Origin: an uncultured Planctomycetia bacterium | GTDB taxonomy: Bacteria > Omnitrophota > Gorgyraeia > 1-14-0-20-64-10 | Reading direction: 5' to 3' | Assembly: GCA_964603095.1 (NCBI GenBank) | Contig: CAZRTR010000001.1 | Coordinates: forward strand, 8,723 to 72,722 | DNA: 64,000 nucleotides | Part shown: piece after piece, positions 1 through 64,000 of the stretch | Layout: each line of letters begins with the position of its first letter | Position numbering within the stretch: position 1 is the stretch's first letter | Translations under genes and position numbers: made by a program | Notes under the pieces: model-generated | Seen by the model: the letters and a program-made list of their open reading frames with translations, nothing else | The model's database searches: none | What the model was told of the DNA's origin: nothing

Positions 1-200
1 GCTTCGCCCGGCTCCTCCAGCCCGGTGGCAAGCAGGGATTGCTTCGTCGCCCCTGCAGGGCTCCTCGCAATGACGTGGGGCTCGCGCAGCGCCTCCTCGA
101 GGCCGGCGCGGGAGGCACCGTCGGCGCCTTGGGCCCGCATGGCCAGCGCGGGGTTGGGGACTGCTAAGGAAAAGGTGAGTAAGAGTGCTGAGACACGAAT

Positions 201-260
201 CGGTCGTTCGTCCTTCGACAAGCCTGCCCTGAGGAAACTCGAAGGGCTCAGGACGAACGG
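201..260. repeat. REP-like palindromic repeat, family 1 (copy A, inverted orientation)
   Basis: The sequence cgttcgtcct...(loop)...aggacgaacg forms inverted arms. The same core recurs near 1664, 5228, 24533, 30519 and 32941. Confidence 0.6.
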
Positions 261-388
261 AGATAGCGAAGCATTTTTCATCGGGTCTTGCCTCCTTTTT
301 ATCGGGGAGAAACGGTTTTGTTTAGCTTACGCAAAAGATACGCCTGCTTGGGGCCGGTGTCAAGCGAACAATGTGATCTAAGTTTAGA

Positions 389-1654
389 TTAACGGAGGAA
401 GGAGGGGATACGCTCGGGGCGGATCAGGTCCTGCAACGTCTCCCGGCGGCGGATCAGGAACCAGCGGCTGCCGTGGACCAGCGCCTCGGCCGGACGGGGC
501 CGGGAGTTGTAGTTGCTGGCCATCGTGAAGCCGTAGGCCCCTGCCCCCATGATCGCCAGGAGATCCCCCGGCTTCAAGGGGGGTAGGGCCCGATCCTTGG
601 CGAAGAAGTCGCCACTCTCGCAGACCGGGCCCACGAGATCGTACCGGACTTTTGAAGACGGGACATGGTTCGGTTGGTCGACCGGCAGGATCTCGTGATA
701 GGCGCCGTACAGGGAGGGGCGGATCAGGTCGTTCATCCCGGCATCCACCACGGCGAAGAGCTTCGCTCGATTCTCTTTAAGATACAGCAGACGGGTAAGG
801 AGAATCCCGGCGTTTCCGGCGATGAACCGGCCCGGCTCCAGGATGATCTTGAGTTTCCTTCTCTTCAAGAGGGGAAGAACCGCCCGGGCGTAATCGGCCG
901 CGGTCTGAGGGGTCTCCTTGTGGTAGACGATTCCGAGACCCCCGCCGATATTGAGCGTTCGGATCCGGATTCCATGTCGCTTGGCCCGCTCGATCATTCT
1001 GAGGGCCTTGGCGATCGCCTCCTTGAATGGGCCGGCCTTCAAGATCTGGGAGCCGATATGGATGTGGAGCCCCTCCAGCTTCAGGTGGGGGAACCGACCC
1101 TTTTGTTGGAAGATCGACTCCACCGTCTCCCAGTCGATCCCGAACTTGTTTTGCTTGTGCCCGGTGGTGATGAAGGCGTGGGTGTGGGGATCGACATCCG
1201 GGTTCAGGCGCAGCCCGACAAGCTGCTTTCGCCCCAGCCGGGCCGCGATCGCCTCGATCCGCTGAAGCTCCTGGATCGACTCGACGTTGAAGCAGAGAAT
1301 GCCCTTGCGAAGGGCCGCCTCGATCTCCGATTCGGTCTTGCCGACGGAGGCGAAGACGATCTTCTTCGGGTCGGCGCCGACCCGAACGGCTTTCTGAAGC
1401 TCTCCTCCGGAGACGACGTCGAAGCCGGCTCCCGCTTTTGTAAGGGCCCGGCAGATGGCCAGGGAGCTGTTGGCCTTCATCGAGAAGCAGATCAGGGGCG
1501 CAACCGGTCGGAAGGCGGTCTTCAGTTTCCGGAAATGGTCCAGCAACGTCCCCAAGCTGTAAAGGTAAAGGGGAGTTCCCAGCGCCCGGGCCACGTCGGA
1601 AACCGGCACCTGCTCGCAGAAAAGCTCACCGTTTCGGTACGCGAATCGATGCAC
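389..1654 (-). CDS. lysA: diaminopimelate decarboxylase
   Basis: 421-aa ORF with a fold-III PLP decarboxylase pattern (FSMKAN, GGGLGI, CESGD). It is the last gene of the arg cluster. Confidence 0.9.
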   Translation of the reverse strand: MHRFAYRNGELFCEQVPVSDVARALGTPLYLYSLGTLLDHFRKLKTAFRPVAPLICFSMKANSSLAICRALTKAGAGFDVVSGGELQKAVRVGADPKKIVFASVGKTESEIEAALRKGILCFNVESIQELQRIEAIAARLGRKQLVGLRLNPDVDPHTHAFITTGHKQNKFGIDWETVESIFQQKGRFPHLKLEGLHIHIGSQILKAGPFKEAIAKALRMIERAKRHGIRIRTLNIGGGLGIVYHKETPQTAADYARAVLPLLKRRKLKIILEPGRFIAGNAGILLTRLLYLKENRAKLFAVVDAGMNDLIRPSLYGAYHEILPVDQPNHVPSSKVRYDLVGPVCESGDFFAKDRALPPLKPGDLLAIMGAGAYGFTMASNYNSRPRPAEALVHGSRWFLIRRRETLQDLIRPERIPSFLR

Positions 1655-1660
1655 GTTGCG

Positions 1661-3109
1661 CTAGCCGTTCGTCCTGAGCTGGCCGTTCTGCTTCGACAAG
1701 CTCAGCATGAACGGCCGAGTCGAAGGACGAACACTTTTCAGATGGCCCTTCCAGCGGCGGATCGCCTGGGCGACCTGGGAAGGGTTGGTGCTGCCGGCCG
1801 ACCTCTTGCGGGCGACCGACTTGGCCGGGTCGAGAAGCCGGTAGACGTCGGAGCCGAAGCATGGCTCGAACCGGCGCAGGGTGGAAAGAGGCAGCCGCCG
1901 GATAGAGGTTCCCTGCCGGTCGGCGAAGCTGAGGAGTTGGCCGACCGCCCGATGGGCCTGAGTGAAAGGGACCCCTTTTGAAACCAGGTACTCGGCCAGA
2001 TCGGTGGCGTATATCGACTCATCGGAGAGCTGCTGTTCCATCCTCTTCCGGTTCCACCGGATTCCCTGGAATCCGGCGGTCATCACCGCCAGCATTCCCT
2101 CCGCCCGGTCGGCCGCTTCAAACAGGAGATCCTTGTCCCCCTGGAGGTCCCGCTGGTAGCCGGAGGAGAGTCCCTTCAAGAGGACCAGGATCCCGGTCAG
2201 GTTCCCGATGACTCGGGCGGTCCCGCCCCGGACCAGCTCCAGGAAATCCGGGTTCTGCTTCTGTGGCATCATGGAGGAGCCGGTGAGCAGCCGCTCGTCG
2301 AAGGAAAGGAATCCGAACTCGGAGGTGGACCAGAGGATCAGATCCTCCGCGATCCGGGAGAGGTTCACCGACAGGATCGCCAGCACGGAGAGGATCTCGG
2401 CGACGAAGTCACGAGCCGTCACCGCGTCAACAGAATTCTCTAGGACCCGGGCAAAGCCCAGCTCCCTGGCGACGGAAGCCCGATCGATCGGCAACCCGGT
2501 TCCGGTCAGGGCGCCGGATCCTAAGGGTAGCTCATCCAGCCGTTCCCGAGCCGAATGGAGGCGGCGCCGGTCCCGCTCCAGGGCCGGCAGGTAACTCAAC
2601 AGAAGGTGCGCTACCAGGACCGGCTGGGCATGCCGAAGGTGAGTGTAGCCGGGCATGATGAGCCGATGGCTCTTTCCTGCTTGAGTCAAGATTGCTTTCT
2701 GGAGCTGGGCGATTCCCTGCTCCAGTTGGGAAACCTTCTCTTTGGCCCAGAGCCGAAGAGCGGTCACCACCTGGTCGTTCCTCGAGCGGGCGGTGTGGAG
2801 CCGCCGGGCCGCGGTTCCCGCTTTCTTCTCGACCAGGAGCTGGATCGCCGTGTGGATATCCTCGGCCGACCTGTCCAGATTCAACCGACCCCGGTCCAGA
2901 TTCTTGAGAAGCCCTTGAAGGGTTCGGACCAGGATCCGGGAATCGGCCGCAGGAATAATCTTTCGTTTCCCCAGCATCCGGGCATGGGCGATCGATCCGA
3001 GCAGGTCCTGTCGGGCCAGCCGCCGATCGACCGACAAGGAGTGGGTGAACCGCTCCACCACCTTCGCGGTCGGCTGGGAGAATCTCCCGCCCCACAGCTT
3101 CCTCACTTT
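1661..3109 (-). CDS. argH: argininosuccinate lyase
   Basis: N-terminus LWGGRFSQP..., fumarate-lyase family. The start is assigned to a GTG preceded by an AAGGAG Shine-Dalgarno (SD) sequence in a low-GC junction that also holds the argG stop. The annotated ORF extends to 3157. Confidence 0.88.
   Translation of the reverse strand, partial: KVRKLWGGRFSQPTAKVVERFTHSLSVDRRLARQDLLGSIAHARMLGKRKIIPAADSRILVRTLQGLLKNLDRGRLNLDRSAEDIHTAIQLLVEKKAGTAARRLHTARSRNDQVVTALRLWAKEKVSQLEQGIAQLQKAILTQAGKSHRLIMPGYTHLRHAQPVLVAHLLLSYLPALERDRRRLHSARERLDELPLGSGALTGTGLPIDRASVARELGFARVLENSVDAVTARDFVAEILSVLAILSVNLSRIAEDLILWSTSEFGFLSFDERLLTGSSMMPQKQNPDFLELVRGGTARVIGNLTGILVLLKGLSSGYQRDLQGDKDLLFEAADRAEGMLAVMTAGFQGIRWNRKRMEQQLSDESIYATDLAEYLVSKGVPFTQAHRAVGQLLSFADRQGTSIRRLPLSTLRRFEPCFGSDVYRLLDPAKSVARKRSAGSTNPSQVAQAIRRWKGHLKSVRPSTRPFMLSLSKQNGQLRTNG
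1664..1733. repeat. REP-like palindromic repeat, family 1 (copy B)
   Basis: ccgttcgtcctgagc ... gtcgaaggacgaac lies at the lysA/argH junction. It is translated as the argH C-terminal tail (...MLSLSKQNGQLRTNG). Confidence 0.6.
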
Positions 3110-3123
3110 TACCTTTCTCCTTT

Positions 3124-4305
3124 TCACTTTTGCCTTTTCACGTACGGCAGTCCCCATAGGGTGATGAACCCGGCCGCCGCCTTCTGGTCGAAGCTATCCT
3201 GCCCCTCGTAGGTGGCCATCCGTTTCGAGTAGCGGGAGTGGGGGGAACGCCTCCCGACGCAGACGGCGGTCCCTTTGAACATCCTGACCCGCGCCGTGCC
3301 GGTGACCCGTTGAGTGGCCGACTCGACGAAGGAGTCGAATGCCTCCTTGAGGGGAGTGAACCAGAGCCCGTCGTAGATCAGGCGGGAGTAGCGCTGGGCC
3401 ACGATCTCCTTGAAGCCCAATGTTTCCCGGTCGCAGGTCAGCTGCTCCAGCTCCCTCGAGGCGGCATGCAGGATCGTGGCGGCCGGCGCCTCGTACACCT
3501 CTCTCGATTTGATCCCGACCAGCCGGTCCTCGATCAGGTCGGTCCGCCCGACCCCGTGAGCCGCCCCGATCCGGTTGAGCCGCCCGATCAGCTCGATGAG
3601 AGACAGCCGCTTGCCGTCTAAGCCGACCGGAGTCCCCTTCTCGTAGTCGATCTGAACGTAGGTGGGTCTGGCCGGCCCCCTGGCGGGATCTTTTGTCCAT
3701 CGATAGCATGCTTGTGGCGGCTCGACCCACGGATCCTCCAGAGGCCCCGATTCGATCGAGCATCCCCAGAGGTTCTGGTCGATCGAGAAGCGGGATTCTG
3801 TTTTTCGAGCGATCGGGAGCCGATGTCTCTGGGCGTACTTGATCTCTTCTCCTCGGGATTTGAGCGTCCATTCCCGGACCGGGGCCAGGATCTTTAAGTG
3901 GGGGGCCAGGATCCGCAGGGAAACCTCGATCCGGACCTGATCGTTCCCCTTCCCCGTGCAGCCGTGGGCCACCGCCTCCGCCCGCTCCGCTTTCGCCGCA
4001 TCGGCCAGCCCCTTGGCGATCAGAGGGCGGCTCAAGGCGGTGGCGAGCAGGTACTTCCCCTCGTACACCGCCCCGGCCTTCAGGGCCGGAAGGATGTAGT
4101 CCCGGGCGAAGGGGATTTTTAAGTCCCGGACGCTCACCTTCTCCGCTCCGCAGCGGATCGCCCGCTGCCGGATCGGCCGGAAATCCTCCCCCTGGCCCAG
4201 ATCGGCGCAGAAGGCGACCACCCGGTATCCCCGTTCGGTCAACCAGCGGATGCAGACGGAGGTGTCCAACCCCCCGGAATAGGCCAGAACCACTTTCGGT
4301 TTCAT
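3124..4305 (-). CDS. argG: argininosuccinate synthase
   Basis: MKPKVVLAYSGGLDTSV... is the PP-loop ATPase motif of ArgG. Confidence 0.92.
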   Translation of the reverse strand: MKPKVVLAYSGGLDTSVCIRWLTERGYRVVAFCADLGQGEDFRPIRQRAIRCGAEKVSVRDLKIPFARDYILPALKAGAVYEGKYLLATALSRPLIAKGLADAAKAERAEAVAHGCTGKGNDQVRIEVSLRILAPHLKILAPVREWTLKSRGEEIKYAQRHRLPIARKTESRFSIDQNLWGCSIESGPLEDPWVEPPQACYRWTKDPARGPARPTYVQIDYEKGTPVGLDGKRLSLIELIGRLNRIGAAHGVGRTDLIEDRLVGIKSREVYEAPAATILHAASRELEQLTCDRETLGFKEIVAQRYSRLIYDGLWFTPLKEAFDSFVESATQRVTGTARVRMFKGTAVCVGRRSPHSRYSKRMATYEGQDSFDQKAAAGFITLWGLPYVKRQK

Positions 4306-5216
4306 TTCAGCAGCCGGATCAGAATCGCCTTCTGAACGTGCAGGCGATTCTCCGCTTGATCATAGACGATGGAGCGGCGGGAGTCCATCACTGGGTCGGT
4401 CACTTCCTCTCCCCGATGGGCCGGCAGGCAATGCATGAAGACCCCCTTTCTGTCGGCCAGCCGAAGCAGGGTGTCGTTGACCTGGAACCCTCGGAAATCG
4501 GATCGGCGCTTTGCGCGTTCCCTCTCCTGCCCCATGCTGGTCCAGACGTCGGTGTAGACCACCTGCGCCCCTCGAACGGCTTTCTTGGGATCATCGGTCC
4601 ACTCGATCTTCGCGCCGGATTTCGACGCCTGGCTTCTTGCCCACCGAATCTGCTGCGGATCCGGCCGATACCTGGGTGGTGTGGCGATCGTCAAATGGAT
4701 CCCCATCAGGGCGCAGCCGGACATTAAGGAATGGCAGACATTGTTTCCATCTCCGACGTAGCCAACGCAAATCCCTTTGAGGCGCCCGAACCGCTCCTGA
4801 ATGGTGAACAGGTCGCTCAAGGCCTGGCAGGGGTGGCTGAAATCAGACAGCCCATTGATGACCGGCACGGTCGCCCACCGGGCCAGCCCTTCCACATCCG
4901 AGTGGGCGAAGGTTCGAGCCACGATTCCGTCCAGGTATCGGGAGAGGACCCTCGCCAGATCCTTGACCCCTTCCCGTTTTCCCTCCTGAAGCTCCACCGG
5001 CCCGATGTAGAGCGACTGCCCACCCAGTTGGGCCATGCCGACCTCGAAGGAGACCCGGGTCCGGACCGACGGCTTCTGGAACAGGAGCCCCAGGATCTTT
5101 CCGGTCAGGGGCCGCGGATGGCTTCGACTCTTCTTCATCTGGGCCGCTGTTCTGAACAAGTCCTGGATCTGAGAAGCGGTCAGGTCCCGAACGGTGAGCA
5201 AGTGTCGTGGGTTCAT
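4302..5216 (-). CDS. argF: ornithine carbamoyltransferase
   Basis: STRTR carbamoyl-phosphate motif and HCLP motif. There is a 4-nt ATGA overlap with argD. Confidence 0.9.
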   Translation of the reverse strand: MNPRHLLTVRDLTASQIQDLFRTAAQMKKSRSHPRPLTGKILGLLFQKPSVRTRVSFEVGMAQLGGQSLYIGPVELQEGKREGVKDLARVLSRYLDGIVARTFAHSDVEGLARWATVPVINGLSDFSHPCQALSDLFTIQERFGRLKGICVGYVGDGNNVCHSLMSGCALMGIHLTIATPPRYRPDPQQIRWARSQASKSGAKIEWTDDPKKAVRGAQVVYTDVWTSMGQERERAKRRSDFRGFQVNDTLLRLADRKGVFMHCLPAHRGEEVTDPVMDSRRSIVYDQAENRLHVQKAILIRLLK

Positions 5217-6460
5217 GGCTGATTCACCCTTCGACGCGCCGTTCGTCCTGAGCCTGTCGAAGGACGAACGGCTTGCTCAGGGTGAACGGTAGAAAGGGCT
5301 TCATCCAGCAATTTGATCCCTAAGTCGAGCTGGGATCGCTTGACGCTGAGGGCCGGATAGAGCCGCAGGACTCTCTCCTGGGTGCAGTTGATCAGCAGCC
5401 CCCGCTTTCGGGCCTCCACCACCACCTCCTTTCCGGGGCGGTCCAGCTCGATGCCGACCATGAATCCCCTGCCCCGGACTTCCCGGATACCCAAATGCTT
5501 CTGTTTCAGCTCCCCCAACCGCTTGAACAGGTAAGGGGAGAGCCGCTTGACGTTGGCGAGCAGCTTATCTTTCCGGATCGCCTCCAACGCCGCCAGACCG
5601 GCGGCGGTCACGAGCGGATTACCGCCGAAGGTGGTGGCGTGGGTCGCCTTCTCCCAGGTGTCGGCAATCTCCCGTTTGGCGATCAGCGTCCCCATCGGAA
5701 GCCCACCGGCGGCCGGCTTGGCCAGCAACAGGATGTCCGGCTTGACCCGGTACTGCTGGAAGCAGAACAGAGTTCCGGTCCGGCCCATCCCGGTCGAGAT
5801 CTCGTCGAAGATCAGAAGCAGTTGATGCTCGTCGCACAACCGCCTTAAACTTCGGACATACTCCGGCTTGGCGACATGGATCCCTCCCTCTCCTTGGATC
5901 AGCTCCAGCATGATCGCCACCGTCTTGGGGCCGACGGCCCTCTTCACCTCCTCGATCCGGTTGAACGGCACATGGACGAACCCGGGAAGAAGCGGCTCGA
6001 ATCCCCGCTGGTGCTTGGACTGGGCGGTGGCGGAGAGGGCCCCGTACGTCCGGCCGTGGAACGATCCCTCCATCGTGATGATTTCCCATCGACCCGGGTA
6101 TCCATGCCGCCGTGCCAGCTTGATCGCCGCCTCCACCGCTTCCGCCCCGCTGGAAACGAAGAAGGTCTTGCCGTCGATGCTGTTTCGGATCAGCATCTCG
6201 GAGAGCCGGGCCTGCGGCTCATGGTAAAAGGTGTTCGGCACATGGATCAACCGCTTGACCTGCCGCTGAACCGTCTTGACGACGTGGGGATGGCAGTGCC
6301 CCAAGGCGTTGACCCCCCACCCCGGGAACAGATCCAGGTAGCGCCGCCCTCCCTGGTCCCAGAGCCAGGAGCCGGAGCCGCGGGCGGCGGCGATCCCCAG
6401 CCGGTTGTAGACCGGGATCGAGAACTTCTCGTACAGTTTCTCAATCTGCTTTGTGGTCAT
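5213..6460 (-). CDS. argD: acetylornithine aminotransferase
   Basis: Class-III PLP aminotransferase (GNPL..., DEISTG, KP.AGG). The C-terminal roughly 25 aa are encoded by the repeat. Confidence 0.88.
   Translation of the reverse strand: MTTKQIEKLYEKFSIPVYNRLGIAAARGSGSWLWDQGGRRYLDLFPGWGVNALGHCHPHVVKTVQRQVKRLIHVPNTFYHEPQARLSEMLIRNSIDGKTFFVSSGAEAVEAAIKLARRHGYPGRWEIITMEGSFHGRTYGALSATAQSKHQRGFEPLLPGFVHVPFNRIEEVKRAVGPKTVAIMLELIQGEGGIHVAKPEYVRSLRRLCDEHQLLLIFDEISTGMGRTGTLFCFQQYRVKPDILLLAKPAAGGLPMGTLIAKREIADTWEKATHATTFGGNPLVTAAGLAALEAIRKDKLLANVKRLSPYLFKRLGELKQKHLGIREVRGRGFMVGIELDRPGKEVVVEARKRGLLINCTQERVLRLYPALSVKRSQLDLGIKLLDEALSTVHPEQAVRPSTGSGRTARRRVNQP
5228..5290. repeat. REP-like palindromic repeat, family 1 (copy C)
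   Basis: cgttcgtcctgagcctgtcgaaggacgaacggcttgctcagggtgaacgg lies in the argD 3' end/argF junction. It is translated as the argD tail ...AVRPSTGSGRTARRRVNQP. Confidence 0.6.
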
Positions 6461-7362
6461 TTGACGATCTCCGTTCCGATCCCCCGGTCGGTGAAGATCT
6501 CCAGCAGCAGCCCGTGAGGAATCCCCATGTCAATCATGTGGGTTTTTCGGACTCCCCCTTTGAGGGCCTCCATGCAGGCCCGGGTTTTCGGGATCATCCC
6601 TCCGGCGATGACGCCCGATCGGATCAGGCGGTTCGCGCCGGCCGCCGTCACGGTCGGGATGATGCTCTTCAGATCCTTGGAGCGGCGCAGGATCCCGGGC
6701 ACATCGGTCACCAGGACGAACTTCTCCGCCTTTAAAGCCGCCGCCAGGGCGGCGGCCGCCTCGTCGGCGTTGATGTTGTAGACTTGGCCGTTCCAACCGG
6801 CGCCGACCGGAACGACGACCGGGATCACCCCCAGCGCCAGCATCCGCTTGACCGGTCCGGTGTTGACGCCGGTCACCGTCCCGACGAATCCGAGATCCTC
6901 CCCCGGGATCGTCATCGGCTCGGCGTGGATCAAGCCCCCCTCCCAGCCCATCAGGCCCTGCGCCCTGGCCCCCAGCCGCTCCAGTTCCTTGACCAGCATC
7001 CGGTTGACCCCTGTCAGGGCTCTGACCACCGTCCGCAGCGTCGGGGCGTCGGTGACCCGAAGCCCCTGGACGAACCGGGCCGGTTTCCCGCCCCGGTTCA
7101 TCCGTTTGGTGATCTCCGGACCTCCTCCGTGCACCAGAACCGGCCGGATGCCGGCTGTGCTCAAAAAGACGATATCCTCCAGGATTGCCCGGCGCCTGAC
7201 CGAATCGGTGACGGCCGAACCGCCGTATTTGATGACGAATCTCTTCCCTCGAAAGGCCTGGAGATAGGGGAGGGCCTCCAGGAGATGGTCCGCCTTCTGG
7301 ATGATGGCGGCCGGGATCCGGTGGTTGAGGTCAGCTCGTGTATTTGGCATTGATCCGGACAT
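6457..7362 (-). CDS. argB: acetylglutamate kinase
   Basis: Amino-acid kinase family (GKRFVIKYGGSA...VHGGGP). Confidence 0.9.
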   Translation of the reverse strand: MSGSMPNTRADLNHRIPAAIIQKADHLLEALPYLQAFRGKRFVIKYGGSAVTDSVRRRAILEDIVFLSTAGIRPVLVHGGGPEITKRMNRGGKPARFVQGLRVTDAPTLRTVVRALTGVNRMLVKELERLGARAQGLMGWEGGLIHAEPMTIPGEDLGFVGTVTGVNTGPVKRMLALGVIPVVVPVGAGWNGQVYNINADEAAAALAAALKAEKFVLVTDVPGILRRSKDLKSIIPTVTAAGANRLIRSGVIAGGMIPKTRACMEALKGGVRKTHMIDMGIPHGLLLEIFTDRGIGTEIVK

Positions 7363-8530
7363 ACTCCTCGGTCAGGTCCGCGCTGAGAAGCCGGTGCTCC
7401 CCCCTTCCCAGTCCCAGGTCGACTCCGATGGCGATCTCCGAATGGTCCACCTGGTCCAGGAGGGTCGGACGGCTGAGCCGGGCCGGTTCCCCGTTTCGGA
7501 AGACGGTTACCTTCCCCAGCCGGATCGTCAGTCGCTTCGGATCGATCCGGCATCCGGAGCCGCCGACCGCGGCCGCCACCCTTCCCCAGTTGGGGTCCCG
7601 CCCCGCCACCATCGTCTTGACCAGCATCGAGTCGGCGATTGAAATGGCCACCTGCCGGGCCTCTCGCCCGTTGGCCGCGCCGACCACCTGCACCTTCATC
7701 ATCCGTGTCACCCCTTCCCCGTCCCGAACGATCTCATGGGCCAGGTATCGGCAGACGGACTTCAGCCCCTCCTCGAAGCTCCGGTACGGCCTGCTCCCCG
7801 GCCGGAGGCGAGCTGCGCCGGAGCGGCCGTTGGCCAGGATCAGCACCATGTCATTGGTGGAGGTTTCTCCGTCCACCGTGATCCGGTTAAACGACTCCTC
7901 CACCGTCCGGCGGAGCAGCCGCTGCAGCGTGGTTCGATCAACCCGGGCGTCGGTCGTCAGGAAGCAGAGCATCGTGGCCATGTTGGGAGCCACCATCCCG
8001 GATCCCTTGGCGATGCCGCCGATCGTGATCGGCCTTCCCTGGACCGAGAAGCGGACGGCCAACTCTTTCGGACGGGTGTCGGTGGTCAGGATCGCCTCCG
8101 CCGCCAGGTGGGAGCCGGTCTTGGATATCCTCTTGGCCGCCTGCTCGATTCCTTTTCGGATCCTTGGCGTCGGGAGAGGATGGCCGATCACCCCGGTGAA
8201 GGCGACCAGCGCCTCGGTGGGCCGGATCTTGAGCGCCTGGGCCGTCCACCGGGCCGTCGCCTCGGTGTCGGCCGCCCCTCGCCGCCCGGTGCAACAGTTG
8301 GCGTTGCCGCTCACCGCCACGATCGCTCGGGCCGATCCGTGCCGCAGCATCTTCGCCGCCCGATCGACGCAGGAGGCCCGGAGCGCATTGCGCGTCAAGG
8401 TTCCTGCCATGGAGGCCGGATGCTCGGAAAAGATCAGGGCCAAGTCCTTCCCCCGTTTCTTCACCCCGCAGGAGATCCCCGTGGCAAGAAACCCGGCCGG
8501 CGCGGTCACTCCCCCCGCGACCCGGTTCAT
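7331..8530 (-). CDS. argJ: bifunctional ornithine acetyltransferase / N-acetylglutamate synthase
   Basis: ArgJ family with the autoproteolytic ATML/T motif (PNMATMLCFLTTDA). Confidence 0.9.
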   Translation of the reverse strand: MNRVAGGVTAPAGFLATGISCGVKKRGKDLALIFSEHPASMAGTLTRNALRASCVDRAAKMLRHGSARAIVAVSGNANCCTGRRGAADTEATARWTAQALKIRPTEALVAFTGVIGHPLPTPRIRKGIEQAAKRISKTGSHLAAEAILTTDTRPKELAVRFSVQGRPITIGGIAKGSGMVAPNMATMLCFLTTDARVDRTTLQRLLRRTVEESFNRITVDGETSTNDMVLILANGRSGAARLRPGSRPYRSFEEGLKSVCRYLAHEIVRDGEGVTRMMKVQVVGAANGREARQVAISIADSMLVKTMVAGRDPNWGRVAAAVGGSGCRIDPKRLTIRLGKVTVFRNGEPARLSRPTLLDQVDHSEIAIGVDLGLGRGEHRLLSADLTEEYVRINAKYTS

Positions 8531-9586
8531 TTAGGAGAGCCCCTCCGTCTCTTCCAGCCCGCACATCAGGTTCATGTTCTGCACCGCCTGGCCCGCCGCC
8601 CCTTTGCCCAGATTGTCGATGGCAACCAGCAGGATGGCCAGCCGGTGTTTCCGATCCACCTTCAGCCCGATCTCGCACCGGTTGGACCCTTCCACCGATT
8701 TCACCTGCGGCCAGATCCCCTCCGGCAGGATCCCGATGAACGGCTCTCCTTTATAGGCGCTCCGATAGATCGAGCGGACCTCCGATTCGCTCAGGGCCTT
8801 GGTGAGCGGCGCGTAGATTGTGGCGTACAGCCCCCGGTTCATCGGGACCAGGTGCGGCACGAAGACCATCCTCATGGGCCGGCGGCTCAAGCGGCTCAGC
8901 TCCTGCTCCATCTCCGGCATATGCTGGTGGCTGTTCACCCGGTAGGCCCGCAGATCCTCGTTCACCTCGGAGAAGAGCAGCTCCTCCTTGAGGGAGCGCC
9001 CCGCCCCGGTCACTCCCGATTTCGCATCGACGATCAGCCCCTCCTTTTCCAGAAGCCCCTGCTCGGCCAGGGGGGCCAGGCCCAGCAACACGGCGGTCGG
9101 GTAGCAACCGGGGTTGGCCACCAGGCGGGCCGATCGGATCGAGTCCCTGGCCCACTCCGTGAGGCCATAGACCGACTCCTTCAACAAGGTGGGGCGCTTG
9201 TGCTTCATCTGATAGGCCTGAAGGAACTTCTCGGCCGACTTGAGCCGGAAATCTCCGCTTAAATCGACCAGTTTGGCCTTCGGCTTTCGGAAAATCTGCG
9301 GGACGATCTCCATCGCCACCCCATGCGGCAGGGCCAGGAACAGGAACTCCGCCGCATCGGTCGCCTCCTTCACCCGAAAAGGGTGGATCCGGAGTCCCGC
9401 GGCCCGTTCGGTCTGGAGGAGTCCCCGCAAAGGAGGCACCACCTCCTCCGCTGGGCGCGCCTTCTCCACCCGCCGGGCGGCCAGGTATTGAACAGAAACC
9501 TCCGGATGCTTGAGCAGGATCTTGAGCAGCTCCTGCCCCGCGTACCCGGTGACTCCTATGATTCCGACCGATATTCTCGCCATCAA
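8531..9586 (-). CDS. argC: N-acetyl-gamma-glutamyl-phosphate reductase
   Basis: GVTGYAGQEL NAD-binding region and an active-site Cys region. It is the first gene of the arg cluster. Confidence 0.9.
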   Translation of the reverse strand: MMARISVGIIGVTGYAGQELLKILLKHPEVSVQYLAARRVEKARPAEEVVPPLRGLLQTERAAGLRIHPFRVKEATDAAEFLFLALPHGVAMEIVPQIFRKPKAKLVDLSGDFRLKSAEKFLQAYQMKHKRPTLLKESVYGLTEWARDSIRSARLVANPGCYPTAVLLGLAPLAEQGLLEKEGLIVDAKSGVTGAGRSLKEELLFSEVNEDLRAYRVNSHQHMPEMEQELSRLSRRPMRMVFVPHLVPMNRGLYATIYAPLTKALSESEVRSIYRSAYKGEPFIGILPEGIWPQVKSVEGSNRCEIGLKVDRKHRLAILLVAIDNLGKGAAGQAVQNMNLMCGLEETEGLS

Positions 9587-9596
9587 AAAGAAATCG

Positions 9597-9667
9597 ACCT
9601 ATCCTCTGCTCCTTCGCCGGGTACCAGGTCCTGGTACCCCGATGAGAAAGGATAGGTCGTCAGGACC
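9597..9667 (-). terminator. rho-independent terminator downstream of rpsI
   Basis: A long nested hairpin is present on the minus strand (outer arms gacctatcc/ggataggtc, inner arms ggtaccagg/cctggtacc). It is followed by ATTTCTTTTT and sits immediately before the argC start. Confidence 0.6.
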
Positions 9668-10045
9668 TTAACGTTTAGTCCACTGGAACCGCTTGCGGGC
9701 TCCCTTTTGTCCGTACTTTTTCCGCTCCTTGACCCTGGAATCCCGAGTGAGAAACCCCCCCTTTCGAAGGGTTCCCCGCAGCCCCTCCTCCGCCTGGACC
9801 ACCGCCCGGGCCAGCCCCAACCGGAGGGCCCCGGCCTGGCCGCTCAAACCGCCGCCGGCGACATGGGCGGTAAAATCGAACCGGCCCACAGTCTGTGTGG
9901 CGACCAGCGGCTCCCGGATCAGCGACTGGAGTGACAGCCGGGGAAAATAGACCTCCATCTTCCGGCCATTGACCAGAATCTGGCCCGTCCCGGGCTTGAG
10001 ATGCACCCTGGCGACCGCCTCTTTTCTTCGACCGGTCATGGGCAT
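9668..10045 (-). CDS. rpsI: 30S ribosomal protein S9
   Basis: [16 protein letters not shown]...[16 protein letters not shown]. The true start is inside a longer ORF and overlaps the rplM stop as ATGA. Confidence 0.9.
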
Positions 10046-10479
10046 GGGCTTCCTGATCCCTTCAGTTGGGCGATATGCGGATGCTCCGCCCCGGCGTAGA
10101 TTCGAAGGTGCCTGGCCACCTGCCGGCCCAAAGGGCCGCGGGGCAGCATTCCGACGACCGCGTGGCGGATCACCTCCGTCGGCCGCCGATTCAAAAGCCG
10201 GGAGAGGGGTTCTTTCTTCAGGCCGCTCGGATACCCGGAGTAGCGGGTGTAGATCTTGGAATCCAGCTTGGTTCCGGTCACCCGGATCTTCTGGGCGTTG
10301 ATCACCACCACCCCATCCCCGCAGTCGACGTGGGGGGTGAAGGTGGGCTTGTGCTTGCCGCGCAGGAGAACAGCCACCCGCACGGCCAAACGCCCCAGCA
10401 CCTGGCCCTGCGCATCGACGAGATGCCATTTCCGGGTCACCTCGCTCGGTTTCAATTGGAATGTTTTCTGCTCAATCAT
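10036..10479 (-). CDS. rplM: 50S ribosomal protein L13
   Basis: [23 protein letters not shown]... matches the L13 family. The start is trimmed from a 174-aa ORF. Confidence 0.9.
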
Positions 10480-10495
10480 CGAAACCTCTATGCTA

Positions 10496-11623
10496 TCAGG
10501 AAGGGAGGAAAAATTCCATATCAATCCATTCCCTCGCCTTGAGCACTTCCACCTTGACATGGAGCGGCCCCTCCCGCGCCGAGAGGGGCATCTCCCCCAG
10601 CAGGGAAGCCCCGTCCTGGGAGGAGGTGAAGAAGCCGGTGATCGGCCTGGGCCCGTCCGGGTTCAACACCCAGCGGCCCTGCAAGGATCGGGTATCGACG
10701 GGGCGGTTGAGGTGGTCGTTCACGTACAGGATCAGGCGGCTCTCCTTCTCCCGGATCAGCTCGTAATGGAAGATGTCGTTGGCATCCCCAAAGTATCCCC
10801 CGTGCCGTGGGCCATGGGCGGCTGTCTTCTCCAGCGCGGCGGAGAGGGCGAAATCGGTTCCCATCGCGACGAAGAAGCCGATCAGCAGTCCGATCTCCAC
10901 AATTGCCTCCCCCTTGAGGATCCGGCCCAAGTGGAGCAGCTCCCCCACAATATAGAGGATCGTTCCGGCCGCCAGGGCCAGGCAGAAGACCTCGGTGGTT
11001 TTGCTGACCCAGGCCGATCCGGCCACCGCCCCCAGGAAGGTGGGGCCTCCGGCGATCACCCCCGTCAGCCCCAAGAATCCCCAGCTGGCCCGGTGCCCGG
11101 ATAAGGGGGCGGCGATCCCGAACCCTTCCGTGGCGTTGTGGAGGGCGAAGCCGATCGCCAGCAGCCAGGCCAATTCCCTTGCCCCGGCCGCGTGCCCCTG
11201 CCCGATTGCCAGCCCCTCGCTCAAGTTGTGCAGCCCCAGCCCCAGGGCGATCATCAGGGCCAGCTGCTTGGCCCGCCGGGCCGGCGGCACCTCATCCTTG
11301 GCCGAGCCGATGAACCGCTTCTCGAACCAGACCAGGCCGAGCAGCCCGATCGAGAAGCCCAGGACGAAGATCCCTCCGTACCGGAAGGCGCCGGAGAGGG
11401 AGCCGCCGCTCACCGCCGCCTGTTCCACCATCTCCTCGATCTCCTCGATCAGATGGCCGGCGATCTCCACCAGGAGGAAGATCAGAATCCCGGTGGAGAC
11501 GGCGTTCAAGAAGGCCTTGGCCTTCTTCGACACATGCGCCAGCCGGGCGATCGGCAAGCCAAGGAAGATGGTCCCTCCCGCGATCAGCCCCAGAAACCAG
11601 GGAGACGAGATGCTTATTCCCAT
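10496..11623 (-). CDS. ZIP-family (ZupT/GufA-like) metal permease with an extra C-terminal soluble domain
   Basis: Eight predicted TM helices with HNLSEG and HNATEG signatures. A roughly 105-aa hydrophilic, beta-rich C-terminal extension has no recognised match. Confidence 0.75.
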
Positions 11624-12147
11624 TCCTCTGCTTCAACAATCTGGAATCGGATCCGGATCCGGATCGATCCCGAGACCGGAATCCCGGCCCGGCGGGCCGG
11701 AATGAATATCCATTTTGCCACAGCCGATGCAGCCACTTCATCCAAAATCACCGATCCGGAAGAGCTCTCCATCACCACGAGAAAGGCCCTTCCCTGGGGA
11801 TTCACCTCCACCCAGAGGGAGGTAACCCCCTGGATTCCGCGACGAAAGGCCTCCGGCGGATAAGGAGGCGGTGGATTTCGGAATGACCGGGGTGCGGTGG
11901 CCTCTACCCCTTCCACCTCCGAAAGCGCCGTCACCGGCTCCGCAACCTTCTTCTGTGGGACCGGCTCGATGTTCAGGGAGGCCCGGGGTGGGGTCGGCTT
12001 TGAACGGAAGACTACCGCCACTTTCGCCTCTCCTGGAGTCGCTTCGAAGGAGGGAGGGGTTTGCCTCCAGCCGACTGTTCCGACTGCGGCTCCCGTATGG
12101 AGCAACAGTGAACATCCGAGCGCGATCATCCACCGGGGGTTCATCAA
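11614..12147 (-). CDS. tonB: energy transducer TonB
   Basis: N-terminal anchor, Pro-rich spacer, and a TonB C-terminal domain (PPPYPPEAFRRGIQGVTSLWVEVNPQG...). Confidence 0.8.
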   Translation of the reverse strand: MMNPRWMIALGCSLLLHTGAAVGTVGWRQTPPSFEATPGEAKVAVVFRSKPTPPRASLNIEPVPQKKVAEPVTALSEVEGVEATAPRSFRNPPPPYPPEAFRRGIQGVTSLWVEVNPQGRAFLVVMESSSGSVILDEVAASAVAKWIFIPARRAGIPVSGSIRIRIRFQIVEAEEWE

Positions 12148-12593
12148 TCGGCCTCCTCCTTCTTCGGCTCCACGGCCAGAACCACCTGCTTTGCACCGCT
12201 TTGCCGGGCCAGATCCAGGACATCGACGACTCTTTGGTGGAGAACCTCCTTATCCGCGTTGATCACCACGGGCCTTTGGGGGCTGGAACCGGACACCGCT
12301 GCGGAGCCGACCAGGGTGCGCAGGCGAGAGCTCAAGTCCCCCTCCGTCACGCGGGTTTCCCCGAGGAAAATCTCTCCGGAGTTTCGAATGAAGATCTGAA
12401 TGGACTTGAGCTCCCTGCGGAGGGTTTCTCCGGAGGAGGCGTGGGCTAGGTCGACGGGGATTCCACGTTGCAGAACCATGGCGGTGGCGATATAGATGAA
12501 GAAGGTCAACAGCAGGAACATGCAGTCGATCAAAGGGACCATCTCGATCCTCGCTCGGCGCCGCGAACGGGAGAATCGACGCGTCGAACGCAT
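12144..12593 (-). CDS. exbD: biopolymer transport protein ExbD/TolR
   Basis: MVPLIDCMFLLLTFFI membrane helix followed by a periplasmic domain, as in the ExbD family. Confidence 0.85.
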   Translation of the reverse strand: MRSTRRFSRSRRRARIEMVPLIDCMFLLLTFFIYIATAMVLQRGIPVDLAHASSGETLRRELKSIQIFIRNSGEIFLGETRVTEGDLSSRLRTLVGSAAVSGSSPQRPVVINADKEVLHQRVVDVLDLARQSGAKQVVLAVEPKKEEAD

Positions 12594-12595
12594 CT

Positions 12596-13237
12596 TTACC
12601 TTTCCGCCTCCAGAACTTCCAAGGAGCTGCTTGCCCTTTCCTTCGCCTGTGTATAAAGAATCTCGAACTCGTGGGCGTACCGCTCCAGGCGGAAGGCGAG
12701 CCGGTCGCTCAAAGTCAGGAACAGATTGTAGAAGACCAGGGCTGGCATCGCGATCCCCAGACCGAACTCGGTGGTGATTAATGCCTCGGCGATCCCGACG
12801 CTGACCGCCTGTGGGGTGGGCGAAGCATGACCCAGCAGGTCGAAGGCCTTGACGATCCCCATCACCGTCCCGAAGATTCCCAGGAGAGGAGAGAGGGTGA
12901 TCACCGTATCCAGTCCGGGAAGGGTTTCCCGGGTTTTTTCATCTGCCTCATCGACAACCAGTTCCAAGGCGTCGGCGAGAGGTCGGTCTCCGTGTTTCAA
13001 GGCGCTGACCAGCGCCTGGATTCCGGGGTGGCGGCTTTCCTTGCCCATTCGCAAAGCTTCCTTCAGGTGCCCATGCCGGATCTGCTCCAGCCATCGGTCC
13101 AGCTCCTCCGGGCTGGAGCGCTTCCGATGCTGTCCCCAGAAGAGAAGCCGCTCCACAATGAGGGCAACACCCAGGACGGAACAGGCCAACAGGGGCCACA
13201 TGACCGGCCCCCCTTTTAGGAACCACGACACCAGCAT
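12596..13237 (-). CDS. exbB: MotA/TolQ/ExbB proton channel
   Basis: Three TM helices and the typical ExbB C-terminal helices (LGLLGTVMGIVKAF). Confidence 0.85.
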   Translation of the reverse strand: MLVSWFLKGGPVMWPLLACSVLGVALIVERLLFWGQHRKRSSPEELDRWLEQIRHGHLKEALRMGKESRHPGIQALVSALKHGDRPLADALELVVDEADEKTRETLPGLDTVITLSPLLGIFGTVMGIVKAFDLLGHASPTPQAVSVGIAEALITTEFGLGIAMPALVFYNLFLTLSDRLAFRLERYAHEFEILYTQAKERASSSLEVLEAER

Positions 13238-13252
13238 GGAAAGATCTCCTTT

Positions 13253-15415
13253 CTAGAACTTCAGCTTGACTCCCGCATAATAGGTGCGTCCTGCGGCCGG
13301 CTCAATACCATCCGAGCGGACACGCGAGAAGTAACCTTCGTCCAGGAGATTGTTGATCCCCAGGAAGATGTTGAAAGTATCCTTCACCAGATTCGCCTCT
13401 GCCGTGAGATCCCACACCGCATAGGCGGGAATGGCGGTGAGCCCCGTGCCGCCTGCTGCATTGTCGTCCGCCCAGAAATGATCCTCCACGAACGTCCCCA
13501 GGAGTGCCACCTTGGCCCGATCGGCCCATCGGTAGATGAGGCCGGCTTTCGCCAGGTAGGCGGGGGCGAATGCCGGCTCCAGGCCGGCGCGGGGCCCCTC
13601 ATCAAATTCAGCATCCAGCAGGGAAACGTTGCCATAGAGGCTGAGTGTCCCGAAGCGGTCCAAGGGTGCCAGGTTTAAACCTGGCACCCTAGAAACCAGT
13701 TGAGTCAGGTTGACTTCGCCGGCCAGATCGGCTCCCTGATAGATTGCTTTCCCGACGTTTTGGCGCTGGGTGTTGGAGCCGACGGTGACGGTTCCGAAGA
13801 AATTATCGTACACCGTCCGGAAGATGCTCGTATCGAACTGGAGCCAGGGCAAGGGATTGCCCCTGGCTCCCAGCTCGTACGTCCAGGTCTTTCCCTCGTC
13901 CAACGAGGTCGCCGGAAGGGTGTTGTTCCCGGTGGGGGCCAGGTCATCGAACTGGGCCGGCTTGTACCCCTGCGAGATGTTGGCGTACAACTGGCTGTTT
14001 TTGGGAATGTCATATTGGATTCCTAACCCCACCAGCGGAACGACCGTGAACTCGTCGATGTTGTGGAGGGCAGAGGTCTTGCTGGTATTGAAGTTTTCCT
14101 TGACCCGCTGGTTCAGCAGATCCAAACGGAATCCCGGAACGATCGACAGGTTCCCGAAGAGGAACCGGTTTTCGCCGTAGAGGGCTCCGTAAACCGTCCG
14201 ATAGTCGAAATCGAAAATCGGATTCCCCAGCTCGGTGGGGTACCTTCCTGTCGCGCTGCGGTCCTGAGTGCGGGGACCGCTTGAGGTGTAGAAGGTTGCC
14301 CCGGCGGTCAGCGTCTGGGTGTCGCCGAAGGCCTGGTAATCGTGCCGCACCCGGCTTTCGATCCCCCCAGCGCTCGTCTCGCGGCGGTCCAGGTTGTTCT
14401 GCGTGGAGGTGTTGCTGGTGCGGCGGAGAGACCAGCGGTCGTAGTAACTCCCGTAGAAGATCCAGGAGATCTTTGTGTTGGCAGATACGTCGGTCTCGTT
14501 TTTTAAACTGGCGGCGTACCGGGAGATCTCCAGCCGGTCGCCAGGTCGGGGAGTCTGTTCCCGATTCAACTGATACTGGGCCAGTGTGAGCCGCCCCGGC
14601 TCCCGCGCTTCGCTCTCATGGGCGTCTACATTCAGCGTCCATTTGGATTCGGTGCCGTGGCTGCGGCTAGCGGAGGCCGCACCACTTGTAATCTCAGAGT
14701 CGCGGCGGTGGATCACCTTGGCGCTGCCGCCGCTCACGTCAAATCCCTCGTTGGCCCTGGGCCCATTGGAGTGGGAGTGATACTGGTAAGCCAGCGCTCC
14801 CCAAGGCCCTTGGACCATCGAGCCGCGGTTGAAGGTGCTGTAGGTCCCGAAGGAACCCATGGTATTGGAAGTGGAAGTATGCCACCCTTCCTGCGTGGGG
14901 GTATCGTAGGTGACGTAGTTCAATACCGGACCCGGCTGAGGACCGTAAAGCAGGGCTCCTCCACCTCGGATCAACTCGATTCGTTCTACCGACTCCAGGG
15001 GAGGGGTGTAATAGGTCGTGGAATACCCCAATCGATCCATCCCAATGGGGATCCCATCTTTGAGAGTGAGCAGGTCCTGTGATTCGTGGGGATCGCCGAT
15101 CCCCCGGTAGTTGATGTTCACGATGCTTCGGTTGTTCAGCTCCGAAACCAGCAGCCCCGGCATCTGGTAAAAAGCCTGGCGGTAGTTGTTGTTGTGGATC
15201 GGAGGCAGCCGGCGCAGTGAGGTTTGGGTCGCCTTCTTGCCGGAGTAAATGGTTGTGCCTTGAACGTCTGGAAGGAACGGACCCGCCTCTTTTCTCTTCA
15301 CCGCTTCAACCGTCACTTCCTCCTCCGGAACCGCTTCTTGAGCCATCGCCGCCGGTATTCCTGTGACTGTGAGAATCGCTAGGGCGATCCCGCCCATCCA
15401 AGGTTGAAATCGCAT
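13253..15415 (-). CDS. TonB-dependent outer-membrane receptor
   Basis: Signal peptide, a plug domain with a TonB box, a 22-strand barrel, and a C-terminal ...YAGVKLKF aromatic terminus. Confidence 0.85.
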   Translation of the reverse strand: MRFQPWMGGIALAILTVTGIPAAMAQEAVPEEEVTVEAVKRKEAGPFLPDVQGTTIYSGKKATQTSLRRLPPIHNNNYRQAFYQMPGLLVSELNNRSIVNINYRGIGDPHESQDLLTLKDGIPIGMDRLGYSTTYYTPPLESVERIELIRGGGALLYGPQPGPVLNYVTYDTPTQEGWHTSTSNTMGSFGTYSTFNRGSMVQGPWGALAYQYHSHSNGPRANEGFDVSGGSAKVIHRRDSEITSGAASASRSHGTESKWTLNVDAHESEAREPGRLTLAQYQLNREQTPRPGDRLEISRYAASLKNETDVSANTKISWIFYGSYYDRWSLRRTSNTSTQNNLDRRETSAGGIESRVRHDYQAFGDTQTLTAGATFYTSSGPRTQDRSATGRYPTELGNPIFDFDYRTVYGALYGENRFLFGNLSIVPGFRLDLLNQRVKENFNTSKTSALHNIDEFTVVPLVGLGIQYDIPKNSQLYANISQGYKPAQFDDLAPTGNNTLPATSLDEGKTWTYELGARGNPLPWLQFDTSIFRTVYDNFFGTVTVGSNTQRQNVGKAIYQGADLAGEVNLTQLVSRVPGLNLAPLDRFGTLSLYGNVSLLDAEFDEGPRAGLEPAFAPAYLAKAGLIYRWADRAKVALLGTFVEDHFWADDNAAGGTGLTAIPAYAVWDLTAEANLVKDTFNIFLGINNLLDEGYFSRVRSDGIEPAAGRTYYAGVKLKF

Positions 15416-15475
15416 TCGACAATCTCCTGGGGAAGGCCGTCTCCTCCAAAGGTTTGGTCGGATCGGGCGTGTGTC

Positions 15476-15646
15476 CTACTTTGGATGGCCTCCAGCGGTC
15501 TGGTCGGCTTGACAAACGCGGATCTTCTCGTTCTTCTCGATCTGAACGACCCGAGAATCCTGAATCACCACAGAGACGGTTCCGTAACGAATGGAGCGAA
15601 TCGCCTCCGCAATCCGTTCCAGGACGGTGTCCAACTCCTTCCTCAT
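15476..15646 (-). CDS. YezD/DUF2292-like small protein
   Basis: 56 aa, MRKELDTVLERIAEAIRSIRYGTVSVVIQDSRVVQIEKNEKIRV. It matches the YGSV.I.VQDG.VVQIE.TEK.R signature remembered for YezD-family proteins. It lies between the Fur-family gene and the receptor. Confidence 0.5.
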   Translation of the reverse strand: MRKELDTVLERIAEAIRSIRYGTVSVVIQDSRVVQIEKNEKIRVCQADQTAGGHPK

Positions 15647-16152
15647 GACGGGCGGCGCTTCAAGCAGTCGTGGCAGCGGCCGAAGATCTCGTGCCGGTGC
15701 CAGAGGGCCACGAACCCGTGCCGGCGGATCGCCCCGTCCTGGAACCGCTCCATCATCGGGCTCTGGAACTCGATGATCCGCCCGCATTCGATGCAGACCA
15801 TATGGTCGTGGTGCGGCCGGTCGGCCTTCAGCTCGTACTTCGCCCTCCCGTTGGCCGATCCCACCTCCGCCACCAGGCCGCACTCCTGTAAGAGCTTCAC
15901 CGTCCGGAAGATCGTGGCCCGCCCGATCGTCGGGTCCTGCTTCTTGAGTTGGTCGTACATCTCATCGATTCCCAGGTGCCGCTGGGCGTTCATCAGCGCC
16001 CGAAGGATCTCCTCCCTCTGCCGGGTGAGTTTCAGCCCGTGCCGGCCCAGGTGCTCCTGAAAGGTCTGCAGCACCGTCGCCAGCCAGGCCTTGAACTGGG
16101 CCGGGCGCCGGGCGTGCTTGGGGAACAGGATCACTTCCGCGGGTAGCTTCAC
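15643..16152 (-). CDS. Fur-family transcriptional regulator (possibly Zur)
   Basis: Winged-helix N-terminus, HHDH and two CxxC metal sites (CIECG...CHDC). Its genomic context is a metal-uptake locus. Confidence 0.85.
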   Translation of the reverse strand: MKLPAEVILFPKHARRPAQFKAWLATVLQTFQEHLGRHGLKLTRQREEILRALMNAQRHLGIDEMYDQLKKQDPTIGRATIFRTVKLLQECGLVAEVGSANGRAKYELKADRPHHDHMVCIECGRIIEFQSPMMERFQDGAIRRHGFVALWHRHEIFGRCHDCLKRRPS

Positions 16153-16220
16153 CCCGCCCCTCCCGTTCCCCGCCCCACCTTGTTGAGATTGAGACTTGAT
16201 TTCATCTCATTGAGATCGAG

Positions 16221-16236
16221 TCTCATTATCAGGAAC
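16221..16236. promoter_or_regulatory. Fur/Zur-box-like operator half-site in the divergent fur/NSS promoter region
   Basis: gagtctcATTATCagg lies within an AT-richer imperfect palindrome (gagac...gtctc, repeated TTGAGAT motifs) that resembles the ATCATTATC part of the Fur box. Confidence 0.3.
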
Positions 16237-16246
16237 GGGCGGCGGC

Positions 16247-16275
16247 TTGTCAAGGGAAAAATCAGGTCGTACAAT
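16247..16275 (+). promoter_or_regulatory. sigma70-type promoter for the NSS transporter
   Basis: TTGTCA, a 17-nt spacer, then TACAAT. AAGGAGG lies 6-8 nt upstream of the ATG at 16302. Confidence 0.55.
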
Positions 16276-16301
16276 GTTCCTTAAAACCCAAGGAGGTCCC
16301 C

Positions 16302-17813
16302 ATGACATCCAAACAGCCGCAGCCGGGGATGGAGCCGCACCGACCCCAGTGGAAGAGCCAGTGGGGTTTCCTGCTGGCCGCGGTCGGATCGGCGATCGGC
16401 CTGGGGTCGATCTGGCGATTTCCCTACGTGGCCTACGAGAACGGCGGCGGGGCCTACCTGATCCCTTACTTCATCGCCCTGGTGACGGCGGGGATCCCCC
16501 TCATGATCCTGGAGTATGGGATCGGCCACCAGATGCGGGGCTCGGCCCCGATGTCGTTCGCCAAGGTCCGTCCCCACTGGGAGTGGCTCGGATGGTGGAT
16601 GGTGATCTTTGTGATGTTCGGGATCGTCATGTATTACGCGGTGGTGATCGCCTGGTGCGTCTGCTACCTGGGCTATTCCTTCAACCTATGCTGGGGAGCC
16701 GATCCAAACACCTTTTTCTTTCAACAGTTCTTGGGGGTGACCGCCGGCCCCCAGGTGATCGGGGATGTGCGGACCCCGATCCTGCTGGGGCTGCTGGTCG
16801 TCTGGATCCTCAACTGGCTGATCGTCTTCTTCGGGGTCGAGCAGGGGATCGAGAAAGCGAACAAGATCTTCATGCCGACTCTGTTCGTTCTGATCCTGGT
16901 TCTTGTCGGCTGGATGGCCTTCCTCCCTGGGGCGAGGGAGGGGATCGGGCGATACTTGAAGCCCGATTTCAGCCGGCTGGGGGATCCAAAGGTCTGGATC
17001 GACGCCTATTCTCAGATCTTCTTCACCTTGTCGCTCGGCTTCGGCATCATGGTGGCCTACGCCTCTTACCTTCCCCGCAAGGCCGACATCAACTTCAACG
17101 CCGTCGCCTGCTCCCTGGTCGACACCATCGTCTCCCTGGTGGCCGGGCTGGCCGTCTTCGGGACCCTGGGCTACATGGCGGCGGCCACGGGCAAGCCGTT
17201 CGAGCAGGTGGTCCAGCACGGGATCGGGCTGGCCTTCGTCGCCTACCCCCAGGCGATCGGGCTTCTGCCCAGCTTCTCCCGACTGTTCGGGGTCCTCTTC
17301 TTCCTGACCCTGACGGTGGCCGGGATCGCTTCCTCTATATCGATCCTGGAGGCCTTCAGCGCCGCCGTGATCGACAAGTTCCATTACCCCCGCAGGATCG
17401 TGGTGACGGCCCTGTCGATCTTAGGGTTCTTAGGGGGGATCATCTTCGCTACCGGAGGGGGCCTGGCCTGGCTCGACATTGTGGACCATTTCTTGAGCCA
17501 CTATGGGCTGTTCGCCTCCTGCATCCTCCAGTGCATCCTGGTCGGCTGGATCTACGGGGCGAACCGCTTGCGGGAGCATGTCAACAGTGTCTCTCTCTTC
17601 CCGGTAGGGCGGCTGTTCGACTTCTCGATCAAGTTCTTCATCCCGGCGGTGTTGGCTCTCCTGTTCCTCAACGACTTCCTCAAGGACGTCCGCCAGCCGT
17701 ACGGGGGCTACTCCTGGATCGCCGTGATCCTGATCGGGCGGGACTGGCTCTTCGTCACCCTGATTGCGGCCCTGTTCGTCGCCCTTCGCCCCTGGCGCAA
17801 ATCGGCCGCTTAA
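16302..17813 (+). CDS. sodium-dependent transporter, neurotransmitter:sodium symporter (NSS/SNF) family
   Basis: WKSQWGFLLAAVGSAIGLGSIWRFPY... fits the NSS family, with 11-12 predicted TM helices. It is the only plus-strand gene in the window. Confidence 0.88.
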   Translation: MTSKQPQPGMEPHRPQWKSQWGFLLAAVGSAIGLGSIWRFPYVAYENGGGAYLIPYFIALVTAGIPLMILEYGIGHQMRGSAPMSFAKVRPHWEWLGWWMVIFVMFGIVMYYAVVIAWCVCYLGYSFNLCWGADPNTFFFQQFLGVTAGPQVIGDVRTPILLGLLVVWILNWLIVFFGVEQGIEKANKIFMPTLFVLILVLVGWMAFLPGAREGIGRYLKPDFSRLGDPKVWIDAYSQIFFTLSLGFGIMVAYASYLPRKADINFNAVACSLVDTIVSLVAGLAVFGTLGYMAAATGKPFEQVVQHGIGLAFVAYPQAIGLLPSFSRLFGVLFFLTLTVAGIASSISILEAFSAAVIDKFHYPRRIVVTALSILGFLGGIIFATGGGLAWLDIVDHFLSHYGLFASCILQCILVGWIYGANRLREHVNSVSLFPVGRLFDFSIKFFIPAVLALLFLNDFLKDVRQPYGGYSWIAVILIGRDWLFVTLIAALFVALRPWRKSAA

Positions 17814-17820
17814 CCGATTC

Positions 17821-18204
17821 TCAGTGCTGACCGGCGAGATATCGCTGGGTTTCTTGCAGAAATTCCCTTGCCTGGTCAATCATCGTGCGTACGTCTTCGG
17901 AAGCAAGGTTTGCCTCGATGTCGTAGTCGGCACTCACCCTCTTGTTGAATGCTTGAAGGAGCCAACGGTGATACTTCGGATCGAGCAACTGCGTCTTGGC
18001 AAACTGTTCGCCGAAAGCGGCATGAACACCCCCATGTTTCTTGAACCGCAGGCCCTGTTCTCCCAACAGAGCTTCCGCCACATAAAACATAGCGTAGTAA
18101 GCTCTACTCGCCGACCCCTCCGTGTCGCCATCTTCAAGCAGTCGTTCCGCCGCTCGGATGGCTCGGTAAGCTTTATTGACGAGTCGCTGGGTGGCTTCTT
18201 TCAT
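17821..18204 (-). CDS. HEPN-domain protein (toxin of a HEPN/MNT pair)
   Basis: 127-aa all-helical protein of the HEPN family, immediately downstream of a minimal nucleotidyltransferase. Confidence 0.7.
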   Translation of the reverse strand: MKEATQRLVNKAYRAIRAAERLLEDGDTEGSASRAYYAMFYVAEALLGEQGLRFKKHGGVHAAFGEQFAKTQLLDPKYHRWLLQAFNKRVSADYDIEANLASEDVRTMIDQAREFLQETQRYLAGQH

Positions 18205-18216
18205 CAGGCAAGCGGG

Positions 18217-18555
18217 TTATGCCGCCAGGGCTTCCTCACGAACATTGGCGAGAAACGGGGTGTCTCCGCGAAGCCAGTCTGTTTCGGGCATGAAAACTAC
18301 GGTTACGCTAACACCGTGCTTTAAAGACAGATCCGCCATCAGTTGTCCCGTCCGATCCACTTCTCCGGCGTAGTGCTCGATACGATCCAGCACCACCAGC
18401 ACGTCCAGGTCCGATTCGGGATCGGCTTCCCCGCGAGCGTAAGAGCCGTAGAGGTAGACTCCTTTAAGGCGGCCACCGTAAATCGTTTGAAGCCCTGCCC
18501 TGAGCTCCCCCATGAGGGACATTGCTGCCCTCCTGTCCATCGCTCTTTTTAGCAT
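18217..18555 (-). CDS. minimal nucleotidyltransferase (MNT antitoxin)
   Basis: LYGSYARGEADPESDLDVLVV matches the GS-x9-13-DxD motif of nucleotidyltransferases. A GGAG SD sequence precedes the ATG. Confidence 0.75.
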   Translation of the reverse strand: MLKRAMDRRAAMSLMGELRAGLQTIYGGRLKGVYLYGSYARGEADPESDLDVLVVLDRIEHYAGEVDRTGQLMADLSLKHGVSVTVVFMPETDWLRGDTPFLANVREEALAA

Positions 18556-19451
18556 ATCTTCATCACTCCATCACCTTCTACTATAGCACAAGTATACTGC
18601 GCATCGCTCCGTTCCCGAAGGTGACCTTGGCGATACCGGACCTGCATCAGGCACAGCCCCTTGGCCGGGGCGGTGGGTGGGACGAGCAGCTTGGAGGTGG
18701 GAGGTTTGAATCGGTGAAAGGGGGAATCGGTGAAGGGGTGAAGGAGATTTTTGGCGATGGAGGGAGGATATTTTCCTCTACCGATGTCGATCAGGAGCCC
18801 GGCGATCCGGCGGGCCATGTGGTAGAGGAAGCCGTCCGCCTCGGCGTCGATCAGGAGGAGATGTCCCTTCTTGGAAACGGTCAGGCGCCGCAAGGTGCGG
18901 ACCGTCGATCGGACCGAGCAGCTTAGGGGACTGTCCCCGCGGGGGACTGTCCCCGAATTTGGATTCTCCGAGGAGCAAAACCGCTTGAAATCATGACGGC
19001 CTCTTAAAGCGCGCGCCGCCTTTCGCATGGCGGCGACGTTCAAGGGGATCGGCAGATGCAGAACAAAATTCCGGTTGAACAGGGGCCGCTGGGGAGAGTT
19101 CCAGATCGCGTAACGGTACCACTTCCGCTTGGCGCCGAACCGGGCGTGGAATTTGGACGGCGCCGGTTGGACGGAGCGGATCAGGATATCCTCCGGGAGG
19201 GTGGCGTTGAGCGCTTTCCGGATCGTCTGAGGGGACAGTCGAGTGCGGACACTCACGTGGGCCACCTGCCCCTGGGCGTGGACCCCGCTGTCGGTCCGGC
19301 CGGCGCCGGTCACCTGGACTTTACGGCCGGCGATCTTGCGGAGGGCTTCCTCTAGAGTCTGCTGGACGGTCCGGGCGTTTTTCTGGCGCTGCCAACCGGC
19401 GAAGTGAGTACCATCGTAAGCGACCGTGAGTTTTAAAACGGTGCCAGGCAC
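18549..19451 (-). CDS. truA: tRNA pseudouridine(38-40) synthase
   Basis: GAGRTDSGVHA catalytic-Asp motif and a C-terminal AKGLCL motif. It contains an in-frame roughly 15-aa insertion encoded by a tandem palindrome. The true stop is probably near 18680, before the annotated 18549. Confidence 0.85.
   Translation of the reverse strand: MPGTVLKLTVAYDGTHFAGWQRQKNARTVQQTLEEALRKIAGRKVQVTGAGRTDSGVHAQGQVAHVSVRTRLSPQTIRKALNATLPEDILIRSVQPAPSKFHARFGAKRKWYRYAIWNSPQRPLFNRNFVLHLPIPLNVAAMRKAARALRGRHDFKRFCSSENPNSGTVPRGDSPLSCSVRSTVRTLRRLTVSKKGHLLLIDAEADGFLYHMARRIAGLLIDIGRGKYPPSIAKNLLHPFTDSPFHRFKPPTSKLLVPPTAPAKGLCLMQVRYRQGHLRERSDAQYTCAIVEGDGVMKIC
18934..18962. repeat. tandem palindromic 13-mer (ggggactgtcccc, two copies) inside truA
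   Basis: ggggactgtccccgcgggggactgtcccc. Each unit is itself an inverted repeat. It is translated in frame (…NPNSGTVPRGDSPLSC…). Confidence 0.7.
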
Positions 19452-19461
19452 CTTTCTTGGG

Positions 19462-20526
19462 TCACTTTTTAGGGAGGGTGCCAGGCACCAAGAGCTCGGC
19501 GATTTGGACGGCGTTTAAGGCGGCCCCTTTGCGAAGGTTGTCGGAAACGACCCAGCAGGTGAAGGCGTTTTTGATCGTCGGGTCCGGGCGAACGCGGCCG
19601 ACGAACACCTCGTCCTTGTGGGCCGCGTCGATCGGCATGGGGTAGCGTGGCTCCTCGACCAACGCCAACCCAGGGCTGTTGCGCCAGAGGTTTTTCAGCT
19701 CCTCCACCGTCGCGGGACGCTCCGTCTCGAAGTAGATCGACTCGGAATGGGCGTCCTTGACCGGGACCCGGACCGCGGTGGCGGTGATGGCGATGGAGGG
19801 ATCGTGGAGGATCTTCTGGGTCTCCTTGACCATCTTCCATTCCTCGGAGGTGTAGCCCAGATCCTCAAACGGGCCGATCTGGGGGAAGACATTGAAGCCG
19901 ATCGGCTGGGGGAGATGCTCCGGCTTCAGGATCGGCGCTTTGCGCAGATGAGCTTCGGTTTCGGCCAGCAGGGCTTCGGCCGCCTTGGCTCCGGCCCCGG
20001 AGGCGGCCTGGTAGGTGGAGACGATGACCCGCCGGACTTTGAACTTCCGGTGAGCGGGGTTCAAGGCCATCACCATCTGGATGGTGGAGCAGTTGGGGTT
20101 TGCGATCAGACCCTGGTGTTCTTTAAGATCCTCCGGATTGACCTCCGGAATGACGAGCGGAACGTTCGGATCCATCCGGAAGTCGGAGCCGTTGTCGATC
20201 ACGACCGCCCCCTGGGCGATCGCCTCCTTGGCGTAGGTGGCGGCGGCCCCCTTCTCCCCTTCGGTTCCGGCGAACAGGACGATCTCCTGCTCCTTGAACG
20301 CCTCGACTGAAACCGGCTGGACGGGATAGGAAACCCCGTCCACCTGGAGGGTCCGGGCGGAGCGGGCCAGGACGGTGAGCCGGGCGATCGGGAACCGACG
20401 CTGCCGCAGAACCCGAAGGAGCTCGATCCCGACGGCCCCCGCTCCGACAACGCAGACGTTATACGCCGACTTTTTGGGAAGCACCGGATGACTCCAGCGC
20501 CTGGACGACGAGGTCGCCGACTTCAC
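19462..20526 (-). CDS. asd: aspartate-semialdehyde dehydrogenase
   Basis: VGAGAVG Rossmann motif and the Cys-containing NPNCSTI active-site region. The start is uncertain: the annotated ORF overlaps leuB by 68 nt, and a GTG near 20484 is likelier. Confidence 0.85.
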   Translation of the reverse strand: MKSATSSSRRWSHPVLPKKSAYNVCVVGAGAVGIELLRVLRQRRFPIARLTVLARSARTLQVDGVSYPVQPVSVEAFKEQEIVLFAGTEGEKGAAATYAKEAIAQGAVVIDNGSDFRMDPNVPLVIPEVNPEDLKEHQGLIANPNCSTIQMVMALNPAHRKFKVRRVIVSTYQAASGAGAKAAEALLAETEAHLRKAPILKPEHLPQPIGFNVFPQIGPFEDLGYTSEEWKMVKETQKILHDPSIAITATAVRVPVKDAHSESIYFETERPATVEELKNLWRNSPGLALVEEPRYPMPIDAAHKDEVFVGRVRPDPTIKNAFTCWVVSDNLRKGAALNAVQIAELLVPGTLPKK

Positions 20527-21553
20527 TGGTGGAGTAGCCCATCTTGCCGGCGGCCAAGCCTTTGATCTTGGTGGCGGTGACGCTCTTGACCGCCTCCTCC
20601 ACTTGGGCTCCCGCCTCCCTTTCCCCCAGATGCTCGAGCATCATGGAGACCGCCACGATCGCCGCCAGCGGATTGATCACGTTCTTGCCGGTGTATTTGG
20701 GGGCGGAGCCGCCGATCGGCTCGAACATGGAGACCCCCTCCGGGTTCAGGTTCCCTCCGGCGGCGATCCCCAGCCCCCCCTGGATCATGGCCCCCAGATC
20801 GGTGATGATGTCCCCGAACATGTTGTTGGTCACGATCACATCGAAGATCTCCGGCGACTTGACCATCCACATCGTGACGGCGTCGACATGGGTGTAGTCG
20901 GTCGGGATGTCGGCGTAGACCTTCCCCACCTCGGCGAAGACCCGGGCCCAAAGGTCATGGGCGTAGGTCAGGACGTTGGTCTTGGCGCAGAGGGTCAGCT
21001 TCTTCTTGGGGGAATTGCGCCGGCGGGTCAGGTCGAAGGCGTACCGGACGCACCGCTCCACCCCTTTGCGGGTGTTGAAATCCAGCTGGATCGCCACCTC
21101 ATCGGGGGTCCCTTTCTTGAAGAAGCCGCCGATCCCGACGTAGAGGGACTCGGTGTTCTCCCGGACCACGACGAAATCGATCTCCTGCGGTGTCTTGTCC
21201 TTGAGCGGGGTCCAGACGCCGGGGTACAGCTTCACCGGGCGCAGGTTGATGTACTGGTCCAGCTCGAACCGGATCCGCAGAAGAATCCCCTGCTCCAAGA
21301 CGCCCGGTTTGACCTCCGGGTGCCCGATCGCCCCCAGGTAGATCGCATCGACCGATTTCAGCTCTTTCAAGACCGAGTCGGGCAGCGCCTCCCCGGTTCT
21401 GAGATACCGGCCTCCCCCCAGGTCGTACGGGATCGTCTCCGCCTGGAAACCGGCCTTTTGCGAGACGGCCTTGAGCACCTTGAGCCCCTCCTGGACCACC
21501 TCCGGGCCGGTTCCGTCCCCGGGGATCACGGCGATTCGATAGCTGGGGTTCAT
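20459..21553 (-). CDS. leuB: 3-isopropylmalate dehydrogenase
   Basis: [10 protein letters not shown] and NMFGDIITD motifs of beta-decarboxylating dehydrogenases. leuB-asd adjacency is common. Confidence 0.8.
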
Positions 21554-21562
21554 GGGATCAAG

Positions 21563-22420
21563 TCACCCCCTCACCCCCCGGCCCGCCTTCCGGCCTTCGC
21601 GCCGGGGCGGGCTGTCCCTCTCCCCCTCAGGGGGAGAGGGTAGACCAGTCTCAGGACTGGAGGGGGCGGCGTACGATTTCTTCGGAATCCGACCGGCCAG
21701 GAAAGCCAGCCGCCCCGCCTCCACGGCCAGCCGCATCGCCCCGGCCATCTGAACCGGATCTTGGGCGCCGGCCACCCCGGTGTTCATCAAGACCCCATCC
21801 ACCCCCAGCTCCATGGCGATCGCCGCGTCGGAGGCGGTTCCCACACCGGCATCGACGATGACCGGGATCCGGACCCCCTCCCGGATGAACCGGATGTTGA
21901 GGGGATTGAGGATCCCCTGCCCCGATCCGATCGGAGCGGCCAGCGGCATGACGCAGGCGGCCCCTGAATCTTCCAGCCGTTTGGCCGTGATCGGATCATC
22001 GTTGGTGTACGGCATGACGACAAAGCCCTCCTTGACCAGGATCTCGGTTGCCTCCAGGAGGGCCTTCGTGTCCGGAAGCAGCGTCTTCGGATCCCCGATC
22101 ACCTCCAGCTTGATCAGGTTGGAGAATCCGCAGGCGCGGGCCAGCCGGGCCACCCGGATCGCTTCCTCCGCGGTATAACAGCCGGCGGTGTTGGGCAGAA
22201 GGGTGTATCGGGCCGTGTCCAGATGACTCAAGACCGGATCGGCGGCCCGATTCTTCAAATCGACCCGGCGGACCGCCACCGTCACCATCTCGGTTCCGGA
22301 GCATTCCAGCGCCTGGCGCATGATCTCTGGAGAGGGGTACTTCCCCGTTCCCAGGATCAGCCGGGACCGAAGCGTGTAGGAACCGATCTTCAGCAGATCC
22401 TCTGTTTCTGTTTGGATCAT
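21563..22420 (-). CDS. thiG: thiazole synthase
   Basis: [28 protein letters not shown]... and C-terminal ...[14 protein letters not shown]. The start is trimmed from a 372-aa ORF and overlaps the glgC stop (ATGA). Confidence 0.88.
21567..21640. repeat. GC-rich nested palindromic element, family 2 (copy 1)
   Basis: tcaccccctcacccc ... ccctctcccc ctca ggggagaggg. It is related to 25513..25562 and is translated as the thiG tail ...[12 protein letters not shown].... Confidence 0.6.
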
Positions 22421-23658
22421 TTCAACTCCGTTCCTTTCGCCACGACCGTGATGCCCGATTCGGTCACGGAGAAGCGGCGGCGGTCCTCCGCCGGATCGTA
22501 CCCGATTACGGTGGAGGCGGGGATCTTCACATCCTTGTCGATGATCGCCCGGCGGATCCGGCAGTGGCGGCCCACATCCACCCCCTCCAGCAGGATCGAG
22601 TCGGTCATCTCGCTGTAGCTGTTGATTCGGACATTCGGGGAAAGGACTGAGCGGACCACCTTCCCTCCTGAGAGGATGCATCCTTCGGCCACCAGAGAGT
22701 CCAGCGCCATCCCGACCCGCTTCGGGTCCTCCCCACCGGCGAAGATGAACTTGGCCGGGGGATGCTGCTCCATGTAGGTTCTCACCGGCCAGTCCCGATC
22801 GTACAGGTTGAAGGTCGGGGTGACCTGCACCAGGTCCATGTTCGCCTCGTAGTAGGCGTCCACCGTCCCCACGTCCCGCCAGTAGGGGGGCTGTTCCGGC
22901 GTTCCTTCCATCAAAAAGCCGATGACCCGGCGGTTGGCCCGCAGGCAGTTGGGAAGGATGTTCCGGCCGAAGTCATGCTCTGTCGGCTGCTTGGCGTCAC
23001 TCAGCAGCTCTTCTTCCAGCACCTTCCGGTTGAACAGGTAGATCCCCATAGAGGCGTAGATCTGGCTTGGTGTTCCGGGAATCACCGGGGGATCGGCCGG
23101 CTTCTCCACGAACCGGACAATCCGGCGCCTGTCATCCAGCTCCGCCACCCCCAACAGGGGGGCCTTCTCCCTTGGCATCGGAACCACCCCCACGGTGACC
23201 TCGGCCTGGGCTTCCTCATGGAACTCCAGCATCTGGGCATAGTTCATCTTGTAGATGTGATCGCCCGCCAGGATGAGGACGTGGGTCGGCTTCTCCATCT
23301 CGATCGAGTAGATGTTCTGATAGACGCTGTCCGCCGTCCCCTGGTACCAGTGTTCATCCACCCGCTGCTGCGGATGGATGACGTCGATGTATTCCCCCAG
23401 CTCGGCGTCGAAGATGTTCCATCCCATCCAGAGGTGCCGAACGAGGGAGATCGACTTGTACTGGGTCAGGACGTGGATCTTCCTCACCCCCGAATTGATG
23501 CAGTTGGAGAGGGTGAAGTCGATGATCCGGTAGATCCCCCCGAAAGGCACCGCCGGCTTGGCCCGGTCCCGGGTGAGCGGCATCAGCCGTTCCCCTTTCC
23601 CCCCGGCCATCACGAAGGTTAAAACATCCTTCATCCTTGTCTGAATGACCCTTTGCAT
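22417..23658 (-). CDS. glgC: glucose-1-phosphate adenylyltransferase
   Basis: AGGKGERL...[21 protein letters not shown]. The start is chosen at an ATG preceded by AAGGA. The annotated ORF extends to a TTG at 23700 through a hairpin. Confidence 0.85.
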
Positions 23659-23675
23659 TTTCCTTGAAGTTTCTT

Positions 23676-23697
23676 GTGCACCGTTAGGTGCACAGTC
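23676..23697 (-). promoter_or_regulatory. perfect 8-bp hairpin in the glgC 5' region
   Basis: ttgtgcacc gtta ggtgcacag sits immediately upstream of the preferred glgC ATG. Confidence 0.3.
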
Positions 23698-23736
23698 CAA
23701 GAGAAATCCCGCCGCCAGGCGGGAGGGAAACCCCCA

Positions 23737-24528
23737 TTATATCCTCCTTTGGGCGAGCGTTACAAGGAGACGGGTGTACGGGTGCTCAGGGGCTTGGAAC
23801 AGACGGGGGTTGGACCCCTCCTCGATGATTTGGCCCTCGCGCATCACCAGGATCCGGTCGGTGATGGCGCCTACCGTCGCCAGGTTGTGAGAGATGAAGA
23901 AGAGGGTCAAGCGGCGCTTGGCCTGGAGCTGGGTCAGGAGCTGAAGGATTTGGGCCTGGACCGAAAGATCGAGGGAGGAGACCGGCTCGTCACAAATCAG
24001 CAGCCGGGGACTTAAAGCCAACGCCCGGGCGATCCCGACCCTCTGGCGCTGGCCCCCGCTTAAATGCTGCGGACGTCGGGCGGCCAACTCAGGGTCCAGC
24101 CCCACCTCTTTCAGCAGGTTCCGGACCTTCTCCTTCCGCTCCTGACGGGTCCCGATTCGATGGATCGCGATCGGCTCTTCGATGATCTGTCCCACCTGCA
24201 TCAGAGGGTCCAGCGAGGCCATCGGATCCTGGAAGATCATTTGAACCGATTGGCGGAACTCCCGGAGCCGTTCCCCGCGGAGGGAATCCAGCGGTTCTCC
24301 CCGGAATCGGATCGACCCGCTCGTGGGGTTGAGGAGCCGGCACAGGAGCCGGGCCAGAGTGCTTTTCCCGCACCCCGACTCCCCCACCAGCCCCACCGAC
24401 TCCCCCTCCCGCAAAGAGAAGGTGACTTCTTTCACCGCTTCCACCCAACCCTTGGTTGAACCGAGGGAGTGTGCTTGAAGCGGGAATCGCTTGGTTAAGT
24501 CCAGCGCTTCAAGCAGCGGTTCACTCAT
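23737..24528 (-). CDS. oppF: oligopeptide/dipeptide ABC transporter ATP-binding protein (OppF-like)
   Basis: Walker A GESGCGKST, signature LSGGQRQR, Walker B LLICDEP, and the C-terminal oligopeptide-ABC region. Confidence 0.85.
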   Translation of the reverse strand: MSEPLLEALDLTKRFPLQAHSLGSTKGWVEAVKEVTFSLREGESVGLVGESGCGKSTLARLLCRLLNPTSGSIRFRGEPLDSLRGERLREFRQSVQMIFQDPMASLDPLMQVGQIIEEPIAIHRIGTRQERKEKVRNLLKEVGLDPELAARRPQHLSGGQRQRVGIARALALSPRLLICDEPVSSLDLSVQAQILQLLTQLQAKRRLTLFFISHNLATVGAITDRILVMREGQIIEEGSNPRLFQAPEHPYTRLLVTLAQRRI

Positions 24529-24532
24529 GGGG

Positions 24533-24596
24533 CATCGATCGTCCTGAGCCTGTCGAAGGATGACCGGTCATGGTTCGGCAGGCTCACCATGACCGG
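24533..24596. repeat. REP-like palindromic repeat, family 1 (copy D)
   Basis: gatcgtcctgagcctgtcgaaggatgaccg followed by gtcatggttcggcaggctcaccatgaccg lies at the oppD/oppF junction. It is translated as the oppD tail. Confidence 0.6.
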
Positions 24597-25605
24597 CGAT
24601 GCCTTGTTCCCGTTTCCAGCAGCTTACCGTGTGGCCCTCCCGGACCGGCTTGAGCGCCGGTTCCTCGCTGCGGCAGCGGTCGATCACCTCGGGGCAACGG
24701 GGATGGAAGGGGCATCCGGCCGGGATCCTCCGCAGGTCCGGGACGGAGCCGGGGATCGCCTGGACCGTTTGTCTTCCCTGCCCGATTTTGGGAAGACAGT
24801 TCAGAAGTTGCTGGGCGTAAGGGTGGCTGGGGTTCCTGTAAAACTCCTGCGTCTTGGCCACCTCCACGATCCGGCCGGCGTACATGACGGCAATCCGGTC
24901 AGAGTGGGGGGCGACCGCCCCCAGATCATGGGTGATCAGCAGCACCCCCATTCCCCGATGCTCTTTGAGTTCCTTAAGCAGCGCCAGGATCTCATGCTGT
25001 GTCGTGACATCCAAGGCGGTGGTCGGCTCGTCGGCGATCAGGAGTTTTGGGTTCCCGGCCAGGGCGATGGCGATCATCACCCGCTGACGCATCCCCCCCG
25101 AGAGCTGGTGGGGGTACTGGCGGATCCGCTCCTGCGGCAAGGGAATCTGGACTTGGAAGAGAAGCTGGATCCCTTTGAGCCAGGCCTCTTTTCCATGGAG
25201 GTTCTGATGAAGCTCAATCGCCTCTCGGAGCTGTTCCCCGACACTCATGACCGGGTTCAGAGCGGTCATCGGGTCCTGGAAGATGTAGGCGATCTCGCCG
25301 CCTCGGATCGATCGAAGCTGCTCTTCCCCGAGGGAGGTCAGGTCGGTTCCCTGGAATCGGGCCCGGCCGCTGACGATCCGGGCCAGGGGAGGAAGGAGCC
25401 GGCCGATCGACAGGGCTAGCATCGTCTTCCCGCAGCCGGACTCCCCGACCAGGGCCAGGGTTTCCTTGGGGCGGATCTCCAGGTCGACCCCATCCACCGC
25501 TTTGACCGGGTGCCCCCTCACCCTTTCCCTCTCCCCTGAGGGGAGAGGGTGGGGTGAGGGGTAAATGTAGGTCCGCAGCCCTTGAATCGAAAGCAGCGGT
25601 GTCAC
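24568..25605 (-). CDS. oppD: oligopeptide/dipeptide ABC transporter ATP-binding protein (OppD-like)
   Basis: GESGCGKT, LSGGMRQR, LLIADEPTTALD. A GTG start overlaps the deacetylase TGA (GTGA). The N-terminal region carries a 16-aa in-frame insertion from palindrome family 2. Confidence 0.85.
   Translation of the reverse strand: MTPLLSIQGLRTYIYPSPHPLPSGERERVRGHPVKAVDGVDLEIRPKETLALVGESGCGKTMLALSIGRLLPPLARIVSGRARFQGTDLTSLGEEQLRSIRGGEIAYIFQDPMTALNPVMSVGEQLREAIELHQNLHGKEAWLKGIQLLFQVQIPLPQERIRQYPHQLSGGMRQRVMIAIALAGNPKLLIADEPTTALDVTTQHEILALLKELKEHRGMGVLLITHDLGAVAPHSDRIAVMYAGRIVEVAKTQEFYRNPSHPYAQQLLNCLPKIGQGRQTVQAIPGSVPDLRRIPAGCPFHPRCPEVIDRCRSEEPALKPVREGHTVSCWKREQGIAGHGEPAEP
25513..25562. repeat. GC-rich nested palindromic element, family 2 (copy 2)
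   Basis: cccctcaccc ttt ccctctcccc tga ggggagaggg t ggggtgagggg is a near-perfect 48-nt nested inverted repeat. It is translated inside oppD as SPHPLPSGERERVRGH. Confidence 0.7.
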
Positions 25606-26294
25606 GACGGAGACCTCAGACGCCGATTCAGCCCGTAGAAGCCGCTGCATCGAACCCAAATTGAAAATGGGGTGGTGACGCTTCCACGCATCGAGATCCG
25701 ACGCAGAGCCCAACGATCGATTGGAAAGCGTCTCATCCCACGGTTCGTGGTGCAGGCCCCCCGGTAGCCGGCCTGGATCACCGCTTCCCGGACCGCCGGC
25801 GTGAAGCCGCCCGCCGGGTAACTGAGAAGCTGCGCCGGAATCCCGAGCCGTTCCAAGTTCCGTTTCGACTCGACGATCTGCCGTGTCGCCTCTTCCTCAG
25901 AAAGGGAGGGGAGGTAGGCGTGGGAGAGGGTGTGGCTGCCGAAGGAGATCCCCTGCCCTTTCATCCGATCGATCTGATCCCGCTTGAGAGCGGCCGGATG
26001 GTCGATATGGTTTGAGATCAGAAAGACGGTGGCCGGGATCCGGTGCGATTGAAGAATGGGGAAGGCGTGGGTGAAGGTATCCTCGGTCCCATCGTCGAAG
26101 GTGACCACCACCGATCGTCGTGGAATGGGAGTTCCCTGTTCCAGGCGGCTCACCAACTCCAGCAGGGGAATCGGCTCCCACCGTTTCGCCAGAATCCGCA
26201 TCTGTCGCTCAAAGATTTCCGGGGACACGGTTGGAGTGTCCTGACGGTGGTCCGGATGAATCCGGTGATAGGCAAGAATGGGCGGGTACCCCAT
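25602..26294 (-). CDS. polysaccharide deacetylase (CE4/NodB-homology family)
   Basis: VTFDDG, HTLSH and the metal-binding His/Asp pattern of NodB domains. It is embedded in the opp operon. Confidence 0.8.
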   Translation of the reverse strand: MGYPPILAYHRIHPDHRQDTPTVSPEIFERQMRILAKRWEPIPLLELVSRLEQGTPIPRRSVVVTFDDGTEDTFTHAFPILQSHRIPATVFLISNHIDHPAALKRDQIDRMKGQGISFGSHTLSHAYLPSLSEEEATRQIVESKRNLERLGIPAQLLSYPAGGFTPAVREAVIQAGYRGACTTNRGMRRFPIDRWALRRISMRGSVTTPFSIWVRCSGFYGLNRRLRSPS

Positions 26295-27083
26295 TTATCG
26301 CTTCCGCCCTGAGACCAGCAGGTAGCGGCCGGTGTCGGGATGATTCCCTTGGGCCTCCAACTCCATCTTGAACAGAAGCTCTTGGGCCGCGGGGTCCATC
26401 TCCGCCGGGTTGGCCGTGAGCCAGGAGATGAAGCCGATCGGGGTGATGGCCAACACCTCGACCCCGAGGTCCTGATAAAGTTTCGTCAGCTCCTGGCGGC
26501 TCTGCCAGTTGAAGTAGGATCCTCGGAAGATCCCCTCGGAAGCGGTGGCGACCTGGCGGATCGCCTGCCAGTCCTGATGCTGGATCGCCTCTGCCGCGTA
26601 GTAGGCGGTCGGCCGATGGGAGATGAAACAGAGTCCCCCCGTTCGGAGGAGGCGGATCAGCCCGGTCAGGAGCGTCTTGTAGTTCGATCGAAGATAGAGG
26701 ACCTCGGCGCAGAGGACAACATCGAAGGAGCCCTGCTGTTGGGACGGAAGCCACCGGGAAAGATCGCCTCGAATGAGCCGGAGGGAGGTCTTCTCGGCGC
26801 AGGCGTGGCGCCGGGCCCGGCGAAGGGCCAGATCGGAGGTGTCGATGCCGGTGACCTGGTGGCCTGCTTTCGCCAGGGGGATCGCCAGGCGCCCCGCCTG
26901 GCAGCCGGCATCCAGAATCTTCAGGGGAGGATGAAACGGTTGAGATTGAAGGGTCCGGTCGATCTGGTGGAGGTAGAGCCGGGCGAAGAACCGTTCCCCC
27001 TTGTTCTCAAACATGTCGTAGTAGGTCGGCTCATCCCGAAGAATGGCGCGTCGAAGTTTCCGGAGAATTTTTAAGCCCGCCAT
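26295..27083 (-). CDS. class I SAM-dependent methyltransferase
   Basis: ILDAGCQAGRLA (motif I), DVVLCAEVL. The start is trimmed to MAGLKIL.... It is embedded in the opp operon. Confidence 0.8.
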   Translation of the reverse strand: MAGLKILRKLRRAILRDEPTYYDMFENKGERFFARLYLHQIDRTLQSQPFHPPLKILDAGCQAGRLAIPLAKAGHQVTGIDTSDLALRRARRHACAEKTSLRLIRGDLSRWLPSQQQGSFDVVLCAEVLYLRSNYKTLLTGLIRLLRTGGLCFISHRPTAYYAAEAIQHQDWQAIRQVATASEGIFRGSYFNWQSRQELTKLYQDLGVEVLAITPIGFISWLTANPAEMDPAAQELLFKMELEAQGNHPDTGRYLLVSGRKR

Positions 27084-27949
27084 CTTCGCCGGAGTCCCTC
27101 CCCCAACAGATTGCATCCGAGCACCGTCAGGAAGATCGCCGTGCCCGGCGCCACGCTCAACCACCAGGCGACTCCCAATGTGGCCTTTCCTTCATTCAGG
27201 ATGTTCCCCCAGCTGGGAATCGGCGGCTGGACTCCGATCCCCAGAAAGCTTAAGCCCGACTCGATCAGGATCGCAGAGCCGATCCCCAACGTGGCGCTGA
27301 CAACGATCGGCGCCAGGGTGTTGGGGATCAGGTGCCTGACGATGATCCGGACGGGCGAAGCCCCGATCACGCGAGCCGCATGGATGAACTCCTGCTCTTT
27401 GAGCGACAGGACCTGCGCCCGCACGAGCCGGGACACCCCCATCCAGCCGGTGAGCCCAATGATCACCATGAGGTTGAAGATGTTGGGACCTAAGAAGGCG
27501 ACCGCCGCCAGGATCAGGAAGATGACCGGGAAACAGAGGAAGATGTCGACGGTCCGCATCAGGGCGGCATCCAGCCATCCTCCCCGGACTCCGGCGATCG
27601 TCCCGACCCCCACCCCGATCAGGATCGACAGCCCCACCGCCACCCCTCCGACGGAGAGGGAAACTCGGGCGCCGTAAAGCATCCGGGATAGGAGATCCCT
27701 CCCCAGCTGATCGGTCCCCAGGAGGTGCCCATGGGAAGGAGGGAGCAGCACCTCTTCCAGCCGGATCTCCTTCGGATCTGCGGGGGAGATCCTGGGGGCG
27801 AATATCGCCATGCCAACGATCATGGAGAGTATGACAACGCCAAGCGTCATTGCGAGGAGTCCCGAAGGGCCGACGTGGCAATCTCGCCTTAAAAACGAGA
27901 TTGCTTCGCTCCCGTTGATCGCTCGCAATGACGAAGAGGTGGCACTCAT
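27071..27949 (-). CDS. oppC: ABC transporter permease (OppC/DppC-like)
   Basis: Six TM helices and a BPD_transp_1 EAA-like loop (ARVIGASPVRII). Confidence 0.85.
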   Translation of the reverse strand: MSATSSSLRAINGSEAISFLRRDCHVGPSGLLAMTLGVVILSMIVGMAIFAPRISPADPKEIRLEEVLLPPSHGHLLGTDQLGRDLLSRMLYGARVSLSVGGVAVGLSILIGVGVGTIAGVRGGWLDAALMRTVDIFLCFPVIFLILAAVAFLGPNIFNLMVIIGLTGWMGVSRLVRAQVLSLKEQEFIHAARVIGASPVRIIVRHLIPNTLAPIVVSATLGIGSAILIESGLSFLGIGVQPPIPSWGNILNEGKATLGVAWWLSVAPGTAIFLTVLGCNLLGEGLRRRWRA

Positions 27950-28926
27950 GCTTCTTTCCCGTACCGGATTCGCGGATCGGCGAAGGCGTAGCAAAGGTCG
28001 GCCAGGAGGTTTCCCAGCATTGTCAGGGCAGCCCCCAGGACCAGCATCCCCATCACGATCGGATAATCGCGGGCCATCACCGAGTCGAAGAAGAGCCGCC
28101 CCATCCCCGGAATGGCGAAGATCGACTCGAAGATCACCGACCCCCCCAGCAAGCCGGGGATCGACAGCCCGAGCAGGGTGATGACCGGAAGCAGGGCGTT
28201 GCGCAGGGCGTGTCGGTACAGGACCGCCTTCTCGGTGAGACCCTTGGCCCGGGCGGTCCGGATGTAATCTTGGCTAAGCGCTTCCAGCATCTGGGCCCGC
28301 ACGTACCGGGAGAGACCGGCCAGCTCCCCGAAGACGGCCACCCCGATTGGCAACATCAGGTGTTTGCCCAGATCGAGGAGCCGAGGGAGGAACGGAAGGT
28401 GGTCTGCTTCCAGGGAATGGAGCCCGGAGACCGGGAGCCACCCGAGCCGGACGCCGAAGAGGTCGAGAGCCAGCAGGGCAACCCAGAAGGTGGGCAGGGC
28501 GTATCCGATGAAGACAAAGAGGGTCACCCCCTGATCGAATCGGGTCCCTTCCCTGGCCGCGGTGGAGACCCCTAAGGGAATGGTGATCGCCAGGATCAAC
28601 AGAAGTGACAGCCCATTGATCGACAGGGTGATCGGGATCCGTTCCAGGATCTTCCGGGTGACCGGCCGCCCGTCCCTGAAGGAGCGACCGAAGTCGCCGC
28701 GCAGGACCCGCTGGACCCAGCGGAGATACTGTTCATGCAAGGGGCGATCCAGCCCGTACATCCTGACCAGCTGCTCCTTCGCCTGAAGGGAGATCTTGAT
28801 GTTCAAGTCGGTGATGACGTCGGTCGGCTTGCCCGGAGCCAGGTGCATCACGCCGAAACAGACGACCGTGATCCCGAGGAAGGTCGGCAGCAGCCCCAGC
28901 AACCGTTGAAGGAGAAAGCGAAGCAT
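27946..28926 (-). CDS. oppB: ABC transporter permease (OppB/DppB-like)
   Basis: MLRFLLQRLLGLLPTFLGITVVCF... with a conserved EAA loop (ARAKGLTEKAVLYRHALRNAL). Confidence 0.85.
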   Translation of the reverse strand: MLRFLLQRLLGLLPTFLGITVVCFGVMHLAPGKPTDVITDLNIKISLQAKEQLVRMYGLDRPLHEQYLRWVQRVLRGDFGRSFRDGRPVTRKILERIPITLSINGLSLLLILAITIPLGVSTAAREGTRFDQGVTLFVFIGYALPTFWVALLALDLFGVRLGWLPVSGLHSLEADHLPFLPRLLDLGKHLMLPIGVAVFGELAGLSRYVRAQMLEALSQDYIRTARAKGLTEKAVLYRHALRNALLPVITLLGLSIPGLLGGSVIFESIFAIPGMGRLFFDSVMARDYPIVMGMLVLGAALTMLGNLLADLCYAFADPRIRYGKEA

Positions 28927-28931
28927 CCCTT

Positions 28932-30530
28932 TTAGTCCAGCCGGTAGCGCTGTTTCGAGCCCGGGACGTACCAGTGGAGCATCTCCCCCAGGCCCCAAGG
29001 GGTGATCTCCACCTGCTCGAACCGGCGGTGAAGGGCCGGAAGGGCGTCTGGCACGAACAGGAAGCAGACCGGCTGTTCCTCGTACAGGATCCGGTGCAGC
29101 TCATGGTAGACCCTCGCCCGGATCTTCGGGTCGAAGTTCCGGCGGCCCTCGATCAAAAGCTCGTCCACCTTCGGATTGGAAAACCGGATGAAGTTGAACT
29201 CCCCCTCCCCGGTTTTGGAGGAGTGCCAGATGTCGTAAGGATCCGGCTCCCGGGAAAGGCCCCACCCCAGGAGGATCGCGTCGAACCTGCGCTGGTCGAT
29301 GAACTGGTGTAGGAGGGCCGACCATTCCAGGATCCAGATCTTGACCCGGATCCCCACCTCCTGGAGCCGGCGCTGGATGATCTGAGCGGTCAGCTCCCGG
29401 GTCAGATTCCCTTGGTTGGTCAGCAGGGTGAACTCGAAACGAGTTCCTCCCTTCTCGATCACCCCGTCCCCGTCGGTGTCCCGCCAACCGGCGGATTGGA
29501 GAAGGGCCCGTGCCTGTTCCGGGGAGAAGGGGGCCGGCTTGACCTCCGGGTTGAAGGCCCACGATTCCGGCGGGAAGGGGCCGGTCGCCTCCACCCCCAA
29601 TCCCATCAGGACCCCTCGGATGATCTCGGGCTTGTCGATCGCCAGGTTGATCGCCCGGCGGACCCGGATGTCCTGGAACTTCGGGTCTTTCAGGTTGAAG
29701 CCGAGGTAGGTGTAGCCGAGCGAGGGATAGCGGAATTTCCGGAAGGCGTTTCGAAAACGGGGGGTTTCGGTCATCCGCTGGAATTGGAGCGGGGTCAAGC
29801 CGGTCTCATCCACCCCCTGGGCCTGGAGCTCCAGGAAGATCGTCGCCTGGTCCGGGATGATCCGGGTGATCACCCGGTTCAGATACGGCCTGCCTTCAAA
29901 GTAGTCGGGGTTGGCCTTCATCTCCACCCGATCAGACCGGATCCACCGGTGAAAGCGAAACGGCCCGGTTCCGATCGGCCGTTCACGAAACGGTGTCGTC
30001 GTCAGATCCTGATCTTGAAGGAGATGCTTGGGAAGGATCTTCATTCCCCAGGATGCTAAACCCGGGGCGAACGGCTCCTTGTACCGGACCCGGACCGTGT
30101 GGGGATCCAACACCTCCAGCGAGGCGATCCGTTCAAAGTCGCCCCGATACGGGGTGGGGACGAGGGGATCGATCAAACGCTGGTAGGTGAATTCCACGTC
30201 CTCGGCGGTGAATGGGGCCCCGTCATGCCAGAGGACCCCCTTCTTGAGGAAGAAGAGGATCGTCAGGCCCTCATCCCGGATCTCCCATCGGTCGGCCAGA
30301 TCCCCGATCAGCTGGAGGTCCCGGTCATACTTGACTAGCCCGTTGAAGATCAGATCGCAGATGCCGGCGGAGGCGCTGTCGGAGGCCAGGATCGGAACGA
30401 GGGTGCTGACGTCTCCGATCGAGGCGCTGACGAGGATGTCCCCGATGACCGGGACTTGGATTTCTTCTTCAGCGTGCGCGCAGGTTAAAGATCCAACGAG
30501 GAGGAGAAACACCCATCCGCCGTTCGCCCT
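28932..30530 (-). CDS. oppA: ABC transporter substrate-binding protein, family 5 (OppA/DppA/NikA-like)
   Basis: SBP_bac_5 architecture with a signal peptide WVFLLLVGSLTCAHA. The true start is uncertain because the annotated N-terminus is encoded by a repeat copy. Confidence 0.8.
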   Translation of the reverse strand, partial: RANGGWVFLLLVGSLTCAHAEEEIQVPVIGDILVSASIGDVSTLVPILASDSASAGICDLIFNGLVKYDRDLQLIGDLADRWEIRDEGLTILFFLKKGVLWHDGAPFTAEDVEFTYQRLIDPLVPTPYRGDFERIASLEVLDPHTVRVRYKEPFAPGLASWGMKILPKHLLQDQDLTTTPFRERPIGTGPFRFHRWIRSDRVEMKANPDYFEGRPYLNRVITRIIPDQATIFLELQAQGVDETGLTPLQFQRMTETPRFRNAFRKFRYPSLGYTYLGFNLKDPKFQDIRVRRAINLAIDKPEIIRGVLMGLGVEATGPFPPESWAFNPEVKPAPFSPEQARALLQSAGWRDTDGDGVIEKGGTRFEFTLLTNQGNLTRELTAQIIQRRLQEVGIRVKIWILEWSALLHQFIDQRRFDAILLGWGLSREPDPYDIWHSSKTGEGEFNFIRFSNPKVDELLIEGRRNFDPKIRARVYHELHRILYEEQPVCFLFVPDALPALHRRFEQVEITPWGLGEMLHWYVPGSKQRYRLD

Positions 30531-30585
30531 GAGCTTGTCGAAGGGCGAAACCGTTCGTGGTTCGACAGGCTCACCACGAACGGCC
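30519..30585. repeat. REP-like palindromic repeat, family 1 (copy E)
   Basis: ccgttcgccctgagcttgtcgaagggcgaaaccg followed by ggttcgacaggctcaccacgaacc lies at the secG/oppA junction. Confidence 0.6.
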
Positions 30586-30598
30586 TGAAAGAGCGACA

Positions 30599-30955
30599 TT
30601 ACGGCTGTTCGCTGGTAGACGTTCCTTCCATGGACGGCAGATCGGCCGGCTCGACGACCGGGGCCTCTGGGGTCGGAGCGGTCGATTCGGCGGGGGCCGG
30701 AATCTTCTCAACCAGAGAGCGGCCCCGTTGAACCGAAAGGACGGCCAGCCCCACGGAGGTCAGCATGAAGATCGCGGCGCAGGCGGTGGTGGCCCGGGTC
30801 AAGTAGACGGTTCCCCGGGTTCCCAGGATCGACTGGGCCGCCCCGCCCCCGAAGCTGTCGGCCAGTCCCCCGCCCCGCCCGGCCTGGAGCAGGATGACGG
30901 CGATCAGCATGAAGCAGACGAACAGATGGATGACCAGCGCTACCCCGTACAGCAT
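30599..30955 (-). CDS. secG: preprotein translocase subunit SecG
   Basis: MLYGVALVIHLFVCFMLIAVILLQAGRGGGLADSFGG matches the SecG family. The start is trimmed from a 183-aa ORF. Confidence 0.8.
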   Translation of the reverse strand: MLYGVALVIHLFVCFMLIAVILLQAGRGGGLADSFGGGAAQSILGTRGTVYLTRATTACAAIFMLTSVGLAVLSVQRGRSLVEKIPAPAESTAPTPEAPVVEPADLPSMEGTSTSEQP

Positions 30956-31731
30956 CGATCTCCCTTTGTCTGTCGGGCCGATTCGATGATCGAGAGAAAA
31001 TCTTTCGCCTTCAAGCTGGCCCCTCCCACCAGGAAGCCGTCGATATCCGGTTGGGTGGAAAGCTCCGCGGCGTTCTCCGGCTTGACCGATCCGCCGTACT
31101 GGATTCGGATCGATTCGGCGCCGCTTCGGCCGATCTGGCCCGCGAGCCAAGATCGGATCTGGGCATGGATCTCCTCGGCTTGGAGAGGGGTGGCGTTTAA
31201 GCCGGTTCCGATCGCCCAGACCGGTTCGTAGGCGATCACCAGCTGGGTCGCCATCCGGACCGGCTCCAGCCCCTGCAGGGCGGTCTGAAGTTGGCCTTCA
31301 ACGACGGCCCAGGGTCGACCCGCCTGGCGCTGTTCCAGTGTCTCACCGACGCAGAGGATCATCGTCAACCCATGGTCGATTCCGGCCCGGAGCTTCCTCT
31401 GCACCTCCGAGTCGGTCTCCTTCAGGAGTTGCCGGCGTTCCGAGTGCCCCACGATGCAGAAGCTGCAGCCGACATCCTTCAATTGTACCGGAGAAACCTC
31501 CCCGGTGTAAGCCCCTTTGGGCTGCCAGTAAAGATCCTGCGCCCCCAAGGAGACCTTGGTTCCTTTGAGAGCATCCCCCACCTTGGCGAGAGCGGTGAAG
31601 GGTGGGCAAAGGACAATATCTAAATCGGAGGTCTGTGCGGCAGCTCGAAGAATCTCTTGGGTCAATGCTGTGGCTTCCCGCAACGTACCGTTCATCTTCC
31701 AATTCCCAGCGATGATCAGACGTCTAGTCAT
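30940..31731 (-). CDS. tpiA: triosephosphate isomerase
   Basis: IAGNWKMNGT, AYEPVWAIGTG, GGSV. The start is trimmed to MTRRLIIAGNWK. Confidence 0.9.
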   Translation of the reverse strand: MTRRLIIAGNWKMNGTLREATALTQEILRAAAQTSDLDIVLCPPFTALAKVGDALKGTKVSLGAQDLYWQPKGAYTGEVSPVQLKDVGCSFCIVGHSERRQLLKETDSEVQRKLRAGIDHGLTMILCVGETLEQRQAGRPWAVVEGQLQTALQGLEPVRMATQLVIAYEPVWAIGTGLNATPLQAEEIHAQIRSWLAGQIGRSGAESIRIQYGGSVKPENAAELSTQPDIDGFLVGGASLKAKDFLSIIESARQTKGDRCCTG

Positions 31732-31732
31732 C

Positions 31733-32917
31733 TCAAGCAGACGATGGACGAACCAGCGCCGCCACACCGGGAAGGGCTCTTCCTTCCAGATACTCGAGAC
31801 TGGCCCCTCCCCCTGTCGACACATGGGTCATCCGGCTCGCCAGCCCGAACTGGGTTAGAGCTGCGGAGGTGTCTCCTCCTCCCACCACGGTGACGGCTCC
31901 GGAGCCGGCCACCGCCTCGGCGATCGCCCTCGTTCCGGCGGAGAAGCGCTCGATCTCGAAGACCCCCAGCGGCCCGTTCCAGAGGATCGTCTTGGCTTTC
32001 TGGAGATGCTGTTTGAAGGCGGCCACCGTCTTAGGGCCGATGTCGACCCCTTCCCATCCCTCCGGCACTCCCGGCTTCTCGGTGGCTCGGAACGAGGCGT
32101 CCGGCGCCACCTTCGTGGCGATCACATGATCCAAGGGGAGGTGAAGCGTGACGCCCCGTTGTTTCGCCTTGGTCAGGATCCCCTTGGCCGTCTCCAGGTG
32201 CCCCCTCTCCACCGGCGAGTTCCCCACCCCGATTCCTTGGGAGAGGAAGAAGGTGTACTGCATCCCTCCGCCGATCAGGATTCCGTCCACCTTGTCGATC
32301 AGGTTGTCGATCAGTTTGATCTTGTCGGAGACCTTGGCCCCTCCCAGGATCAGCCAATAAGGGTGAGCCGGCTGGCGCATGACCCGGTCCAGGGACTCCA
32401 GCTCCTTCTCCATCAGGAACCCGGCCCCGGCGGGGAGGAGTTGGGCCACCCCGACGGTCGATGCGTGGGCCCGGTGGGCGGTCCCGAAGGCGTCGTTGAT
32501 GTACAGGTCGCCCATCCTGGCCAACGCCTTGGAGAATCCAGGGTCGTTTTTCTCCTCCTCCGGATGGAACCGGAGATTCTCCAGCAGGAGGATATCCCCC
32601 GGCTTCATCCGTGACACCTGCCGCTCCACCTCCGGTCCGATGCAGTCGGGGGCGGATGCCACGGGCCTGCCGATCAGGATGCTTAAGGCCTCGGCGACCG
32701 GCTGCATCCGGAGCTCCGGCGCAACTTTCCCGTCCGGCCGGCCTAGATGGCTCATCAGGATCACCTTGGCGTTGTGCTCCAGGGCGTACCGGATCGTCGG
32801 AAGGGCCGCTTCGATCCGGGTTAGATCGGTCACCTTCCCTCCGTTGATCGGCACGTTGAAATCGACCCGGATCAGGACCCGGCGCTTGTCCAGATCCAGA
32901 TCCCTGATCGTGGGCAA
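31733..32917 (-). CDS. pgk: phosphoglycerate kinase
   Basis: ...PTIRDLDLDKRRVLIRVDFNVP..., GGGASLE. A probable TTG start just downstream of a repeat copy. Confidence 0.88.
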   Translation of the reverse strand: MPTIRDLDLDKRRVLIRVDFNVPINGGKVTDLTRIEAALPTIRYALEHNAKVILMSHLGRPDGKVAPELRMQPVAEALSILIGRPVASAPDCIGPEVERQVSRMKPGDILLLENLRFHPEEEKNDPGFSKALARMGDLYINDAFGTAHRAHASTVGVAQLLPAGAGFLMEKELESLDRVMRQPAHPYWLILGGAKVSDKIKLIDNLIDKVDGILIGGGMQYTFFLSQGIGVGNSPVERGHLETAKGILTKAKQRGVTLHLPLDHVIATKVAPDASFRATEKPGVPEGWEGVDIGPKTVAAFKQHLQKAKTILWNGPLGVFEIERFSAGTRAIAEAVAGSGAVTVVGGGDTSAALTQFGLASRMTHVSTGGGASLEYLEGRALPGVAALVRPSSA

Positions 32918-32940
32918 GCTACCCCGTTCGCCCTGGGCAT

Positions 32941-35020
<2,080 letters not shown>

Positions 35021-35028
<8 letters not shown>

Positions 35029-36082
35029 CTTCCACCCCTTTGCCCACCTCCACCGGAACCTCCGCCTCCCGGAGGAACTTGGCCGCCTCTTCCGGCGAGG
35101 TGGGATTGATGTAGAACCCGGATCCCCACTCGAACCCGGCCACGCGGGTCAGGCGGGGCATGATCTCGATGTGCCAATGGAAATCCTGATCGATGGTGCG
35201 CCAGTAGCCGGCCCTCGGCCGCCGGAACGGGGCGGTGTGCAGGATCGTGTTGTAGGGAGGATCGTCCAGGACCCGGCACAGCTTGGAGAGGGAGGTCTTC
35301 AGTATCCTGGCCAGATCGGCCCGGTGGGGAGGGGCCAAGTGGGCGAAGTCGGCCGAATGTTCCTTCGGCAAGAGCCACAGCTCGAACGGGAACCGGGAGG
35401 CGAAGGGAGCCAGCGCCACAAAATGGGTCGTCTCCACCGCGATCCGCTGTTGGGACTCCATCTCCTGGTGGAGGATGTCGCAGAAGATGCACCGCTCCTT
35501 CAGGTCGAAGTAGCTCCGGGCCCCATAGAGCTCATCCTTGACCCGGATCGGGTTGACCGGCAGCGCAATCAGCTGCGATCGGCTGTGCCGGGAGATCCCT
35601 CCTCCAGCCGCCTCCCCCTGGTTCTTGAAAAGGAGCACGTACTTAAACCGAGGATCCTTCTCCAGATCGGTGATCCTCATCTGATACATCTCCAGGACCC
35701 GGGAGATCTGCTCCTCACTCAACTGCCAAAGGGAAGCCAGATGCTGGGGGGTTTCGATGATCCGCTCGTGGGCCCCCGTTCCGGTCGCCACGTCGTAGAT
35801 CCCCCGGGCCCGGTGCTCCAACTTCCCTTCGATCCGCAAGATCGGAGAGATCGAGGGAATCGTCCGGACCAGCCACCCCGGCCCGTTGGGGGGGGAACCG
35901 GGCGGGCGGATCGCCATGATCTCCGGAGGGGTCTTCCCCTCATGCCCCTCGCAGAAGGGGCAGTCCGGCTGGGGATCGTTAGAGGAGCGGCTTAAAGGCA
36001 GGAACTCATCCGGCCGCTTGGCCCGTTCCGTGGAGATGATGACCCACCGCCCTACAATCGGGTCTTTTCGTAGCTCAGGCAT
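35021..36082 (-). CDS. GalT-like HIT-family protein (paralog 2, degenerate active site)
   Basis: Collinear with paralog 1 (CPFCEGHE zinc site), but the HxHxQ motif is replaced by RHSRSQ. Confidence 0.7.
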
Positions 36083-36090
36083 AAAGGGGT

Positions 36091-36118
36091 ATTATACCGG
36101 GGCTTCTCCTCGATGACA
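36091..36118 (-). promoter_or_regulatory. sigma70-type promoter giving a near-leaderless transcript of GalT-like paralog 2
   Basis: On the minus strand: TTGTCA, a 17-nt spacer, TATAAT, then acccctttATG. Confidence 0.45.
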
Positions 36119-36301
36119 ACGGTTCACCCCGCCCCTCCGGTTCCTGCGCCGTCGCTTGACGCAGCATGAAGAGAGAACCCGACGGCGCCTTTGCCGAGCG
36201 TCCGCTCGGCAAAGGGACCCCACACCTTTGCTCCGTTATCGTGGGTGGGGCCGTGCGAACATCGGTGATTACCGGAGTATGGCAAAACCAAAGGTGTGGG
36301 G

Positions 36302-37291
36302 TCATGGAACCGGAGGGGCGGGGCCCATCCGAGCACCGGGGAGAATCGGGTGGCCGCGGAGGAAGTCGGCGCTGGCCATCTCCTTGCCCCCCTCCAGTTG
36401 GAGGCGGTCGATTCGAAGCTGGCCCCCTCCGGTCTGGACCCAGAGCCCCTGCTTGGGGTCCGCCAGGACCACCGTTCCAGGGGGCGCCTTCGAGTCGTGG
36501 CGGTTCGGATCAGGATGGGAGGCCATGATCTTGAGGAGTCGTCCTTCCCAGCGGATCATCGCCCCTGGCCAGGGCTGGACTCCCCGGATCCGGTTGTGAA
36601 TCTCCTGACATCCTCGGCTCCAGTCGATCCACCCGTCCTCTTTGGTCAGGCGCGGAGCGTAGTCGGCGAGCGCATCTTCCTGGGGCTGAGAATGGGTCTG
36701 CCCCCCTTCGATCTGGTCAACCGCCTTCAGGAGCGCCTGTGCCCCGAGCCGGCTTAACGCCCCCTCGAGGGTCTGGGCGGTCTCCTCCGGACCGATCGGA
36801 TGACGTTGCTGAAGGAGGATCGGGCCATGGTCCAACCGCTCATCGATATGGAAGATGGTGACCCCGGTCTCGGTCTCTCCCCGGATCAAGGCCCATTGGA
36901 TGGGTGCCGCGCCCCTCAGCTTCGGGAGAAGGGAGGCGTGAAGGTTGATCGCTCCCCGAGGAAACAGCTGGAGCAACGAGGGAGGGAGAAGCCGGCCATA
37001 GGAGACGACGACGGCCAGTTCCGGTTTCAGCGATCGGACCTTCTCCAGGAAGTCATACTCCGCAAGGTCGGTCGGCTGAAGGATCGGACTCTTTAAATCC
37101 CGCGCGGCCTCTTTGACGGTGAGGGCCGTCCCCCCGCCGGGCGGCGAAACCTCCTCCCGCAACCGCAGGCCGCGGCCCATCGGACGGTCCGGCTGGGTCA
37201 CAATGCCGACCACCGAATGGGGACTCCGGAGCAACGCTTGCAGAATGGCAACGGCGAAGGCCGGGGTTCCAAAGAAGAGGATTCGCATCAC
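36302..37291 (-). CDS. fmt: methionyl-tRNA formyltransferase
   Basis: MMRILFFGTPAFAV... with the formyltransferase N domain (HASLLPKLRGAAPIQ) and C domain. Confidence 0.9.
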   Translation of the reverse strand: MMRILFFGTPAFAVAILQALLRSPHSVVGIVTQPDRPMGRGLRLREEVSPPGGGTALTVKEAARDLKSPILQPTDLAEYDFLEKVRSLKPELAVVVSYGRLLPPSLLQLFPRGAINLHASLLPKLRGAAPIQWALIRGETETGVTIFHIDERLDHGPILLQQRHPIGPEETAQTLEGALSRLGAQALLKAVDQIEGGQTHSQPQEDALADYAPRLTKEDGWIDWSRGCQEIHNRIRGVQPWPGAMIRWEGRLLKIMASHPDPNRHDSKAPPGTVVLADPKQGLWVQTGGGQLRIDRLQLEGGKEMASADFLRGHPILPGARMGPAPPVP

Positions 37292-37803
37292 TAGACTTGG
37301 ACCTGCTGAAGCGTTCGGGCGAGGCCCCGGTATTTCCGCAAGAGCCGACGGCGCTGAAGGAACCGGAGCCGCTCCAGGAAGAGGCGCCCTCTCAGGTGGT
37401 CGATCTCATGCTGAAAGATCTTGGCCAACAGCCCCTCCGCCTCCAGGGTGACCGGCTGGAACTGGCGGTTCAAGCCCCTGACGGTGACACGGGCCGCCCG
37501 GACAACATCGGCGGAGACTCCCGGCACCGAGAGGCATCCTTCCGGCGATCGGGATCTGCCCTTCCGTTTCACCAGAGTCGCATTGATCAGGATCAGCTCT
37601 TTCCCCCGCTTTCCGTCGGGGCTGGCCACCAGGATCGCCCAGGGGGATCCGACCTGGTTGGCCGCCAGCCCCACCCCTTCGGCCGCGTGCATCGTCTCGA
37701 TCATCGAATCGATCAGAGCTTGGATTTGCGTCGTGTCCTGGGGCGCAGAGACGGCCTTTCGGTGCAAGAGCGGATTCGGCTCTTTTACAATGGGAATGAT
37801 CAT
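37291..37803 (-). CDS. def: peptide deformylase
   Basis: GVGLAANQVG, EGCLSVPG and HEIDHL motifs. Confidence 0.9.
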   Translation of the reverse strand: MIIPIVKEPNPLLHRKAVSAPQDTTQIQALIDSMIETMHAAEGVGLAANQVGSPWAILVASPDGKRGKELILINATLVKRKGRSRSPEGCLSVPGVSADVVRAARVTVRGLNRQFQPVTLEAEGLLAKIFQHEIDHLRGRLFLERLRFLQRRRLLRKYRGLARTLQQVQV

Positions 37804-39803
37804 AACGGATCCACGTCGATCGCCATGGCGCATCCTTTGGGAAGCCGGGACTTCTTCAAGAGTCGGGTCGCCAGATTCTCCGGGATCTGATCCAGCGTCG
37901 GGGATTTCAGCAGGATCTGCCAGCGAACGCTGCGCCGCAGCCGGTAGGGATTGGCCGGCGCCGGTCCCAGGATCTCGATCGAGGGGGGGAGCTGCTGGCG
38001 GCAGGCCCGGGCGATCCGATCGGCCGCCTCGAACGAGGATCCCTCCCGAAGGGAGCGGACCGTCAAGCGCACCAACCGGGAGAAGGGGGGCAGCCCCAGC
38101 TCCTTCCGGATCGCCGTCTCCTGGGCGTAGAAGCCGATGTAATCGTGCCGGCTGGCCGCCTGGATCGCGTAATGATGGGGGGCGTAGGTCTGGATGATCA
38201 CTCGCCCGGGAAGCGCCCCCCGCCCCGCCCTTCCCGCCACCTGAGTTAAGAGCTGGAACGTCCGCTCCGCCGAGCGGAAGTCGGGCAGGTTCAAGGCGGT
38301 GTCGGCCGAGATCACCCCGACCAAGGTGACTCGGGGAAAGTCCAGCCCCTTGGCGACCATCTGCGTCCCGATGAGAAAGTCGATCTTATGCTCCTGGAAG
38401 TCGCCCAGGATTCTGGCGTGGGAGCCCCGGACTGAAGTCGCGTCGGTGTCCATCCGGGCGATGGAGGCCTGGGGGAAGATGCGGGCCAGCTCGCTCTCGA
38501 CCCGCTCCGTTCCCAGGCCCTGGAATCGGACATAGTCCGACCGGCACTGGGGGCAGATCTCCGGCGGTTCGGTCTTGGCGTGGCAAGTGTGGCAGATCAT
38601 CTGGCGGCTGGCGATGTGATAGGTGAGGGAGACCCGGCAGGATTTGCACCGGAGCAAGAAGCCGCATTTCCGGCACTGGACGATGGTGGAGAATCCGCGC
38701 CGGTTCAGGAACAGGATCGCCTGCTGGCGCTGGCTTAAGGTTTCCGCGAGGGCCTCCTCCAGGGTGCGGGAAAAGATCCGCCCCCGCCTGCCGCGGCCCA
38801 GCTCCTGCCGCATGTCGATCACCTCCACCTGGGGAAGAGGGACCTGATCGATCCGCTCGCTTAAGGTAAGCAGCCGGTAGGCGCCGGTCTTCGCCCGGGT
38901 GAAGCTCTCCAACGAAGGGGTGGCGCTTCCCAGGATCACCGGGGCGCGGGCCAGCTCACCCCGGTGGATCGCCACCTCCCGGGCGTGGTAGCGGGGCGAA
39001 TCCTCCTGTTTGTACGACGTCTCCTGCTCCTCATCCACCACGATCAGCCCCAACTCCCGCAACGGGGCGAAGATGGCGGAGCGGGCCCCCACCACCACCT
39101 GAACCTCGCCGGATCGGATCCGGCGCCATTCCTTCAAGCGTTGACTCTCCAGCAGGGCGCTGTGGAGGATCGCCACCCTTTTTTGTCCGAAACGGCCCTT
39201 GAACCGTTCCACCGTCTGCGGGGTGAGGGAGATCTCAGGGACCAGCACGATGCTCCCCCTGCCTTGGTCGACCACCCCCTGGATCGCCTGCAGGTAAACC
39301 TCCGTCTTTCCGCTGCCGGTGATGCCGTGGAGGAGGAAGACCTGATGCCGGTGGGTCTCGACGGCTTGGAGGATGGCGCCCACGGCCCGCCGCTGCTCCT
39401 CCGTCAAGGAGAGAGCAACGGTCGGGGGGAACTCCTGCGGCGGCTCTTCGACCCGGGGCTCCATGGCGGTTTTCCCCCGCCGCAACGGCCCCGGCAGGGC
39501 CGTCTGGATTGCCTCGCCCCAGGAGCATTGGGTGGTCTTGGCCATCCATCGGGTGAGTGTCAGAATCTCCGGTTCCAGGATCGGCTGCTCATCCACCACC
39601 TGTTCGATCGCCCGGACCCGCGGGACATCCGATTTGTCCACGAGCCCGACGACAAACCCCAGGAGCTGCCGATTCCGAAAAGGGACCCAGATCCTTTTTC
39701 CCACCGCGGTCTTGCCTTTAAGCCGGCTCGGGATCCGGTAATGGAAAGTGGTGGGCACCGGCAGCCCGACCGCCACCTCGGCGTAGCCGGGGGACGGGAT
39801 CAC
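37800..39803 (-). CDS. priA: primosomal protein N' (replication restart helicase)
   Basis: DEAD-like helicase motifs (GSGKTEVY, DEEQE), the Cys-rich zinc-binding region (CRKCGFLLRCKSCRVSL...CHTC) and a C-terminal domain. Confidence 0.88.
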   Translation of the reverse strand: MIPSPGYAEVAVGLPVPTTFHYRIPSRLKGKTAVGKRIWVPFRNRQLLGFVVGLVDKSDVPRVRAIEQVVDEQPILEPEILTLTRWMAKTTQCSWGEAIQTALPGPLRRGKTAMEPRVEEPPQEFPPTVALSLTEEQRRAVGAILQAVETHRHQVFLLHGITGSGKTEVYLQAIQGVVDQGRGSIVLVPEISLTPQTVERFKGRFGQKRVAILHSALLESQRLKEWRRIRSGEVQVVVGARSAIFAPLRELGLIVVDEEQETSYKQEDSPRYHAREVAIHRGELARAPVILGSATPSLESFTRAKTGAYRLLTLSERIDQVPLPQVEVIDMRQELGRGRRGRIFSRTLEEALAETLSQRQQAILFLNRRGFSTIVQCRKCGFLLRCKSCRVSLTYHIASRQMICHTCHAKTEPPEICPQCRSDYVRFQGLGTERVESELARIFPQASIARMDTDATSVRGSHARILGDFQEHKIDFLIGTQMVAKGLDFPRVTLVGVISADTALNLPDFRSAERTFQLLTQVAGRAGRGALPGRVIIQTYAPHHYAIQAASRHDYIGFYAQETAIRKELGLPPFSRLVRLTVRSLREGSSFEAADRIARACRQQLPPSIEILGPAPANPYRLRRSVRWQILLKSPTLDQIPENLATRLLKKSRLPKGCAMAIDVDPL

Positions 39804-40543
39804 CGGAGAAGCTCCAGAACCCGCTGCATGTCGGCCCAGACGAGGGATTTGGCCGACGGATTGCGCAGCAGATAGGCCGGATGGAACGTCACGATCACCG
39901 GGATCTCTTTCCAGAGGAAGGTTTTCCCCCGCAGCCGGGCCATCGGTTGCTCCGTCTCCAGCAGGGTCGCGGCGGCCGTCCTCCCCAGAGCGCAGATCAC
40001 CTTGGGGCGGATCGTCTCGAGCTGGTTCTCAAGATAGCCGGAGCAGGCGGCCACCTCATCCGGCTCCGGAGGGCGGTTCATCGGAGGGCGGCATTTCACC
40101 ACATTGGTGATGTAGACCGATTCCCGGGTCAGTTTCATCGCCTGGATGATCTTCGTCAGGAGCGCCCCGGCCGCCCCCACAAAGGGACGTCCTTGTTCGT
40201 CTTCGTCCCTGCCCGGCCCTTCCCCCACGAAGACAAGAGCGGCATCCAATGCTCCCTCTCCGAAGACGACCCGGTGGCGGGTCTTATGCAGCCGGCATGC
40301 TCGGCATTGGAGAGCGCGCCGACGGATCGGTTCGAGCCGAACGGCCTTGGAGGGTGGGGGGTCCCGCTTCCGCTCGGAGGCGACGGAGGGAAGGTCCGAA
40401 ACCCCCTCCAGCGCCAGGGATTCGACCAGCCGACGGGTTTTCCGGACGAGAGAAGAGAGCTCCCTCCTCGAAGCTTCTCGGCCGCGAAGCGGCCCATCAA
40501 GGAATGTCCTGAGCGGAGCGAAGGGCCTTCGCTCAGATTCCAT
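39800..40543 (-). CDS. uracil-DNA glycosylase, family 4
   Basis: GEGPG...RPFVGAAG and a four-Cys Fe-S cluster pattern. It probably has a short N-terminal over-extension. Confidence 0.8.
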   Translation of the reverse strand: MESERRPFAPLRTFLDGPLRGREASRRELSSLVRKTRRLVESLALEGVSDLPSVASERKRDPPPSKAVRLEPIRRRALQCRACRLHKTRHRVVFGEGALDAALVFVGEGPGRDEDEQGRPFVGAAGALLTKIIQAMKLTRESVYITNVVKCRPPMNRPPEPDEVAACSGYLENQLETIRPKVICALGRTAAATLLETEQPMARLRGKTFLWKEIPVIVTFHPAYLLRNPSAKSLVWADMQRVLELLR

Positions 40544-41650
40544 CGAGGATCCGTTGGGCGATCTGGGAGGCGGCGGCGGGTCGGCGGATCTCCTGGGACC
40601 TTCGGCTCAGATGTTCCAGCTCCTCGGGATGGTCCAGGAGGTGTTGGACGACCCCGGGAACCTGGGGGACCGATTTCGCCCACAGGGCGGCTCCCAGTTG
40701 AACCAGCACCTGGGCGTTGCGGGACTCCTGTCCGGGAATGGGAGAGACGAGCAAGAGAGGCAGCCCCTTGGCCAGGGCCTCGGCGCAGGTCAAGCCCCCC
40801 GCCTTGGTGACGATCAGATCGGAGACCGACATCAGCTCATCCATGTTGGAGATGAACCGGTAGACCTGCATCGGATGAGGGAATCGGTTTTTGAGGGCCT
40901 CGCACCGTTGGTACAGAAGGTCGTTGGTTCCCGCCACCACCAGCAGCTGGATTCGACCGGTCACCTTGCCCAACACATCCACCAGGGCCGGAATCGGCCC
41001 GGTCCCGGATCCTCCCGACCCGATCAGGAGGATGAACCGATCCGGCTCCAGCCCCAGCCGCCGCGCCAGCGCCGAGCGGTCATGGGAAAGGGAAAACTTC
41101 GGATCCACCGGGATTCCAAGCAGTTCAATCTTCCCGGAAGGGATTCCCCGGCGCAGCAGATCCTCCTTCGCCTGCGAGGAGCCGACCACGTAGGTGTCGA
41201 TGCCCGGCACCACCCAGAGGGCGTGGGGCAGATAATCGGTGATCACCGTCACGAGCCGGGCCGAAATCCGCCGGCTCTCCTTCAAATGGGCCGCCACCTC
41301 CATCGGGAGGAAATGGGTTCCGACGATCACCTCGGGCCGGGCGTTGAGGAGGATCGCCTCCAGCCCCCGCGCGTGCCGGCTGTTGCTGGTCCGGTGGAGC
41401 CACCGCACACCCCTTCGCAGGGTCGACAGGTCGGTCAAGTGATAAAGGATCCCCCAGATCTGTGGGGCCTGCTGGATGAGCCAAAGGTATCCTCGGGTAA
41501 AGCACCAGCGGTACCAGGGGTTTACCCCTTCCAAGGCGTTCAAAAGAACCACCTCGGCAGATCCCGAAGACCCCTTCAGGGATTGGGCGACCACCTCCGC
41601 GGCCCGTTGGTGTCCCGCCCCGGCCGGCACATGCGTGACAAGAATCTTCA
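40533..41650 (-). CDS. MGDG-synthase / UgtP-like diacylglycerol glycosyltransferase (GT28)
   Basis: VKILVTHVPAGAGH N-terminal domain plus a Glyco_tran_28_C-like C-terminal domain. A GTG start is assumed; the annotated ORF is over-extended to 41924. Confidence 0.65.
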
Positions 41651-42247
41651 CCCGGTCTCGCCCTTGGAGTTCCTTTGCTGACGCAGGATCCACCGAACCG
41701 CCTGGGGCAGGCCCTGGGCGATTCGGTCCGGAGAGACGGACAGCCGCCGAGCGGTGGACCTGGAGTGACGACCGGACAGGACCAGGACCGTGCGGCAGCC
41801 GCCGGATCGCCCCATCCGGATATCGACCTCGCTGTCCCCCACCAGGAAGGACCGCTTCAGATCGACGGCGAACCGCCGGGCCGCCTTCCGGAGCATCCCG
41901 GAGCGGGGTTTTCGGCAGGGGCATCCGTTTTCCGGGCGGTGGGTGCAGTAATAGACGGCCTGGATCCGGCCTCCCGCCTTTCGGATGGAGCGGAGCATTT
42001 CCCGGGTGATGGAGGTCAACCGTTGCCGGGGAAAGATCCCTCGACCCACACCGGACTGATTGGACAGGACAATCACCTTTTTCCCCCGCTCCTTCAGCAA
42101 CCGCAGGGCCTCCAGCGCGCCGGGGAGGAAGCGGAACTGCTTCCAGTCAGTGATGTACCGCTCTTGCGGGCAGGCGTTGATCACCCCGTCCCGGTCGAGG
42201 AAAATCGCCCCGTGGCTCTTCCCGTCACGCGCGGGGGCTCGACTCAT
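41648..42247 (-). CDS. gmhB: D-glycero-D-manno-heptose 1,7-bisphosphate phosphatase
   Basis: HAD-IIIA motifs (FLDRDGVIN, VLSNQSG) and a zinc-binding CxH...CxC (CTHRPENGCPCRKP). Confidence 0.8.
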   Translation of the reverse strand: MSRAPARDGKSHGAIFLDRDGVINACPQERYITDWKQFRFLPGALEALRLLKERGKKVIVLSNQSGVGRGIFPRQRLTSITREMLRSIRKAGGRIQAVYYCTHRPENGCPCRKPRSGMLRKAARRFAVDLKRSFLVGDSEVDIRMGRSGGCRTVLVLSGRHSRSTARRLSVSPDRIAQGLPQAVRWILRQQRNSKGETG

Positions 42248-43217
42248 GCGCAGTGGAGTGGGGTTTCACCTTGACTCGCCAATAGTCGAGGAGATCCTGC
42301 ATCGTCTTTTCGAAGGGGATCTCCGTCTTCCACCCCGTCAGCTGATGAAACTTGGTCCGGTCCCCCTTCAGGATCAGCACATCGCTGGGGCGAAGGCGCT
42401 GCGGATCCACCGCAACGGTGATCTTATGGGAGGTCAACCGGAGCAGAGTCTCCAGAACGTCACGGATGGAGCGGTCGACTCCCGAGCAGAGGTTATAAAC
42501 CTCTCCGGGTTTCCCGTGTTCCAGCGCCAGCCAATATCCGCGGACGATGTCCCGCACATCGCTGAAATCACGTCGGGCATCCAGATTTCCCACTTGGATG
42601 ACCGGCTCCTGGAGTCCGGCCTCGATCAGGGCGATCTGTTTTGCGAAGTTGGAGGTGGCGAAGACCTCTCCTCGACGGGGCCCCGTGTGGTTGAAGGCCC
42701 GGGTGCGGACGATGTGCATCTTGAAGCTTTGGGCATACTGGTAGCCCAGGAGGTCCTGGGTGACTTTGGAAACGGCGTAGGGGCTTAAGGGGCGCAGAGG
42801 GTTCGTCTCTTTGATGGGCAGCTCCTCCTCGTAGACCAGCCCGTACTCTTCCGAGCTTCCGGCCACCTGAATCCGTGTGGGCAGTCCGCATTCCCGGACG
42901 GCCTCCATGAGGTTGAGCTGTCCCAACGTGTTGGTCAACAGGGTCTCGGAGGGGGCGCTCCAGGACATCGGGACGAACGATTGAGCGGCCAGATGAAACA
43001 CCCGATCCGGTTTGACCGCCACGATCACGTTCCGAACGGAGGAGGCGTCCCGCACGTCGCACTCGTGCATCTGGATCCGATGCCGGAGATGCTCGATGTG
43101 GTCGGTCTTGCTGCGCCAGCGCTGAGTCCCAAAGATCTCGACCCCCTTCTGCTGGAGAAGAAACTCCGTCAAATGGCTTCCGACGAAGCCGGTGATTCCG
43201 GTAATCAAGACGCGCAT
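42225..43217 (-). CDS. NAD-dependent NDP-sugar epimerase/dehydratase (GDP-mannose-dehydratase/Rmd-like)
   Basis: MRVLITGITGFVGSHL, the YAVSK catalytic motif and C-terminal SDR-extended features. Only the last roughly 330 aa of the 738-aa annotated ORF look real. Confidence 0.75.
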   Translation of the reverse strand: MRVLITGITGFVGSHLTEFLLQQKGVEIFGTQRWRSKTDHIEHLRHRIQMHECDVRDASSVRNVIVAVKPDRVFHLAAQSFVPMSWSAPSETLLTNTLGQLNLMEAVRECGLPTRIQVAGSSEEYGLVYEEELPIKETNPLRPLSPYAVSKVTQDLLGYQYAQSFKMHIVRTRAFNHTGPRRGEVFATSNFAKQIALIEAGLQEPVIQVGNLDARRDFSDVRDIVRGYWLALEHGKPGEVYNLCSGVDRSIRDVLETLLRLTSHKITVAVDPQRLRPSDVLILKGDRTKFHQLTGWKTEIPFEKTMQDLLDYWRVKVKPHSTAHESSPRA

Positions 43218-44821
43218 GTGGACTCCTGTTGTTCCCAGACCTTCGCCCAGATCATGAAATGGACAAAACTGTACAGCCCGCAGAAGATCAGGCCTACCTT
43301 CCCTTCCCGGAAACCCTGTTTCTTGACGTACAGCTTCCAGAAAAGCTTCAAGGGCCGGATCCTCATCTGGGCACGCAGCTCCGACTCCGGAACCCTCTGT
43401 CGCTTTTCCAGGATCTCTTGGGCCTCCAGAGAGGTGTATCGGTTTTGCCGGCTTAAGAACTGTTCCAGCGACTGGAAGGGGAGATGCTCCACGGGGGCCT
43501 CCAGGACTCCGATGGAACCGTCCACGATCAGATCGTGGTGGACCCGCCCCCGGTAGAAGGCCTTCCCCCTCCGAAACAGGTGAAGCGAATAATGATACCA
43601 CCCTCCGTGCCGCATCCAGCGCCCCAGAAAACGGTTCTTCCTCCGGAACCGGAAGGCGGCATACGGTGTGGAGTCGCTGAGCATCTCCTCCGCCGCCCGA
43701 CGGAATTCGGGCGTCACCCGGTCGTCCGCGTCCAGCTGGAGGATCCAGTCCTTCGTGGCCTGCGCGTTGCCGATGTTCCGTTCCTGCCCGAAATCCCCCT
43801 CGAAACGGTGGGTGATCACCTTCGCTCCATAGGAGCGACAGATCTCCGGGGTTCCGTCCGAGCTTTCCCCGTCCACCACGATGATCTCGTCCGCCCAGCG
43901 GACCCGTTCCAGGCACTGGGCGATCTGCGCCGCTTCGTTCTTCGTCAGAATCACGACGGACAGCGTGGCCCGGGAGGTGGCTGAGCTCTTCGTTCTCTCT
44001 GGACCCTCCCTCCCCTGTTCCCCGTCCCCTCTCCCCTGCTCCACCGCCCCCTGTTTCAGATGCCAGACCTTGGCGTAGCTTAGGAACTGGTACATCCCCG
44101 CCAGGACCGCGACGACGAATCCTAAGATGCCGTCTTTGTACCCCTCCTTGCCGCGATAGCTGCGCAGGAAGCGGTCCAGCGACCGCCAAAGGGCCTTGGG
44201 CGCCGTCATCCGCCTGCCGTCCAGGATCCATTTCTGGGCCTCCAGGGTGGTCTGCCGATTCAGCTTCTCGACAAAATCGGCCAGATCCCGGTAGGAATAG
44301 TGGAGGATGTCCCCTTTCAGGGTTCCCCAGGGCCGGTCCGTCAGCGCCCGGGGGTGAACGGTCGTCTCTTCCCAACGGAACAGGGATCGCCGGAACAGCT
44401 TCACCTGGGCGCTGGGGTACCAGCCCCCGTATCGGATCCATCGGTTTCCGATGTAGTTGCGTCGGGGGATCGAGTAGACGTCCTGTTCCGGTCCCCGATC
44501 AAAGAGGGCCCGGATCTCTCCGGCCAGCTCCGGGCTGACCCGCTCGTCGGCGTCCAGACTGAGGATCCAGTCGTGCTTGGCTTGGGCGTAGGCCCAGTTC
44601 CGATGGCGTCCTTCGATGTCCATCCGACGCTGGAAGATCCGATCGGTGTAACGCCGCGCCACCTCCAGGGTGCGATCGGTCGATTCGTCATCCACCACAA
44701 CGATCTCGGTTGCCCAGGAGACCGAGTCCAGGCACTCGGCCAGGCGCCCGGCTTCGTTTTTGGTCAGGACGACGACCGAGAGCGGCAATGAAATTACCGC
44801 AGGAAGTGGTCGCGTCTCCAT
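43205..44821 (-). CDS. tandem-duplicated GT2 glycosyltransferase (two WaaE/KdtX-like domains fused)
   Basis: Two collinear GT2 modules (LSVVVLTKNEA...ILSLDADERV and LSVVILTKNEA...ILQLDADDRV) are joined by a Gly/Glu/Arg-rich linker. The start is trimmed to METRPL/MSDTV. Confidence 0.7.
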   Translation of the reverse strand: METRPLPAVISLPLSVVVLTKNEAGRLAECLDSVSWATEIVVVDDESTDRTLEVARRYTDRIFQRRMDIEGRHRNWAYAQAKHDWILSLDADERVSPELAGEIRALFDRGPEQDVYSIPRRNYIGNRWIRYGGWYPSAQVKLFRRSLFRWEETTVHPRALTDRPWGTLKGDILHYSYRDLADFVEKLNRQTTLEAQKWILDGRRMTAPKALWRSLDRFLRSYRGKEGYKDGILGFVVAVLAGMYQFLSYAKVWHLKQGAVEQGRGDGEQGREGPERTKSSATSRATLSVVILTKNEAAQIAQCLERVRWADEIIVVDGESSDGTPEICRSYGAKVITHRFEGDFGQERNIGNAQATKDWILQLDADDRVTPEFRRAAEEMLSDSTPYAAFRFRRKNRFLGRWMRHGGWYHYSLHLFRRGKAFYRGRVHHDLIVDGSIGVLEAPVEHLPFQSLEQFLSRQNRYTSLEAQEILEKRQRVPESELRAQMRIRPLKLFWKLYVKKQGFREGKVGLIFCGLYSFVHFMIWAKVWEQQESTCAS

Positions 44822-45927
44822 TAACGCGGACCCGACGCAGAGCGGGACAGTGTCCGACATTGGCTCAGAACCTCTTGCGCCGTCGGCTGTTCGAGGAGCC
44901 GGGCGCGGTGGAGCCCCTTCAAGCGGGTGACCCATCCGGACCAGGCCGGGTCTTGACTGATGACCAGGTCGTACGGCTTCTTCCTTTTCCAGAGGAGTCG
45001 AAGCAGCGCCCGGCGGCGCCAGTTGAGCGGTGTGGCGTCCAAGCGGCTGACCTGGGCGTGCGAGGCGATTTCCCGAGGGAGGGCCTCCGGCGGCCCCACA
45101 AAGCAGAACCAGTGTCCCTGTTCCAGCAGCTGAAGCACCTGAGGGACGGGGATCGGAGCCGGCGAGGAGGGGGCCGGCAGGGGGGCCCAGAGGATCCTCA
45201 GGCGGCGGCCCCACCGCTGCTCGAAACGCCTGCGGTTGGCCTCAAAGTCCCGCTTCCACCCTGGGAGAAGACGGAAACTGGCCTTCTCGTCATGATGCAC
45301 GTAGGCGGCACAGGCCCGTGCGCAGGTCAGCCCCTCATCCCGGGCCCGCCGCGACAGGTCGTCGTCGTCAAAGTTCCCCATCCCGAACGATTCATCCAGA
45401 AACCCGATCCGCTCAAACAGGGAGCGCCTCGCCAGCAGGCAGAATCCCAGGGCCGTGGAGAGCTCCGTCCAGCGGCCCGACTCGGCCTTGAGACCGGCGG
45501 CGTAATCCGCCAACGGGGTCTTCCCCGGATGGAATCCTAGAGAGTTGCTCGTGGGGTTCACCAGACCGATCTTCGGGTCGCTCCGAGCGACCTTCAGCAT
45601 CTCGGTCAGCCACCCGGGCGTGACGATCGTATCGTTGTTGAGCAGGCAAACCCATGGGCCTCGCGAGCATCGGAGCCCCTGGTTGCTTGCCCGGATGAAC
45701 CCCAGGTTGGAGTCGTTTCGGATGATCTGCGTCGGAAGACGGCTCTCGGCTTGGAATTGATCGAGCGCCCGGCGGGTGGGAGGTTGGCTTCCATTGTCCA
45801 CCAGGATCAGCCGGATCGGCTCCTCGGTGGAGGCCAGGACGCTCTCCAGGCATCGCTTCGTCAGCTCGAGCTGATTCCAGATGGGGATGATGATGTCACA
45901 GGTCGCGGCGTCAGAGGCGGCCGTCAT
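44821..45927 (-). CDS. GT2 glycosyltransferase with a roughly 130-aa C-terminal extension
   Basis: CDIIIPIWNQ...ILVDNGS...LLNNDT are GT-A fold motifs. Confidence 0.75.
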   Translation of the reverse strand: MTAASDAATCDIIIPIWNQLELTKRCLESVLASTEEPIRLILVDNGSQPPTRRALDQFQAESRLPTQIIRNDSNLGFIRASNQGLRCSRGPWVCLLNNDTIVTPGWLTEMLKVARSDPKIGLVNPTSNSLGFHPGKTPLADYAAGLKAESGRWTELSTALGFCLLARRSLFERIGFLDESFGMGNFDDDDLSRRARDEGLTCARACAAYVHHDEKASFRLLPGWKRDFEANRRRFEQRWGRRLRILWAPLPAPSSPAPIPVPQVLQLLEQGHWFCFVGPPEALPREIASHAQVSRLDATPLNWRRRALLRLLWKRKKPYDLVISQDPAWSGWVTRLKGLHRARLLEQPTAQEVLSQCRTLSRSASGPR

Positions 45928-46765
45928 CTCGGATCACCTCCAACGGGTAATAGGGATGCCGCCGCATGACTTCCGGAAGGTCTTGCAAATCATGCTCGAC
46001 GGCCCGGGGAAACTTGGGGGGATCCGTCGGGTGGATGTTCTCCATCCGGCGTTTGTCCGGCCAGGCGAGCCACACCCTCTCGTACCAGCCCTCCAGGATT
46101 TCCTTCGCGTGCGGGAAGGTCAGCAGCTTCTCACGCATCCGGCCCGGCGAACGGGCGTAGGAGAAATGGTAGAACGCCGCCTTCTCCGGAGAAAACTCAT
46201 AGACCTTTCCCCGGCTGTTCAGGTCATTGATCCCGACGAAGCGAAGCCGATGAGGGAATGGAAGTCCAAGGATCCGCCGGTGGCGGGTCAATTTGAAGAT
46301 CCGCCGAGGTCGCCAGGAGAGCGTCTCCGGCGGAATCCGGTATCGGAAAGAGCGCCAGAAGGTGTGGCATTTGATGATGAAGGTTCCGACCTCCGGATGT
46401 TCGGCGATCGTCCGGAGGATGTGCTCCAACTGGTCGAGCCGGTAGACCTCATCCCCATCCACCAGGAAGTAGTAATCCATCCCCAACTCCAGGCAGAGGC
46501 CCAGACCGGCGTCCCGGTGTTCCAGTTGGGAAGGCCACCTTCCCTTGATGACCCGGATCTTTCCCGGGAACTCCCTCGCCAGTGAGTCTGCGATCTGCTC
46601 CGTTCCATCCGGTGGGAAGACATTGGCGGCCTTCGATCCATACGCCGTGTAGGGAGCCAGCCCCAGCAAAAGGATCACCTGATCCGCCACCGGCAACACC
46701 GAACGGACCGAGTAGGCCAGATACTCCGCTTCGTTGTGCACGCAGTAAACCGCTGCGATCTTCAC
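45911..46765 (-). CDS. GT-A-fold glycosyltransferase-like protein (DxD motif)
   Basis: VYCVHNEAEYL and LVDGDEVY fit the nucleotide-diphospho-sugar transferase family. The exact family is unclear. Confidence 0.55.
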   Translation of the reverse strand: MKIAAVYCVHNEAEYLAYSVRSVLPVADQVILLLGLAPYTAYGSKAANVFPPDGTEQIADSLAREFPGKIRVIKGRWPSQLEHRDAGLGLCLELGMDYYFLVDGDEVYRLDQLEHILRTIAEHPEVGTFIIKCHTFWRSFRYRIPPETLSWRPRRIFKLTRHRRILGLPFPHRLRFVGINDLNSRGKVYEFSPEKAAFYHFSYARSPGRMREKLLTFPHAKEILEGWYERVWLAWPDKRRMENIHPTDPPKFPRAVEHDLQDLPEVMRRHPYYPLEVIRDDGRL

Positions 46766-47730
46766 GAGGGCTCCCGCTCGATCCTTTCCCCGCGGACGAA
46801 TTCATCCCGGACCCAATAGAGGGGCCGGGCCTTGATCTCATCGAAGATGACGGCCAGGTATTCGGAGATGATGGCCAGCACGACCGACTGCACGAATCCC
46901 ATCATCCCCAGCAGGGTGGTGTAGGTGGCCCATCCGGGGATGGCCAGATGGGTGAAGAGCCGAACCCCGATAGCGCTTAGGCCTAGCAGAAAAAGGAGCA
47001 GCCCGAAGGAGAGGGATGCGAAACTGGCGTATCGCAAGGGGACTTTGGAGAAGGAGATCAGGGCGGTCAGGGCCAATTGAAGCAGGCCGCCGATTCCCAC
47101 CCTGCTCCTCCCATGTTTCCTCTCGGGACGATCGTAGGCAAGCGAGACGGACTCCCCTCCGATCCAGGCGCGAAGCCCTGAGAAATAGCGGTTCCGTTCC
47201 GGCAAGCGGTTGAAGACATCCACGATCCGCCGGTCCATCAGGCAGAAGGTGCCGGCCTGCTGCGGAATCTGGGCCTCTGTGATCTTTGCCAGGATCCGGT
47301 AGAACAAGGAGGTCATCCCTCGAATGAGAAAATTCTCCCGGCGCCGGGTCCGCAGCCCATACACGGTCTGGCAGCCGGCGCGCCATCGCTCCATCAATTT
47401 CGGGATCAGCTCGGGGGGATCTTGAAGGTCCCCATCCATGACGACCACCGCCTGCCCTCGAGCCAGGGCGATCCCCGCGCTCAGGGCCGGCATGTGTCCG
47501 AAGTTGCGCAGCAGATTGACCACCCTTAACTCCGGGACGCGGCGGCTTAGGGCGACGAGGCGGGGCTCGGTTTCATCCCGGCTGCCGTCGTTCACCACCA
47601 GAAACTCGAAATCGACCCCCATCGGACGGCAGCTGTCCACCACGCGGTCGACCAGCTCCTCCACCGTCTCCTCTTCATTGAAGACGGGAGCCACCACGGA
47701 TAAGACGGGAGGGCCCGATTTAGAGGTCAT
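46762..47730 (-). CDS. polyprenol-phosphate glycosyltransferase (ArnC/DPM1-like GT2)
   Basis: LSVVAPVFNEEE, VVMDGDLQDPPE, and two C-terminal TM helices typical of Und-P sugar transferases. Confidence 0.8.
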   Translation of the reverse strand: MTSKSGPPVLSVVAPVFNEEETVEELVDRVVDSCRPMGVDFEFLVVNDGSRDETEPRLVALSRRVPELRVVNLLRNFGHMPALSAGIALARGQAVVVMDGDLQDPPELIPKLMERWRAGCQTVYGLRTRRRENFLIRGMTSLFYRILAKITEAQIPQQAGTFCLMDRRIVDVFNRLPERNRYFSGLRAWIGGESVSLAYDRPERKHGRSRVGIGGLLQLALTALISFSKVPLRYASFASLSFGLLLFLLGLSAIGVRLFTHLAIPGWATYTTLLGMMGFVQSVVLAIISEYLAVIFDEIKARPLYWVRDEFVRGERIEREPS

Positions 47731-48529
47731 GCCCCACCGGTCGGTGTCGGGGTTGAAGGGGACCCGCTTCCCTGCGCAAGAGAGCGATCAAGCTCACGCC
47801 GAAGGGGTATCCTTGTCTGCGCTTCCCGGACAGCAGGTCGACGAGGGCCTTGGCCTCCCCCGCGAAGATCTTCTCCAGCACCCGGTTGATCGGCGCCGGC
47901 GGCAGCCGGAAGTCGGTTCCTTCCAGCCCGTCCGTCTTTCTTCGAATCCGGTTCAAGAACCGTATCCCTCGCACGATCGGATAGAGGCGGCTGTTGTAAT
48001 GGGAGACCAGCAGGGGCGTGAGCGGCAGCCCTTCCCACAGGCGCTCCAGGCGTTTCCGGTCGTATCGCCGATAGTGGCCGAAGCTGACGTCGTGGGGGCT
48101 CCATAAGGACATATCGGCCGGGACCGTCAGCAGAAGAACGGCTCCCGGCTTGGCCATCGACATCAGCTCCGATAGAAACAAGAAATCGTCGGGCAGATGC
48201 TCCAGCACGTCCATCAAGAGGAGCAGATCCCCCTGGTTTAAGATCTTGGAGAGGTCCCCCAGGTGACCGGCGGTGAAGAAACGGGCCTTGGGGTTCCGGT
48301 CGCGGGCCCTTCGGATCGCCTCGGCGGAGGCGTCGATCCCGATACACGGGTACTCCTCCGACCATGCCGTCAGGTTCCCGCCGGTTCCGCAGCCGACGTC
48401 CACAATGACTCCCTGAGAGCGAGGGGGCAGCAGATGACCGACCAGAGCGCCGGCGATCCGTCTGCGCCCGAGGAACCACCAGTGCCTCTCCTCCATCCGA
48501 GAATGGAGGGAAAACAACTCCGCTTTCAC
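47720..48529 (-). CDS. class I SAM-dependent methyltransferase
   Basis: VIVDVGCGTGGN motif I. Confidence 0.75.
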   Translation of the reverse strand: MKAELFSLHSRMEERHWWFLGRRRIAGALVGHLLPPRSQGVIVDVGCGTGGNLTAWSEEYPCIGIDASAEAIRRARDRNPKARFFTAGHLGDLSKILNQGDLLLLMDVLEHLPDDFLFLSELMSMAKPGAVLLLTVPADMSLWSPHDVSFGHYRRYDRKRLERLWEGLPLTPLLVSHYNSRLYPIVRGIRFLNRIRRKTDGLEGTDFRLPPAPINRVLEKIFAGEAKALVDLLSGKRRQGYPFGVSLIALLRREAGPLQPRHRPVGHDL

Positions 48530-50085
48530 TGGGGGGCTCTCCGCTTCTGAAATAGGATGACGGGAGGGGCTTCGCGATCGGTCTGAAAACGGTGGTACCC
48601 TGGGTCGGGTCGATTTTGCCAGGGGATGTCGGGAGCGTCAAGGAGAACTTTGCGGTAGCGGGATTGGATTTTCTCGTAGTAGGGGCTGTCGAAGAATCCG
48701 GAGGGAAGCCAATCCCGTCTCAGGATGATCCAGTCCGGGAATGTCTCTTGCCCGAAATCGGCCGGGGATCGGCTCGGTTCCACCTGCAGATCCGTGTAAA
48801 AGAGGATCGGGTGCTCCTCGTAGGGGACCTTGACGGTTTCCCCGGGATGGGCCCGCTCTCCGAGCCATTCGATGATTCCATCCACCGGGCCCCGATAGGG
48901 ATGGCTCAGCTCCCCGAGGAATTCCAGGATCAGAGAACGAGGCCGGACGTCGGGAGAAGACAGATGCGAGCGGATCACCGGCACCTGAGCGGCCAGGACC
49001 GACGGTCCCGAGTAATGAACCAGGTCGGACAGGATCAGCAGCGCCGTGAGAGTGATCCCCAGCCATCGCCGGGCCCGAAACAATCGGATCAACAGAACCG
49101 CCTGGACCAGGTAGAACCAGGGAACCAGATGGATCAGATAACGGAAGTGCCTCTGCTCCGGAATGAGAATGAGGAAGCCGAGCCCGACGCCGATCAGGCA
49201 GCCCACCAGTCGCCATGCCGGTCGTTCAGGGGACGCGGGAGCGCCCCCCATGTTTTCCCCCCGCGGACGGAGCGGGAGCCACGCCAAACCCCAGAACACC
49301 ACCGGAACAAGGAATCGGTTGATCTGACGGAAGTAAAACTGGAGATGATGTCGGATCTGGTCCCAGGAGAAGGGCTGGTGATGCTGTTCCGCTTGGAGGA
49401 AGACCATCCAGGGAAGAGTCAGGGCCGCGACACTCCCTACCACGAGGATTCCGTGGAAGCGGTCTCTCCTCTCGGGTTGAGTCCAAGCAAAGTGGAGCGC
49501 CAAAGAGGCCACGACCGGCAGGAAAGCCCCGTGGTTGGCGTGGAAGAGCAGGACGGAACTCAAAACCAATTCGGGTCCGGACCATCGGCGATGGTGCAAG
49601 AAGCGCCAATAGGCCGATACCACCCAGAGGGAGAAGAAAACGGCCGGCGCGTAATACCGACACTGGCGCATGTGGAGCAGAAGCGGGACCGAGGTGACGA
49701 GGAACAGGAGTGTCAGTCGCGCCACGCCGGGATCTCGGACAAGGCGCTTCATCAACGAGAAGGCCAATCCGATGCTGGCCAACCCGAGAAGGGCGAAAGG
49801 CAGCCGGGCCGCGAGGGTGCTGGGTCCTAGAAGCCAGAACGAGCCGGCGGCCATATACATCGGAAGCCAGGAATGGTACGTCCAGGCGTATCCCCTTCCC
49901 GTCGGAAGGGCCGGATTCAGATGGTTGACGCCGTCGAAGGCGCGGGGGTATCCGTAGCGGAGGGTGTTTCGCCCCAGCACCGCCGTTTCCGCCTCGTCCT
50001 GCCAGAGCCGGCCGTTGCCGAGTTGACTCAACAGGAGCGCCGCTGCCAAGGCCAACAGGGCGGCACCCGTCGGATCCGGCTTCAC
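48526..50085 (-). CDS. ArnT/PMT-like membrane glycosyltransferase (GT39/GT83 family)
   Basis: First-loop DE motif (RLWQDEAETAVLGRN), many TM helices and a C-terminal soluble domain. A GTG start overlaps the upstream TGA (GTGA). Confidence 0.7.
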   Translation of the reverse strand: MKPDPTGAALLALAAALLLSQLGNGRLWQDEAETAVLGRNTLRYGYPRAFDGVNHLNPALPTGRGYAWTYHSWLPMYMAAGSFWLLGPSTLAARLPFALLGLASIGLAFSLMKRLVRDPGVARLTLLFLVTSVPLLLHMRQCRYYAPAVFFSLWVVSAYWRFLHHRRWSGPELVLSSVLLFHANHGAFLPVVASLALHFAWTQPERRDRFHGILVVGSVAALTLPWMVFLQAEQHHQPFSWDQIRHHLQFYFRQINRFLVPVVFWGLAWLPLRPRGENMGGAPASPERPAWRLVGCLIGVGLGFLILIPEQRHFRYLIHLVPWFYLVQAVLLIRLFRARRWLGITLTALLILSDLVHYSGPSVLAAQVPVIRSHLSSPDVRPRSLILEFLGELSHPYRGPVDGIIEWLGERAHPGETVKVPYEEHPILFYTDLQVEPSRSPADFGQETFPDWIILRRDWLPSGFFDSPYYEKIQSRYRKVLLDAPDIPWQNRPDPGYHRFQTDREAPPVILFQKRRAPQ

Positions 50086-51074
50086 CCCGCCCTTCTCGCC
50101 AGGGCCACCAGGTTGGGCGCCAGATGCCCTATGGATCCCCCCCGAAGAAGTTGCTCCAGCCGGGAGAGACGGTGGAAGAGGGAACGCCCCAGATGCCGTT
50201 TCCAATCCAGAATCCAGGGACTGGGATACTGGTAGTAATGGCCGACGTACAGGTGCCACACAGGGGTCTGGACCGGACTGGCGATGGACATCTGGAACAC
50301 CTTCAGCCCCGCCTGCCCCAGCATCCGGTTCAAGGTTTGATCCGTGTAGTGGACCACGTGCTCATAGGAGTCCCAGATTCCCTGCTGGGGGCGGCGTCCC
50401 ATCCGCAGGAGCATCTCCTGCTTGAACCGACTCCAGCGCCCGTTGGGGACCTTGATGTAGACGATCCCGTCTTTGGCCAGGAAGCGGACGACGTCACCCA
50501 GAAACTCCTTTGGGTTCGGAACGTGTTCGAGGACGTCGCTTAGGGCGATGACGTCGAAGGAGCCCTCTTCGTTCTTCGGAAGCTCGCGGAGAAAACAGTT
50601 GTACACCTGGAAACCCCAATGCTGGGCGGCTAGCTGTGACACGGAGGGGGAGGGCTCCACTCCCACCGCCGTCCAGCCCATCCGCTGGGCCCATCGCAGC
50701 AGCATCCCCAGGTTGCAGCCGACATCCAGAAACCTTCCCTCGGGCTTGTGCCGTCGGATCAAGTGCAGCTCCTCCCGATAGTTGGGGTCCCGGTGATGAG
50801 GGGCCTTCCCCTCGAAGATCAGCCGCGCCTCATCGAAATAGGCGTCCCGGTCTCCCCAGTAGATCTTCTCGGGAGCCCGGATTCGTGGGCAGGTATAGAC
50901 GAGGGAACAGGAGAGGCACTGGGAGATGCCGATCGATCCGTGCTCGGTGTAGATCCGCTGGCGCCGGTTGCTGCCGCACAGGGGGCACGGAACCGTGACG
51001 ACCTCCTCTGGAGAGTATTCGTCCTTCTGGGTTCCTCCTCGGATGTAGGACTGGGATTCTTCAATGAGAGCCAT
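50082..51074 (-). CDS. class I SAM-dependent methyltransferase with an N-terminal zinc ribbon
   Basis: CPLCGS...CLSC zinc ribbon, then LDVGCNLGML motif I, DVIALSDVLEH. Confidence 0.75.
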   Translation of the reverse strand: MALIEESQSYIRGGTQKDEYSPEEVVTVPCPLCGSNRRQRIYTEHGSIGISQCLSCSLVYTCPRIRAPEKIYWGDRDAYFDEARLIFEGKAPHHRDPNYREELHLIRRHKPEGRFLDVGCNLGMLLRWAQRMGWTAVGVEPSPSVSQLAAQHWGFQVYNCFLRELPKNEEGSFDVIALSDVLEHVPNPKEFLGDVVRFLAKDGIVYIKVPNGRWSRFKQEMLLRMGRRPQQGIWDSYEHVVHYTDQTLNRMLGQAGLKVFQMSIASPVQTPVWHLYVGHYYQYPSPWILDWKRHLGRSLFHRLSRLEQLLRGGSIGHLAPNLVALARRAG

Positions 51075-52167
51075 TTTTCCCCCCCTGCGTTTCCATCAGA
51101 TCAACGACGGCTTCCCACACCTCCTCCACGGACAACTCCCGGAGACATCCATTCTCCCATGGACAGGGGGGAAACCGGAAGCCCCGATAACAGGGCCGAC
51201 AGGCGAGGCCCTTCGAGACGACCCGATGGGAGCCGTAAGATTCCCTAGCCGGGAAGGGTCCGTACACCGATCCGTCCACCGGGCCGAACAGTGAAACCGT
51301 CTTTGTCCCCATCGATGCGGCCAGGTGCATCGGGCCGCTGTCGTTGCCAAGGACCATCTCGGATCGTTTCAGGAGGGCCGCGAGGAGAAGCAGGGACGGG
51401 ACCCCGGTGGCCAGAAGGGCTTTGCGCCTCATCCCGGAGGCGACGTTCCGACAAAGGGCTGCCTCGGAGGCGTCGCCGATCAGAACGATTTTTGCCTCAT
51501 ACCGCTGACCGATTCGGTCGGCGATCCGGGAGAAATGGGGGGGCGGCCATTGTTTGAAGGACGCCTGGCGCCCCCAGCTGGCTCCTCCCCCCGGGACCAC
51601 CCCGACCCACCGATCGCCTCCGGAGGATCCGATCGATTCCAGATATCGATCCGCCTCCGATTCGATCGATTTCGGCAGCGGAAAGGAGCGCTGGATTCGC
51701 CGGGGAAGAAGAAATCCGAGCAGGGGCAACAGGTCCAGGAAATACTCTGCGACCGGCCGGTCCTGAAACCCTTGGATGACGAGCCGTCGCGTCAGAAACC
51801 TGCCCCGCTGCCGGAAATCAAATCCGACCCTTTCGGGTATGCCCGCCAGGAGCCCTCCCAGTCCAACATGCCAGCCGAGGGACAAATCGATCAAGGCGTC
51901 AAAACGTCGGCTTTGGATATCACGCAGAAGTCGGCTTAACAGACCAAGCCCCCGCCGTTTGGATCGGCCCCATTGAGCCCGAAATTCGTCCTTTTCGAAA
52001 ACGGTTGTCCAATCCAGGAGAGGCCAGGACTCCACCATCTCCTGAGTCCTGCGATTGCACAGATATCCCAGGAATCCGTTGGGTTCCTGTTCTCTCAAGG
52101 CGTGGAGCAGAGGGAGGGAAAATAAGACATCTCCTATTCCAAAGGGATTGGCGATCAGGATCCGCAT
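51061..52167 (-). CDS. ADP-heptose:LPS heptosyltransferase (GT9)
   Basis: MRILIANPFGIGDVLFSLPLL..., GT9 fold, C-terminal GNDSGPMHLAA. Confidence 0.8.
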   Translation of the reverse strand: MRILIANPFGIGDVLFSLPLLHALREQEPNGFLGYLCNRRTQEMVESWPLLDWTTVFEKDEFRAQWGRSKRRGLGLLSRLLRDIQSRRFDALIDLSLGWHVGLGGLLAGIPERVGFDFRQRGRFLTRRLVIQGFQDRPVAEYFLDLLPLLGFLLPRRIQRSFPLPKSIESEADRYLESIGSSGGDRWVGVVPGGGASWGRQASFKQWPPPHFSRIADRIGQRYEAKIVLIGDASEAALCRNVASGMRRKALLATGVPSLLLLAALLKRSEMVLGNDSGPMHLAASMGTKTVSLFGPVDGSVYGPFPARESYGSHRVVSKGLACRPCYRGFRFPPCPWENGCLRELSVEEVWEAVVDLMETQGGKNGSH

Positions 52168-52180
52168 CAGGGGCTACGCC

Positions 52181-53161
52181 TTAAGGGCCATGGGGAGCGG
52201 AAAGGCGCACGGAAGCGACCACCTCCTCCACCGTGGGGGAGAGGAGCAGACGATGCCCTTCTCCGAGGGGACGCCAGCGTTGAAGGAGATCTCCATGTTC
52301 CTTAGGAGCGACCACCACGGTGGGGATTCCCACGGCGGAGGCCACATGGACGGGGCCGCTGTCGTTTGAAACGAGCAACGCGCACCGGCTCAGAAGAGCC
52401 GGCAGGTGTTGCAGGGGAACCTGGCCGACCAGACTGGTGACGCCCGGAGGCAAGCCGTGGTTCCACTCGTCCTGTGCGGGAGAGCCACCCGGCTCCCCGA
52501 TCACCACCAGTCGATATCCTTCGCCTGACAAGCGACGGGCCAACTCCTGGAAGTTTTGATGCGGCCATCCCTTAGCTCGGTTGCTGGTCCAAGGATGAAG
52601 GGCGATGGGCCGAATCTTGGTCGGATGGATGCCACCCGCGCTGAGGAGTCGGTCGGCCTCCTGCTCCGAGGCGGGACGCCGAGGAAGCCGCAAGACCGGG
52701 GTTGACGGTGGAATGCCCAGCAGGCCGCCCAATTCCAGGTTGTACTCGGCCTCGTGCCCTGTGCGGGCCGACTTGGTGTCCGGAAGGGTGGTCGTCAGCA
52801 GCCAAGGGAGTTTCCTTCGATAACCGATTCGGACCGGAATTCCCGCCAGGAAGGTGGCGGCGTGAAAAAGCTTCGTTGGGTTGAACACGACCGCGACATC
52901 GAAGCCTTCTTTCCGAAGCCGCCATCCCCAGCGGCTTATGGCGATCCAGCCGGTTCCGTCTCTCGGATTCCAGGGAAGGGTTCGATCGACATCGGGGTGG
53001 CCTTGAATCAAGGGCTCCAGCTCCTGGCGAAGCATGAGGGTCACCTCCGACGCCGGGAAGTTTTGCCGGATGGCCCGAACCGCCGGGAGGGTGAGCAGAA
53101 GGTCGCCCATCCGGTCGGTCCGAATAAGGAGCATCTTTTTGAAAGCGGCTCTTTTCTCCAT
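52181..53161 (-). CDS. ADP-heptose:LPS heptosyltransferase (GT9), second copy
   Basis: LLIRTDRMGDLLLTLPAV..., SNDSGPVHVASAVG. Confidence 0.8.
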   Translation of the reverse strand: MEKRAAFKKMLLIRTDRMGDLLLTLPAVRAIRQNFPASEVTLMLRQELEPLIQGHPDVDRTLPWNPRDGTGWIAISRWGWRLRKEGFDVAVVFNPTKLFHAATFLAGIPVRIGYRRKLPWLLTTTLPDTKSARTGHEAEYNLELGGLLGIPPSTPVLRLPRRPASEQEADRLLSAGGIHPTKIRPIALHPWTSNRAKGWPHQNFQELARRLSGEGYRLVVIGEPGGSPAQDEWNHGLPPGVTSLVGQVPLQHLPALLSRCALLVSNDSGPVHVASAVGIPTVVVAPKEHGDLLQRWRPLGEGHRLLLSPTVEEVVASVRLSAPHGP

Positions 53162-53175
53162 GAAAGAGGAATTCG

Positions 53176-54480
53176 TTAGGCCCTTGGGGAAAGGACCTGT
53201 TGGTTAAGAGCCGGGTTCACGGGAATCACGGGAACCGATGGCTCTGGAACGGCCTCGCGGCGGATCAGGAGCTGGGAGCTCAGCCCCGTCGCCAGACCGG
53301 CGAGAGACCAAAACAGGGTGGCCTGGCGCAGGGCGTAAAGATTGGTGTCAAACAGGGATTGCACCAGGAAGGCCAGCAGGCCGGCCGCCAAGCCCAGCAG
53401 AACCACCCGCAATCCGGCCGGATCCTCCTCTGGGGAGGTGTCCGGTTTCCGGAGGGCCATTCTCCAGGTGGCGAAGAGTGCCCCAAGAAACAGGAGGAAG
53501 GTAACCAGCCCCGGGATTCCCGTCTCGGCGGCGATCTGGAGGAAGCAGTTGTGGGCGTAGGCCGGCCCGTTGTTGGGGCCGATGGCGTAGTCAATAAAAT
53601 TGGCCATGAAGGTATTGAGCCCCTGCCCCAGGAACGGCCTGGCCTCAATCATCTTCCAGGCGGTTCCCCACATGACGGTTCTGTCCCTTAAGCCCACGTC
53701 CGAAAAGGTCAACATGTCAAACAGTTGGTTCCGTCGGAAGAAGAGGAACGCCAACCCGGTCCCCAGCAGAAGACCCGCTCCCATCCGAATCTTCTTTCGC
53801 CCGGAGAAAAATAAGAGAAACAGCAGGCCGGTCCACAAACCGATGAGGGCTCCGCGAGACAGCGTCCAGGCGATGCAGCCCAGCAGCAGGAGCGTCGAGG
53901 TCCAGAGCCGGAGGCGATCTTGCGCCGGCCGGTTCAAGACCTGAGCGATGACCACCAGCACCACCACCATCAGAAAGGTGGCCAGGTCGTTGGGGTTCTC
54001 ATAAGGCCCCACCATCCGGGAATACTCCAGCCGTCTCCCGCGAATCCAATCGGTTCCTGTCCACTGCTGGAGGATGGCGTACAATCCCACCAGCCAACCG
54101 GCCAGCATCAGGGCGCGAAAGCCCTGGCGTCCGGCCAGAGGATGATCCGAGGCATCCACGAAAATGACAAACAGGAGGGCGTACTCCGACGTCTTGCGGA
54201 TGAGGCCCTGCAGACTTAAGGAGGGATGAGTGCTTGAGAAAATCGATGTTGCGCAAATTCCATAGTAGGCCAGGAGGGCATAGAAAGCGAACTGGAGCAG
54301 ACGCGGCGTCTTGCTCGGGGTGGGGCCCCGGCTGGGAGAATGCCACCCCCTCCACCAGGTGAGGAGCATGAGGGGGAAAAGGATCTCAATAGCCGCCTTG
54401 GAAAATGGGATGGCGAATAGCAACCCGGTGGCCAGCATTCGAGTCAACCGGCGCGCGCCCTGCGTGCGCGGATCCGTCAT
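53176..54480 (-). CDS. O-antigen ligase (WaaL/Wzy_C) family membrane protein
   Basis: About 12 TM helices with a large periplasmic loop; the Wzy_C-like region is near HNCFLQIAAETGIPG. Confidence 0.7.
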   Translation of the reverse strand: MTDPRTQGARRLTRMLATGLLFAIPFSKAAIEILFPLMLLTWWRGWHSPSRGPTPSKTPRLLQFAFYALLAYYGICATSIFSSTHPSLSLQGLIRKTSEYALLFVIFVDASDHPLAGRQGFRALMLAGWLVGLYAILQQWTGTDWIRGRRLEYSRMVGPYENPNDLATFLMVVVLVVIAQVLNRPAQDRLRLWTSTLLLLGCIAWTLSRGALIGLWTGLLFLLFFSGRKKIRMGAGLLLGTGLAFLFFRRNQLFDMLTFSDVGLRDRTVMWGTAWKMIEARPFLGQGLNTFMANFIDYAIGPNNGPAYAHNCFLQIAAETGIPGLVTFLLFLGALFATWRMALRKPDTSPEEDPAGLRVVLLGLAAGLLAFLVQSLFDTNLYALRQATLFWSLAGLATGLSSQLLIRREAVPEPSVPVIPVNPALNQQVLSPRA

Positions 54481-56288
54481 CGTTCCGCGGCTGCGGTCGA
54501 TTCGTCGACACCGGCGGAGGTGACCACCCTCCAGTTCAGCCCGTTCTCCTCGCAATAGCTGCGGATCTGCTGGACAAGATCCGGGGGGGGGCGGCGCATG
54601 GCGACCAGGATTTCCCCCACCGCCAGCTCCTTCACCACCTTTCCCAGATTGTGTCGGGACCCCAGGATCGGGATTCCATGGATGCGGGCTCCGTGCTTGG
54701 TCGCGTCATCATCGAGAAAGCCGATGATCCGGCGCGTCCCAAGACTCTCCATGCTTAGCTGTTGCAGCAACAACTCTCCCGTATCCCCTGCCCCGAAGAT
54801 GAGAACGCGGGTGGCCCCTCTCAGGGAGACGGAGGATCGGATCCATTCGTTCAGCAACGGCTCGATGAGTCGAGCCCCACTGACCGACACGAACAGCAGC
54901 AATCCATCGATGACAAAAACGGCGCGGGAGTAGCCCTCAAATCGCCACAGATAAAGGACGACCAGCGAAGAAAGGACGGATCCAGTGATCACAGCACGAA
55001 GGATGTTCACCAGGTCCGGAAGGCTGATGTACCGCCAGACTCCCCGGTACAGCCCGCAGGAAAAGAAGCAGGCGATCTTCACCAGGATGATCCAGGGCAG
55101 CGACTGCAGGATCAATCCTTCGAGATCGGAGCTCAGATTCCCCTCGAACCGAAGGGCATGGGCGATGATATAGGAGGCCCAGATCAGGGCAAAATCCACA
55201 CAGACTTCGACCAGCCGACGTTTATGCAGCAGCATCGTTTCAATGAGGGTGACGCGCGACCCCATGGTTGAGGCCTCCACCCGGGTGTAAACACGGACCT
55301 TCGCCAGATAGGCCCCCACACCCAGAAGCAAGCCGATGACCAGCAGGGAGATTCCGGCGACCGCCATGATGTTCTGCCTGGAGACGAGCACGCTCACGAC
55401 TCCGAAGGCGGCGCTTAAGCCGTACAGGGTGAAGACGACCTGCCGAGGGGTCAGCCCCAGGATGACCAGGCGATGGGACAGATGGTCCGTGCCCCCTTGG
55501 AAGGGGTGCCGGCCATGGGAGAGCCGCTGGATGGTGACGAAAAAGGTATCGAAGATCGGAACTGCCAGCAATAGAGTCGGCAGAGCGACGATGCCCAAGA
55601 GGCGGGTCGGCTGATGCCACGTTCCCAGCAGGGCCAATGCCCCCAGCCCCAGTCCGAGCACCTGGCTTCCGGTGTCTCCCAGGAAGATCTTGGCCGGCGG
55701 GAGGTTGTAGTGGAGGAATCCCAATGTGGCCCCGCACAAGCTGGCGGAGATCAGGGCGACGGGCCACTGGCCGGTCTGAAGGGCGTGCCAGGCGCAGAAG
55801 GCGGCGGCAATCGCTCCGATTCCGCCGGAAAGGCCGTCCATATTGTCCATCAGATTGTAGGCGTTGATCACGAGGACGAGCCACCCAATCGTCAGCGGGA
55901 TGGTGATCCAGGGAATAGCCGCCATGTCCACCCGGATACCGGAGAGGACCACGAGGCACCCCGACAGGATCTGGGCGATCAGCTTGGAGTAGGGATGGGT
56001 CCCCCTCAGATCGTCGATCAGCCCGACGAGGGCCATGAGAATCCCGGCCAGAATCAGGCCTGCCATCCGGGGGTCATGGCGGACCACCCAGCCGGCGCTC
56101 GCCAGGAAGCTCAAGACGATGGGAAGGCCTCCCAACCGAGCGACCACCCGCCTTCCCCACCGGTCTTGAGAAGGACGCGACACGCAACCGACCGAGATGG
56201 CGAAGGAGCGAACCAAAGGGGTCAGAAGAAGGACGCACAGGTAAGAGCCGACACCGAATATCGCCGCGTTGAAAAGGGGTGGGCTCAT
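54477..56288 (-). CDS. WecA/MraY-like polyprenyl-phosphate HexNAc-1-phosphate transferase fused to a PglF/WbaP-type 4TM + Rossmann-like domain
   Basis: The N-terminal roughly 330 aa fit the Glycos_transf_4 family (DDLRG, NAYNLMDNMDGL, VFLGDTGS). The C-terminal roughly 270 aa have 4 TM helices plus RVLIFGAGDTGELL...IIGFLDDD...GIPILG, resembling the N-terminal modules of WbaP/PglF/CapD. Confidence 0.7.
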   Translation of the reverse strand: MSPPLFNAAIFGVGSYLCVLLLTPLVRSFAISVGCVSRPSQDRWGRRVVARLGGLPIVLSFLASAGWVVRHDPRMAGLILAGILMALVGLIDDLRGTHPYSKLIAQILSGCLVVLSGIRVDMAAIPWITIPLTIGWLVLVINAYNLMDNMDGLSGGIGAIAAAFCAWHALQTGQWPVALISASLCGATLGFLHYNLPPAKIFLGDTGSQVLGLGLGALALLGTWHQPTRLLGIVALPTLLLAVPIFDTFFVTIQRLSHGRHPFQGGTDHLSHRLVILGLTPRQVVFTLYGLSAAFGVVSVLVSRQNIMAVAGISLLVIGLLLGVGAYLAKVRVYTRVEASTMGSRVTLIETMLLHKRRLVEVCVDFALIWASYIIAHALRFEGNLSSDLEGLILQSLPWIILVKIACFFSCGLYRGVWRYISLPDLVNILRAVITGSVLSSLVVLYLWRFEGYSRAVFVIDGLLLFVSVSGARLIEPLLNEWIRSSVSLRGATRVLIFGAGDTGELLLQQLSMESLGTRRIIGFLDDDATKHGARIHGIPILGSRHNLGKVVKELAVGEILVAMRRPPPDLVQQIRSYCEENGLNWRVVTSAGVDESTAAAER

Positions 56289-58105
56289 CCCCGGTCGTTC
56301 TGAAGCAAGAGTGTCATCCCCCGGATGGAGGAGTAGAAAAACAGCCCGAGGCCCAGCATCCCCACGATCCGGAAAGGAGCTACCGTTACCCTTCCGAAGC
56401 GCCAGAGGCCTTCCCTTTCTTCAAAGGAGAAGTAGGCGACCAGATCTTTGGCCAACGTCCCTCGGGGGTCGACGCTAAAAGACCGTTTCACCTCATGGAA
56501 CCGGTTCCCCAACCCCTGTCGATACAAATCGGTCCTCTCTTCAGGAGTCAGCGCCTTCTTCCAGATGCCCACCTCGTCCAGCCGCCCGGTCAGCCGAGTG
56601 CCGTCGATCTCCGTCGTTTCGGAGAAAGATCCAAGGGTGAACTCTGAAGTCCCATCCGCGGGAGATTTTCCTCCCGGCAGAGGGGCCGTATCGATGGGGC
56701 CGTCATTGACCTGTATGGAGAGGGTGTTGAGCCCCGCTGCGTTGGTCTGGTGCCAGGCGGCGACCCAGTACCAGTTCCGGCCGCTGACCGCCCCAAAGCG
56801 GGTGGAATAAACGCTCCAGGAATCGGAGCCGTCTCCTACGCGGAACTCAAATGTCTTCCGATTGGAATTGTAACGCAACAGATATTCGATGGCGTTGGGA
56901 AAACGGGGATCGGCCTTGGCTAACAGGGTCGATTCCCTCTCCTTCTCCAGGTAGACCCAAGCGGCCACGGTGAAATCGACGTCCCCCATGCTCAGGTCCG
57001 GGCGATCCTTGGATTTCAGAAGATGCCCCTTGTCGGCCACAAAGCGGGCGGCCGAACCGACCTTCCCGGCGGCGGTCGGCGCTCCGTGAGGATTGGACAG
57101 AGACCATCCCCAGGGTCCCGTCCGTGCCATGTTGGAAAGGTCTGGGATCTTCAAGGCGGACAGGCGCCAGGGTCCTTCGCTGAATAGCCAGCCCTTCCAA
57201 CCCCGTATGGGAGAAGGGGCCACCCAGATGACTGGAGGGAGCAGGGCCCGCCGCTCGGGCAGATCCCATCGATTGTGCCCGGAGGAGGCGACGACGGTGA
57301 TCTGCCGATCGGTAATCTCCCGGATGATGTCCGATAGAGAACGGGAAGCCCACCATCCTCCGAACGAGAGGACAACGACACCGGCTTCCTGTTCCATCGC
57401 GTAGTCCAGCGCCTCGCAGACCAAGGAGGTGGATAGCCAGGGGCCTGGGCCGACCCGCAGCGGAAGGAGAGACGGCTCCGGGTTCTCTGAGGCGCGAAGA
57501 CAGGCCAGGGCGACCTCCGTTCCGTGGGATTTGAACCATCCCTCTCCGCGGACGTCCGGGTTTCCGTCGTAAAAGTCAAAACCCCGGTGGTCGTCGATGT
57601 AACGGTTCCCGTCGTTATCCAAGCGGTCCCCAGGGACTTCGGCCATGTTCCGGATCCAGCCGTGCTCCGTCTCCGGGTGAGTCTGGTCGAATCCGGTGTC
57701 CAGGAGAGCCACCTTCTTGTTCAGACCCGCCCGGTGCCCAGCCACTGCGCCTGTCCCGGTCGTGTCCACCGTATAAGACAGGGCCTCCAGCCTGTAGTTC
57801 GGCTCCGCGTACAGAACAGAGGAGAAGGCGCCCAACCGGTCAAGAACCTTCAGCACCGGGAGCGCTTCCGGAAAGGAAAGAAGGTAGAGGCCGGGAGGGA
57901 ACAGCTCCCGCTCGAGGTGCCCGCCGACCGCCTCGGCAATCTGTTTCAATTCATACAGGGGGGCATTGGGCTGGAACTGGACCAGGACCTGTCCAGGGGG
58001 GAAATCCATCCAGCTCAACTCCTGGTCTGCGCCCGCAGTTCCGGCAGATGCAAGAAGGAGACACAGGAGTGCGCTGAATAAACCCGCGCCTTTACTCCCG
58101 TTCAT
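56285..58105 (-). CDS. subtilisin-like (S8) serine peptidase with a C-terminal LamG/ConA-like lectin domain and a TM anchor
   Basis: Signal peptide, a propeptide-like region (YAEPNY), then DTG (VALLDTGFD), HGT (KSHGTEVA), GHN and GWSLSNPHGAP (GTSxAxPH-like). A LamG domain follows (DFTVAAWVYL...GRLDEVGIWKKALTPEE), then a C-terminal hydrophobic helix. Confidence 0.7.
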   Translation of the reverse strand: MNGSKGAGLFSALLCLLLASAGTAGADQELSWMDFPPGQVLVQFQPNAPLYELKQIAEAVGGHLERELFPPGLYLLSFPEALPVLKVLDRLGAFSSVLYAEPNYRLEALSYTVDTTGTGAVAGHRAGLNKKVALLDTGFDQTHPETEHGWIRNMAEVPGDRLDNDGNRYIDDHRGFDFYDGNPDVRGEGWFKSHGTEVALACLRASENPEPSLLPLRVGPGPWLSTSLVCEALDYAMEQEAGVVVLSFGGWWASRSLSDIIREITDRQITVVASSGHNRWDLPERRALLPPVIWVAPSPIRGWKGWLFSEGPWRLSALKIPDLSNMARTGPWGWSLSNPHGAPTAAGKVGSAARFVADKGHLLKSKDRPDLSMGDVDFTVAAWVYLEKERESTLLAKADPRFPNAIEYLLRYNSNRKTFEFRVGDGSDSWSVYSTRFGAVSGRNWYWVAAWHQTNAAGLNTLSIQVNDGPIDTAPLPGGKSPADGTSEFTLGSFSETTEIDGTRLTGRLDEVGIWKKALTPEERTDLYRQGLGNRFHEVKRSFSVDPRGTLAKDLVAYFSFEEREGLWRFGRVTVAPFRIVGMLGLGLFFYSSIRGMTLLLQNDRG

Positions 58106-59144
58106 GGAGCGGCTTCGGAGAACCCAAGCGGATGGGGTCCATCTCCTTCTTGTAGTAGGCGATGACGCTTTCCAAGATGTCGCTCAGATTCATGGTCGGA
58201 GTGAAGCCGACGAAGCGCTTCGCCTTGGAGATATCCGGAACCCGCCGGGCCATATCTTCAAAACCTTCCTCATAGGCCTGATCGTAGGGAATGGTGACGA
58301 TGGATGAGCGGCTTTCCGTCCGTTGGATGACCAGTTGGGCGAGACGTTCGATGGTGACCTCCTCCTGGCTTCCGAGGTTAAACGCCTCGCCGGCTGTGCT
58401 GGGCAGTTCCATCAGTCGAACGATGGCCTCGACGGCGTCCTGGACATGAAGAAAACAACGGCTCTGTCTTCCGTCTCCGTAGACGGTCAACGGTTCCCCC
58501 CGCAGGGCTTGTTGAACGAATCGGGGGATAACCATCCCGTAGGCCCCTGTCTGACGGGGCCCGACGGTATTGAACAGCCGGACGATGACCGTCGGGATCC
58601 CTTTCTCTTTCCAGTAGGTATAGGCCAAGATTTCGTCCACCGCCTTGGAAGTCGAGTAGGCCCACCGGCTCTTTAAGGGGGATCCGAGAATTCGGTCCTC
58701 ATCCTCTCTCAGAGGGCCGTTGGCGTTCTTTCCGTAGATCTCGGAGGTGGAGGTGATCAACACCTTCTTCCGATAGCGGTACGCCATCTCCAGGACCGTC
58801 TCCGAGCCCCGAATGTTGGTCGTGAGGGACTCCAGGGGGTGCTTGACGATCAGCTCCACCCCCACGGCCGCCGCCAGGTGGAACACCCCGTCCACCCGTT
58901 CCACGAGCTTGTCCACCAAGGTTTCGTTGAGGATGGATCCGGTCACCAGATGGAAGGAGGGGTTTTCTTGCAGGTGGGCGACGTTCTCCAGGCGGCCCGT
59001 GGAAAAATTGTCCAGCGCCGTCACGTCGTCTCCTTGACGAAGGAGAGCTTCCGCCAGATGAGAACCGATAAAACCGGCTCCTCCCGTAACCAAGATCTTG
59101 CGGGGTGTCATCGTCACTGTTTTCTCGCGATGATTATAACTCAA
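58092..59144 (-). CDS. UDP-glucuronate decarboxylase / UDP-xylose-synthase-like SDR (ArnA C-terminal-domain-like)
   Basis: ILVTGGAGFIGSHL, ALDNFSTG, YSTSK catalytic triad region. It closely resembles the UXS/ArnA decarboxylase subfamily. The start may be an internal M at about 59111. Confidence 0.75.
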   Translation of the reverse strand: MSYNHREKTVTMTPRKILVTGGAGFIGSHLAEALLRQGDDVTALDNFSTGRLENVAHLQENPSFHLVTGSILNETLVDKLVERVDGVFHLAAAVGVELIVKHPLESLTTNIRGSETVLEMAYRYRKKVLITSTSEIYGKNANGPLREDEDRILGSPLKSRWAYSTSKAVDEILAYTYWKEKGIPTVIVRLFNTVGPRQTGAYGMVIPRFVQQALRGEPLTVYGDGRQSRCFLHVQDAVEAIVRLMELPSTAGEAFNLGSQEEVTIERLAQLVIQRTESRSSIVTIPYDQAYEEGFEDMARRVPDISKAKRFVGFTPTMNLSDILESVIAYYKKEMDPIRLGSPKPLHERE

Positions 59145-60364
59145 ACCTTCCCTTTCTCCTGCTGCAATTGTTCATAGAGTAGAGAGATATCCTTCAGGAG
59201 CCGTTGAGATGGGAACCTCTGAAGGGCATACGCTCTGGCCGATTCCCCAAGCGATTTTCGAAGCTCCGGCTGCCGGCCCAACGTCTGAAGGGCCGAGGCC
59301 AGGCCTTCCGCGTCTCCCGGGCGGACCATGACCCCGCGAGAGGTCAGCCGGAATGTCCCTGGAGAGATTTCCCGGTTTCGCTCCGAGGGTTCTTCCAGCA
59401 GATCCGGGACTCCTCCGACCTGCGTAGCAACCACCGACCTGCCTGCGGCCATCGCCTCGATCAGCGAGAGAGGGGTCCCTTCGTTCCACGAGGTGAGACA
59501 GACCAGATCCAGTTTCCCATAGATGGGGAGAAGGTCATGCTGCCAGCCGGTGAACCGAATGGAGGAGGCCAGGCCCCGCCGCATCGTCTCCCTTTCCATC
59601 TCTTGCCGAAGAGGCCCATCCCCCACCACCGTTGCCTGAAAGGAGATGGTTGGATCTCTCTGACGAAGCAGGGAGGCGGCCTCCAGGAAAAGAAGGGGAT
59701 TCTTGATCGGCGCCAGGCGCCCCACGAGCCCGCACCGTAAGCCGACAGTTCGAGGTGTTCCATTCAGCGGAAGTCGGGCGTAGCGGTCCAGGCCGAGCCC
59801 CAGAGGGATCACGCGCCACTGGTGGGGGCGTCCGATCCCCTTCCGGAGCAGGTCATCCCGAATTGCGGGACTGACGGCGATCAGACAGTCCGTGTGACGG
59901 GCCAGCCATCGTTCGATGGAAAGGAAGGTCTGTGAAGTGCAGCTGGAGAAGTAACCCTCCAGGACGTGGCCGTGGAAGGTATGGATCAGCGTTGCCCCGG
60001 CCCCTCTTCTGCGGCCGGGGCCGAAACGGTTGTACGCCAGGCCGGCCAGGCGGCCCAGAGAACCGGCCTTGGCCATGTGGGTATGAAGGATCTGGGGCCG
60101 TTCCTTCCACAGGAGTCGAAGAAGTCGAGCCAAGGAAAGGAGATCGGACACGGGCCGGAGCGATCGGCGCAACGTTTTCATCCGGACGATCCGAGGGATG
60201 GAATCCGGCAGGAGGGGACTGTAATCCCCTTCCCTTTCCTCCGGCTGGCCAAAGACCAGGCAGGTGGTGAACCGTTGAGGGTCAAGGGACGAGGAGAGAA
60301 TGGATGCATGGATCGCCGGCCCTCCGATGTTCAAACGGGTCAGGATCCGAACAATTCGTATCAC
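59141..60364 (-). CDS. GT4 glycosyltransferase
   Basis: GT-B fold with the C-terminal EX7E region (LTSWNEGTPLSLIEAMAAG). Confidence 0.8.
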   Translation of the reverse strand: MIRIVRILTRLNIGGPAIHASILSSSLDPQRFTTCLVFGQPEEREGDYSPLLPDSIPRIVRMKTLRRSLRPVSDLLSLARLLRLLWKERPQILHTHMAKAGSLGRLAGLAYNRFGPGRRRGAGATLIHTFHGHVLEGYFSSCTSQTFLSIERWLARHTDCLIAVSPAIRDDLLRKGIGRPHQWRVIPLGLGLDRYARLPLNGTPRTVGLRCGLVGRLAPIKNPLLFLEAASLLRQRDPTISFQATVVGDGPLRQEMERETMRRGLASSIRFTGWQHDLLPIYGKLDLVCLTSWNEGTPLSLIEAMAAGRSVVATQVGGVPDLLEEPSERNREISPGTFRLTSRGVMVRPGDAEGLASALQTLGRQPELRKSLGESARAYALQRFPSQRLLKDISLLYEQLQQEKGKV

Positions 60365-60386
60365 GGGCGGGAACCGGCTCAGGGGC

Positions 60387-62144
60387 TCATCCGAAATCCC
60401 AGAGAGATTTTTCCTCTTCGAAGGGATAGATGACGACCAGGCCGTCCGCCAAGGCGCCTTGGGTGTCCACGGAGAAGGCCCTTCGAGCGGGGAGGTAGGG
60501 GTTCCCCTGGCCTCTGTTAAACAGGTCTGTCCGTTCTTGTGGGCTTAAGACCCGTTTCCAGACGGCGACCTCATCGATCCGGCCGTTCATGAATCCTTGA
60601 TTGGAATCGAAGTTGGAGTAATAGCCGATCCTCAGGTCGTAGGTGCTGTCATAGCTGGAGACGCCTGGGGGAAGCTCCAGCCCCTTCGGATCGATCGGCT
60701 GGTCGTTGACCTGGATGTGGATCGTGTTTCGATTCGGTCCCCGGGTATCGTGCCAGGCCACGATGAAGTACCAGGACCCGGTGGCCACCGGGCCGATTCC
60801 TTCCATCGGTATGGTTCGGCCATCGAAGCCGTTTCCCACAGCGAATTGAAAGTGGTCCTCCCCGGGGAGATATCGAAGGAGATACTCATTGGTGGAATTC
60901 CGGCTGGAATCCCCCTTGCTTAAGAAAATCATCTCATCTTTGCTGTCCAGATAAACCCAGGCGGCAATGGTGAAATCGATATCCCCCATGCTCAGATCGG
61001 GGCTGTCGGGCAACCAGAGATACTGGGCGCGTTCCCTTTGAAACTGGGCGGCCAGACCGATCTTCCCTGGAGCGCAGGTGACGGTGTGATGGTCCCTCAG
61101 GCGGTTCCGGTGGCGCCGGGGAGGGGCCACGCTGGAGCGATCGGGAAGACGCAGGTGCTTCAGGCGCTTTGAGGCGGAGGAGAAGAAACCGGCCCTCCAA
61201 TTCTTTTCCTCCACCGCGGCGACCCAAACCACCTGGGGGAAGTTGGACATGGCCTTGAGCCATTGGGAGCTTTCCTGGCCCGCCGAGGCGATCAGGATGA
61301 CCTGCTGTTGCGCGGCGTAGCCCACCGTGTCGATCAAGCTCTGGGATTTCCACCACCCCCCGAGGTTCAGGTTGACGATGTTCGCCCCCTGGCCGACGGC
61401 GTAGACGATCGCTTCGCACAGGGTGGCGGTGGAGAGCCAGGGGCCGTTTCCCACCCGCAGCGGCAGGAGGGAGATCTCCGCCTCCCGGCTTCCGGAGATG
61501 ACTCTCCCCACGGCCTCCATCCCCCGCGCCTTGAATTCCCCCTCTCCTAGAGGGTCCGGGTCCCGCTCATAGAAATCGTAGCCCTGAAAGTCGTCGACGT
61601 AACCGTTGCCGTCGTTGTCGAAGCCGTCTCCCGGAATCTCCCCCTGATTGACATGGAGCCGCTTCCAGAAATAGGGATGTTTCAGATCAAAGCCGATGTC
61701 CAGAACGGCGACGGTCGTCCCGGAAGCCGCCGCTTGTCCGCTTACCGCCGCCGCTCCACGGGAGGAGACAGACTGGTCGAAGGCAGGGAGCTGGTAGTTC
61801 GGCTCCGCATAGAGGATGGAAGGGTGCGCTTGAAGCTGCTGGACCACCGTCCCCACCTGCCGGGAGGCGGGGAAGGTCAACAGATACAGGCCCCACGGGG
61901 CCAGCTCCTTGTTGACCGTGACGTTGCACTCCCGGGCGATCTCCTTCATCTGGGCCAGGGAGGTTTCGAGTGAAAACCGGGCGAGGACCTGACCTGAAAC
62001 CGGTGAAGGAGGGTTATCGGGTAGGGCCAGGGGAAGCGGAGTCGTTCGGCCCGAGACTTCCCCCACCCATCCCCAGACCCAGGAGAGTCCTCCCAGCAAC
62101 AGGAGCAGCCCGAAGATGCGCAGGAATCGTTTTTGAGTAAGCAT
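60387..62144 (-). CDS. subtilase-LamG paralog with a degenerate catalytic triad (probable pseudo-peptidase)
   Basis: Collinear with 56285..58105, including NDGNGYVDD, but His is replaced (KARGMEA), Asn becomes Gln (SAGQES) and the Ser motif is not recognisable. The LamG domain is intact (DFTIAAWVYL...GRIDEVAVWKRVLSPQE). It has a signal peptide and no C-terminal TM helix. Confidence 0.65.
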   Translation of the reverse strand: MLTQKRFLRIFGLLLLLGGLSWVWGWVGEVSGRTTPLPLALPDNPPSPVSGQVLARFSLETSLAQMKEIARECNVTVNKELAPWGLYLLTFPASRQVGTVVQQLQAHPSILYAEPNYQLPAFDQSVSSRGAAAVSGQAAASGTTVAVLDIGFDLKHPYFWKRLHVNQGEIPGDGFDNDGNGYVDDFQGYDFYERDPDPLGEGEFKARGMEAVGRVISGSREAEISLLPLRVGNGPWLSTATLCEAIVYAVGQGANIVNLNLGGWWKSQSLIDTVGYAAQQQVILIASAGQESSQWLKAMSNFPQVVWVAAVEEKNWRAGFFSSASKRLKHLRLPDRSSVAPPRRHRNRLRDHHTVTCAPGKIGLAAQFQRERAQYLWLPDSPDLSMGDIDFTIAAWVYLDSKDEMIFLSKGDSSRNSTNEYLLRYLPGEDHFQFAVGNGFDGRTIPMEGIGPVATGSWYFIVAWHDTRGPNRNTIHIQVNDQPIDPKGLELPPGVSSYDSTYDLRIGYYSNFDSNQGFMNGRIDEVAVWKRVLSPQERTDLFNRGQGNPYLPARRAFSVDTQGALADGLVVIYPFEEEKSLWDFG

Positions 62145-63069
62145 CGGTTTGAGATTGCGCTGGATGGCCCCTATTATAGCATTTTAAAGACTCCAAGTAA
62201 TCTCGGACGGTCAAGAATCGGATGTCGGGGAATGCGGCCATCGTTCGGAAAAGGGCCACCTGATCTTCCTGCACGCGCCGCCAGTCGTGCTCGAAGAGGA
62301 GGTATCGAAATTCGAACCCGTAGGTTTGTGAAGGCCTCAGGTACTTCCAGGACCATTGGGCCTTGCGCTGTCTGCCCCGCTGTGCGTTGAGATCCTCCGC
62401 GTGGAAGACGAAGACGATCGGCTTGCCCGTGAGCCGGCTCTCCCCATGGAGGACCCGGAAGAACCACCGCATGAACCCTAAGCCCAGCAACCGTTCCGAG
62501 TTGGAGACGAACGGAAGGATCCAGGCCGACACGGGAATCTCCCAGAGCCGGCCGTTTCCCTTTCGGTACGGGTTGGACCACGAGGGATGATAAGGAAGGC
62601 GGGGGGCCCACAGGGGAGCCAGATTCGTGATGTCGGATCCGAGAGCCCCGAGTCGCTGGGAATTGACCGAAAGATCGGCCCGATAACCCAGCCCCTCCAG
62701 GATCCTCATCGTTTGCCCCGAAACCTTGAAGGCGGGGGCTCGAAAACTGATCGGCGGCTCTTCCAACAGACGACTCAACCGCTCGGTGGCCTGTTGAAGG
62801 AACCGTTCCTGCCGTGAAACCGGAAGCCGGCTGTAGATCTCGGAGGGATCATGGGTCAACCCGTGACATCCGATCTCGTGGCCTTCCCTCCGCAGCCCAT
62901 CCACCTGCCCCCGGAGCATCTCCGCCGATTCGGCCGGGAAGAAGAAGGTGCAGGGCAGCCGCGTCTCGCGGAGGATTTGACGGGCCGACTGGAGGTCCCG
63001 ATCGACCTGCTCCGCCCCAGCGGTGTGGGTGTGGATATCGCAGGTCAACAGAACCGGCACCTCCGTCAT
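62014..63069 (-). CDS. polysaccharide deacetylase (CE4 family; ArnD-like candidate)
   Basis: LLTCDIHTHT..., GHEIGCHGLTHD is a NodB-domain His/Asp pattern. The start is trimmed to MTEVPVL. The 3' end overlaps the next gene by about 130 nt. Confidence 0.7.
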   Translation of the reverse strand: MTEVPVLLTCDIHTHTAGAEQVDRDLQSARQILRETRLPCTFFFPAESAEMLRGQVDGLRREGHEIGCHGLTHDPSEIYSRLPVSRQERFLQQATERLSRLLEEPPISFRAPAFKVSGQTMRILEGLGYRADLSVNSQRLGALGSDITNLAPLWAPRLPYHPSWSNPYRKGNGRLWEIPVSAWILPFVSNSERLLGLGFMRWFFRVLHGESRLTGKPIVFVFHAEDLNAQRGRQRKAQWSWKYLRPSQTYGFEFRYLLFEHDWRRVQEDQVALFRTMAAFPDIRFLTVRDYLESLKCYNRGHPAQSQTDAYSKTIPAHLRAAPVAGRTLLGLGMGGGSLGPNDSASPGPTR

Positions 63070-63830
63070 GGTTTCTCCGCGGAGACGATCCAGATGCCGG
63101 CCATCCTCCGGATCCCCGGGATCGGCTCTGCGATCCGGTCGATTCCCTTGAACAGCCAGAGCCACGAGGCCGGCGCCACGGTGGGGGTGAAGAGGAAACT
63201 GCGCGCCCGGCTGTTTTGGAAGCCGGACTGGGCGAGGAGGGACAGAAGTTGCGGTTCGGTGAACCAGTGGTCGTGGGGATGCGGTTCACTGCCGAGCACC
63301 TGTTTGAGATAAAACCAGGGGCACCACCGGTTGGGGAAATCGGCCACCAACCGGCCTCCCGGCTTTAAGACCCGACGGGCGCTCCGCAACGCCCGATCCA
63401 CTCTTGGAAGATAACGGAAAGTGGAGAAGGAGACCGCCCCATCAAATGCGTTGGATGGAAACAGATCCAGGGATTCGGCATCATCGATGAAGAAAGAGGC
63501 CCGATCCAACCCTTCCTGCCGCGCCCGTCGCTTGGCCACCTCCACGGAATGGGGGGACAGATCGATCCCCGTCATCCGGTATCCCCGGCGAGCGAGGGGA
63601 AGGGAGAATTGACCCACCGAGCAGCCGATCTCCAGAAGATGGCTTCCCGGTGGGAATGCCCCCAGTTCCAGAGCCGCTTGAAGCTTCCGGGATCGGAAGT
63701 AGGCCTTCGCGGGGCTTACCTCTTCATACGTTCCCTGGCCCCGGAACTCCCGCTCCGAGAAACGGTCGTACCGCCGCTGAATCTCCGCCTTGATCCGGGC
63801 GTCCACGGAGGTCGGCGGATTTAGATCCAT
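63066..63830 (-). CDS. class I SAM-dependent methyltransferase
   Basis: LLEIGCSVGQF motif I, VLKPGGRLV. Confidence 0.78.
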   Translation of the reverse strand: MDLNPPTSVDARIKAEIQRRYDRFSEREFRGQGTYEEVSPAKAYFRSRKLQAALELGAFPPGSHLLEIGCSVGQFSLPLARRGYRMTGIDLSPHSVEVAKRRARQEGLDRASFFIDDAESLDLFPSNAFDGAVSFSTFRYLPRVDRALRSARRVLKPGGRLVADFPNRWCPWFYLKQVLGSEPHPHDHWFTEPQLLSLLAQSGFQNSRARSFLFTPTVAPASWLWLFKGIDRIAEPIPGIRRMAGIWIVSAEKP

Positions 63831-64000
63831 CCCTTGACCCAGTAATACGCGAGAGCGGCCACTTCATGGAAGATTCCTCGGATCTGTCGCGGATTGACCC
63901 ATCGGCCGCGGGCGTAATAGATGCTCTCCCTCACAGGGGTGTGGACAATGGTCAGCTCGGGAACGTTTCGGGAGAAGGTCAGGTCGGCCCTCCGGGCGTG
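63827..64000 (-). CDS. 3' end of an unidentified CDS (partial, continues beyond the window)
   Basis: An open minus-strand frame ...NPRQIRGIFHEVAALAYYWVKGWI* ends at the methyltransferase start (4-nt overlap). Confidence 0.35.

Follow-up and report, generated by a model that had tools for sequence, protein, structure and literature searches.

The window analysed here, a stretch of DNA of 64 kb in all, carries two paralogous genes, copy 1 and copy 2, in a glycan-biosynthesis locus (Table 1). Their products are 43% identical across 551 amino acid residues (BLASTP, E=1e-142), and both match the Fervidolysin_NPro-like, Peptidase_S8 and Laminin_G_3 models of Pfam above the gathering scores. Thus the LamG assignment made in the first-pass annotation stands under HMM search, as do the paralogy and the common architecture of the two proteins. 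Hydrophobic N-terminal segments equivalent to that of copy 1 are also present in copy 2 and in the family members L002p and P0014. The LamG_3 module of copy 1 reaches 202 bits against an HMM built on 143 LamG modules, and the strand before the LamG of copy 2, NRLRDHHTVTCAP, fits the LamG-module consensus (+12 bits in the LamG N-terminal PSSM). The tail after LamG has the pattern ..ERTDLY..G.GN.....R.FS.D..G.L...LV.Y..FE....LWRFG in all members and in many LamG modules elsewhere. Of the two copies only copy 1 has the C-terminal hydrophobic helix, as annotated before, and the motif [DEA]PF[PR]x[IV]G..G..LF.YSS at this helix is kept in L002p, P0002, P0014 and P0150. In copy 2 the stop codon stands directly after ...LWDFG, 22 nt ahead of the GT4 start.

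Table 1. Genes and protein segments in the part of the window around the two copies (minus strand throughout)
Feature	Position	Strand	Basis or remark
Wzy_C (O-antigen ligase/polymerase family) membrane protein	53176..54555	-	PF04932; conserved in L002, L038
WecA-like polyprenyl-phosphate sugar-phosphate transferase, fused to CoA_binding_3	54477..56288	-	
Copy 1, pseudo-subtilase-LamG with C-terminal membrane anchor	56285..58105	-	606 aa; ORF, Pfam, Logan gene call
Copy 1 residues 573-591, C-terminal TM helix	56333..56389	-	Hydropathy
Copy 1 residues 531-572, post-LamG tail	56390..56515	-	Conserved among all members
Copy 1 residues 347-530, LamG_3 (ConA-like) module	56516..57067	-	PF13385 E=2e-14
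Copy 1 residues 323-346, linker and first LamG strand, holding GWSLSNPH	57068..57139	-	PSSM; AF2 pLDDT <50
Copy 1 residues 131-322, S8-like remnant, about the N-terminal 2/3 of the fold	57140..57715	-	HMM, hhalign, Pfam
Copy 1 residues 34-103, fervidolysin-type pro-domain	57797..58006	-	PF22148 E=8e-8; AF2 pLDDT 85-98
Copy 1 residues 1-26, signal-peptide-like hydrophobic N-terminus	58028..58105	-	Kyte-Doolittle segment 5-26
Extended-SDR NDP-sugar dehydratase/decarboxylase, putatively UXS-like	58092..59144	-	Pfam; conserved in L002, L038, L039
GT4 glycosyltransferase	59141..60364	-	Pfam; adjoins family gene in L002, L038
Copy 2, paralogue of like architecture, His to Arg, without C-terminal anchor	60387..62144	-	585 aa ORF
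Copy 2 residues 360-545, LamG_3 module	60510..61067	-	PF13385 E=3e-18
Copy 2 residues 141-335, S8-like remnant (D149 kept, His to Arg, Asn to Gln)	61140..61724	-	
Polysaccharide deacetylase-family gene, upstream of copy 2	62014..63165	-	ORF, Pfam

Between the two copies lie the genes for GT4 and an extended SDR, so that this pair was correctly placed in the first-pass annotation, but the identity of the SDR as a UDP-xylose synthase is not established: no NCBIfam model reaches its cut-off, and the best sub-threshold matches are LegB-like and dTDP-glucose 4,6-dehydratases, followed by UDP-xylose synthase and ArnA. The 3' end of the deacetylase-family gene overlaps the start of copy 2 by 131 nt, and the start of the WecA-like gene shares 4 nt (ATGA) with the stop of copy 1, an overlap identical in the loci L002 and L037. 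The locus also encodes a PMT_2-family GT-C, while no recognisable Wzz was found in this WecA/Wzy_C-type locus. Furthermore, genes for a TonB-dependent receptor, ExbB and GT9 heptosyltransferases occur in the window, and therefore the host is taken as a diderm with LPS.

The extent of the S8 domain was determined in three ways, which are concordant. When aligned to an HMM made from 8 close relatives that are intact (S8 peptidases of Omnitrophica that have DTG, HGT, AAAGN and GTSFSAPF), copy 1, copy 2, L002p and P0014 match no further than nodes 298-312, stopping at residue 313 of copy 1 and residue 320 of copy 2. In hhalign, the family profile matches the profile of the intact relatives over query columns 32-314 only (probability 100%, E=6e-70). 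The Pfam matches of the family members end at profile position 158 to 198 of 288, covering positions 5-158 in copy 1 and 2-198 in copy 2; because the profile is covered only in part, both S8 domains are truncated, which goes beyond point mutation. In both copies, as in the three other known lineages, the homology stops past the "SFSNYG" strand, near residue 314, and no family member has the Ser221 loop, helix F or the C-terminal helices. Since LamG begins at G347, helix F and about 50 C-terminal core residues have no counterpart. The pro-domain and the S8 core of copy 1 are modelled by AF2 with pLDDT 85-98 (a confident model of the full-length protein was not reached, a prediction from a 3-sequence alignment giving pLDDT 37), and in Foldseek only about 160-180 columns superpose on catalytic domains, at about 2.5 A, with unautoprocessed pro-subtilisins, SUB1 with its pro-domain, fervidolysin and PCSK9 (PDB 5vlh) as the top overall matches. 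Judged from these comparisons, both copies have lost the catalytic part of the S8 fold. The Ser221-bearing segment is missing throughout the family, and therefore neither copy is a serine protease. The contrast of an active and a dead copy thus falls away, as both lack the part carrying Ser221.

As for the individual catalytic positions, copy 1 was said to keep Asp, His and the oxyanion Asn. D136 and H194 are indeed kept, but the equivalent of Asn155 is His277 (ASSGHN vs AAAGNxG), with an Asn one residue later; across the family this position is His, Gln or Lys. In copy 2 the description as a pseudo-protease without an anchor is borne out, with KARGMEA vs KSHGTEV of copy 1 (His to Arg), ASAGQES (Asn to Gln) and no Ser motif. 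Asp and His are also retained by L002p and P0014, both without Ser, and this retention counts against the truncation reading.

Both proteins belong to a very rare family, whose members were found in about four lineages among 1.84 billion representative proteins in exhaustive searches, and no published description of a pseudo-subtilase-LamG protein was found in the searched literature, in agreement with the earlier statement that the arrangement is not a described one. The architecture and the synteny of the family are conserved. The gene order is GT4-SDR-X-WecA-Wzy_C in L002 and X-GT4-SDR-WecA-Wzy_C/GT9 in L038 (X, family gene); in L037 it is X-WecA, and in L039 the family-gene fragment P0150 has an SDR/epimerase gene 271 nt downstream, with a 76-aa ORF on the opposite strand between them. 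The link to glycan biosynthesis is real and conserved, with GT4, SDR, WecA-like and Wzy_C neighbours in three independent lineages. However, each of the other genomes has a single, anchored copy; the association with the locus is conserved and the pair is not, so that a conserved neighbourhood was found for the glycan genes but not for paired S8-LamG proteins, whether as active/dead partners or otherwise. Copy 1 and copy 2 are closest relatives in 0 of 500 bootstraps, and therefore the duplication is old and both copies have been kept. Copy 1 is the most diverged member. Intact ORFs of about 600 aa with one architecture persist across members that are 34-54% identical, with family-specific invariant residues such as five Trp. 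The genes are under purifying selection, with dN/dS below 1 in each segment between L002 and L037. The overall value, 0.57 from 65 substitutions, points to fairly relaxed constraint; that of the adjacent wecA-like gene is 0.23.

Since the part of the fold with the catalytic serine is missing, the most likely role of the copies is that of non-enzymatic helpers in the sugar pathway. We favour, with confidence somewhat above even, the reading that both are secreted, non-catalytic, membrane-tethered and periplasm-facing pseudo-protease/lectin accessories of an LPS-like glycan pathway; we infer their localisation, glycan binding and partner enzymes. A Sec-type signal peptide would export both proteins, and the fervidolysin-type pro-domain would stay in place, as auto-cleavage would be impossible; that of copy 1 is presumably never cleaved off. 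Beyond the pro-domain each protein consists of only the first ~190 residues of the S8 fold, ending past the strand equivalent to subtilisin "SFSxxG", a linker of constant length (24 residues), one LamG_3 and a conserved tail of ~40 residues. Copy 1 and the single orthologues would be held by the C-terminal TM helix on the periplasmic side of the inner membrane in the diderm host, while copy 2, its anchor lost, could be a soluble periplasmic version. There the family protein might serve as a binding or scaffold accessory of the co-transcribed WecA-like initiating transferase, GT4, SDR and Wzy_C ligase/polymerase, in which the LamG module may hold a glycan or lipid-linked intermediate and the pro-domain-locked S8 remnant may act as a rigid protein-interaction module, PCSK9- or CspC-like.

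It is unlikely, in our estimate, that the family proteins are instead envelope glycoproteins O-glycosylated by the locus. The enzyme would be the Wzy_C-family protein as a PglL/PilO/WaaL-type oligosaccharyltransferase, or the nearby PMT_2 GT-C, and the acceptor site the Ala/Pro/Ser-rich linker. Wzy_C-family enzymes include protein O-oligosaccharyltransferases. In addition, a bioRxiv report postulates that WaaL mediates glycosylation of the adhesin EmaA (10.1101/2022.10.31.514599). The presence of the PMT_2 gene, the tight linkage of the family gene to glycan genes, the A, P, S, T-rich variable linker (copy 1 NPHGAPTAAGKVGSAA; copy 2 RSSVAPP) and a relaxed dN/dS, typical for surface proteins, are consistent with this. 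However, an acceptor motif is neither defined nor conserved and the linker sequence varies among members, and the GT9 heptosyltransferases beside Wzy_C (fused in L038) favour an LPS core/O-antigen ligase over a protein oligosaccharyltransferase.

A sorting signal of the PEP-CTERM/exosortase kind in the conserved C-terminal tail appears quite improbable; under this reading the lectin-like protein would lose its anchor and then either be fixed to the outer envelope, or to the EPS that the locus produces, or be released into them. The tail is conserved in four lineages and includes a motif with Pro, a TM segment and a short basic terminus (RRT, R..., K.K); moreover, related Omnitrophica LamG proteins have PEP-CTERM domains (P0276), and GT4, the deacetylase and the PNPT C-terminal half have their best matches in XrtA-system families. 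Those matches, however, are far under the cut-offs, PF07589 and all NCBIfam sorting-signal models miss the tail even at E<=10, and the tail occurs on no other protein of the examined loci. Exosortase genes are absent from the window and the related loci, and no sortase gene was found in the window, so the sortase-like exoprotein system suggested earlier finds no counterpart here.

Copy 1 had also been called probably active on account of the string GWSLSNPH. In its full form this reading makes copy 1 a membrane-anchored subtilase (D136, H194, S335) whose Ser loop would be unusually short and whose oxyanion site would hold His/Asn, maturing an envelope glycoprotein, and copy 2 a dead regulator; we hold it to be very improbable. 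The string is present, shares 5/8 identities with GTSMATPH, and is aligned with the Ser motif by phmmer against thermitase and by a naive MAFFT of the N-terminal part, which sets the G-x-S-x-S-x-P-H string exactly beneath GTSMATPH at roughly the right distance. In a Ser PSSM from 120 real GTSxxxPH and helix F segments its core scores +4.5 bits (-6.6 over the same 8 columns of the LamG PSSM) vs a median of 30 for real motifs; such a core score is reached by 5.1% of shuffled proteins and, among shuffled 60-aa regions, by 1.25%, so that the chance level (p ~0.01-0.05) is low yet not negligible. The flanks, on the other hand, score -19.4 and -22.3 bits, about -42 together, and a Ser-motif HMM search gave no positive alignment. 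GWSLSNPH (residues 333-340) falls outside the S8 domain: the S8 homology has already ended there, and the string belongs to the linker and the first strand of LamG. The spacing from xP[DN] to GK[VI]G is exactly 24 residues in all four members, and therefore the linker positions are orthologous; at the position of S335 the other three have R, Q and R, and at the place of GWSLSNPH they carry the LamG N-terminal signature N.L.D..TVT (+12.0, +4.5 and +2.5 bits, PSSM). Nor did AlphaFold support the motif: with an alignment setting GWS under GTS, AF2 gave pLDDT 37-41 over residues 301-340, and pLDDT stays below 50 across residues 300-342 despite this favourable alignment. GWSLSNPH is read as a look-alike of the catalytic Ser motif. 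The missing Ser221-bearing third, the change of N155 to His, the position of copy 1 as the most diverged member and the absence of the pair from other genomes likewise stand against an active copy 1. That the copies are drifting, decaying relics of a subtilase gene damaged by fusion or deletion, the duplicate being a recent segmental copy, is extremely unlikely: the lost catalytic third, the very narrow spread, the rather high dN/dS, the lost anchor of copy 2 and the fast evolution of copy 1 would suit such decay, but the intact ORFs at so low an identity, dN/dS below 1 in all segments, the invariant Trp and other residues, the synteny and translational coupling and the old duplication with both copies retained argue against it.

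Under the favoured reading of non-catalytic accessories, several known systems offer a comparison. The tandem LamG_3 of giant surface/RHS-like proteins (for example L033, P0006-P0066; from Planctomycetia, CPR and DPANN MAGs) is 30-40% identical over module and tail, with the common signature N.LTDNNTVT..GKVG.AAQF, LSMGDxDF and GRIDEV.IWKR.LT..ER..LYN.G.G, but these proteins have no S8 part and no such C-terminal anchor, the module being repeated inside very large proteins. Such LamG_3 modules recur as general-purpose components of giant surface proteins, which counts against the proposed role. By analogy only, the family may be likened to the Wzz/PCP polysaccharide co-polymerases of Wzy-dependent pathways: a large domain in the periplasm is predicted between a hydrophobic N-terminus and a TM helix at the C-terminus, and the gene lies in a WecA/Wzy_C-type locus, although there is no sequence or fold similarity and the N-terminal segment of the family resembles a cleavable signal peptide. 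The nearest relatives of residues 30-314 are intact fervidolysin-type Omnitrophica S8 peptidases (P0067, P0153 and relatives; fervidolysin 1r6v), at 243-316 bits and 33-39% identity. Common to them and the family are the pro-domain, the calcium-loop insertion DNDGNGY(I/V)DD and the motif LRVGPGP, but these peptidases are complete in triad and fold and end in a coiled-coil in place of LamG and TM helix, and their genes adjoin those for a giant protein of >6000 aa and an OmpA-like protein, outside glycan loci. PCSK9 and other pro-domain-locked proprotein convertases have a like layout of pro-domain, S8 and C-terminal beta-rich domain. In PCSK9 the pro-domain remains bound and the protein acts by binding, not by proteolysis of a substrate; it differs in being eukaryotic, with a complete S8 competent for one autocleavage and another C-terminal domain. 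The Csp pseudoproteases of Clostridioides difficile (CspC, CspA) are likewise subtilisin-like proteins that have lost catalysis and have binding or regulatory functions, and their genes adjoin paralogues, one of which (CspB) is active (PMC7200643, PMC6636752). They are not close homologues, and they work in spore germination, whereas the context here is glycan assembly, with no active paralogue. Moreover, the S8 fold of the Csp proteins is still complete and the triad has point changes, while in the present family the whole C-terminal third with Ser221 and helix F is deleted and a LamG module stands in its place.

The two minus-strand open reading frames, copy 1 and copy 2, have exactly the ends that the first-pass annotation gave them (coordinates of all features are collected in the table), and their paralogy is borne out by 43% identity over 551 residues (E=1e-142). 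Both exceed the gathering scores for the Pfam families Fervidolysin_NPro-like, Peptidase_S8 and Laminin_G_3, and both begin with a hydrophobic, signal-peptide-like segment. The fervidolysin-type pro-domain (PF22148; I9-like), which lies N-terminal to the S8 part, clears the cut-off of 21 bits with scores of 32.9 and 38.7, and in the AF2 model of copy 1 it is folded as beta-alpha-beta-beta-alpha-beta with pLDDT >95. As had been proposed, a membrane anchor, namely a hydrophobic C-terminal helix (residues 573-591), is present in copy 1 only; a hidden anchor in copy 2 is excluded because its stop follows directly after ...LWDFG, 22 nt ahead of the start of the GT4 gene. The public gene calls for both copies lose the signal peptides, since the NCBI proteins of 574 and 520 aa start at the internal Met33 (copy 1) and Met66 (copy 2), which also removes part of the pro-domain. 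Homology with the relatives reaches upstream of those starts, and 606 aa is also the length given to copy 1 by another gene caller. The shorter proteins come from the annotation of MAG GCA_947085735.1, whose contig CAMTXL010000003.1 was matched to the window. The first 131 nt of the long copy 2 frame are shared with the 3' end of the polysaccharide-deacetylase gene upstream, and no Shine-Dalgarno-like sequence is visible ahead of the start of either copy.

Both copies are truncated pseudo-subtilases, and most likely neither is a serine protease. The Pfam S8 match spans profile positions 5-158 of 288 in copy 1 and 2-198 of 288 in copy 2. HMMER, run exhaustively over 1.84 billion representative proteins, brought up close intact relatives of ~600 aa, two of them named "S8 family serine peptidase [Candidatus Omnitrophica]", which share the pro-domain and the DNDGNGYVDD loop and have intact DTG, HGT, AAAGN and GTSFSAPF motifs. 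The HMM built from eight of these relatives stops at nodes 298-312 in copy 1, copy 2 and two full-length family members (L002p and P0014, encoded in loci L002 and L038 of other genomes), the end in copy 1 being residue 313 in the "SFSNYG" strand, and hhalign of the family profile against the intact relatives covers columns 32-314 only (probability 100%, E=6e-70). Therefore the Ser221 segment, the buried helix F and the C-terminal helices have no counterpart in any member, and what an S8 peptidase should have, a catalytic Ser in GTSxxxPH where helix F starts and a whole alpha/beta fold of ~270 residues around it, was not found. The catalytic Asp (D32 equivalent) aligns with the DTG of the intact relatives in LLDTGFD of copy 1, VLDIGFD of copy 2, VIDSGFD of L002p and LLDAGFD of P0014. 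The catalytic His (H64 equivalent, HGT) is kept in copy 1 (KSHGTEV), L002p and P0014, and is replaced by Arg in copy 2 (KARGMEA). In the column of the oxyanion Asn (N155), copy 1 has His277, followed by an Asn at +1, copy 2 has Gln and L002p has Lys; P0014 cannot be aligned there. Thus the first-pass annotation was largely right in its observations, including the Arg, the Gln and the death of copy 2, but its key inference that copy 1 is active, with a retained oxyanion Asn and Ser, does not hold: Asp and His are present, whereas the Ser lies beyond the end of S8 homology at residue ~313-314. Of the two, copy 1 is the more diverged: against the intact-relative HMM it scores 243 bits and copy 2 302 bits, and in all pairwise comparisons within the family it stands farthest from the rest.

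The string GWSLSNPH, which had been read as the Ser motif of copy 1, falls exactly under GTSMATPH when the N-terminal part alone is aligned with MAFFT, and phmmer against thermitase places it likewise; nevertheless, a non-canonical active copy 1 is highly improbable, considering that S335 is not conserved (the co-linear residues are R, Q and R in the other members), that the oxyanion column holds His277, and that both the flanks of the motif and the structural model speak against it. In a PSSM built from 120 real segments of Ser motif and helix F, the 8-residue core of copy 1 reaches +4.5 bits (real ones: median 30, minimum 4.5), while its flanks score -19.4 bits (six columns upstream) and -22.3 bits (sixteen columns of helix F), together -42. 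Shuffles with a core score at least as high make up 5.1% for the whole protein and 1.25% for the local 60 residues, and no positive alignment to the HMM of the Ser motif was found in copy 1. A PSSM of the LamG N-terminus gives +12.0 bits for copy 2, +4.5 for P0014, +2.5 for L002p and -14.9 for copy 1, and the LamG strand is the ancestral state of this stretch, from which copy 1 has diverged. Moreover, helix F has no room in copy 1, since S335 and the start of LamG lie just 12 residues apart, with Pro, Gly and Pro among them. The AF2 model of copy 1 residues 1-365, computed from a 52-row alignment biased toward the Ser reading, was confident for the pro-domain and the S8 core to about residue 275 (pLDDT 85-98), but residues 279-287 and 300-342, including the GWSLSNPH region, are below pLDDT 50, and the blocks within 301-340 average 37-41. 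A helix modelled at 345-364 was dismissed as an artefact, because the sequence there is the first LamG strand and S8 rows were force-aligned to it. Two further attempts were set aside, namely a full-length AF2 model of copy 1 with a 3-sequence family alignment (mean pLDDT 36.7) and a deep alignment mixing S8-only and LamG-only rows, in which MAFFT put half of each S8 row on LamG columns. The best Foldseek matches are unautoprocessed pro-subtilisin E, pro-Tk-subtilisin, SUB1 with its pro-domain, fervidolysin and PCSK9, and entries with the catalytic domain only superpose over just ~160-180 columns at ~2.5 A. Taken together, these results make GWSLSNPH most probably a coincidental resemblance in a linker that has diverged. 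Annotation by motif alone (D, H and a GxSxxxPH string) would wrongly turn copy 1 into an active S8 peptidase.

The lectin assignment was sustained by HMM search, where PF13385 (cut-off 27.6 bits) matches with 54.4 and 66.7 bits over profile positions 5-149 of 151; we know of no binding-site motif defined for PF13385. Exactly 24 residues separate the conserved xP[DN] from GK[VI]G in all four full-length members, and the sequence from GK[VI]G on is the LamG module. The stretch preceding GK[VI]G reads NRLRDHHTVTCAPGKIG in copy 2, TQLVNHNNVTSVDGKVG in L002p, NRLKNHRSVTASEGKVG in P0014 and GWSLSNPHGAPTAAGKVG in copy 1; the module consensus starts with ..N.LTDNNTVT..GKVG.AAQF. An HMM built from 143 modules of unrelated multi-LamG proteins scores 202-231 bits on family members, and its alignment starts at residues 336 to 353 in the other three members (equivalent to 331-332 of copy 1) and at residue 340 in copy 1 itself. 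The same LamG module is found widely across CPR and DPANN MAGs, and a Planctomycetia MAG (loci L033 and L005) encodes a protein of at least 2368 aa that has two LamG modules, with the LamG signature and post-LamG tail as in the family plus a long Gly/Ala/Ser-rich hydrophobic region. The copies would illustrate the recycling of LamG modules from giant adhesins.

The pseudo-subtilase-LamG family is very rare. In the exhaustive HMMER search, only copy 1, copy 2, P0014 and the fragments P0002 and P0150 (157 aa) cover the junction or the anchored tail among the matches listed; all other top matches listed are LamG repeat proteins or intact S8 peptidases, and a protein with both parts would outscore the weakest listed match by far. 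That search replaced a word-indexed protein search with copy 1, which returned 4 matches only and missed copy 2. Four multi-stretch S8 matches (P0085, P0120, P0137 and P0145) were rejected as members, since they consist of complete S8 domains in tandem and contain no LamG. Across 185,579 species, each represented by one genome, a scan gave one full-length relative, the single-copy, anchored protein of L002 in a Planctomycetia-labelled MAG (47% and 53% identical to copies 1 and 2), and a scan of JGI metagenomes with family-specific motifs gave one contig, L037, of the same lineage as L002. Nothing relevant was found in the literature on S8+LamG proteins or on LamG in O-antigen pathways. The closest intact S8 relatives (Omnitrophica P0153; loci L040 and L041) are encoded between the gene of a giant protein of >6000 aa and an OmpA-like gene, a position that suggests a role in processing or accompanying this giant surface protein. 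The part of the giant protein examined contains no LamG module, and the protein was rejected as the origin of the module.

The copies lie in a glycan locus that extends on one strand from about 42.2 kb to beyond 64 kb and contains three GT2, several methyltransferases, two GT9 heptosyltransferase-like genes, Wzy_C, a WecA-like gene and a deacetylase, with PMT_2 and radical-SAM genes added beyond the window; it is an LPS core/O-antigen-like assembly locus. The remainder of the window is housekeeping, and includes a TonB-dependent receptor and ExbB, from which it follows that the host is diderm. The same gene set adjoins the family gene (X) elsewhere, in the order GT4 - SDR - X - WecA-like/CoA_binding_3 - Wzy_C in L002 and Glyco_trans_1_2 - ? 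- ? - X - GT4 - SDR - WecA-like - Wzy_C::GT9 in L038; in L037 a WecA-like gene overlaps X by 4 nt, as with copy 1, and in L039 the fragment of X is followed by SDR. Since the window has X at both positions seen in other loci, the association with the gene set is conserved and the pair is not; the embedding in a glycan locus thus stands, while an active/dead pair as an arrangement does not. The extended SDR between the copies had been called UXS, which is not established: it reaches 150 bits with the UXS/ArnA-type model NF008872 against a cut-off of 294, and is outscored by LegB-like (176 bits) and dTDP-glucose dehydratase (170 bits) models, both below their own cut-offs. The WecA-like protein joins a WecA/MraY-family transferase (PF00953) to a C-terminal half that resembles the N-terminus of WbaP/EPS-type polyprenyl glycosylphosphotransferases and matches their N-terminal ~220 residues (TM region and CoA_binding_3; TIGR03025 positions 2-223); it is an unusual hybrid of two initiating-transferase families, conserved in all related loci. 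In L038, Wzy_C (O-antigen ligase family) is fused to a GT9 heptosyltransferase domain, a fusion that speaks for Wzy_C being an LPS-core ligase in these loci.

Coordinates of the two copies, their parts and the neighbouring and related features
Feature	Sequence	Position (strand)	Remark
Copy 1	window	56285-58105 (-)	606 aa; public start 58009, long-frame start 58105
Copy 2	window	60387-62144 (-)	585 aa; public start 61949, long-frame start 62144
Copy 1, family-invariant Trp	window	~57197-57439 (-)	residues 223, 251, 252, 294, 303
Copy 1, C-terminal motif and end	window	56288-56380 (-)	residues 576-606
Overlap of copy 2 with deacetylase gene	window	62014-62144
Extended-SDR sugar-nucleotide enzyme	window	58092-59144	between copies
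GT4 glycosyltransferase	window	59141-60364	between copies
PF00953 hybrid (WecA-like)	window	54477-56288 (-)
PF00953 hybrid	L002	11779-13587
PF00953 hybrid	L037	1212-3020
PF00953 hybrid	L038	10975-12774
Wzy_C::GT9 fusion	L038	12771-14984	737 aa
ORF without Pfam or NCBIfam family	window	48526-50259 (-)	577 aa; inside glycan locus
Protein with ~400-aa N-terminal half without family, plus GDP-mannose-4,6-dehydratase-like SDR	window	42225-44441 (-)	738 aa
Tandem galactose-1-phosphate uridylyltransferase-like (HIT-family/DUF4921) gene pair	window	34036-36082 (-)	upstream of glycolysis genes
ORF without Pfam family, beside TonB-dependent receptor	window	16247-17830 (+)	527 aa; only long plus-strand ORF scanned, window otherwise almost entirely minus-strand coding
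Two-LamG giant protein	L033	73-7179	also in L005
Closest intact S8 relatives, neighbourhood	L040	1-10643

The family gene thus encodes a secreted protein with a pro-domain that it cannot remove itself, an S8 remnant devoid of catalysis, a lectin-type module and, in most cases, a TM helix at the C-terminus, and it is co-transcribed, often with translational coupling, with the enzymes that build and transfer an undecaprenyl-linked glycan. Such a protein would be held at the inner membrane, on its periplasmic face, and act by binding, with copy 2 as a putative soluble variant; LamG may bind the glycan or a lipid-linked intermediate as its predicted ligand, and the pro-S8 remnant could be a rigid interaction module that aids the Wzy_C ligase/polymerase or the initiating transferase. 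We tentatively put forward, as a possibility of rather low probability, that in Omnitrophota/Planctomycetota-like bacteria a WecA/Wzy_C (WaaL- or Wzy-like) assembly line for glycans has the family as a dedicated periplasmic subunit, so far unrecognised. A pro-subtilase would then have been amputated after its seventh strand and a lectin module and membrane anchor grafted on, the dead cleft (D/H retained, pro-domain locked) and five Trp would offer a new surface for the lipid-linked glycan or the ligase, X would stand in for a Wzz-type co-polymerase or a ligase adaptor, and the anchored and soluble paralogues of this genome would split the job. In a competing explanation, X would instead be the O-glycosylation acceptor of a PglL/WaaL-like Wzy_C enzyme (compare bioRxiv 10.1101/2022.10.31.514599).

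Another competing explanation, that X is a relic without function, has to be weighed against its rate of change and its conserved features. Between L002 and L037, X has a dN/dS of 0.57 (S8-like part 0.33, LamG 0.52, tail 0.69) and the adjacent wecA-like gene 0.23, which, with few substitutions, indicates that selection on X is purifying but relaxed. Members that are 34-54% identical keep the architecture, the linker length, the anchor motif and five family-specific Trp, which every family member has and the intact S8 relatives lack; their contexts are GPWLST, GGWW, (I/V)WVA and GWK. These Trp may shield the face that the loss of helix F has bared, or make up a new surface for binding. In an NJ bootstrap with P0014 as root, L002p is grouped with copy 2 in 84% of replicates and with copy 1 in 16%, and the two copies never group together, which points to an old duplication or a strong acceleration of copy 1.

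The tail could also be a novel C-terminal sorting signal: its motif [DEA]PF[PR]x[IV]G..G..LF.YSS, with a short and partly basic end behind it, has been conserved across four lineages (L002, L037, L038 and L039 also carry it), and it occurs in no other ORF of the window and the related loci examined. Against this, the isolated tails match no Pfam or NCBIfam sorting-signal model even at E<=10, and the 64-kb window and related loci contain no exosortase gene; PEP-CTERM/exosortase-type sorting was rejected on the same grounds.

The two copies are a bacterial pseudo-protease fused to a lectin module, rare, set in a conserved glycan-locus context and of predicted function only. If the reading as pseudo-subtilases that serve a glycan pathway is right, they represent an unusually drastic bacterial route to a pseudo-enzyme, in which a third of the fold is deleted rather than a few catalytic residues mutated, the S8 remnant is re-used with a lectin module inside a surface-glycan pathway, and O-antigen/LPS-type assembly gains a new accessory component in poorly known uncultivated PVC-group bacteria; the wider impact would be modest, given so small a family (about four lineages) without an experimental handle. 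Among known systems, PCSK9 offers an analogy, but its fold has not lost any part. The Csp pseudoproteases of C. difficile (PMC7200643, PMC6636752), which act in spore germination, are a functional analogy only, since they have a complete subtilisin fold with a substituted triad, whereas X has a truncated fold and sits in a diderm glycan locus.
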